A model generated the notes under the pieces. The model searched no databases. It was not told the origin of the DNA and saw only the letters and a program-made list of their open reading frames with translations. The position numbers and the translations under genes are program-made. 38,598 nucleotides of DNA from Promethearchaeia archaeon (GTDB lineage Archaea; Asgardarchaeota; Lokiarchaeia; Sigyniarchaeales; SOKP01): contig JAHQWL010000050.1 of NCBI GenBank assembly GCA_029856155.1, forward strand, positions 1 to 38,598. The letters are read 5' to 3'. Below are positions 1 to 38,598 of the stretch, in pieces (the stretch's first letter is position 1; each line of letters begins with the position of its first letter).

Positions 1-516
1 AAACACGGGAGCGGGTGTTCTAATTTCATAACTCTGAACCAATGAATGGGCAATACTTAATTCAAGACCCCCTTTGAAATTACCGCCGCTAGCTGTTTTC
101 GCATCCGTAATTTTTTCTTCCATAATCGTAAATATACGTAATGATAATCTTTTTTCCTCAAGAGGGCTTTCTTCCCATTGCTCTTTATTAAAAGCGATAA
201 TATATTTTTTCGCACCATCTTCTTCAACTACACCTTCAATATCAAAACTCTTACTAAACCAACGAGTTTTTGCTTGATATTTGAGTTGTTGATGGACTCC
301 TAACTCTTCGTCATGCAATCGAGTTCGCCAAAAGTTTACTTTCAGTTTTTTAAAAACCCTTTTTGCAGGTTTTACGGGAGCTTCTGGCGTAGGTTCTTTT
401 TTAGATGGTTTCGATACTTTCTTCTTTGTCGGAGTTGTTCTTGTCGTTGCTCGAGGCTTTTTTGCTGCTTTTTCAGCAGTTTTTTCGATTTCCTCGATAG
501 GATCTTCTTCTGACAT
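1..516 (-). CDS. Hypothetical protein, runs off the window edge (not in ORF track)
   Basis: ATG at 516 and 172 open codons to the edge: MSEEDPIEEIEKTAEKAAKSLEQRQEQLRQRRKYRNHLKR...SYEIRTPAPVF. It explains the + strand shadow ORFs. Confidence 0.8.
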   Translation of the reverse strand, partial: MSEEDPIEEIEKTAEKAAKKPRATTRTTPTKKKVSKPSKKEPTPEAPVKPAKRVFKKLKVNFWRTRLHDEELGVHQQLKYQAKTRWFSKSFDIEGVVEEDGAKKYIIAFNKEQWEESPLEEKRLSLRIFTIMEEKITDAKTASGGNFKGGLELSIAHSLVQSYEIRTPAPVF

Positions 517-819
517 ATAAAATCACATCTTTCATTTAATTTTTAAAATAATTTTTTCTTAAATTAATTTTCATTTGGATTATTAATATTTTTTACGTTA
601 AAGAATTGTTTTATAAAATCATATATACAAATTCTTATTTAAAAGATTTTTGAGTATAATTTAATTATACCTAAATTATACTTATTTTATTTTTGAGTAG
701 GCAATTTAAATTTTTAGATAATATCGCTGAATTAAGTTTTGATATTTTATAATCAGTTTAATTAATTTGATTATCTAATATTACATTAATTATTACGAAT
801 TTAAGATAAGAGATCATTA

Positions 820-3441
820 GTGATATTAAAAATATTTGTAATAGGTCCAGGAGGAGTCCTCTGTTATTCTAAGAATTTCATAGAAGAATTTGATATGGAT
901 GAGATGATAATCAGTGGTTTTCTTTCAGCTATTAGTAGCTTTGCTAAAGAGATTAAGGGAGGTGAAATTAGTGCTCTTATCTTTAAAAATTTCAATTTTG
1001 TCTATTCATATTATATTGAATTTGATTGTATTTTTGTCATTGTTATTGATAAAGAAGAATCGGAAGAAGATGCTCAAAATAAAATCAACTTAATGAAAAA
1101 TGAATTTATAAGCAGATATCGACCTTATTTAGAAAATTGGACTGGTAAAACTAATGTATTCGAAGATTTTGATGATTTCGTTGAAACCTATATTTTTAAT
1201 CCACCTAAAATCTTGTTAACTGGAATAAATGGAGTGGGAAAAACGACTATTCTGGATTTATTTCCCGGTGAGAAGTTAATAGAGTTAGATGATGAATTGA
1301 TGCAGATAATTCAAAAACCTATAGATCTTATTGATATGAAAGGTATTAAACGGTGTATCATACGAGAGTTTGATTTAGAGGAATTAATTTACAATTCAAA
1401 GATTCATGAAAAATTAATAGATTCTGTCGATATTTTTCTTCTTGTATCAAATTCAGAAGAAGAAAATGTTGACAGAACCCAAAGATTATTTTCTTCATTA
1501 ATATCTAAAACGTCTAAAGCAGATTTTTATATAATTGCAAATTTTCAAGATTTAGATAGCGCTGTAAAACTGGAGGAAATTGAAGAGACATTTAGAATAA
1601 AGAGTTTTGGATTTTCTGCAATTCAAGAGCAATCAAAAGAGGATATAAAAAGTATTATAAAAGATATAATAAATATTTCCGTCTTAGAAAAACAAGAAAA
1701 GAAATATCATCGGTTTATTGAGGAAAAACCTATAATTATTATAGAGGATCAAGTTGAGTCCGGTTTATTGGAAGAAGATTTTGAGGATGGATTAGAATTT
1801 TCTGATAATTGGAGCCAGATTGAAGAATCCAGATCTTTAGCAAAACAAGGAGATCATATAAAAGCTGCCGAGAAATTTTCTGAAATTGCTTCTCAATTTA
1901 AAAATTTTAGCTCAGAGGTTAATAAAAGCGCTAGAGAAGAGATTAATGCAATATATTATCTTTGTAAAGCTTGGGAAAGTATGGAATTAGCCGAAAATGA
2001 TGAGGATCCAGAAAAATTTACAAATGCCTGTGAGTTATTTAATGAAGCAAGTGAACATTTCACTGATAGTAAATTAAAATCATTAGCACAAGGAAATGCT
2101 GCCTTTTGTCAAGCTTTAGAATTAAGTTTAAAATTTGATAAGTCAAGCGATCGAGCTATTAAAGCAGATTATTACCCAAAAATAAAACTAATGCTTAGGA
2201 ACGCAGCGAATGTGTATCGTAAGGCAGGATTTGAAAGTGAAGCAGATTGGGCTCTTGCTACATCAACATATTTCGATGCTACATGGTATATTATCAGAGC
2301 AGATGAAGAATTAAATTTTGATGAGAAGAAAAAACTTCTAGAAGTTGGATTAGATATGTTAAAATCAGCAGCAGAAATCTTTGGAGAAGCAGGATATAAT
2401 GATAAAGAAAAGGAAGTATTAGATCGTTTTGATTTAGTAGAAAAGGAGGAGAAAATATTAATATCTGCGCTTAACACTATTAGTGAACCATCTTTTTCAA
2501 AAAGCACATTAGATGTGTTATCTCCCTCTATTCCTCGAAAAATTAAGGAGAAGAAGACTTCAAAAAAGAAATACAATCTAATTTATAAAGATTTACTTAG
2601 GCAATACCCTAAAATTCAAAAAAGAGAATTTAGGGTAGGAGTTGCTCAAATAGGATTGTCTAGTAATGGAGATTTTATATCAGAATATTATGAAGAAAAA
2701 AACTCTGGTTTATTAGAACTACGAGAAGACAAAATTGAATTAGTATTAAATAAAATTAAAAATATTATTGAAAATGCCCATAATAATGAAATAGATATTC
2801 TTGTTTTCCCCGAAATGGCAATAGATCTTAATTATGGTCAATTTTTAGAGGAAATCTCAAATTTGGCAAAATTATATAATATGTATATCATTCCGGGCTC
2901 ATTTCATAAACTTGAAACAAAACAAAATATTAGTATGGTGATTGGTCCTGAAGGAATACTTTGGGAACAAGAAAAACATATCCCCGCGATTATCCATTTT
3001 GAAAATAAAAAATTTGAGGAAGGAATAAAAGTTAACGTGTTCCCCAGACAAACTATTGTTTGTAATACTGAATTCGGGAGAATTGCGATAATAATATGCA
3101 GGGATTTTCTTGATATGGATTTGAGAGTAGAATTAAAAAATTTTGAACCACCGATAGACTTGATCTTCAATCCTGCGTTTACTCCTGTTACTGCTGATTT
3201 TAAAGCTGCTCATTTTGATGCTCGAAGATCTATATACGCCTATTGCTTCTTTGTAAACATTGCTGAATATGGAGAATCTCTCATATACACACCTGAAAAG
3301 GAAAGGATTGAAAGAATAATTCCACCAAAAGAAGAAAATTTAATATATAAAGATATAGATCTCTTTAAACTTCGTTCAGAACGTAAAAAATGGGAAAAAG
3401 AACAGAAAAAAAATCGCCAATTTATTCAAAGTACACGATAA
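820..3441 (+). CDS. Longin-like domain + degenerate small GTPase + TPR/SNAP-like helical repeats + carbon-nitrogen hydrolase (nitrilase) domain
   Basis: N-terminus IFVIGPGGVLCYS..ISGFLSAISSFAKEI is longin-like. P-loop GINGVGKTT, G4-like ANFQD, G5 SAI. Ala-rich helical repeats. C-terminal E-K-C triad FPEM/EKH/ICRD. Confidence 0.8.
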   Translation: MILKIFVIGPGGVLCYSKNFIEEFDMDEMIISGFLSAISSFAKEIKGGEISALIFKNFNFVYSYYIEFDCIFVIVIDKEESEEDAQNKINLMKNEFISRYRPYLENWTGKTNVFEDFDDFVETYIFNPPKILLTGINGVGKTTILDLFPGEKLIELDDELMQIIQKPIDLIDMKGIKRCIIREFDLEELIYNSKIHEKLIDSVDIFLLVSNSEEENVDRTQRLFSSLISKTSKADFYIIANFQDLDSAVKLEEIEETFRIKSFGFSAIQEQSKEDIKSIIKDIINISVLEKQEKKYHRFIEEKPIIIIEDQVESGLLEEDFEDGLEFSDNWSQIEESRSLAKQGDHIKAAEKFSEIASQFKNFSSEVNKSAREEINAIYYLCKAWESMELAENDEDPEKFTNACELFNEASEHFTDSKLKSLAQGNAAFCQALELSLKFDKSSDRAIKADYYPKIKLMLRNAANVYRKAGFESEADWALATSTYFDATWYIIRADEELNFDEKKKLLEVGLDMLKSAAEIFGEAGYNDKEKEVLDRFDLVEKEEKILISALNTISEPSFSKSTLDVLSPSIPRKIKEKKTSKKKYNLIYKDLLRQYPKIQKREFRVGVAQIGLSSNGDFISEYYEEKNSGLLELREDKIELVLNKIKNIIENAHNNEIDILVFPEMAIDLNYGQFLEEISNLAKLYNMYIIPGSFHKLETKQNISMVIGPEGILWEQEKHIPAIIHFENKKFEEGIKVNVFPRQTIVCNTEFGRIAIIICRDFLDMDLRVELKNFEPPIDLIFNPAFTPVTADFKAAHFDARRSIYAYCFFVNIAEYGESLIYTPEKERIERIIPPKEENLIYKDIDLFKLRSERKKWEKEQKKNRQFIQSTR

Positions 3442-3577
3442 ATGGCTATTGAATTCTTGTTTCTTTAATTTAGCATAATTTCAAACAAAATGTTTATACA
3501 CATAATTATATAACCTAATATCATCATAGCATTAAAATTGATAATTTAAGCAGATATATGTTCAAATGTTTATTTGG

Positions 3578-3711
3578 GTGAAATTTAAGATGCTTATGCT
3601 TTCTGAAGTAGGCTTTATAAATTTAATATCTTTTTGTGCCCGAATTGCGAAGATTTATCATCAATGGAAAACGCTTATTGGGTGTGTAATGAATCAATAG
3701 ATAAGAAATAA
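3578..3711 (+). pseudogene. Collapsed relic of a paralog of the downstream membrane/zinc-finger gene
   Basis: VKFKMLMLSEVGFIN (cf. VKINLLMLTDVAFMN at 3789) is joined out of frame to FNIFLCPNCEDLSSMENAYWVCNESIDKK* (cf. FNIFLCPNCE...TSMENVCWVCSETIDK at about 4693-4803). Confidence 0.8.
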
Positions 3712-3788
3712 CAATATTGCATATTTTCTAAAAAATATTTTTATCGATAACTTTTTTATACAAGATAGTATATAAGTATAGCAATGAG

Positions 3789-4872
3789 GTGAAAATCAAC
3801 TTGTTAATGCTTACTGATGTAGCTTTTATGAATGCAATCAGAGTAGTTATTATAGGTTGTGGAATTTTTGCGTTTGGATTAGTTTTAATATTCCAAGCAA
3901 TAAGAACAAATGCAAAGCTTCTCCTTTATTATGGTTTAATGATATCTCTAATGGGCATATCAAGTGGAGTGAATTATCTTATAGATTTTATAACTATCCT
4001 TATAACAGAAAATAATATGGACCATCAATTGTTCCACTTTTATAACTTGGACGCCCGCTCCTTTTGCTGCTTTTCTTGGTGCTTATGTAATATGTGAAAT
4101 AACAACACCTAAAAATAAATGGTTTTATCTATCTGTAGCTTTAGTTTTGAATATGCTCTTTTTATTAGATCTTTATATATTTCATTGGACGAGTGAAGTT
4201 GTGTATCCTACTTATAATCCTGGAATACCAAATGGTCTGGCACCACCAGGGGGTGGATTATTAAATTCCCTTCATCAATCATATTTTACCGGCAGGTGGT
4301 GGCTTTTTATGTGGTCTGGTTCTGTAATGTTCGGGTTTGGAATCTTATGCAAAAATATTGGGGAGATAGGTATAATTCGAAAAAAATATTTCTTTTTATC
4401 TTCAAGTTATATTGTATTTGGTGTCTCGCAACTCCTTAGAAATGAACTAAGTACTTCTTTTGGTACCATTGGTGCAAACTTTTATTCAATAATTTTCTAT
4501 ATATTCTTAGTATTTTCTTATTTGGGTTTAAGAGCAGAACCTGAGCAGCGTAAAAAGAGAGTTAAAAAAGAAGTTAAAATTAAAGATTCATTGTTTCGAA
4601 TAACTCAAAGGCCCGAGCATATTAGCGAAGAAGAAATTACATATTATCGAGAGCAGAAAATTTGTTTGGTATGTAAAGGAAAAGTAGCTGGATTTAATAT
4701 TTTCCTCTGTCCTAATTGTGAAGCATTATATCATGAAGATTGTGCGCGTGCTTTGACCAGCATGGAAAATGTCTGTTGGGTTTGTTCTGAGACAATTGAC
4801 AAGACAAAGCCAACAAAGGCTTTTAAAAAGGTTGAAGAAAAAAAGGATGTTGAAAAAAAAATAGAAAATTAA
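3789..4872 (+). pseudogene. Polytopic membrane protein with C-terminal C4HC3 RING/PHD-like finger, split by one frameshift near 4030
   Basis: The frame of ORF 4147 is open back to 4006 (STFITWTPAPFAAFLGAYVICEITTPKNKWFY) and continues ORF 3789. Tail is CxxC-x11-CxxC-x4-HxxC-x10-CxxC. Could be a sequencing error. Confidence 0.75.
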
Positions 4873-4920
4873 TTCAAAATTAAATAAAAAATATTATCAA
4901 TTAAAGAGGTAAATAGAAAA

Positions 4921-5409
4921 ATGGTTAAAAAAGTTTCGAAAGAGTTAAAACGGACATTTTTCCTTAATTTTATTGTTTCTCTTGTCTTTGGAGTTCTTTT
5001 ATTCTTTATGCCAAATATTTATTTGGGCTGGTTCGGTATTTCTTACCCTCCATTTCCTCCATTTCCTCCATTTGTCTTTGGAGGATTATTTGGTGGAGCC
5101 CTGTTAGCTTTTGCGAGTGCTTCTTTTTTTGCATGGAAAGAGACAGAATGGGAGAAGGTTAAGATTATAATGATTATGCACATCGTTTGGAATATGTTTG
5201 GAGCTTTTGTTTTCTTTTGGGCAGTCATTTATTTATCACCAGATCCTAGGTTTTATTTAGCTTATAAGATAATGAATCTGATATATCTAATAGTTTTTTT
5301 TGCATTCCTCGCAGCATTCATCTATTACTATGCAAAACATGAAAAGGAACAACCTACAGCTAGAGATGATGTTGAACCGGTAACAGTTATTTCAGATAAA
5401 GCGGAATAA
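4921..5409 (+). CDS. Hypothetical 4-TM membrane protein
   Basis: Four hydrophobic segments; GAGGT RBS-like motif upstream. Confidence 0.8.
   Translation: MVKKVSKELKRTFFLNFIVSLVFGVLLFFMPNIYLGWFGISYPPFPPFPPFVFGGLFGGALLAFASASFFAWKETEWEKVKIIMIMHIVWNMFGAFVFFWAVIYLSPDPRFYLAYKIMNLIYLIVFFAFLAAFIYYYAKHEKEQPTARDDVEPVTVISDKAE
5047..5073 (+). repeat. Perfect 9-bp tandem repeat (CCTCCATTT)x3 encoding PPFPPFPPF
   Basis: Read directly from the sequence. Confidence 0.9.
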
Positions 5410-5472
5410 GCCCATTTTTATATTTTAATGGAATAAGAACTTGTATAATCATTAGAAGAATTGAATCATTTG

Positions 5473-7719
5473 TTATTTTCTTCTATTTTTTTTCTTTTCT
5501 CCGGGCTTTTCTCTTTCAAATGGCTCCCTTTTCATATCTTCAACGATTATTGGTTCTTGTCGTTCTCTTTTTAATTTTTTCTCAGCTTTATGCTTAAGAT
5601 ATCTCCAACCTAAACCAATAGATGCCACACCGACGAGAGAGCTAATTGATATTATAAATATAATAGGCAAAGGAGATATTTGAACAACAATCTCCACCCA
5701 ATTTGATAAAGTATATCCCATTTCATTATATGCAGCAACCGCAAAATAATATTTCCCATTAGGTAATCCAGTTACATAGTATGAAGTCGCTGTAGTTTGA
5801 TCAGATATTAAGGTAAGACTTTCATTTATAGATGTGATTTTTTTATGATAACGAAATACAGAATAATTAACAGCTCTTTCAGAGTCCATCCATGATAGAT
5901 CGAAGTTCCCATCAGTATCAGGATCCCCCGCATTACTATCCAAAGAGAAAGCATCCGGTCCTGGGATAGAAACATGTACATCATCCAAAGACATTGTTTC
6001 ACCGGTCTCGTTATATGCAACAACCCTGAAATAATACTCTCCTTTTTTCAATGACATTGAAAACGGAGTTGTTGCCGTCTGATAATCAAGTAAATCGAAT
6101 TTTTTACTTATGTATTCAATGGGGCTATCAGACATGTATACAGAATAATTATCTGCGCCTATAGACTCCGTCCAAGTTAGATTAAATTTACCATCTAAAT
6201 CTGGACTCTCAGCAGTACTGTTCATTGTGAAATTTCCTGGTGGCTGGGGCGGTTTTGCAAGAAGCCCATTAATCCCCCAATATGGAAGCCTTAAAGAATC
6301 CGTAGCTATGAAATCAGGATAATTTAAGGAGGAAGGGATAACCACTTTAGTTCCATCAATATATTTATACTGGCAGAGAACGCTATAGCCAAAAGGATAA
6401 TCAAGTTCCAAATCATGAGAAGGTGAAAAAGCGGTTAAACCACCAGCCGCAGAAAATGGATTAGAGGCATTTATTTTCTCCAATGTTTTAACTATTGTAT
6501 CAGAATTGAAAGATTGCGAATCATTGACTGCCCATGCTAATAATTGAACAGCATCATAAGATCCCGTTCCAGTGTAAAACGGTTCACCACCATAATCTCT
6601 TACAAAACTATTAAAAAAAGGTATTGTTAAGTCAGTCTTTGATGTATTATGAATAGCTTGCATAACAATCTCAAATTGACAATATCCTTCAGCATCATCC
6701 CAATATGAAGGAGTTTGAGCAAGAATATTAGCAGCACTAAAAAATAAGCACTGTGGCTTTACCTTTTGATATGCTTGAGCAATTAATGCTCCCAGCTGAT
6801 CTAAAAAATTTATGTTAAAAATACATGTTATTTGAGCTTTCACGGTTTTAATTTGGTTCCAACAAGTCTCAAAATCGGCTAATGACGCGGTTAAAGGGAA
6901 TAATACATCTGTTATGTTGAAAGATGGAAGAAAATCCTTAAGTCCTTGAACCAGCACATTTATATAATTATTATCTTCATGTAGAAAGGCTATTTTGTCT
7001 ACGGTTACACCATATGTTAGATTTAAATGACTGACAAGAGAACCTATATGCCTTAAAATGTTTCTAAAGAGTCCTATATCATTTAAGGGCATAATCCTGA
7101 AAATATATTTATATCTCTCATAATCGTTTGAAACTTTTTCACATAAATCGTACGTAGCGGTCCCTGTAGTTAAAAAGGGTATTTTATTATCCATGATAGG
7201 TTCTAAGTACATTTCTAGAGCAGGATATATAATTCCTCCAATGATGAACTGGGGGTCATGATTATTTATCATGTATTCCGCAGTAATGATTCCATCTGTC
7301 ATAGGTCCATACACCTCATTAGTGTGCCCCCCGACAAGTCCAATATAATATTGATTTCCATTAACCAAAATGCCTCCCCCTTCATTTATTTCTTTAGCAG
7401 CCAGGTATGCCCCTTTCCATGCATGATCTCCTGAAATGTAATTCATATCATCTAATACCCCAATTTTCATTATCCGATCTAATGGTACGGGGGGTGGAAC
7501 TCCAGGGACAATATAATCATGTGAGGGATAAAGATCAACACTAAAAAAATATACACCAGCAATAATACCTGCGATCGCAACAACACCTATAAGCCCACCA
7601 GCAATAACTGATTTTTTATGGGCTCTAAGCCTTCGAATTTTTAGAAAATTCATTCTCATCAACATTTTCAAGTTAATTTTTATTATAATTGTTATAATTA
7701 CATGTATTTTAAAGCACAA
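5473..7719 (-). CDS. Branched-chain amino acid-type (type I fold) substrate-binding protein with two FN3-like domains and a C-terminal TM (true start probably about 7662)
   Basis: KIGVL..GAYLAAKEINEGGGILVNG and YDAVQLLA motifs. Two repeats DG(K/N)F(N/D)LxW..NYSV..YYFxVxAYNExG. N- and C-terminal TM helices and a charged tail. Confidence 0.85.
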   Translation of the reverse strand: MCFKIHVIITIIIKINLKMLMRMNFLKIRRLRAHKKSVIAGGLIGVVAIAGIIAGVYFFSVDLYPSHDYIVPGVPPPVPLDRIMKIGVLDDMNYISGDHAWKGAYLAAKEINEGGGILVNGNQYYIGLVGGHTNEVYGPMTDGIITAEYMINNHDPQFIIGGIIYPALEMYLEPIMDNKIPFLTTGTATYDLCEKVSNDYERYKYIFRIMPLNDIGLFRNILRHIGSLVSHLNLTYGVTVDKIAFLHEDNNYINVLVQGLKDFLPSFNITDVLFPLTASLADFETCWNQIKTVKAQITCIFNINFLDQLGALIAQAYQKVKPQCLFFSAANILAQTPSYWDDAEGYCQFEIVMQAIHNTSKTDLTIPFFNSFVRDYGGEPFYTGTGSYDAVQLLAWAVNDSQSFNSDTIVKTLEKINASNPFSAAGGLTAFSPSHDLELDYPFGYSVLCQYKYIDGTKVVIPSSLNYPDFIATDSLRLPYWGINGLLAKPPQPPGNFTMNSTAESPDLDGKFNLTWTESIGADNYSVYMSDSPIEYISKKFDLLDYQTATTPFSMSLKKGEYYFRVVAYNETGETMSLDDVHVSIPGPDAFSLDSNAGDPDTDGNFDLSWMDSERAVNYSVFRYHKKITSINESLTLISDQTTATSYYVTGLPNGKYYFAVAAYNEMGYTLSNWVEIVVQISPLPIIFIISISSLVGVASIGLGWRYLKHKAEKKLKRERQEPIIVEDMKREPFEREKPGEKKKNRRK

Positions 7720-7877
7720 ATAAACTAAACAAAAAATTAGTGTGAAAAGATAAACCCAACCATTTTATTCTATTTTTCATAATTGATTTCAAATATATTT
7801 GTTTTTAACATGTAATTAAGATAACCTAAAATTTAAATATTAATAATTAATTTTCAATAGTTTGGTGTTGATAATCA

Positions 7878-9446
7878 TTAGAGGTCAATTTGAGTATCGC
7901 ATACCCAACATGTTTCACCTTTCTTCTTTAAGGCAGTAGCACATTTCATACAATAATAGGTTTCACATTCAGGACATATATATACAGCCCCAGTAATTTT
8001 ACCTCTATGTACCAAACAGACATGAGATTCCTTTTCTACACTCACTTCAGCTTCAGTTTTTCGTATTTCTTTTTTTAATTTATGAGAGCTTAACAAATTT
8101 TTAGAATTTATTACTTTTCGAATAGATATTCTTTTGAAGATTGTCATTCCGACTATAATCATTAGAATAATTATACTAATCACTATTATTATAACAATTT
8201 CGGGGGGAGGTCCAGGGGGGATAGTATCATCTATACAGTTATTATTTTTAAATATATTTCCTTCGCAATCTACTTCAAATTTAGATTTATAATTATTATT
8301 GGCATTGCTACACACATCGTTATCAAATATATTATTATCATTAGATCTCACTAAATGAATGCCAATATCCGTATTATTAATTATGTAATTTCCTCTGATG
8401 TCTGTATTATTAGAATTTTCTAAATATATTCCTATCTCATTATTATCTACAATATTGCTACTGATAGAATTTCTATAGCAGTTAAGTGAATAAATTCCAT
8501 AATTGTTATAACTTAAATTGTTATTAGAAATTTCCTTAATATGACTACCTTTTAAATAAACCCCATAATTATTTTTTGTTAAATTATTTCTTGAGACTGT
8601 GCAATCGGGTGAATCTACAATGGATATTCCTACCTCATTGTTATAATCTATAAGATTTCCTATAATCCTGCTATTTTCTCCACTATATATATTTATTCCA
8701 GAATCGCTATTATTGTATATTCTATTTCCTGAAATGATGTTATTAATTCCAATCTCTAAATTTAATCCATCTAAAAGGTTATAACTCGCAATATTTCCAG
8801 AAATAATACTATAATGTACATTATATAAGCTTATTCCAATAAGATTATAATTAGCGATATTGCCTGTAATTTCGTTATGATTACTCATTCCATACAACTT
8901 CATCCCATAATTAGTGTTATTATTCAAAATATTTCCAGAAAGGTTGTTATACTCACTATAATATAAATATATCCCGTTTCCATTATTGTCTGAGCAGCTA
9001 TTATTAATTAATTTTCCATGGTCAACCCCCTCTAACTTGATTCCTCCATCTGTATCCGGATTAGATCCAGAATTATTTAATGTACAATTTCTAATTATAA
9101 AATATTCATCTGAATTTCTAATCGTGATACAACTGCCCAAACCTTGGCCGTCGATCGTAACATTTTCAATGAGGTAAGGATCGTTTAAAGTGCCTGATCC
9201 AGAACACCAGTCATATGTGGCTGCCGTTATTGACCAGTTTTTCGAGTGATTATCATCATCAATAGATATCGGAGTCCCAGTAAGATTCCAAAAACCTGAA
9301 GATTTTAGGTTCTTTTCTATTTGATCCTCAGGTTTAGCATTCATTTGTACTCTAGTTAAGCAAGAATATAAAATAACTGAATTTATCAAAACCGAAAAAA
9401 AAGTGATAGCTACAATGGTAAAGATAATCCCTTTATTTGATTTCAT
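7878..9446 (-). CDS. NosD/pectin-lyase-like right-handed beta-helix surface protein with TM and cytoplasmic RING-like zinc finger
   Basis: N-terminal signal/TM, GSGTLNDPYLIENVTIDG, repeated NN..GIYL..S..N.I..N, TM helix, then CxxH-x10-CxxC-x4-CxxC-x10-CxxC. Confidence 0.85.
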   Translation of the reverse strand: MKSNKGIIFTIVAITFFSVLINSVILYSCLTRVQMNAKPEDQIEKNLKSSGFWNLTGTPISIDDDNHSKNWSITAATYDWCSGSGTLNDPYLIENVTIDGQGLGSCITIRNSDEYFIIRNCTLNNSGSNPDTDGGIKLEGVDHGKLINNSCSDNNGNGIYLYYSEYNNLSGNILNNNTNYGMKLYGMSNHNEITGNIANYNLIGISLYNVHYSIISGNIASYNLLDGLNLEIGINNIISGNRIYNNSDSGINIYSGENSRIIGNLIDYNNEVGISIVDSPDCTVSRNNLTKNNYGVYLKGSHIKEISNNNLSYNNYGIYSLNCYRNSISSNIVDNNEIGIYLENSNNTDIRGNYIINNTDIGIHLVRSNDNNIFDNDVCSNANNNYKSKFEVDCEGNIFKNNNCIDDTIPPGPPPEIVIIIVISIIILMIIVGMTIFKRISIRKVINSKNLLSSHKLKKEIRKTEAEVSVEKESHVCLVHRGKITGAVYICPECETYYCMKCATALKKKGETCWVCDTQIDL

Positions 9447-9670
9447 GAAAATCTTAATTTATCAATAAAATAATTCTACAATTTAATTGACGTATTTGTA
9501 TTTTCTTAAGATTATCTTATTACCCGTACTTTTAAAAACTTAATGAAAATGGTTAATCATAAAAAAATAGTTAAATTTATTAGTAGTATTAATACAGCTA
9601 AAAAAACAAATATGTTCTACACTAGTTATTAATTTTCTAGATTCTTTTAATTTCTAAAATTTAATTATAT

Positions 9671-11338
9671 CTAACTTTTTGTAAAAAAATCTTGATATTC
9701 AGTTCTCATTACTTTTTTATTAAGCTTCCCTACGCTAGTTCTAGGAATTGAATCTACAAATAAAATTTCTTCAGGTAATTGCCATTTAGTGAAGTTCTTA
9801 GCAAGATATCCTTGGATTTCTTCTTTTTTCATTGATCGAAATCCTTCTCGTAAACCAATTAATGCTAAGGGTCTTTCGTCCCATTTTGGATGAGGAATAC
9901 TAATCACTGCAGCTTCAAGGATTCTTGGATGATTTAATAAAGAATTTTCCATGTCGATTGAGCTAATCCACTCTCCACTGCTTTTAATTACATCTTTTAT
10001 TCTATCAGTTATTTTAAGATATCCTTCAGAGTCAATACAACCCGCATCACCACTCCTAAAGTATCCATCTTCAGTAAAACAATTCATTGTATGAGGTGCC
10101 TTATAGTAATTTGTAGTAACCCAAGGTCCACGGAAAAGAACTTCACCTGAAGATTTACCATCATGAGGTAGTTCATTACCATTCTCATCGACAACTTTTA
10201 CATCAAGCCCAGAAACGATTATACCTTGTTTTTTCTTGAGTTCCCATAGTTCTTCTTCTGGAAGTTCTTTTTTAAGCCATGGCTTAAATGAATTTAGGGT
10301 ACTATTTGACATAGCCTCAGTAGAACCATAAGAATGAATTATTTCTCCTCCTGTTTCATCCCAAAAATCACGCATTAATGCAATTGGTGGTTCAGAGCCA
10401 CCACAGATCAAACGAGCACCACAAAAATCGGGTTTTTTTTACATTTTTTTAATAACTTCTAGCATTGCCATAAAAACAGCGGGAACACCCCCAGTTAGAG
10501 ATACTTTCTCTTGGACCATAATTTTAGTAAGTTCTTCGACATTATTCAAATTCCACTTTCCTGAAAAAATTAATTTAGCTCCAACATAAGTAGCAGCATG
10601 CGGCATCGACCACCCTAGAACATGGAACATAGGTACTAACTGTAAAACAACATCATTTATAGTAAATGAAAAATAAGCCGCAAACATCATAGTTTGCAAA
10701 TACAAATTTCGATGAGAGTAATAAACACCTTTAGGTTTTCCTGTAGTACCTGTAGTATAACAAGCCGCATAAGCCGAATTTTCATCTAAATTTAGCCATT
10801 TATATTTTGGAATGGCTTTACTCAAGATTTCTTCATAACTATAAATTGGATTTAGATTAGTCTCTACATCCTTTAAATTCTTATCAGTGATAATAATATA
10901 ACCTTTTACTTTATCACATAAATTTGCTATATTTTCTGCTATTTGGATTAAATCTTCATCAACAATAATATACTTTGTTTCAGAATGATTTATAATATAG
11001 GCTAAATCATGAGGAGCTAGACGTAAATTCAAGGTAACCATTACTGCGCCTATACCTGGTAATCCGTAATATATCTCATAATGTTGATGTGTATTCCATG
11101 CCAAAACACCGACACGGTCAGCTACTTTAACTCCAATTGATTCTAATGCATTTGCTAGTCGTTGCACTCTTTCATATGATTCTTTATATGTATATCGAAA
11201 AAGAGTACCATCAAATTTTCTACTTATTATCTCTTGTCTTGCAAAATTTCTAGCCCCATGTTTCATGAAATTTATAACGTTTAATTGGTAAATAGTTCCT
11301 CCTTCAGTTTCAGCTGGAAATCCTTTAATCAATTTCAT
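9671..11338 (-). pseudogene. Long/medium-chain fatty acid-CoA ligase (AlkK/FadD-like) interrupted by an in-frame TAA at 10441-10439
   Basis: YTTGTTGKPKG, YGSTE, SGD, DRIKDVIKSSGE and PRTSVGK motifs. Both ORFs are in the same frame (KKM*KKPDFCGARLICGG), 556 codons in total. Confidence 0.85.
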
Positions 11339-11520
11339 AATACTCTCACCTCAAATTCTTAATAATGACTATTATTAGTTTTTTTTAATTTATTCTATAA
11401 TTAATGATTTTCCGTGAATATAAATAGAATTCTAACAATAAATCTAAAATGAATTTTTATCTCTGGTAAAAAAACCTTCTAAATGTTGAGAAAATTATCA
11501 CTATCGCAATTCTGATGATT

Positions 11521-11955
11521 TTAAAGGATTTCTTCTACTTGCTTAAGACTCTTTATTTTGTCTTTCAAGGATGAAGGAAGTTTTTTAATGATTTTCTCAT
11601 CAGCAGTACAAAAGATTTTATCTAAACTTATACTTAATCCGAGATAGGAGGCATCATAAATTGATATTTCATGTTCAACAGCAACTTTAATCATTTGTTT
11701 TCGTATTTTATTTTTAATAGTTATTACTTTAAATCCATAATTCTCTAGACTCTCTCCAGCATCGTTTAGTTCACTTGGATTAAATAATTGACTATACTTC
11801 AATGCATTCAAGACTTCAAAGTATAATAATGATGGAATAATTAATTCAATTTTGTTTTCTATGAACTTATCTCGAAGAAATATTGCTTTATCTGAATCAA
11901 TTTCTTCTATAAACCACTTGACCACTACACTAGCATCAATGACTATTTCACTCAT
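11521..11955 (-). CDS. vapC: VapC PIN-domain toxin
   Basis: VIDASVVVKWF, EVLNAL, SIYDASYL and TADEK acidic PIN residues. Confidence 0.9.
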   Translation of the reverse strand: MSEIVIDASVVVKWFIEEIDSDKAIFLRDKFIENKIELIIPSLLYFEVLNALKYSQLFNPSELNDAGESLENYGFKVITIKNKIRKQMIKVAVEHEISIYDASYLGLSISLDKIFCTADEKIIKKLPSSLKDKIKSLKQVEEIL

Positions 11956-11976
11956 CTAACTTACACTCGCTTTTTC

Positions 11977-12207
11977 TTAATGTCTTTCTTCCCTGAATTT
12001 TCGAATAATTTCTACGCTATTATAATTTTCAGGAGCTATTTTCCGAATCTTTTCGTTCAACAAAACAGCTTTAGCTTTATTATTCTCAGTCTCATTCTGA
12101 ATTTCTGATTTAATCGCTTTTCGAATAATTTCGCTCCAATTAAGATGTTTGAGCGAATCCATCTTCTTTTTTAATTCAGGATCAATTCGTACACTTATGT
12201 TTGTCAT
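11977..12207 (-). CDS. vapB: VapB-type ribbon-helix-helix antitoxin
   Basis: NISVRIDPELKKKM..NWSEIIRKAI; directly upstream of the PIN gene. Confidence 0.85.
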   Translation of the reverse strand: MTNISVRIDPELKKKMDSLKHLNWSEIIRKAIKSEIQNETENNKAKAVLLNEKIRKIAPENYNSVEIIRKFREERH

Positions 12208-12217
12208 ATTGTATCAG

Positions 12218-12244
12218 TATATACATGTATTACGTATATATAAA
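12218..12244 (-). promoter_or_regulatory. Putative vapBC TATA box with overlapping inverted-repeat operator
   Basis: TTTATATA (12244-12237) lies 30 nt upstream of the ATG. Inverted repeat TATATAC-N9-GTATATA (12218-12240) and palindrome ATACATGTAT (12221-12230). Confidence 0.5.
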
Positions 12245-12306
12245 TATTTCTTATAAAAAATATTGAAACTAAATGTAAATTCAATAAATAAGGATATGTG
12301 TTGTTA

Positions 12307-14553
12307 TTAAAACCTAACCTCACATCTGTCAGAATCGCAAAACTTTTCTCCTATAGCCCGATCTCTTGTTTCATCTAAGTTAAATGATTTAAGTTTAGAG
12401 GTAATTTCTTCATATTGCTCTTTAGTAATTTCTTCATAAGGAGCTTGTTTATACCCGTGTTCCTTTATTGGTAAGAAACTTACACTTTTAAGCTTATCTT
12501 CGTAACATTCAAGAACATGCTTGATTTGATCTGCTTCGTCTTCTTGGAATGTTATCGTAATTGATACTTGATTGTCTGACCAGTATTTTTGGTAAGCTGC
12601 AGCATTCTCAGCTTGTTCCCATATTGAAACTTCATTTTTAGAACGATCAAAAAATCTTTCGTGAATTGGAAATTCTGCTACTACTGTATTGGGTGAATAT
12701 AAGTCATCTTCAATTTTATATCCAGCACTTTTAATATGTTTAATAAGATCGGAATTCTTGGATAAACGAATTCTCCTAATATAATATTCTGAGTGGGGAT
12801 AGTGAATTCCAGGGGGAACTCCCGGAAGTAGGCTCACTGTACCACTTGGTTTTACTGTCGTTATTTTAATTGAGCGTGGAATGCAAAGCCACCCCGAATA
12901 TTGTTCATCTAATTCTTGTAGATAATTATAAGCTCTGCTACACCATTCTAAGATTTTTCGTCTTCCATGTCTCACAAAAGCTTCAATTATTCCCGTCTGT
13001 GAAATACCCATCCGCCTATTCTTTAGCATTACAGCATTTGTTTCTTGCCAATGAGTATTTACTAAAGTTACTGACTTCGAATAGAGATACGCATATTTCA
13101 AAGTCTCTTGAAATTCTTCATATGATTCATGCCTAGAAGGAAAGGTCTCCACAAGACAACATAATTCAAAAGATTCTAAAGTTTGTTCTCCACAGGGATT
13201 AACTCCTGCTGCTTTCTTATCTTTAAAATCAGGTGAGTCTCCCATTCTTGAATAAGCTTTAGCATTTTCTAGCCAAAATACTCCAGGTTCTCCATTTACT
13301 GCGATTTGGTTTGCGATAAATGAATAATCCAAGCCCTTAACCGCAAAAACTGAGTTATTGCTTGCCCACCTATGAGAATATAAAGCTTCTTCATTTTGTT
13401 TACAGGTTACAAAATCCAAGTCTGTAGGATCACCTAAAGCGATCTCAGCACTCCTACGTACATTTCCCGCTACTACACATTTCCCTATATAATTCATAAT
13501 ATCTACAATATCAACAGAAGTAATTTTTTCTCCTATACGAGATTTTAAAATCTTTTGAACATCTTCTAACATTTGCTTTAAAGGCTCAGGCCCAGAAGCA
13601 ATCCCTCCGAATCCTCGTATTGGCTTTCCCGCAGATCTGATTAAGCTAAAATTATAATGAGGTGCTTGTTTCCCTAAAAAGTATGCTTCTAACATCAATT
13701 TTAAGGATTCAACCCATCCTTCTCTACTATCAGGCAATTGAAATTCGAAATGTCCTTCTTTAGGTTGCTTTATTGTAATTTTTCCAGCACCCTTGGTATC
13801 AAATCCAACTCCAACACCAAGCATCAAGGCATCCATCACAAATTCAAAAGCTTTTGAATATTTTAAATTAATATCTTCTGTAGATGCGAAACCACAGTTA
13901 TTAAGGGACATTGACCCATGGCGAGCTATGAATTCTGTACCCATCATCCATAACCCTCGGCCTGGTGGCAGAAATTTAAAATTCCATATTTTTTCAAACA
14001 TTATCTGTGCCGATTTTTGTGCTTTCTCATCACTCCAAGGTAAACTCAATTTTATGCAATGTTCTTTCTGAATTGAATAGCATCCTTCTACGACCCTCCT
14101 AATTGTTTCCCAAAATTCTTCCTTTCTATTTTCTTTTTCAATTATTCTTGCATAGGTACGCTTATAAGTTATGTATCCTAAGGGACCCCAATCAGGTTGT
14201 TTTCCTTTGAATTTCTCTAAAAACTCCTCTTCAAGTTTAAATGAAATATTCTCTAAATTAATTGCTCGGGCAAATAAATTTCTATATTTGTTTAAATGTC
14301 TTTGAGTTAACTCAACACATACTAACTCACGTATATAATTTGTTGTAATCTCTTTGACTCCTAGACCAATTATTTTTCGAATGACATCTTCAGCAACTTT
14401 TTCCGCTATGTGTATATCCAACCCAGTTTCTTTGTTCAAAATTTTAGCGATGCTATTTTCATCAAATTTTTTCTTCTCTCCTTTAGAATTAATAACATGT
14501 TTAGGATATAAATCTATTAACGAAAACGAATTGTTGGGCATTTTCTTCATCAT
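12307..14553 (-). CDS. nrdJ: Adenosylcobalamin-dependent class II ribonucleoside-triphosphate reductase (monomeric type) with N-terminal ATP cone
   Basis: FLPPGRGLW, LNNC, VVAGNVRRSA, NPCGEQ, VKPSGTVSLL and C-terminal FCDSDRC motifs. N-terminus VINSKGEKKKFD...IRELVCVEL. Confidence 0.92.
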   Translation of the reverse strand: MMKKMPNNSFSLIDLYPKHVINSKGEKKKFDENSIAKILNKETGLDIHIAEKVAEDVIRKIIGLGVKEITTNYIRELVCVELTQRHLNKYRNLFARAINLENISFKLEEEFLEKFKGKQPDWGPLGYITYKRTYARIIEKENRKEEFWETIRRVVEGCYSIQKEHCIKLSLPWSDEKAQKSAQIMFEKIWNFKFLPPGRGLWMMGTEFIARHGSMSLNNCGFASTEDINLKYSKAFEFVMDALMLGVGVGFDTKGAGKITIKQPKEGHFEFQLPDSREGWVESLKLMLEAYFLGKQAPHYNFSLIRSAGKPIRGFGGIASGPEPLKQMLEDVQKILKSRIGEKITSVDIVDIMNYIGKCVVAGNVRRSAEIALGDPTDLDFVTCKQNEEALYSHRWASNNSVFAVKGLDYSFIANQIAVNGEPGVFWLENAKAYSRMGDSPDFKDKKAAGVNPCGEQTLESFELCCLVETFPSRHESYEEFQETLKYAYLYSKSVTLVNTHWQETNAVMLKNRRMGISQTGIIEAFVRHGRRKILEWCSRAYNYLQELDEQYSGWLCIPRSIKITTVKPSGTVSLLPGVPPGIHYPHSEYYIRRIRLSKNSDLIKHIKSAGYKIEDDLYSPNTVVAEFPIHERFFDRSKNEVSIWEQAENAAAYQKYWSDNQVSITITFQEDEADQIKHVLECYEDKLKSVSFLPIKEHGYKQAPYEEITKEQYEEITSKLKSFNLDETRDRAIGEKFCDSDRCEVRF

Positions 14554-14848
14554 TGATTTTGTAAAATATTATTATTGTAATTTTATCGGCTAAATTAGTT
14601 ATTTACTAATTTATAATGCCTTAACCGTCCTATAAACTTATGATTTCTTTTAATTTAAAATTAATGTTTACTTTATATTAAGCTATTGATTAAGCTCTTT
14701 AATGTTTGCTTATTTATTGCTTGATAAATCTATGGAATATACACAAATTTGTACATATATTTTTATTGATTTTGTTTAATAAATTCCTTGATAAATTTTC
14801 GTCGAAATTATGTCGCTGTTTCTATATAAATAGAATATACTGTTATAT

Positions 14849-14883
14849 TTAAACAAAAATTCAGATTTGAATTATTAATTTTT
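14849..14883. repeat. 35-bp direct repeat, left copy
   Basis: TTAAACAAAAATTCAGATTTGAATTATTAATTTTT; 33/35 identical to 15872-15906. Confidence 0.9.
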
Positions 14884-14980
14884 GAATATTTGCTAAATTA
14901 GATAGAGATAAAAAATTATTAGACTGTAATGCTATATTTATAATTAGTTAATTATGAATGTGAAATAATATTTGTAAATT

Positions 14981-15421
14981 ATGATAGAACGAGAAAGACA
15001 TAGGATAATATCGATAACTGAACTGGAAAAGATAATAAATATTGTGTTTAATAATCGAGAAGAAGTTCTACTGTGTTATTTGTTTGGGTCTTATGTATTA
15101 GGTAACAGATCTGAATTTAGTGACATAGATCTTGGAATTCTTTTAGATAGTACATTTAAAAAACATTATTTATATCTAGTTGATTTAAGTTTGGAAATAG
15201 AGAAAGAATTTGAACATAAAATCGAGATAGATTTATGTATTTTAAACAGCGTTACACCTCGATTTTTATATAATGTTATAAAAACAGGATGTGTTATTCA
15301 TTCCAAAAATGAAACATTGCAGCATGAGTTTGAAATAAAAGTTTTATACGATTATTTAGAGATAAAACCATTTTTAGATATGTATGATAAAATGACAGTA
15401 ATGGATGTGCTTAAGGATTAA
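14981..15421 (+). CDS. mntA: MNT minimal nucleotidyltransferase antitoxin (type VII TA)
   Basis: YLFGSYVLGNRSEFSDIDLG (GS-x10-DxD). Confidence 0.9.
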   Translation: MIERERHRIISITELEKIINIVFNNREEVLLCYLFGSYVLGNRSEFSDIDLGILLDSTFKKHYLYLVDLSLEIEKEFEHKIEIDLCILNSVTPRFLYNVIKTGCVIHSKNETLQHEFEIKVLYDYLEIKPFLDMYDKMTVMDVLKD

Positions 15422-15875
15422 ATTAAATCGGGATTTAATTTTAACTAGATTTAATAAATTAGATCAATTAATGGAAAATCTACTCGAACTTAAAGAGATC
15501 GGAAAAGAAGACTTCCTTTCTAACTATAAAAATTATTTCACGGCACAGAGAGCCTTAGAAATTTCTATAAATATATGTATTGACATTGGAAATCATATTG
15601 TGACACTCAATAATAAAGAAAAACCTGAAACATTTACTGATATAATAGAAATCTTAGCTAAGCATGAAATTATAAGTAATGAATTAAAAACTCACTTTAT
15701 TAAAATGGTAAGATTCCGTAATTTATTAGGGCATTTTTATTTAGAAATTGATAATAATATTATCTACAATATCTTACAGAACAATTTGAAAAATTTTGAT
15801 TCTTTTAAAGAAGCAATATTGAGAAAATTCAAAAATAATTTATTAGGAAATTCGAACAAAGAAAATTCTACTTAA
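15405..15875 (+). CDS. hepT: HEPN (DUF86) RNase toxin
   Basis: FRNLLGHFY (Rx4HxY); overlaps the MNT gene. Confidence 0.9.
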   Translation: MCLRIKLNRDLILTRFNKLDQLMENLLELKEIGKEDFLSNYKNYFTAQRALEISINICIDIGNHIVTLNNKEKPETFTDIIEILAKHEIISNELKTHFIKMVRFRNLLGHFYLEIDNNIIYNILQNNLKNFDSFKEAILRKFKNNLLGNSNKENST

Positions 15876-15906
15876 ACGAAAATTCAGATTTGAATTACTA
15901 ATTTTT
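15872..15906. repeat. 35-bp direct repeat, right copy (includes the hepT stop codon)
   Basis: TTAAACGAAAATTCAGATTTGAATTACTAATTTTT. Confidence 0.9.
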
Positions 15907-15989
15907 AATTAATTTTATTTTTATAAGATAAAACAATAAAAAGACTATTCAATTATTAAAATTACAAAATTAAATATATAAGATAAAAA

Positions 15990-16814
15990 ATGACAATAGT
16001 AAATATGTTCGTTATCATAGGATACTCTGCTTTGTTTCTTTTAGTATATCTTATAATAGCTTTTATAGTAGGAACAATTAAAAAAAATAATGGTATTATG
16101 GACATCTTCTATGGGCCTGGATATTCTGTAGTTGCCTTAACAAGCGTAATCTACTACTTTATTTTAAATAATGCTGTAAATATTCGCCAAATTGTAGTTA
16201 CAATTTTAGTAATCATATGGTCAATAAGACTTGCTTCATATGTCTTTATTAGAAACCGAGGGAAGCCAGAAGATTACAGATATAAAGCAATGAGAGAAAG
16301 ATGGAAAACTAATATCCTACTGAAAAGTTTGATAAGAGTCTACATTTTTCAAGGGATTGTGATCTTTATAGTAGCTTTCCCCGTTTGGTTTGTCAATATG
16401 AGTCCAAACCCTGTATTGGTAAGCTTTTTAGACTTTATCGGAATTACTTTATTGATTGGCTTAATAGTATGGCTAATAGGATTCTTATTTGAAACATTTG
16501 GAGATTATCAACTCTATAAATTCAAACAAGATCCAAATAATAAAGGAAAAGTATTAGATCAAGGATTATGGAAATATACGCAGCATCCTAACTATTTTGG
16601 TGAAGTCACTCAATGGTGGGGAATTTATATCATTGCTTTAGCGGTACCCTGGGGGTGGATTTCAATTTTTGGACCGATTTTCATCACTTATATGATTATT
16701 AAAGTATCAGGGATAAAACTTCTTGATAGACATTATGAAGGTGATGATATCTATGCTGATTATAAAAAAAGAACCAGCTTATTTTTTCCTTGGTTTCCAA
16801 AAAAGAAAAATTAA
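15990..16814 (+). CDS. DUF1295 / steroid 5-alpha-reductase-like membrane protein
   Basis: WSIRL, EDYRY, GDYQLYKFK and GLWKYTQHPNYFGE motifs. Confidence 0.9.
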   Translation: MTIVNMFVIIGYSALFLLVYLIIAFIVGTIKKNNGIMDIFYGPGYSVVALTSVIYYFILNNAVNIRQIVVTILVIIWSIRLASYVFIRNRGKPEDYRYKAMRERWKTNILLKSLIRVYIFQGIVIFIVAFPVWFVNMSPNPVLVSFLDFIGITLLIGLIVWLIGFLFETFGDYQLYKFKQDPNNKGKVLDQGLWKYTQHPNYFGEVTQWWGIYIIALAVPWGWISIFGPIFITYMIIKVSGIKLLDRHYEGDDIYADYKKRTSLFFPWFPKKKN

Positions 16815-17986
16815 TCTTCTCCGATAAATTCTTTACTTAAGATTTCATATAAATTGTCTCTATGCATCGCATTTGTTGAAATATCTGTATTTCTCCCAAT
16901 ACAGCTTACTTTAAAAGAATATAGAGAATCTGTCATTTTAATTCTATAATTAATAGTATAGCTCATTTGTTTCTTTAATTTATAAAGATCTATAATTGGA
17001 AATTGATATCCATAACATATTGGTCCTTGTTGTGCTGACCATTCAGACAACCCTTTTCTCGCCATAGTATTTCCATGCCATAACAAGCTCCACTTCCATA
17101 TACTCGTGTTCATCCCGGTCGTTTTGATATTACCATTTGCAATGAATCTATAATTGGTAAGTAAGATTCTTCCATTAACTACTTCAGCACTATAAGTAGA
17201 CCCATATTGAGCTATATCGCCAATAAATTCATATTCTATATGTTCTCCATCATATAAACAATATTTTTTAATAATATCTTTTATAATTTCCCATGATCTT
17301 TCATCTCCATATAACTTAAGTATACTTTCATATATCTGGTAATAAAATTTTTCCATAAATAACTTGGGATTCATTTTGAAAGTTTTTACGATAAAATCTG
17401 ATTCTTCAATAAGATATTGATCCATTTCCAGTCTGTTTTCTTTTTTTATGCCTTGTCGTATTTGACTGTAAAGCAAATTCATAAAAAATTCGGGATCTAA
17501 ATTGAAAGTCTCACCTATGATTAAATATAAATCATTATTAGATAGATGCTGATATTCTACATCATTTTGAAACATATCTAAATATGAGAGGATGGCTGTT
17601 TTTAAAAAAAGTCTCCAATTTACTTCTTTCGTTGACTCAGCATACTTAAATTCTTCTTTTATCCTATTAACTGCTTGTTCTTTACTATATAACCCAAATT
17701 TTTCAATAAGATGTTTTTCCATTTCCCCTTCTTTCTCAACTCCGTAATTTTTTTTCATTTTCTTTTTTAGCTCTGGATATAATGAATCCATTGAAAACTT
17801 GAGATTTAAATTAAAAATTTCCCCAATGATATCATAAAATTCAAAATCAGTAAGCGAAGGATGACTCTCTCTTGACCTAAGTTCTAATAAAGTTGTTAAA
17901 ATTCTCTTTTTTGATGGGTTTGTTTTATGAAGTTCATCTTTTAAGTTATCTATTACCGGATTTACATCATTTATACTTATCCTTAT
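16811..17986 (-). CDS. Hypothetical protein with internal helical repeats and a C-terminal PH/GRAM-like domain; start uncertain (first ATG at 17791, frame open to 17986)
   Basis: GRILLTNYRFIA is PH/GRAM-like. Repeats IIGEIFNLNLKFSMDSLY / IIGETFNLDPEFFMNLLY / FIVKTFKMNPKLFMEKFY. Confidence 0.65.
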   Translation of the reverse strand: MRISINDVNPVIDNLKDELHKTNPSKKRILTTLLELRSRESHPSLTDFEFYDIIGEIFNLNLKFSMDSLYPELKKKMKKNYGVEKEGEMEKHLIEKFGLYSKEQAVNRIKEEFKYAESTKEVNWRLFLKTAILSYLDMFQNDVEYQHLSNNDLYLIIGETFNLDPEFFMNLLYSQIRQGIKKENRLEMDQYLIEESDFIVKTFKMNPKLFMEKFYYQIYESILKLYGDERSWEIIKDIIKKYCLYDGEHIEYEFIGDIAQYGSTYSAEVVNGRILLTNYRFIANGNIKTTGMNTSIWKWSLLWHGNTMARKGLSEWSAQQGPICYGYQFPIIDLYKLKKQMSYTINYRIKMTDSLYSFKVSCIGRNTDISTNAMHRDNLYEILSKEFIGED

Positions 17987-18153
17987 CTAAATATTTGAAC
18001 CAATTAAAGTCTATCATCTTTTTTAGTATATTTAATTGTTCTTTTTTTCCACTTATCCTATGATTTTAAATCTGAAAATTTTTAAATATTCATGAGTATA
18101 TAAAAAAGAAACATTAAAGAAAACAGCTAAATAAAGAAAATTATAACTCTTAT

Positions 18154-19065
18154 GTGAAAAAATTGGCTTTATTAAATTCAGATCAGAAAAAGGATACTGA
18201 AAACAATATAATTAAAGAAGAAATTAGTTTAAATTTACGTTTATGGTTACCGTTGTTCTACTTTATCTATTACTGCTCTTTTTTAATTCCAGGCATAATT
18301 TTTATGTTGTTTATAATCTTTTTTTATCTACCATATTTCTTAGAAGTATCAAGCTTTATTTCTCTTTTTACTAATTTACCTTCTCTCATTGCTTCATTAT
18401 CAATACCGTTTGTAATTATTATATGCTATTTGATTCATCTCTTTATTGTAGCTCTTATAACTCGTTCATTTTGGAAATACTCAGAAAAAAAATCTCCTTC
18501 TAAATCCGGGATCATTCCGAGGAATATACCTAGTAAGACGTTGGATTATTATCATTTTCGCAGTTTTATTATCAAATATCCCAAAAATGCATTTTCTCGT
18601 GGTCCATTTCCCTGGTTATTAAAGTGGATGTACAATTTTGTTGGGACTAATAAAATAGGAAAAGGATCGGTCATTGAGGAACAACTTGCAGGGGATAGGT
18701 TTGTAGATGTTGGGGAAAATTCTTACATCGGGACAAATCCGGGGATTAGTTCACATTCTGTAGATGGCGTTTTCGGAAATATTTCATTTGCTAAAATTAA
18801 AATAGGAAATAATGTAACTGCTGCAGGTTTTAATTGTTTTGCACCTGGAGTGGATACTGGAAATAATTCTTGGTGGTTACCTATGACAGGAGCAACTAAA
18901 TATAATATTTTGAAAGGAGATAATTTCTATTATGGTACACCCCTTAGAAAGATTTTTAAAAAAAGAGTTATGGAATACTTAAAAATTTCAGAAGAAGATT
19001 TGAAAAGAGCGGAAAAACTTAATGAAAAATTGAATATATCAAAAAAGGAAAAAAGAAAGACGTGA
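18154..19065 (+). CDS. 2TM + left-handed beta-helix (hexapeptide) protein, module A; Pls/NRPS terminal-domain-like
   Basis: Two TM helices, then GPFPWLLKWMYNFVGTNKIGKG, VDVGENSYIG, ISSH, IKIGNNVT and YYGTP. Confidence 0.75.
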   Translation: MKKLALLNSDQKKDTENNIIKEEISLNLRLWLPLFYFIYYCSFLIPGIIFMLFIIFFYLPYFLEVSSFISLFTNLPSLIASLSIPFVIIICYLIHLFIVALITRSFWKYSEKKSPSKSGIIPRNIPSKTLDYYHFRSFIIKYPKNAFSRGPFPWLLKWMYNFVGTNKIGKGSVIEEQLAGDRFVDVGENSYIGTNPGISSHSVDGVFGNISFAKIKIGNNVTAAGFNCFAPGVDTGNNSWWLPMTGATKYNILKGDNFYYGTPLRKIFKKRVMEYLKISEEDLKRAEKLNEKLNISKKEKRKT

Positions 19066-19076
19066 GAAATAACTAA

Positions 19077-19967
19077 ATGAACTCTAATACTAAAGAAGAA
19101 GAAACCAATAATAGTAAAGTAGATTATACAATCGATTTTGTAACTACTAGTGCAATAAGTAAAATTGGCTATAAATTTCTTGCTCTATATATCCCTATTC
19201 TATGGATGTCGGGATATATGACTGTAGCGGTATTTTTCGATGTATCAAGTTATATTCCGTGGTATATAAATATGTTTTTAATCCCTGTATGGTTATTTAT
19301 TTTATATTTTATTTTCGTTTTTGGAATCGCAATTTTTACAAAAGCTTTCATCCTAATAATAAATATGCTTCATAAGCCTAAAGAGGGAGTCTTCAGAGCT
19401 GAAGAAGGCGATCGAGATTATGAATATTGGCGATTAAGAGTAGAATTAAAAAAGTTGGTTTTTTGGTTTATGAATAATGGTCCTTTACCATGGATAGTAA
19501 TGTGGGGTTTCAGATGGATGGGGATTAAAGTAGACTTTTCAAGTCATATGCATGATGCGTGGGCAGATGAAAGATTCATTGAATTTGGTCGAAATGTTAC
19601 TGTAGGACAAGGAGCAGTAGTAATGAGCTCAATGGTTGTAGGAAAATATCTGATAATTAAAAAAGTAGTCATAGGAGATTACACTGTCGTAGGGGGGTTA
19701 AATCTTATATCTCCAGGCACAGTAATGGGGAGAGAATCTGTCACAGGTGCATTTTCAGCAACAATTCCAAACCAACAAATAGAAACAGGTTGGATATACT
19801 TAGGCCCACATTTTGCTAGGAAATTAAAACCAAATAAATATGCAGAACAAAGACGCGATATTATATATGAAGTCCGTGTAGATGATGAAATAAAATATGA
19901 AGTTAAGCAAGATGTCAATATAGATGAAGATAAGAAAAAATTTCTGAATAATAATATAGAGGATTAA
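19077..19967 (+). CDS. 2TM + LbH protein, module B
   Basis: Two TM helices, KPKEGVF..DYEYWRLR, FIEFGRNVTVGQGAVV, VVIGDYTVVG and WIYLGP. Confidence 0.75.
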   Translation: MNSNTKEEETNNSKVDYTIDFVTTSAISKIGYKFLALYIPILWMSGYMTVAVFFDVSSYIPWYINMFLIPVWLFILYFIFVFGIAIFTKAFILIINMLHKPKEGVFRAEEGDRDYEYWRLRVELKKLVFWFMNNGPLPWIVMWGFRWMGIKVDFSSHMHDAWADERFIEFGRNVTVGQGAVVMSSMVVGKYLIIKKVVIGDYTVVGGLNLISPGTVMGRESVTGAFSATIPNQQIETGWIYLGPHFARKLKPNKYAEQRRDIIYEVRVDDEIKYEVKQDVNIDEDKKKFLNNNIED

Positions 19968-19972
19968 AGATT

Positions 19973-20821
19973 ATGTCAGTGCCTTCGAGTTTAAAAGTAG
20001 GACCAAATACAACTCTTATCTTAGCAAAAAAGAGATATTTAATCTTTTATATCTTTTTAATCTGGATTAGTCTTTTTTCAATACAGTTTGAATTTTGGTT
20101 GTTCTGGAAACTTTATGAACCGAAATTTATTCATTTCGTATTTTTCTTACCTTTATTAGTTTTTGTTATGTATCTAACATCAATTTTAGTATCCTTAATC
20201 TTTGCTAAAATAATTCTAGTAATTATTAATCTTATTCATAGACCACGAGAAGGGGTGTTTTTAAGACATCACTCGGACAAAGACTATAGATATTGGAGTC
20301 TTAGAAGTACTATAAAAAAATGGCCATTATGGCTATCCCATAAATTTCCATTCCCTTTTATGAATAATATATGTTCTAAAATGTTTGGTATAAAGACCAA
20401 CTATTCCAACTCTTTATTTGAAGGATGGGTTGATACAGAATTTATTGAATTTGGTAAAAATGTTGTAGTTGGGCAGGGAGCAATAGTCCAGTCATCAGTT
20501 ATTGTTGGAAATTTATTTATCATTAGAAAAACCATCATTGAAGAAAATGTTTTGATTGGCTCTCAAAGCGTTGTTATGCCTGGAACGCATATGAAAAAAA
20601 ATTCTATTTTAGGAGGTCACTCAATGACTAAAATAGGTCAAGAATTAGAAGAGAATTGGATTTATTTAGGGGGCCCAGCTAAAAAGTTTAAAAAAAATGT
20701 ATTTTATGAAGATGGATTGGCAGAGATTATTAAAAATCAAGGAATTGGCGACATTAAAACAGAAGCGAAATTCGAAGGATTATATACTGTGCGTAAGGAT
20801 AAAGAGATTATTGATGATTGA
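19973..20821 (+). CDS. 2TM + LbH protein, module C
   Basis: Two TM helices, RPREGVF..DYRYWSLR, FIEFGKNVVVGQGAIV and WIYLGGPAK. Confidence 0.75.
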   Translation: MSVPSSLKVGPNTTLILAKKRYLIFYIFLIWISLFSIQFEFWLFWKLYEPKFIHFVFFLPLLVFVMYLTSILVSLIFAKIILVIINLIHRPREGVFLRHHSDKDYRYWSLRSTIKKWPLWLSHKFPFPFMNNICSKMFGIKTNYSNSLFEGWVDTEFIEFGKNVVVGQGAIVQSSVIVGNLFIIRKTIIEENVLIGSQSVVMPGTHMKKNSILGGHSMTKIGQELEENWIYLGGPAKKFKKNVFYEDGLAEIIKNQGIGDIKTEAKFEGLYTVRKDKEIIDD

Positions 20822-20874
20822 AAGACTTTATTTTCTTATTGAATTGTGATATTAAAATTTCTATATGATTAAAA

Positions 20875-21675
20875 ATGAAAATTGGATATATCCAAACATC
20901 TCCTCTATTTGGAGATAAAAAATATAATTTTGAAGAAATTGAAAAACTTATAACTGGCGTAAAAGCAGACTTATTAGTATTGCCGGAATTGTTTGCAACT
21001 GGTTATAATTTTGTTTCTAATAAAGAAGCAATATCATTAGCAGAAAGCCAAGATGGTGAAACTGCTCAATTTCTTATAAATGTTGCTCGATCGACTGAAT
21101 CAATAGTTATTGGTGGATTTATCGAAAAAGAAGGAGAAAAAGTATACAATGCAGCAATGATGGTATCAAATAATGGAGTTATCGGGTCATACCGAAAAAT
21201 TCATTTATATTATAAAGAAAATCTGTGGTTTTCTCCAGGAGATAAACCCCTAAAAATATATGATATAAATGGAGTTAAAGTTGGGATTATGATTTGTTTT
21301 GATTGGATTTTCCCGGAAACGGCACGGATTCTTGGCCTTTTAGGCGCAGATATTATTGCTCATCCATCAAATTTAGTTCTCCCTTTTTGCCAAAAAGCGA
21401 TGATTACTAGATGTTTGGAAAATCGGGTGTTTGCAATAACTTCAAATAGAATAGGTGAAGAAAAACGAGGCGAGGATCATTTTAAATTTACTGGCAAAAG
21501 TCAAATTACCTCTTATAATGGTGATATTTTGTCTTCTGCTCCTGAGGATAAAAATTATGTTGATATAATTGATGTTGATATTCAACAAGCTAGAGATAAG
21601 AAACTCAATGAATTCAATGATCTATTTGAAAACCGACGTGTAGAATTTTATAAGACTCTTGTTAAATCAAAATAG
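20875..21675 (+). CDS. Nitrilase-superfamily carbon-nitrogen hydrolase/amidase
   Basis: LPEL / YRKIHL / ICFDWIFPE catalytic triad. Confidence 0.92.
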   Translation: MKIGYIQTSPLFGDKKYNFEEIEKLITGVKADLLVLPELFATGYNFVSNKEAISLAESQDGETAQFLINVARSTESIVIGGFIEKEGEKVYNAAMMVSNNGVIGSYRKIHLYYKENLWFSPGDKPLKIYDINGVKVGIMICFDWIFPETARILGLLGADIIAHPSNLVLPFCQKAMITRCLENRVFAITSNRIGEEKRGEDHFKFTGKSQITSYNGDILSSAPEDKNYVDIIDVDIQQARDKKLNEFNDLFENRRVEFYKTLVKSK

Positions 21676-21692
21676 CGAGCTTTTTTAATTAT

Positions 21693-22610
21693 ATGAAAAT
21701 TGGATATCCTTGCATAAATCTAACGTTAAACTGTAGAAGTAGTAGAACTTTTCGCTTAAGAAACTATTCAGAAGAAAGGCTTATAGAGACTATTGAAAAT
21801 AATTTAAACTGTTTAGCAAAAATATTAGAATTCAACTACAAAAATAATATTTTCTTTTTTAGAATTACTTCGGATTTAATACCTTTTGCTTCTCATCCAA
21901 TCATGAAATTCGATTGGCAAGAATATTTTAAAACCAAGTTTAAGGAAATTGGAGTTTTTATAAAAAAGAACTCAATGCGAATTACGATGCATCCTGGTCA
22001 ATATACTGTTCTTAACTCTAAAAGTGATAGGGTGGTTAAAAATAGTATAAAAGAATTGAAATATCATGTTGATGTTTTAGATTTATTGGGTTTAAATTCA
22101 GAATCGAAAATAATCACCCATGTGGGAGGAGTTTATGGTGATAAGAAAAATAGCATTAAACGATTTATAGAACAACATAATAAACTCAATGAAAATATAA
22201 AAGATCACTATATTATTGAAAACGATGATAAAAATTATCAGCTAAAGGATTGCTTATTAATTAATGAATCTACAGAAATACCAATTGTTTTAGATTCATA
22301 TCATCATTATTGTTATAATCAAGGAGAACTATTAGAAAAAGCTATAGAACTTGTTAATAATACGTGGAAAAAAAGTGATGGATTACCAATAGTACATTAC
22401 AGTTCTGAACACCCATTAAAGGGTAAATATAGACATGCTGATGAGATTGATATAAATCATTTTAAGAATTTCTTAAAAAAAACTATTAATATCAATTTTG
22501 ATCTAATGTTGGAAATTAAAAATAAAGAAAAAAGTGCCTTAAGTGCCATAAAAATTCTAATTAATGATATTCGATTTATGCAAATTCTAGCAGAATTTTC
22601 AAATAATTAG
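21693..22610 (+). CDS. uvsE: UV DNA damage repair endonuclease UvsE/UVDE
   Basis: MKIGYPCIN, FRITSDLIPFASHP, MHPGQYTVLNS, ENDD, HAD and MLEIKNKE motifs. Confidence 0.93.
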   Translation: MKIGYPCINLTLNCRSSRTFRLRNYSEERLIETIENNLNCLAKILEFNYKNNIFFFRITSDLIPFASHPIMKFDWQEYFKTKFKEIGVFIKKNSMRITMHPGQYTVLNSKSDRVVKNSIKELKYHVDVLDLLGLNSESKIITHVGGVYGDKKNSIKRFIEQHNKLNENIKDHYIIENDDKNYQLKDCLLINESTEIPIVLDSYHHYCYNQGELLEKAIELVNNTWKKSDGLPIVHYSSEHPLKGKYRHADEIDINHFKNFLKKTININFDLMLEIKNKEKSALSAIKILINDIRFMQILAEFSNN

Positions 22611-22626
22611 CAATATATTTTTTAAA

Positions 22627-23118
22627 GTGGAAAAGCTGTTATTATTGATGAGTGTTATTAAATTACCAAAAATGGAAGAAAAGGAAATAAAAGAAGCAAT
22701 TAATTCACATAACTTATGTAGAATAGCGTTTATTGATGATGAATATCCTTATATTTCACCGTTCCAATATGTTCTTATTGATGATATAATGTATTTTCAC
22801 TTTACTGATTACGGTAAAAAGAAAGAAATTCTCTCAAATAACGCTAATGTTTGTGTCTCAATAGAAAAATTTGAATCAGATCTTAGTAGCTACTATTTTA
22901 TTTCAATGCAGGGTAAATTAGAATTAGTTGAAGATAATTATTTAAAAAAAGAAGTTATTAATCAAATGGCAAAATCTGCGAGTAGTAAATATTCACATAA
23001 TTTTCTATCAGTGCATGGTTTTAAAAAAAGTCAAGGTTGGGATGCTTTTACAGCAAAGAATCAAGTTATTTATAAATTCGAGCAAATAAGAACTCCAATT
23101 GGTCTAAAATCTATATAG
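22627..23118 (+). CDS. Pyridoxamine 5'-phosphate oxidase-like (NimA-type) flavin-binding protein; start probably ATG 22648
   Basis: LCRIAF..PYISPFQY..YFHF..GKKKEILSNNANVCV. Confidence 0.85.
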   Translation: MEKLLLLMSVIKLPKMEEKEIKEAINSHNLCRIAFIDDEYPYISPFQYVLIDDIMYFHFTDYGKKKEILSNNANVCVSIEKFESDLSSYYFISMQGKLELVEDNYLKKEVINQMAKSASSKYSHNFLSVHGFKKSQGWDAFTAKNQVIYKFEQIRTPIGLKSI

Positions 23119-23186
23119 AGATACTTCAGATTATCTATTCTCATATATTTTTAAGGTATAAATTTAGTTTATTAAAAATTAAAATT

Positions 23187-23255
23187 TGATTTGGAAAAGT
23201 GTGGCTAACTTTGAGGAATAAAATCTCATTTTTTTATTTGATTCCTTCCAAATCA
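23187..23255 (-). promoter_or_regulatory. 3' UTR stem-loop directly after the selenoprotein candidate stop (possible SECIS-like element or terminator)
   Basis: Perfect 10-bp inverted repeat TGATTTGGAA/TTCCAAATCA (23246-23255 and 23187-23196) plus an alternative inner stem GGAATCAAAT/ATTTTATTCC. Confidence 0.4.
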
Positions 23256-23732
23256 TTATTTTATATTAATTTTTTCGAGAACTTGTAAAATTTCATTGTT
23301 TTCTGGGATATCATGCATATTTTTTCCATAATATGCGTATTGAATTATCCCTTTCTTGTCAATTATTAATAATCCAGGCATTCGCCCAAGTTTTATCCAA
23401 CGTTTTTCTTGTTTTAACATTGTAGCAACTTTTTTTGATTCATCATAAAAAACCGCATACTTTCTTGCATATTTTTGTTCCATTTTTTGAGCATTTTTTT
23501 CATTATCTACTAAGATTGGATATAAATAACCATCCAATTCTTCAAATTTTTCGATATCTCTCCTTAATCTAGCAGCATGCCACCGACAGAAAGGTCAATT
23601 GATATCTCTAAATAAAACAATTATTACATTTTTTTTGTTTTCAAGATCTCTGATATTGACTGCTTCACCTCTAGAGTTTGGTAAACTAAACTCTTTGATT
23701 TTAGTACCAACTAAATTGAATTTATCTTTCAA
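23256..23732 (-). CDS. Peroxiredoxin-like (AhpC/TSA) protein with in-frame TGA, probably selenocysteine (UxxC); 158 aa
   Basis: TTG at 23732 gives MKDKFNLVGTKIKEFSLPNSRGEAVNIRDLENKKNVIIVLFRDIN-TGA-PFCRWHAARL, in frame with ORF 23256..23537 (MPGLLIIDKKGIIQYAY). TGA is at 23597-23595. Confidence 0.85.
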
Positions 23733-23849
23733 TTTAACTTCACTTCGATTTTTATTTATATTTTAAATAAAGAATAAATAAATATTTCTTAATTATATAC
23801 TTCTTTAAAATTATAAATTTAAATTGAAAGTCTATTCTGTGATGAGAAA

Positions 23850-24251
23850 ATGGCTCTTGATATAAATTGGATAGCTGTTGTAGTTGTTGCATTGATATAT
23901 TTTGCAATCCATTTTTTTTGGTATTTTCCTTTTGCATTTGGTAATCTATGGCTTAAATTAGTAGGAAAAGAAAGTGAACCGAAGTCTAAAATTATTAGAG
24001 ATACTATAATTATGATTCCAACTAGTTTTATAACAGTTCTTTTCATCGAGATAATGATGGATTTAACTGGTATGAATGATATCGTTCCCGCTTTATTACT
24101 TAGTTGCATGTTATGGCTCGGTTTTGTGGCAACAATTGCTATTAACCAAAATAATTTTAATGATAGAGGAATTAAGCTATTTTTATTAGAATATGGTTTT
24201 TATCTTATAGGTTTTATAATTAGTGGAGCGATATTAGCAGTTTGGATATAA
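23850..24251 (+). CDS. DUF1761-like small membrane protein
   Basis: INWIAVVV..FFWY..FGNLWLKLVG; four TM helices. Confidence 0.75.
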   Translation: MALDINWIAVVVVALIYFAIHFFWYFPFAFGNLWLKLVGKESEPKSKIIRDTIIMIPTSFITVLFIEIMMDLTGMNDIVPALLLSCMLWLGFVATIAINQNNFNDRGIKLFLLEYGFYLIGFIISGAILAVWI

Positions 24252-24377
24252 TCTACTAATTTATCTATATTTTATTAATTAAACTCCTTTTTTTTTTCAA
24301 ATTTTAAAGAATAGTATGAAATAAATTTATAATTTTGAGAGAGATGAGTTAAAATCTAATTTCGTATATGTTTATTT

Positions 24378-25217
24378 ATGAACTCTATTGAAAAATCGGA
24401 AGATGGTTGGCTAATACCAAAATCTCCAATTACATTTGATTATCTAAAAAGATTCAATCGAAATATGGGTATTTTACATTTAGTGCAAGGTTTACTAATG
24501 GTGCTTTTTGGTTTTTTACCTCAACTAGCTTTTTCCAGAGATCTTTACACTTTTTACCTTAAGTATGAACTTATTAGCCCAGATTTTATTATCTCGCCAA
24601 ATCCTACGATACTTTTTGTCTTTAGTGCTTTAGGGGCATTTGTTGGATCCTTTTTATTGATGTCTGCTATTGCTCATCTATTAATTGCTTACCCACTTAA
24701 TAAAAGTTATGTCAAGAATTTAAAAAGAGGAATAAATAAGATACGCTGGTTTGAGTACGCCTTTTCAAGTTCGGTGATGATTTTCTTAATCGCTATTTTC
24801 TTTGGCGTGTGGGATTTCTGGTCATTGTTTATGATTTTTGTGTTAAATGCACTTATGAATATGTTTGGGTTAATGATGGAATTATACAATGTTAACACAA
24901 GAGAAAAAGGTGAAAAAGTTAAATGGGGGCCATATTATTTAGGTGTTATTGCCGGAGCCGTTCCTTGGATTGTAATTACTGCTTATTTTATAAGTACTGA
25001 ATCAATTGGAGGAGAAGTACCTCTATTTGTCTATTTGATTTACGGAATAGAACTCTTTTTCTTTAATACATTCGCTATCAACATGATATTGCAATATAAA
25101 GGAGTAGGAAAGTGGAAAGATTATCTATATGGTGAAAGAGTATACCAACTTTTAAGTCTTGTATCTAAAACATTTCTAGCATGGCTTGTATTTGCAGGAG
25201 TATTTAGTCCAACATAA
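24378..25217 (+). CDS. heR: Heliorhodopsin
   Basis: LKRFN..LHLVQG, AHLL, RWFEYAFSSSVM, LNALMNMFGLMME and YGERVYQLLSLVSK (retinal-binding Lys). Confidence 0.93.
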   Translation: MNSIEKSEDGWLIPKSPITFDYLKRFNRNMGILHLVQGLLMVLFGFLPQLAFSRDLYTFYLKYELISPDFIISPNPTILFVFSALGAFVGSFLLMSAIAHLLIAYPLNKSYVKNLKRGINKIRWFEYAFSSSVMIFLIAIFFGVWDFWSLFMIFVLNALMNMFGLMMELYNVNTREKGEKVKWGPYYLGVIAGAVPWIVITAYFISTESIGGEVPLFVYLIYGIELFFFNTFAINMILQYKGVGKWKDYLYGERVYQLLSLVSKTFLAWLVFAGVFSPT

Positions 25218-25268
25218 TTATCCAAAAATGAAAAAAGTTTTTTTCTTTTTTTTCTTTTTTTTGTAAAT

Positions 25269-26909
25269 TTATGCTTCTATTATATATAACGGCCATTTTT
25301 TTAAAATTCCTTTAGGATTTTTACCACTTCTAACTTTTTCTAAAACTTCTGAACGTGTCACCACAAAATCTATTGGATTTTCATTAACTAATTTGATTTT
25401 AATTTCATTATTTAAGATAGCTCCTTTAAACTCATCATTTAGAATGCAATCAAGTAAAATTTTGCTATAATTCTTCAAATTAGAACAATTTTTCTTACCA
25501 TTTGAATGAAGATACAACGTCCACGGTTTATCTGAAACTTTTTTTTTTCTAATCAATAAAAGAGAATCAATATTTAAGCCACAATTCTCTTTTAGACAAT
25601 TTAATAGAAGTCGTGGATTATGAACTTCGAAATTAGCAAAACTAAAATAATCACCAGCAAATACTTTATAATCCGATTGTATTACAATTTCTTTCGATAA
25701 GTTTATTGGATATTTTAATTGAAAACTTGAACGTAAAATTCTTCCATCTATTTGTGGAAGTCCTTCCTGATGTTTAATAGAAATAACATCACCCAAATCA
25801 ATATTAACTAAAACTCCTGAGTTATTGAGTCGTGAAACATAAAGCTTGCCAAATTTATTTTTAGTTCTTGAAATAGCTTCTTTATTTCCTTTATATTCTA
25901 CTACGGGAATCGTTAATGGAAGAATATACATTTTATTTAAGCGTGATATTTCAAAATCCCCCTTGTTTATACTTGCAGCAAATGGACCAACTTCAGAAGC
26001 TACATAAAGATTAATAAATTTTTCCTTACCCTCTTCCCATTTCATAAATTTACGAATTAATTCCCAATCTGATTTTGATAATGAACTTATACTAAAAACC
26101 AAAGTTGCTTTAAATATTTTTTTAGATAATTCTTTTTGAATCTCTTTTGAAGCACTAACTAATCCATTTTTTTCAATTTTTAATAGGAGGTCTTCAAGTT
26201 TGGGGTTTTGAGTTTTATTTATTAAATCAAGCGATCTTTTTATCCCATCTTGGAGTCTAGTAATATCTGCCCATCCTAAAATTGTTATTGCTGGTGCGGA
26301 AATAACTGAAATATTATCCATTGTTAAAATTTTAGATATTATATCTAAATTTCTTGAATTTTTATATTCATATAGCAAATATGATTTTGGTTTGATAACG
26401 GATAGCATGATTCTTTGAGAAAATTCCGAGGAATAAAGTGAAATAAATTTTTTATCTCCATGTTTTTGAATCCCATCAAATTTAAGCCTTGAAGGAACAA
26501 AAATTATAGCAGAGGAATTTAAATCTAACCCACTCGATTCAAAGATTGCCTGCATTCCGGGTGCCCATTGTCTTTTAACAATGTCTTTTGCCATATGAAA
26601 CCATTTTAGCATTGATAATTTACTGTTTGTAGTCCCTGAAGTATGACAAAAAATTAAGGGGTCAGAAACTTTATCACTATTTAAAAAATCATCTAAATCT
26701 ATTGAGAAACTTCTAGAATCGGTTGTTTCAGATTTTATCCTATCGAAAAGATCTTCAATAGAAGATAACCCCGAAAGCTTTAATGATAGCTCTTCATATT
26801 CCTCTTGAGAATCTATTTCAAACCAATTTTTCCAATTTATCCTTTCTATGTCTGAAAAAGCTTTATTGAAGTTATTTTGAACTTTTTCATCAAAATCATG
26901 AGTTTCCAA
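25269..26909 (-). CDS. GH3/LuxE/PaaK-like ANL-superfamily adenylate-forming enzyme
   Basis: HTSGTT (A3), LYVASEVG (A5), IDLGDVI (A7) and IDGR (hinge). Confidence 0.7.
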   Translation of the reverse strand: METHDFDEKVQNNFNKAFSDIERINWKNWFEIDSQEEYEELSLKLSGLSSIEDLFDRIKSETTDSRSFSIDLDDFLNSDKVSDPLIFCHTSGTTNSKLSMLKWFHMAKDIVKRQWAPGMQAIFESSGLDLNSSAIIFVPSRLKFDGIQKHGDKKFISLYSSEFSQRIMLSVIKPKSYLLYEYKNSRNLDIISKILTMDNISVISAPAITILGWADITRLQDGIKRSLDLINKTQNPKLEDLLLKIEKNGLVSASKEIQKELSKKIFKATLVFSISSLSKSDWELIRKFMKWEEGKEKFINLYVASEVGPFAASINKGDFEISRLNKMYILPLTIPVVEYKGNKEAISRTKNKFGKLYVSRLNNSGVLVNIDLGDVISIKHQEGLPQIDGRILRSSFQLKYPINLSKEIVIQSDYKVFAGDYFSFANFEVHNPRLLLNCLKENCGLNIDSLLLIRKKKVSDKPWTLYLHSNGKKNCSNLKNYSKILLDCILNDEFKGAILNNEIKIKLVNENPIDFVVTRSEVLEKVRSGKNPKGILKKWPLYIIEA

Positions 26910-27037
26910 AATAATCTCCTACGCTCTAAGTTTTATTTTATAATATTAATGGTTAAAAATAACGATATTTTCAAGATCTAATTAGAATAAATAAGGAAAA
27001 AATGAATTATATTGTTTTTCGAAAATATTTATTTGTT

Positions 27038-27577
27038 TTAAATATGAGCAAAAATACCATATAACCCAGACTCAGAATCTTGGAATATAGGCAAGTGTGG
27101 TGGCAAATAGGTAAATAGTATTAAAGAAAGTCCGAATCCTAAAATAACTATCCATGACATAATACTTATCCATCTTGGTAATTCATTTAATGTCAATATT
27201 TTATAGCTAACTACTTGACCAATAATTACACCAATATAAAAACTTAAAATGTCTATTATAAGAAGTTCTGCCCCAAGAATAGCTGTATATGAGTAAAATA
27301 CAATTAAAATGGTAGCTATACTTATTATAGCAGCAACGGTTTTTGCAATGATAATATTATTTGCTTTTTCTTTTATAAATTTATATTCGATTAAAAAAAA
27401 GATTATAAGTGGCCAATAGGGGAGTTTTAGATGTTCCCAAACACTTTCATTAACTGCAGTAATCGCCCCAACAGGAGGCCAAGAAAAAAGCCATTCAAAT
27501 ACAAAGTGGAATAAAGAACCAACGATAATAATAAAAACCATACCCAAAATTTCCCATTGTAATATTTTATTCTTCAT
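27038..27577 (-). CDS. DUF6512-like membrane protein
   Basis: GSLFHFVFEW, VNESVWEHLKL and FTYLPPHLPIFQD motifs. Confidence 0.75.
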   Translation of the reverse strand: MKNKILQWEILGMVFIIIVGSLFHFVFEWLFSWPPVGAITAVNESVWEHLKLPYWPLIIFFLIEYKFIKEKANNIIIAKTVAAIISIATILIVFYSYTAILGAELLIIDILSFYIGVIIGQVVSYKILTLNELPRWISIMSWIVILGFGLSLILFTYLPPHLPIFQDSESGLYGIFAHI

Positions 27578-27818
27578 GTTTTCACCTTTAAATCTTTAAA
27601 AATCTAATCCAATTAATTTTAGTTAAATTGAAAATATAAAAAAAGTGCATATTTCTGTTTTATATAATAGATTAAATTTAAAAACAGTTCTGTTTAGATT
27701 CTATAAATTTATTCTAAATAGTAGCTTATCTTTATTAGAACTTATATTAATTTCTTTATTATTTCTAGATTGAAATTTGTTAATTTTAAATGCTAGTGAA
27801 ATACTAGTTTGATTTGAT

Positions 27819-28826
27819 ATGAAAGCCGCTGTATATGATGGTAATAAAATAACAATAAAAGATGTACCCGATCCAGAAATTAAAGAATCTCAAGCCTTAG
27901 TTCGCGTTGAAGCGGTAGGAATTTGTGGAACAGATTTGGCAATCGCAAATGGCTATTTGCTAACGCCTACTCCAATTATTCTAGGACATGAATTTGCTGG
28001 AAAAGTTGTAAAAATAGGGAAAGAAGTTGATCTTTCTTGGTTAAATAAAAGGGTTACATCGGAAATTAATAGTAATATTGATTTTGATTGTTATTATTGT
28101 AAAAAAGGGCTCTATACTCAATGTGTATCTCGTAAAGCTATTGGAATTGATATAGATGGTGCTTTATCAGAATATATTGCATTAGAATCTTATTTGTTGC
28201 ATGAAATACCTGATTCAATTACTTATGATGAGGCTACTTTTATCGAACCTCTCGCTGCAGCTTATCAAACATTTGAAATGATGCCAATTGATAAAAGTGA
28301 TAAAACTATAGCTTTATTTGGTCTTGGAAAGTTAGGATTATTAATCACTCAAATAGCAATATCTAAAGGATTAACATTAATAGCTATAGATGGTTCAGAT
28401 AAAAAACTTAATCTTACCAAAGAATTTGGGGCTAAATATTTAATCAATAGGGTGACATGTAAAGATGTTCCCGATGAGATCATAAATCTGACTAATAATT
28501 TAGGCGCTGATATTGTAATTGATACAACTGGTAATCCTAATGCACTGAGGGAGATTATTGCTTCCTGCAGAACTCGAGGAAAAATTCATGTAAAGAGCAC
28601 TCATGGACTTGAAACACCAATTAATCTCACTGATATTGTCGTTCGCGAGCTAACGCTTTATAGTAGTAGATGTGGACCATTTGAAAAAGCAATTGACGGT
28701 TTAACATCTGGTAATATACAAGTAAAGCAATTAATTTCAAAAAAGTTCAAATTAGATGAAATAAATAAAGCTTTTGACTCTTATAAAAACAACCGAGATC
28801 ATATTAAAACTGTTGTTCACATATAG
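27819..28826 (+). CDS. Zinc-dependent medium-chain dehydrogenase (threonine/sorbitol dehydrogenase-like)
   Basis: GICGTD, GHEF, EPLAAA, GLGKLG and SRCGPF motifs. Confidence 0.9.
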   Translation: MKAAVYDGNKITIKDVPDPEIKESQALVRVEAVGICGTDLAIANGYLLTPTPIILGHEFAGKVVKIGKEVDLSWLNKRVTSEINSNIDFDCYYCKKGLYTQCVSRKAIGIDIDGALSEYIALESYLLHEIPDSITYDEATFIEPLAAAYQTFEMMPIDKSDKTIALFGLGKLGLLITQIAISKGLTLIAIDGSDKKLNLTKEFGAKYLINRVTCKDVPDEIINLTNNLGADIVIDTTGNPNALREIIASCRTRGKIHVKSTHGLETPINLTDIVVRELTLYSSRCGPFEKAIDGLTSGNIQVKQLISKKFKLDEINKAFDSYKNNRDHIKTVVHI

Positions 28827-28968
28827 TATCAATTTATTATTTATCCTATTCATACTCAATAATATACAAGAAAGTTAATAAAAAAACATTGAATTTTTTA
28901 AAAAATAAATTTTAATTAATAAATATACCTTTAAAATCATAAATTGGTTCTTTTAAGGAAAAATACTA

Positions 28969-30798
28969 ATGGACACTACTGAATTACCATCGATTGAAAG
29001 TGTTTCAGAGAATAATACCGTTAAAGAAGAAATTAAAAATCAATATTTTTGGTATCTTTTAGTGCTTTTCACTATATTTTTAGCTTCATTAGTTATTCCC
29101 GCGATTTTGTTTCTAATGTATGTATTTTTCTTTTTTTTACCTAATTTTTTAGAAACTACTAGTTTTTTAGCCCTTTTTACTGAGTTTAAACCATTGATAG
29201 CATTGATTTCTATGCCTTTAATTCTCATTGGGTGTTATCTTATTCGACTATTCTTTATAGGTATAATTACACGTGGTTTTTGGTATCTAACTGAAAAAAG
29301 ATCCCCTAGTAAAAGTGGTATTATACCAAGAAATTTTCCTAGTAAAACATTAAATTATTATCAACTTAGAGGGTTCATGATTAAATATGGAAAGAATGCT
29401 TTTATGAAAGGACCTTTTCCTTGGCTTAGCAACTGGTATTTTAATTTTATAGGAGCAAGCAAAATTGGAAAAGGTACCACCTTTGAGGAATCTGTTAGTA
29501 GTGATAAATTTATTGAAGTAGGGGAAAATTGCTATATAGGAGTTAATTCTGCTTTAGCTAGCCATGTTATTGAAGGAGTATTTGGAAACATCTCTTATTT
29601 TAAAGTAAAAACTGGAGATAATTTTACTGCCGCAGCTAGTAATGTTTTAGGACCTGGTTCTGAAGCCTATGATAATTCTTATTTACTTCCTTTAGCAGCA
29701 GCCACGAAGCATAGTTTAATTAAAGGAAATAATTATTACTGGGGCATGCCATTAAGAAAAATTTTCAGAAAAAAGATTATGAATTTTTTAAGAATATCAC
29801 CAAAGGATTTAGAAAAAGGTGAAAATGCTGGAGGTTACAAAGATAAAAAATTGTTTAAAAAATTGAGGGCTCAGAAACATTCGAAACAATCTGAAACTGA
29901 ACCCAAAATAGTACAAGATAACGGAGCTTTAAGTAAAGAAAATATTAATCTTAATAATTTGGATGAAGAAGATTTAAGAATTGATTTTACTACTAGTAGT
30001 GCAATTTCAAGAGTAAATATAAAATTTTTAGCTGTTTATATCCCAATTTTTTGGCTATCTGGGATGCTAGATACTGTAATCTTTTACACTTTCACTCATT
30101 ATGTTCAAAACTGGGTTTTAATGGCATTTTTTCTACCAGCAATATTAATTTTTATTTGGTTTATATTCATTTTAGGGTGTTTTTTCTTTAGCAAACTTTT
30201 CTTAATATTAATTAAATTAATACATAGACCAAAAGAAGGAATATTTAAAGCTGAAAAAGGAGATACTGATTTTGAATTTTGGTGTTTGCGAACTGAATTA
30301 AAAAAGATAGCTTTTTGGCTTATTCGAAATTGGCCTCTCCCTTGGATGGATATTTTGGCTTTTAAATGGTTCGGAATCAAAATGAGTCTATCAAGCACGT
30401 TATGGGATTCATGGTGCGATGGTGAATTTATTACATTTGGACGTAGAGTAATTGTAGGGCAAGGTGCTACTGTTATGTCCTCTATGGTTGTCGGAAAATA
30501 TTTAATAATTAAAAATACCATTCTGGATGATTATGTAGTTATTGGAGGTCAGAGCATCGTAGCCCCAGGAACGATCGTTGGTAAGGATTCAGTAATTGGT
30601 GCTCTTAGTACGACTACCTTTAATCAGATCCTTGAGCCTGGATGGATTTATTTTGGAATTCCTGTTATTCAGCTAAAAAAAAATAAATATTCCGAAGAAC
30701 GTCGAGATATACTTATGAAAAAGGATGTTGATGAAGAAAAGAAGTTTGAAATTGAACATGAAGTCAATATTGATGAAGATAAAAAGGAATTCGCATAA
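28969..30798 (+). CDS. Fused A+B 2x(2TM+LbH) protein, Pls terminal-domain-like
   Basis: N-half is paralogous to 18154 (SPSKSGIIPRN, ASH) and C-half to 19077 (IDFTTSSAIS, EVNIDEDKK). Confidence 0.8.
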   Translation: MDTTELPSIESVSENNTVKEEIKNQYFWYLLVLFTIFLASLVIPAILFLMYVFFFFLPNFLETTSFLALFTEFKPLIALISMPLILIGCYLIRLFFIGIITRGFWYLTEKRSPSKSGIIPRNFPSKTLNYYQLRGFMIKYGKNAFMKGPFPWLSNWYFNFIGASKIGKGTTFEESVSSDKFIEVGENCYIGVNSALASHVIEGVFGNISYFKVKTGDNFTAAASNVLGPGSEAYDNSYLLPLAAATKHSLIKGNNYYWGMPLRKIFRKKIMNFLRISPKDLEKGENAGGYKDKKLFKKLRAQKHSKQSETEPKIVQDNGALSKENINLNNLDEEDLRIDFTTSSAISRVNIKFLAVYIPIFWLSGMLDTVIFYTFTHYVQNWVLMAFFLPAILIFIWFIFILGCFFFSKLFLILIKLIHRPKEGIFKAEKGDTDFEFWCLRTELKKIAFWLIRNWPLPWMDILAFKWFGIKMSLSSTLWDSWCDGEFITFGRRVIVGQGATVMSSMVVGKYLIIKNTILDDYVVIGGQSIVAPGTIVGKDSVIGALSTTTFNQILEPGWIYFGIPVIQLKKNKYSEERRDILMKKDVDEEKKFEIEHEVNIDEDKKEFA

Positions 30799-30813
30799 AA
30801 AGACATTAATATT

Positions 30814-31239
30814 TTAAATTATATTTATTTTCAATTGTTCTTTTAGAAATCTCTTTAAAACATCACACTTTTCTTTCAAAACCTGTTTATCTTGATAGAA
30901 CAGATTAACTCTAGGGCAATCCTTATCAAATATACACTTTTTCCTATGGAAATCGTATATTAAAGGGTAAAATCTGCAACCTTGAGGACGAAACTCATAA
31001 ATAGTACAAATCTTTAAAAGCTTGTCAAAAAAAACACAATATCCTTCAATATTTTTTAATTGAAAAAGATCATCCTTGTTTTTAAAAATAAACTCTTGCT
31101 TTCTTTTATGATCTTGGCATTTTCTCATTATCAAATCAATATCATGTTCGGAAACAATCATCTCTGTCTCTATACAACACTTTCCACAATTTTCGCAATC
31201 ATTTGACATGGTTGGTTTTTCTTTTTGCCTACGACTCAT
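30814..31239 (-). CDS. YkgJ-family CxxCxxCC cysteine-cluster protein
   Basis: CENCGKCC, CVFF and CTIYEFRPQGCRFYP motifs. Confidence 0.9.
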   Translation of the reverse strand: MSRRQKEKPTMSNDCENCGKCCIETEMIVSEHDIDLIMRKCQDHKRKQEFIFKNKDDLFQLKNIEGYCVFFDKLLKICTIYEFRPQGCRFYPLIYDFHRKKCIFDKDCPRVNLFYQDKQVLKEKCDVLKRFLKEQLKINII

Positions 31240-31341
31240 AACTTTAAAAGAAAAAAAAAATAACTATTAAAGTATAATAAGTATCAATTGTTTTTTAATG
31301 AAGAAAAAATTACCGAAATTTATACCTCGTAATAAGAATCA

Positions 31342-33240
31342 ATGGTAAAAATGAGTGAAGAAGAAAAAGAATCTGAGCTATCTGATTCCGATGATTCTAA
31401 TAACGAAGTTATAAAAGAAGAAGTAAGTCTTCAATTTCATTTATATATTATTATTTTCGCTATTATCTATTATATTTCATGGGTTATACCAGGATTTGTA
31501 TTTTGGTTATATTTTTTCTTCCCTTTTCGAATATTCTTTTTAGAAAATCTTGGTTTTTTATCTCTTTTTACTAATTTAAGTTCTCTAATAACGTTATTAA
31601 TAATGCCTTTAGTTATAATTGGCTGTTATATAATTCATTTAATGCTGATTGGATTAACAACACGATTTATTTGGGGAATTACTGAAAAAAATTCACCCTC
31701 AAAATCAGGTATCATTCCAAGAAATATTAGAAGTAGAGTAGCAAATTATTACCATATTAGAAGTTTTATGATAAAATACGGAAAAAATACCTTTACAAAA
31801 GGTATATTTCCATGGTTATCTAATTGGTTTTTTAATTTTGTTGGGTCAAACAAAATTGGAAAAGGTACAACCTTAGAGGAATCTGTGGGTATGGATAAAT
31901 TTATAGATATTGGTGAAAATTGTTATATTGGTGTAAATACTACCTTAGCGAGCCATCTCGTCGTTGGGATTTTTGGTAATATCTCATATTTTGAAATTAA
32001 AGTTGGTAATAATGTAACTTCTTCTGCTTTGAGCAATGTTGGTCCCGGAAGTGAAATTTATGAAGATACATATCTATTACCTCTAGCTTCTACACCAAAA
32101 CATAGTATATTAAAAGGTAATAACTCATATTATTTTGGAATTCCAATGAGAAAAATCTTTAGAAAGAAACTTATGAAATATTTAAAAGTAACACCAAAAG
32201 ATTTGGAGATGAATGAGAATATTGAGGGGTACTCAGATAAAAAATTATTAAAAGAAATAAAAAAGAAGAAGAATTATCCTGAAAATGACGATGAAAATGT
32301 TGATAGAGAACAAACTCTGGGTGACCTACAAGAAGATAAATTAGTATTGGATAAATTAACCGCAAAAGATTTAGCGATTGATTTCACAACAAGCTCTGCA
32401 ATAAGTAGGGTAAATGTAAAGTTTTTAATTGTATATATACCAATCTTTTGGCTTTCGGGATTAATCGTAACCATAATTTGGTACTGGTATTCTAGAACTC
32501 AAGTTTCATCGAACTTTCAATGGGCATTTTTCTTTTTCTTCCCATTTGTTTTGTTCGGATTATTATATATCTTTATTGCGGGATGCCTTCTTTTTAGTAA
32601 GCTATTTTTAATTTTAATAAATTTAATTCATAAACCTAAAGAGGGTGTTTTTAAAGCAGAGATTGGAGATACTAATTACGAATTTTGGATGATGAGAACT
32701 GAACTAAAGAAAATTGCTTTATGGTTATTTCGAAATTCACCGTTTCCGTGGACCGATGCATTAGCTTTTAAGCAGTTAGGGATAAATATGGATTTTTCAA
32801 GCCATTTGGCGGATACGTGGTGTGATTCTGAATTTATTAAATTTGGTCGTAAAGTATTGGTCGGTCAGGGAGCTACAATTATGTCCAGTATGGTAATAGG
32901 TAAATATTTACTGATTAAAAAAGTATTTTTTGATGATTATGTAATGGTTGGAGGTCATACGACGATTGCTCCAGGGACGATAATAGAGAAAGAATCGGTT
33001 ATCGGTGCGATAAGTTCAACAACCTATGATCAAGTTCTAAAACCTGGTTGGATTTATTTTGGAATACCCGCTAGGGAGTTAAAAGAAAATAAATATGCTG
33101 AAGAAAGAAGAGATGTAATAATAAAACGCCAAGTAGCTGAAGACAAAAAATTTGAAATGACGTATGAAGTTAATATTGATGAGGATAAGAAAGAATTAAT
33201 TAAACCAAAGAAGGAGTTGAAAAAAAATGAGTGTTCCTAA
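31342..33240 (+). CDS. Fused A+B 2x(2TM+LbH) protein, second copy
   Basis: Close paralog of 28969..30798 over its full length. Confidence 0.8.
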   Translation: MVKMSEEEKESELSDSDDSNNEVIKEEVSLQFHLYIIIFAIIYYISWVIPGFVFWLYFFFPFRIFFLENLGFLSLFTNLSSLITLLIMPLVIIGCYIIHLMLIGLTTRFIWGITEKNSPSKSGIIPRNIRSRVANYYHIRSFMIKYGKNTFTKGIFPWLSNWFFNFVGSNKIGKGTTLEESVGMDKFIDIGENCYIGVNTTLASHLVVGIFGNISYFEIKVGNNVTSSALSNVGPGSEIYEDTYLLPLASTPKHSILKGNNSYYFGIPMRKIFRKKLMKYLKVTPKDLEMNENIEGYSDKKLLKEIKKKKNYPENDDENVDREQTLGDLQEDKLVLDKLTAKDLAIDFTTSSAISRVNVKFLIVYIPIFWLSGLIVTIIWYWYSRTQVSSNFQWAFFFFFPFVLFGLLYIFIAGCLLFSKLFLILINLIHKPKEGVFKAEIGDTNYEFWMMRTELKKIALWLFRNSPFPWTDALAFKQLGINMDFSSHLADTWCDSEFIKFGRKVLVGQGATIMSSMVIGKYLLIKKVFFDDYVMVGGHTTIAPGTIIEKESVIGAISSTTYDQVLKPGWIYFGIPARELKENKYAEERRDVIIKRQVAEDKKFEMTYEVNIDEDKKELIKPKKELKKNECS

Positions 33241-34177
33241 CACGATGAGGGTCGGTCCTTTCACAAGTACTGTCCTTGTAAAGAAACGTTATTTAACTTT
33301 TTACATCTTGTTGATTTGGGCAAGTATTATTCCAATTCTTTTGGAATTTTGGATTTATTGGCGATTTTTATGGAATCCAATAAGACCAGTCCACTTTTAC
33401 ACATTTCTTCCACTTTTGGCTTTTTTAATGTATATTACTCTAGTTTTTTCTTCAATACTTTTTGCTAAGATCTTATTAATTATAATTAATGCAATCCATA
33501 AGCCTCGAGAAGGCGTTTTTTTAAGAATTCCCGCAGATCGAGATTATAGATATTGGAGTCTACGGAATACTATAAAAAGATGGCCAATTTGGCTTGCTCA
33601 CAGATTTCCTTTCCCTGGATTTTTAGATAATGTCTGTTTCAAAATGTTTGGAGTGAAAACTAAAATTTCAAACTCTCTATTTGAAGGTTGGGTCGATACT
33701 GAATTTATAAATTTTGGTAAAGACGTAGTTGTTGGACAAGGAGCAATTGTTCAATCTGCCGTAATAATAGGTAATCTATTAATAATCCGAAAAACTGTTA
33801 TAGAAGATGAAGTTAGGATAGGGTCGCATGCTATAATCATGCCGGGTACACATATTGAGCACAATTGTATTTTAGCTGCTAATTCCGTAACTACGGTAGG
33901 ACAGGTTTTAGAGAGAGGATACATTTATGCGGGTATTCCCGCAAAAAAGTTCAAAAAGAACTATTTTTTTGAGGATGGATTGGAGGATAAGATAGGGCAC
34001 GTTGAGGATGTTGAGGCGTTAAGAGAAAAATATGAACAGATTTATACTAAAAGATATGATAAATTGAAACTTAAAGAGCGTCGTGAATTAAAAAGAGAAA
34101 AGAAAGAAGAGGAAAAGAAGAGATTTGACTATGCAGCTGATGAATGGGAAGAATTTGACGATGGTTTCAACATTTAA
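33227..34177 (+). CDS. 2TM + LbH module C, second copy
   Basis: MSVP..VGP and DYRYWSLR..WP.WL.H.FPFP; paralog of 19973; overlaps the upstream gene by 14 nt. Confidence 0.8.
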   Translation: MSVPNTMRVGPFTSTVLVKKRYLTFYILLIWASIIPILLEFWIYWRFLWNPIRPVHFYTFLPLLAFLMYITLVFSSILFAKILLIIINAIHKPREGVFLRIPADRDYRYWSLRNTIKRWPIWLAHRFPFPGFLDNVCFKMFGVKTKISNSLFEGWVDTEFINFGKDVVVGQGAIVQSAVIIGNLLIIRKTVIEDEVRIGSHAIIMPGTHIEHNCILAANSVTTVGQVLERGYIYAGIPAKKFKKNYFFEDGLEDKIGHVEDVEALREKYEQIYTKRYDKLKLKERRELKREKKEEEKKRFDYAADEWEEFDDGFNI

Positions 34178-34215
34178 CAAAAGTATTATAATCCAGTTAA
34201 TTTAGCATCCTTATT

Positions 34216-34923
34216 TTATGTTAAAATAAAATACATTCTTCTATTGCTTTTTCCTTTATTAACGGTCTTAGTCACTTCAATTTTACCGATCTCTTTTAAA
34301 TGGTTGATATGAGTACCACCATCTACTTGTTCGTCGATATCTCCTATCCTAACAATGCGAAATTCCTTAATATTCTTGGGTAATCCTACAGCTAAGCGTG
34401 CTAATTCAGGTTTTCCTAAAACCTCCTCTCTAGCCATGTAATCAATAGTGATTGGTAAATCTTTCTCAATGATGTTATTTGCTTCCTCTACAAAAGTCCG
34501 TAATTTTTCAGGTGAATAATCTTGCATTGAAAAATCCATTCTTGTTTTATCTAATTCTATTTGATTCCCTGTAATTTTAGCATCAGCTCTCCTATAGAGG
34601 ATATTACTAATTAGATGAGAAGCAGTATGATAACGCATAAAAGTATATCTTCGTTCCCAATCAAGTTCACAACTAACTTGTTCACCTTCTTTTAAACCTG
34701 GTTTATCTACTTCATGACTAATTTTCCCAGAGAATTTACCAACATATACAACTTTAAATTTTTGATTATCCTTTATAATGAATCCTTCATCCGAAGGTTG
34801 ACCTCCTCCTTTAGGGTAGAAGGCAGTCTTATCAAGAACAACATATTTATCATCTGCAACACTTACAACTTTCGCATTCCAGCTTTTAAGGTAAGAATCA
34901 TCCATATAGAGTGCTCTAGCCAT
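34216..34923 (-). CDS. alaXM: Alanyl-tRNA editing protein AlaX-M
   Basis: LYMDDSYLK, TAFYPKGGGQPSDEG, MRYHTASH and QVDGGTH motifs. Confidence 0.92.
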   Translation of the reverse strand: MARALYMDDSYLKSWNAKVVSVADDKYVVLDKTAFYPKGGGQPSDEGFIIKDNQKFKVVYVGKFSGKISHEVDKPGLKEGEQVSCELDWERRYTFMRYHTASHLISNILYRRADAKITGNQIELDKTRMDFSMQDYSPEKLRTFVEEANNIIEKDLPITIDYMAREEVLGKPELARLAVGLPKNIKEFRIVRIGDIDEQVDGGTHINHLKEIGKIEVTKTVNKGKSNRRMYFILT

Positions 34924-34953
34924 AAAAAAAAGAAAATATTTTACCTTATAACT

Positions 34954-35106
34954 TTAATCCTTTTCATGAATTTCAGAAGGTTTTACGCCATCAAACAATT
35001 CTAATTTTAAAAATTTAACCTTTTTTTGACATTGAGGACAATAGTAATATCCTGGTTCCTTGTTTTCAAAATGAAAACCACATTCTTTACAAACAGCGTA
35101 AAACAT
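34954..35106 (-). CDS. 50-aa zinc-ribbon microprotein (not in ORF track)
   Basis: MFYAVCKECGFHFENKEPGYYYCPQCQKKVKFLKLELFDGVKPSEIHEKD*. Confidence 0.8.
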   Translation of the reverse strand: MFYAVCKECGFHFENKEPGYYYCPQCQKKVKFLKLELFDGVKPSEIHEKD

Positions 35107-35132
35107 ATAATAAAGAAAATTTAATATGATAT

Positions 35133-35285
35133 TTAATTTATCTCTTGAAGTTTATTAGGCTTAGCACCACAAAAAGCTTCAAACTTAAGAAACTTCATTT
35201 CTTTGGAACAATTAGGACAAAAATATTTCCCTGGTTCCTTATTTTCGAAGGAATATCCACATTCTTTGCATACTACTGCTTTCAT
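35133..35285 (-). CDS. 50-aa zinc-ribbon microprotein, tandem paralog (not in ORF track)
   Basis: MKAVVCKECGYSFENKEPGKYFCPNCSKEMKFLKFEAFCGAKPNKLQEIN*. Confidence 0.8.
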   Translation of the reverse strand: MKAVVCKECGYSFENKEPGKYFCPNCSKEMKFLKFEAFCGAKPNKLQEIN

Positions 35286-35466
35286 ACTATAAATTACTTT
35301 AATAATCTTTTAATAAGTTCTTATTATGAATTAGAAATTGGATAAATATTGGTTAAATTTAAAATATGTGTCGTAAAAAAAATGAATAAATAATAAGTCT
35401 TATATAATTATTTATACGGATTTAGTATAACTTTGTAAATTTAGAAAGTTAAATAAGGGAAAATAT

Positions 35467-36504
35467 ATGAAGTTTGTTGAAGTAGCGGGTACTAAATTTG
35501 AAGTTAAAAATGGATTTCTTGATTTAGTTCTTTTAGAAATAAAAGATATTAATGAAATACAAGGATTATCAAAACTAAAAGATTTAAAGAATTTAGAATT
35601 AAGCTCAAATCAAATAGCTGTAATTAGAGGGCTAGATAACTTAACTGAGTTAGAAATCTTAAATTTAGGGAACAATGATATAGTTGAAATAAAGGGATTA
35701 GAAAAATTAAAAAAACTCAAGATTCTTCATCTTATAAGTAACCAGTTAACAGAGATAAAAGGTTTAGAGAATTTAAGAAATTTAGAAGAATTATATTTAA
35801 GGGGAAATCAGATAACAGAGTTAAAAGGTTTAGAGAATTTAACCTCCTTAAAGAGGCTTGATCTTTCTTGGAATGACATAACAGAAATCAGGGGCTTTAA
35901 TACTTTAACAAATCTTGAAGTATTATGGATTGCGGGAAATAAGGTAGAAAAAATCAAAAATTTTGAAAAGTTAGAGAAACTTGAAGTGTTAAATCTTGCT
36001 GGAAATCAGATTAAGAGTATTGAAGGGTTGGAGAGTCTAAAGAAGCTCAAATCTCTTTACTTAAATAATAATTTAATTCAAGATATTCATAGCCTAAATA
36101 CTTTAGAAAATTTGGAGACATTATGGCTAAATAATAACCAAATTTCAACTATTGGAGGTTTAGATAATTGCGAAGCCCTAAGAATTCTAAATTTAAAACA
36201 AAACAATTTAAGCCAGATAAAAGGATTATATTCTTTGAATAGATTAGAAAATCTTTTTCTTTCAGAGAATAATATTGGAGAAATTAAAGGTCTTGAAACG
36301 CTAACTAAGTTAGAAACTCTCGATTTAGGTCAAAATCGCATAATTCAGATTAAAGGATTAGAATCTTTAATGAATTTAAAAGATTTATGGCTAGCGGATA
36401 ATTTAATCCCTCAAAAAATATTAGATGACTTAGGAGGATTAGATTCGGGTGGTTGTGCAAATGATCCCTTGAAATTTGTTCAATATAGTCTTGTTAATTT
36501 ATGA
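35467..36504 (+). CDS. SDS22-like leucine-rich repeat protein
   Basis: About 13 repeats of 22 aa, LxxLxxLxLxxNxIxxIxGLxx. Confidence 0.92.
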   Translation: MKFVEVAGTKFEVKNGFLDLVLLEIKDINEIQGLSKLKDLKNLELSSNQIAVIRGLDNLTELEILNLGNNDIVEIKGLEKLKKLKILHLISNQLTEIKGLENLRNLEELYLRGNQITELKGLENLTSLKRLDLSWNDITEIRGFNTLTNLEVLWIAGNKVEKIKNFEKLEKLEVLNLAGNQIKSIEGLESLKKLKSLYLNNNLIQDIHSLNTLENLETLWLNNNQISTIGGLDNCEALRILNLKQNNLSQIKGLYSLNRLENLFLSENNIGEIKGLETLTKLETLDLGQNRIIQIKGLESLMNLKDLWLADNLIPQKILDDLGGLDSGGCANDPLKFVQYSLVNL

Positions 36505-36646
36505 TAGTTTTTTTAGAAATTTTATAAATGTTAAAAATAATAATACAAATCATATATCAAATTCAAGGTTAATTTAAAAATAGAAAAATTAATAAAAAAT
36601 TTAGAGTTTGATGTTTAAGATTATAGTTTTTTACCTTAAAAGATTT

Positions 36647-37075
36647 TTACTCTCCAAGTTCTTTTAAAACGTCCCCAACCATTCCATTAATTTCTCCATA
36701 TGCTATTGCATCTTGAAGATTCCCTTCAATCTGCAAGTCTCCACTCATATAAGCGCTAGTTGATTCAATTTCTCCAGAACCCATACCTGCCCATGTAGCA
36801 CTTGCTGCCTTCATGGTGACACTTGGATCTTCTGCTTCACCTTCAGCATACTCTACTTGTCCTTCTCCAAATTTTACCCAATATTTATAACCAACATCAG
36901 TCCATACAAATTGAACAAGGGTAAGATCCATATCTTCTACTTCTTCTTTTATATCTTCATTTTCAGTAGCAAGTTGTTTAAAAGCTTCACATAATAGAAG
37001 AGCATCAGAAGGTTTTCTTTCACCAGTTCCTTCTCTCATATCTTTTAACTTTTTTAGTAAATCATCACTAACCAT
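36647..37075 (-). CDS. SCP2 sterol/lipid-carrier domain protein
   Basis: GEAEDPSVTMK..AYMSGDLQIEGNLQDA. Confidence 0.88.
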   Translation of the reverse strand: MVSDDLLKKLKDMREGTGERKPSDALLLCEAFKQLATENEDIKEEVEDMDLTLVQFVWTDVGYKYWVKFGEGQVEYAEGEAEDPSVTMKAASATWAGMGSGEIESTSAYMSGDLQIEGNLQDAIAYGEINGMVGDVLKELGE

Positions 37076-37291
37076 TTTTTAAAACCACTTTTTTTATTTA
37101 TCTAACATTTTTAATTAAAAGATAATTAATTATATTTGGAATATTTTAAAAGTTTTTATTTATTCAACAACGCTTTATTTACGTTATTCAATACTATAGA
37201 TTGACCCAATGGGGAAATTATACTTTTTTAAAAAAAAAATCTACTTAAATATGAGGATTAATAAAAAAAAATAAAAATAAAGATTTTAAGA

Positions 37292-38377
37292 TTATAAACT
37301 TTGACCTATTACTTCAATACTGCCAGTTGATATAGAAATACCAAATGTGTACTTATTAGTTGCATCACCATAATCTCCAGAAGATATCACTCCACTTACC
37401 TTACTCATTCCACCAGATCCTAAGGGAGTATATGTGATAGAGCCCGTACTTACTGAACATGTAAATCGGGATCCTATTGTACTTAAAGAATCATCATATA
37501 TTACATCAATACTCCCAGTAGATGATCCTATAGTTCCTGTAATGTTAGCATTCATTTCTATGTATTGAAGGATTTGCAAATCAACACTCCCGGTGTCTGT
37601 GTGAAAATTCCAAGTACAATCTTTCATATATAACATATTATAACTTTTGATAGATATTGAACCAGTTGATACAGTTCCGATTAAATTGTCTCCAATAATA
37701 CATTGCGAAAAGTTTAAAGTAAGAGAGCCTGTGGATGTTGATGTAATTAATCCATGAGTAAAATTAGTTTTTTTAGCATATAGACTAATTGATCCTGTAC
37801 TAGTACTCAATCCTAACGTTCCATGAAAAGTTGTATCTTTCGCAGAATTTAGCACAATTGACCCAGTAGATGTACCTAAAGAAGTATTATTAACAACAAT
37901 ATTTTCGGGAACATTCAAATCTACCGCTCCTGTACTAGAAAATGCATTTATATCATAAATCACATCAGTTCTGAGAGTAACATCAATTGTTATTCGATGT
38001 GAAAGTCCAAAAATGAAAACAGGATTAAACTTTATATCAAGGTCAAACGATACAGGACTACTGTCATTATCCCATTCAATAAGATTAAAAAAATCTGAAT
38101 AAGATTTTCCAGCAACAAATCCTCCTACAATTTTAACATCTAAATCAACATACGCATAATAATCTGTTGGAGTTGTATTGTATTTAATATTTATTTGTCC
38201 AATATCAATATTGATATTTATTCTCTCTACTGATGTAGGAGCTTCTGGTTTATAAGAGTAAGAATCAGAATACCTATATTCTCCCCATGTTGCAGCTATC
38301 ACTACTCCGAATGCTGTTCCTCCAGTAACAATGCATGCAGCAACAATCATCAAAACAATATTAGTTTTCTTTTTCAA
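37292..38377 (-). CDS. Membrane-anchored DUF4097-like beta-strand repeat protein
   Basis: N-terminal TM helix; repeated (S/T)STGS(I/V) beta units. Confidence 0.75.
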   Translation of the reverse strand: MKKKTNIVLMIVAACIVTGGTAFGVVIAATWGEYRYSDSYSYKPEAPTSVERININIDIGQINIKYNTTPTDYYAYVDLDVKIVGGFVAGKSYSDFFNLIEWDNDSSPVSFDLDIKFNPVFIFGLSHRITIDVTLRTDVIYDINAFSSTGAVDLNVPENIVVNNTSLGTSTGSIVLNSAKDTTFHGTLGLSTSTGSISLYAKKTNFTHGLITSTSTGSLTLNFSQCIIGDNLIGTVSTGSISIKSYNMLYMKDCTWNFHTDTGSVDLQILQYIEMNANITGTIGSSTGSIDVIYDDSLSTIGSRFTCSVSTGSITYTPLGSGGMSKVSGVISSGDYGDATNKYTFGISISTGSIEVIGQSL

Positions 38378-38598
38378 TCAAATCACTTTCTTGTGTAATT
38401 TTAAACTATTTTTTAAGTTAATTTAGTTTTAACCAGTATTTAAATTAACTTTAGTCTGATCTTTATAAAATATACAGTATCAAAGGATTTTAAACTCTGA
38501 ATCCTAATGAACTGTAATTTATTCTATTTATTATTAAGCCTTAATTAATAGTTTGAAACATTATTTTTATAATAAATAAATATTTAATTATTTACCGC

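Follow-up and report, generated by a model that had tools for sequence, protein, structure and literature searches.

A 38,598-nucleotide contig of a Promethearchaeia archaeon, analysed over its whole length and referred to here as the window, carries a series of genes for membrane proteins of the LbH type. It raises the question of what their modules assemble into and which reaction they serve. We regard it as reasonably probable that they are split, free-standing relatives of the C-terminal domain of Pls and PosA (epsilon-poly-L-lysine and delta-poly-L-ornithine synthetases), that is, subunits of ring-shaped membrane LbH acyltransferases with one active site, in the A-type module, and with a donor supplied in trans.

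Module genes and their types

All six genes are located on the + strand. Separate genes encode an A-type module (A1, 18154-19065, 303 aa), a B-type module (B1, 19077-19967, 296 aa) and a C-type module (C1, 19973-20821, 282 aa), with gaps of 11 nt between A1 and B1 and 5 nt between B1 and C1. Fused A and B modules make up AB2 (28969-30798, 609 aa), which has no C gene of its own, and AB3 (31342-33240, 632 aa), in which the A part extends over residues 66-303 and the B part over 339-575. The C-type gene C3 (33227-34177, 316 aa) overlaps AB3 by 14 nt. Eight modules of two TM helices and an LbH region, in three types and arranged as A, B, C (18154-20821), AB (28969-30798) and AB, C (31342-34177), had been listed in the preliminary description; this inventory and the tight spacing of the genes were found exactly as reported there. 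Of its three loci, the one with separate A, B and C genes stands, while the other two are a single neighbourhood with one C for both, in the order AB, reverse-strand gene of a CxxCxxCC (PF03692) putative metal-binding protein (30814-31239), AB and C.

Six further modules elsewhere in the genome bring the total to 14: a C'A' fusion truncated where the contig ends and a B' on contig C101, two modules on contig C11 and one on contig C8. Module counts are unequal, with 3 A, 3 B and 2 C in the window and a ratio of 5:5:3 in genome G003. A-type modules are present in all 41 relatives searched, and homologues of C3 are 69-93% identical across many Asgard MAGs. In Asgard archaea, the archaea most closely related to eukaryotes, the family is expanded and highly conserved, and its putative membrane enzymes could have a bearing on the chemistry of the envelope or the membrane.

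In every module a hexapeptide/LbH region comes after a pair of strongly hydrophobic segments, as determined by hydropathy and Pfam Hexapep. The latter is above the cut-off in C1, AB2, AB3 and C3 and below it in B1 (21.3 bits), while A1 gave no match at all in the Pfam search. The predicted model of C3 shows a coil of short strands characteristic of the LbH fold, preceded by two TM helices, a strand and two helices. Identity within types is 51-59% for A (E 1e-100 to 1e-131), 50-65% for B and 61% for C. Between types, B and C are the closest (35-40%, E 1e-46 to 1e-64), and A shares 18-28% with B or C (E mostly 1e-5 to 1e-19). The motifs named previously are visible in the A1 alignment as PKEGVF...YxYWxLR, PFPW...GxKIG, FIxFG..V.VGQG and WIYxGxPA.

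Relation to the Pls/PosA polymerisation domain

Membership of A, B and C in the Pls/PosA family was not borne out by direct comparison with TIGR02353. The curated cut-off is 423.1 bits; B1, C1, AB2, AB3 and C3 reach 23.2-47.1 bits, A1 is not matched, and in AB2 the matching stretch covers residues 357-575 and profile positions 7-219. Such weak matches are not diagnostic alone, because at a lax threshold all 14 control genomes were also weakly matched. No protein in 301 Asgard genomes exceeds the cut-off.

Homology to Pls rests on the reverse search, in which a profile built from 13 modules of the same genome matched 8814 proteins at E ≤ 1e-3. Among them is P0251, a bona fide Pls/PosA synthetase (1320 aa, 589.8 bits with TIGR02353, adenylation domain present), matched in three stretches over profile positions 17-248, comprising TM hairpin, linker and LbH (E 1.5e-33). 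Beyond the LbH core, the modules and Pls have in common (P)xEG following TM2, the W in YW.L, P...G.K.G and W.G.PA. The succession TM, TM, strand, two helices and LbH seen in the C3 model is also that of the PosA model (PMC10522769). The similarity to the end of Pls, beyond that of generic soluble LbH proteins, is in this way confirmed, and judged by these comparisons the modules are truly homologous to the Pls/PosA polymerisation domain, TM region included.

The C-terminal domain of Pls/PosA (TM1-6, C1-C2-C3) and the modules described here share the repeat unit of TM hairpin, short strand, two helices and LbH, and three units per assembly, in our case predicted. They differ in that the units of Pls/PosA are in one chain, and here they are distributed over two or three genes; three tandem units in one polypeptide were not found among the six ORFs, where they are split as 1+1+1, 2 and 2+1. 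In accordance with the preliminary description, neither adenylation nor thiolation (PP-binding) domains occur in the six ORFs, and none adjoin the genes. On the module tree (long branches; FastTree support only) the modules form a separate clade, apart from those of Pls, and a one-to-one correspondence of A, B and C with C1, C2 and C3 was rejected. When solved structures were searched by sequence, the modules and the Pls C-terminal domain alike matched only generic LbH enzymes, and no PDB relative of the Pls domain emerged. For the Pls/PosA polymerisation domain neither a solved structure nor a mechanism is known (PMC10522769, the one useful source found on Pls mutagenesis or structure). No account of the module family turned up in the literature.

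The architecture is not uniquely archaeal, because stand-alone relatives without A/T domains exist also in bacteria. They include unannotated fused triples of about 650-690 aa (P0250, which is MBK8576353.1 of Elusimicrobiota, P0190, P0191 and P0242) and a 960-aa SDR-fused form, P0205; their TIGR02353 scores are intermediate (157-184 bits). These proteins resemble the Asgard modules in having three units of TM hairpin and LbH and a donor presumably arriving in trans. Unlike them, they are single polypeptides, their modules constitute a separate clade (support 0.99), and their His is in module 2 or, in P0250, in all three modules. The bacterial stand-alone relatives lie in glycolipid-like clusters, with AMP-binding, GT1, SDR, GMC oxidoreductase and dTDP-sugar genes as neighbours (P0250 adjoins a 722-aa AMP-binding enzyme); the GT1, SDR, GMC oxidoreductase and dTDP-sugar context is absent at the Asgard loci.

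Assembly of the modules and candidate active site

The claim that A, B and C form a membrane heterotrimer is favoured by gene order and by fusions in Asgard archaea. Besides AB (P0121), there are CA fusions followed by a separate B (P0124-P0130; locus L021) and CAB fusions (P0122, P0123), of which P0122, from another Asgard MAG, is 797 aa long. Wherever both modules of a fusion could be placed on the tree, one A-clade module is joined with B/C-clade modules, in one cyclic order throughout. The modelled complex of AB3 and C3 reached an ipSAE of 0.86 in 3/3 runs (best control 0.00), a mark attained by 58/80 solved complexes and 2/110 mismatched pairs; part of this score may come from likeness rather than from the particular pairing, since B and C are paralogues and many solved structures are LbH homotrimers. 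Partner pLDDT is at least 77, the runs agree in at least 69% of contacts, and in the model C3 contacts AB3 on its A part as well as on its B part, via TM helices and LbH alike. Unequal module counts weigh against this part of the claim. A strict 1:1:1 stoichiometry is not general, because in another family of the same order the genomes carry only two pairs and a single module.

Gene spacing, cyclic-order fusions and the AB3+C3 model support a ring of A, B and C; the likeliest assembly is a membrane acyltransferase made of three parts and having one active site. One module of each type would contribute a TM hairpin and an LbH part, giving a six-helix base and a pseudo-trimeric LbH head in the ring order A>B>C>A. 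According to the model, C3 would close the ring through its contacts with the two parts of AB3, and AB2 and AB3 may represent alternative catalytic cores with C3 common to both. The LbH head is probably cytoplasmic, since segments flanking the hairpins are rich in Lys/Arg.

Alignment of the A-type profile with E. coli LacA (hhalign, probability 96.9, E 1.7e-10) places a His of the A-type modules, A1 included, on His115. This residue (H205 in AB3) is invariant in 62 AB proteins. At the same column B has Ser-Ser (S515-S516; also in B1) and C has Q176-S177, C1 likewise being without His, so a His at the general-base position of the LacA His115 type, in the interrupting loop, occurs in A-type modules only. 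One active site per ring is likely, because only A keeps the His aligned with the catalytic residue of LacA. True Pls-type proteins also have His at this column in one of their three modules only, m3. Considering the alignment together with the list of interface contacts, the His would act as general base and, from the geometry of the ring, face B, which would put the site inside the often-fused AB pair. C, and largely B, would then serve as scaffold and binding partners.

Galactoside and maltose O-acetyltransferases (LacA/MAT) share with the modules the LbH fold, the catalytic-loop His and a C-terminal PG...G.PA, and NF058585, the YvoF-type heptaprenylglyceryl-phosphate O-acetyltransferase, is among the top NCBIfam matches of A1, AB2 and AB3. 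Enzymes of the LacA/MAT/YvoF type are, in contrast, soluble homotrimers with three identical active sites, and the modules have a conserved TM hairpin and linker, come as three kinds of unit and carry the His in one kind. Because LbH enzymes are classically homotrimers, one can also imagine A, B and C as independent membrane-anchored acetyl- or acyltransferases, each a homotrimer with its own substrate, clustered by nothing but tandem duplication. Unequal module counts and the occurrence of single modules and pairs in other genomes fit such an arrangement. We nevertheless consider it unlikely: homotrimers of B or C would have no canonical base, fused modules are always of different types and keep to one cyclic order, the AB3 and C3 genes overlap, and the heteromeric model, in which C contacts A and B, stands well above its controls.

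Donor, acceptor and genomic neighbours

For the proposed acyltransferase ring, a donor arriving in trans had been anticipated, with acyl-CoA, aminoacyl-adenylate and aminoacyl-tRNA as candidates. In the genome, which is 97% complete, we found neither a PP-binding carrier (PF00550) nor a PPTase/ACPS (PF01648). A CoA thioester or an adenylate is accordingly the likelier donor, and a carrier-bound aminoacyl donor as in Pls is unlikely. The donor would most likely be a CoA thioester or acyl-adenylate, possibly derived from a neighbouring PaaK/GH3-like enzyme, and the acceptor is probably either associated with the membrane or moved through the helix bundle.

The enzyme in question is an unannotated protein of 546 aa encoded on the reverse strand (25269-26909). 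It has no Pfam or NCBIfam match, Pfam AMP-binding included, and a sequence search of solved structures gave nothing meaningful. Its AF2 model (pLDDT 90.6) was matched by Foldseek to PaaK-type acyl-CoA ligases and GH3 amido synthetases (probability 1.00, E 4e-11 to 1e-7), and its ANL-like motifs do not vary among 57 homologues: one of the TSGTT type, SE.GP, GD and a Lys-rich one at the C-terminal end. The two-domain adenylate-forming fold and the core motifs assign it to the PaaK/GH3 branch of ANL enzymes, to which it adds an unannotated branch. In the 18 of 24 genomes of the genus that have it, the gene is on the contig of A or AB module genes, mostly 3-6 kb away. It is unlinked to the modules in genome G033 and found in 0/11 genomes of family f2, although modules are present there. 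The activated donor may be supplied by this enzyme, whose link to the modules is one of synteny within one genus.

The C1 gene is followed after 53 nt by a gene of an archaeal nitrilase-like C-N hydrolase (20875-21675, + strand; Pfam CN_hydrolase E 3e-43), which scores 295.9 bits with NF040852, below its 500-bit cut-off. The hydrolase gene likewise comes after the C1-type gene in G024, G003 and G006 and is a conserved follower of the separate A, B and C genes in the genus.

Polyamide synthesis, the other activity suggested at the outset, is not supported, and no pointer to such a product was found. A true Pls-like polymerase would be a ring of A, B and C that iteratively makes and exports a poly-amino acid or other polyamide, with an aminoacyl donor in trans (aminoacyl-adenylate, -CoA or -tRNA) taking the place of a fused A-T didomain. 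It would agree with the specific homology to the Pls/PosA polymerisation domain, TM part included, with one His in three units as in true Pls-type proteins, with the adjacent GH3/PaaK-like adenylating enzyme, GH3 enzymes forming amide bonds, and with the amidase-like gene of the nitrilase superfamily directly after C1. P0269, a Pls-type C-terminal domain encoded apart from its A-T gene, provides a precedent. We judge it improbable all the same, given the lack of carrier and PPTase genes in this genome and of TIGR02353 members in the Asgard genomes, the separate clade of the modules, the position of the closest stand-alone bacterial relatives beside glycosyltransferase, SDR and sugar-nucleotide genes rather than amino-acid pathways, and the absence of diamino-acid supply genes near the loci.

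There is a similarly small chance that the ring is a carrier-independent membrane ligase or polymerase, using acyl or aminoacyl groups activated by the adjacent PaaK/GH3-like enzyme to build, at the membrane or across it, a product with amide or ester linkages. If this were true, what is made could be a polyamide or else an archaeal lipid carrying acyl groups, and the Pls polymerisation module would have existed as a free-standing unit prior to, or independently of, being fused with NRPS parts. Naturally divided into separable subunits, and with one candidate catalytic His, the modules could offer a simpler system for studying how membrane LbH proteins of this kind work.

The largely inactive gamma-carbonic-anhydrase (gamma-CA) of plant and protist mitochondrial complex I is a heteromeric LbH trimer on the membrane arm of that complex, with most sites degenerate. 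Its subunits (for instance PDB 7AR9, 7TGH) rank with the best matches of the LbH part in solved structures; the likeness, a membrane-attached heteromeric LbH trimer, is an analogy of design only, since gamma-CA subunits have no such TM hairpin, no LacA-type His and other chemistry. A non-enzymatic or loosely enzymatic module with a comparable structural or transport role, which would suit the loss of His in two of three modules and the strong conservation of the TM hairpins, which form much of the predicted interface, is very improbable in view of the invariant A-type His aligned with a known catalytic base and of Pls and PosA, the relatives of known function, being enzymes (PMC10522769).

Other genes of the window were inspected as well. 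A fatty-acyl-CoA ligase (9671-11338) was discarded as donor activator: it is 7 kb off, on the other strand, behind unrelated genes, and has an in-frame TAA break, unlikely to be a tRNA-type mini-intron since the two ORFs share a frame and only one TAA separates them. The 326-aa ORF that precedes A1 has no conserved counterpart at this position in G024 or G003. The place of the CxxCxxCC gene, compared by position, is occupied by a reverse ORF of 131-157 aa in G024, G003 and G006.

Module types and gene layout

The preliminary description had claimed six ORFs in this AT-rich window (~29% GC), arranged as A1|B1|C1 (locus 1, 18154-20821), AB2 (locus 2, 28969-30798) and AB3|C3 (locus 3, 31342-34177), and all six were found exactly where it had put them. 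The eight modules of three types that it had recognised in these ORFs were likewise recovered, each with two strongly hydrophobic segments in the hydropathy profile, followed by a hexapeptide-repeat region detected by Pfam. The three types, A, B and C, were resolved by pairwise BLAST among the eight modules. Identity is 51-59% between A modules, 50-65% between B modules and 61% between the C modules; B and C share 35-40%, while A shares about 18-28% with B or C, significant in most pairs. Source labels of the homologues are Promethearchaeota, Lokiarchaeota and further Asgard names.

Genes A1, B1 and C1 are separated by gaps of 11 nt and 5 nt, and the genes for AB3 and C3 overlap by 14 nt. Because just one reverse gene, coding for a CxxCxxCC protein, lies between AB2 and AB3, we regard AB2, AB3 and C3 as one neighbourhood with a single C. 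Beyond the window, the same genome carries six more modules: a C'A' fusion broken off at the contig end and then B' (contig C101), two modules in tandem (contig C11), and a lone A-like module (contig C8). The tails behind the LbH, probably cytoplasmic, are highly charged (33227-34177; 29974-30798 / 32377-33240), and short motifs are conserved at their ends: VNIDEDKK for B, DDGFNI for C3.

Relation to Pls and PosA synthetases

Scanned directly with TIGR02353, the terminal-domain model of epsilon-poly-L-lysine (Pls) and delta-poly-L-ornithine (PosA) synthetases, the window proteins reach no more than 23-47 bits (cut-off 423), and at a lax threshold the model also matches 14 of 14 control genomes, so that direct matches prove little by themselves. 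As judged from sequence, the decisive test of Pls likeness was the reverse one, in which 1.84 billion representative proteins were screened with a profile of the 13 modules from this genome. The profile matched 8814 proteins at E ≤ 1e-3, and among the best 150 of these was P0251, a protein of 1320 aa aligned in three stretches (profile positions 17-248, E 1.5e-33). P0251 clears the cut-offs of both TIGR02353 (589.8 bits) and the adenylation-domain model TIGR01733 and is therefore an authentic synthetase of the Pls/PosA type. The match spans the TM hairpin and linker as well as the LbH, and the aligned modules have motifs in common outside the generic helix, namely EG after TM2, the Trp of YW.L, P...G.K.G and W.G.PA. 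The Pls-type ancestry and architecture proposed in the preliminary description are thus borne out.

In the AlphaFold model of C3 (pLDDT 69), TM 20-48 and TM 61-90 are followed by a short strand, two helices and the beta-helix. The same order of elements is present in the modelled C-terminal domain of PosA; according to the paper on that model (PMC10522769) the domain has no experimental structure, and a sequence search of a PDB copy found none for a Pls-type C-terminal domain. Unlike Pls and PosA, the window's proteins have no adenylation (A) and thiolation (T) domains and fall below the TIGR02353 cut-off, above which the 301 Asgard genomes gave no match. We conclude that the window's modules are a split, stand-alone and heteromeric variant of the Pls-type membrane LbH module, which is real and conserved.

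A FastTree phylogeny of 182 modules groups every module of this genome into a clade of 148 (support 0.82); the modules of Pls type branch outside it, as do the bacterial stand-alone triples, which form a clade of their own (support 0.99). Within the Asgard clade, the A-type modules form one subclade (67 modules, support 0.91), and a B/C-type subclade has weak support. From these positions, A, B and C are without one-to-one counterparts in Pls C1, C2 and C3, a conclusion drawn with caution because of the long branches. In family f26 and others, single-module proteins of about 240-300 aa are encoded separately, often at unlinked sites, and differ in the third of TIGR02353 that they match best (about 3-240, 235-490 or 588-695, with scores of up to 93 bits), for example G290:C77:4374-5102, G290:C27:823-1554 and G290:C27:11590-11913. 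They may represent split units that resemble Pls C1, C2 and C3 more closely than the window's modules do.

Each of the bacterial triples, among them P0190, P0191, P0242 and P0250, is one chain of about 650-690 aa, and their TIGR02353 scores are intermediate, at 157-184 bits; P0242 and P0250 come from Elusimicrobiota. Furthermore, P0269 is a Pls-type terminal domain with its own gene, which overlaps and directly follows an A-T gene. Archaea are therefore not alone in having the stand-alone architecture, and no characterised protein was found among these relatives in the searchable literature. The recurring company of the triples, as in neighbourhoods L016 (6931-13144) and L017, comprises a short-chain dehydrogenase (SDR, adjacent or fused), a GT1 glycosyltransferase and a large AMP-binding enzyme. 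At P0250 the gene order is SDR, triple, 722-aa AMP-binding enzyme and GT1, P0205 (L017, 8001-10883) is a triple fused to an SDR, and one triple has GT1, GMC oxidoreductase, SDR and dTDP-sugar genes as neighbours. Such a set has the look of a glycolipid or natural-product cassette not yet described.

Predicted assembly of A, B and C and a candidate active site

Four lines of evidence support the view that A, B and C work together. Two arrangements are repeated in the genus (genomes G024, G003 and G006), A|B|C with a nitrilase-like gene behind it and the series AB, reverse gene, AB|C, and A-type modules are present in 41/41 relatives searched. Asgard fusions take the forms AB (P0121), CA with a separate B following (P0124-P0130; locus L021) and CAB (P0122, P0123), and every Asgard-clade fusion with both modules on the tree joins one A-clade module to one or more B/C-clade partners. 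A single cyclic order, A>B>C>A, accommodates AB, CA and CAB alike, as a closed three-part ring predicts. Because the fusion P0138 joins a C8-like with a C11a-like module, the module on contig C8 and the pair on C11 look like a third A/B/C-type set.

The complex of AB3 and C3 was modelled in three runs with a separate alignment for each partner. An ipSAE of 0.86, part of which may be mere likeness since LbH trimers are abundant among solved structures, was obtained in 3/3 runs, versus 0.00 for the best control; in a benchmark this mark was attained by 58/80 solved complexes and 2/110 mismatched pairs. Partner pLDDT is at least 77 and contact agreement between runs at least 69%. In the model, C3 contacts both parts of AB3 (A 66-303, B 339-575), through TM segments (e.g. 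A 85-93 with C 27-38, and B 366-381 with C 58-66) and also through LbH faces. These results support binding between AB3 and C3 as modelled. Pls and PosA have been modelled as a one-chain pseudo-trimer (PMC10522769). Of the A+B+C heterotrimer envisaged in the preliminary description, the association is backed by gene order, fusions and the complex score, but a strict 1:1:1 stoichiometry may not hold generally: module counts are unequal, and the set in other families of the order is pair + pair + single. An A-like gene in genome G032 is paired with one C-like gene (434 aa), which suggests that B and C derived from duplication of one partner.

In hhalign, the A-type profile and E. coli LacA align at prob 96.9 and E 1.7e-10, and the column of LacA His115, the catalytic base, is occupied by the A-type His. 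This residue (AB3 H205) is invariant in 62 AB proteins; at the equivalent position B has Ser-Ser and C has Gln-Ser. Of the Pls-type proteins, the two that were examined have His in that column only in the third module, and most bacterial triples only in the second. In the AB3+C3 model the His-equivalent C loop 176-184 faces A and B loop 514-522 faces C, so by ring symmetry the A-type His loop should face B. The sole canonical site would then lie within the A-B pair, which is the most frequent fusion, and this would explain why several AB paralogues have one C between them (two per C3 here, three in G003).

Possible acyl donor and other genes in the window

Polyamide synthesis, one of the activities previously proposed, is unsupported. 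Supply of the donor in trans is plausible, as A/T domains are not fused to the modules, but its aminoacyl-S-carrier form, as in Pls, is unlikely: neither a PP-binding carrier nor a phosphopantetheinyl transferase was found in this genome (97% complete), while controls were positive in 11/14 and 10/14 genomes, respectively. On the simplest assumption the donor would be a CoA thioester, which has the same pantetheine arm as the carrier and is the usual donor of LbH enzymes.

A 546-aa ORF (25269-26909, minus strand), situated between locus 1 and loci 2-3, resembles the adenylate-forming superfamily (ANL). Pfam and NCBIfam scans of it were empty; ANL-type motifs are invariant in a 57-sequence alignment, and Foldseek of its confident AlphaFold model (pLDDT 90.6) retrieved PaaK-type acyl-CoA ligases and GH3 acyl-acid amido synthetases (E 4e-11 to 1e-7, prob 1.00). 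The gene is present in 18/24 genus genomes, always on the same contig as A/AB module genes and mostly 3-6 kb away. Its link to the module system is suggestive only, because it was found in 0/11 genomes of a module-bearing sister family, and in G033, from another family, it is unlinked to them. The position of the nitrilase-like gene 3' of C1 is conserved within the genus. A heliorhodopsin gene (PF18761, E 6e-85; 24378-25217, plus strand), with a DUF1761 gene upstream (23850-24251, plus strand), forms a pair that also adjoins the ANL-like gene in G003.

A long-chain-fatty-acid--CoA ligase gene (9671-11338, minus strand) is divided into two ORFs, one of 299 aa (model positions 1-291) and one of 246 aa (291-531), which lie in the same frame with one in-frame TAA (10439-10441) between them. 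The split could be due to a nonsense mutation, a sequencing error or read-through; a tRNA-type mini-intron looks unlikely, the halves being in frame with a lone TAA between. A PIN-domain gene is located at 11521-11955 (minus strand). Overlapping genes for a nucleotidyltransferase (Polbeta/MNT) and a HepT-like (HEPN) ribonuclease (14981-15875, plus strand) look like a toxin-antitoxin module. At 35467-36504 (plus strand), a 345-aa protein consists nearly entirely of leucine-rich repeats (LRR_4, E 3e-57), of a kind common in Asgard genomes.
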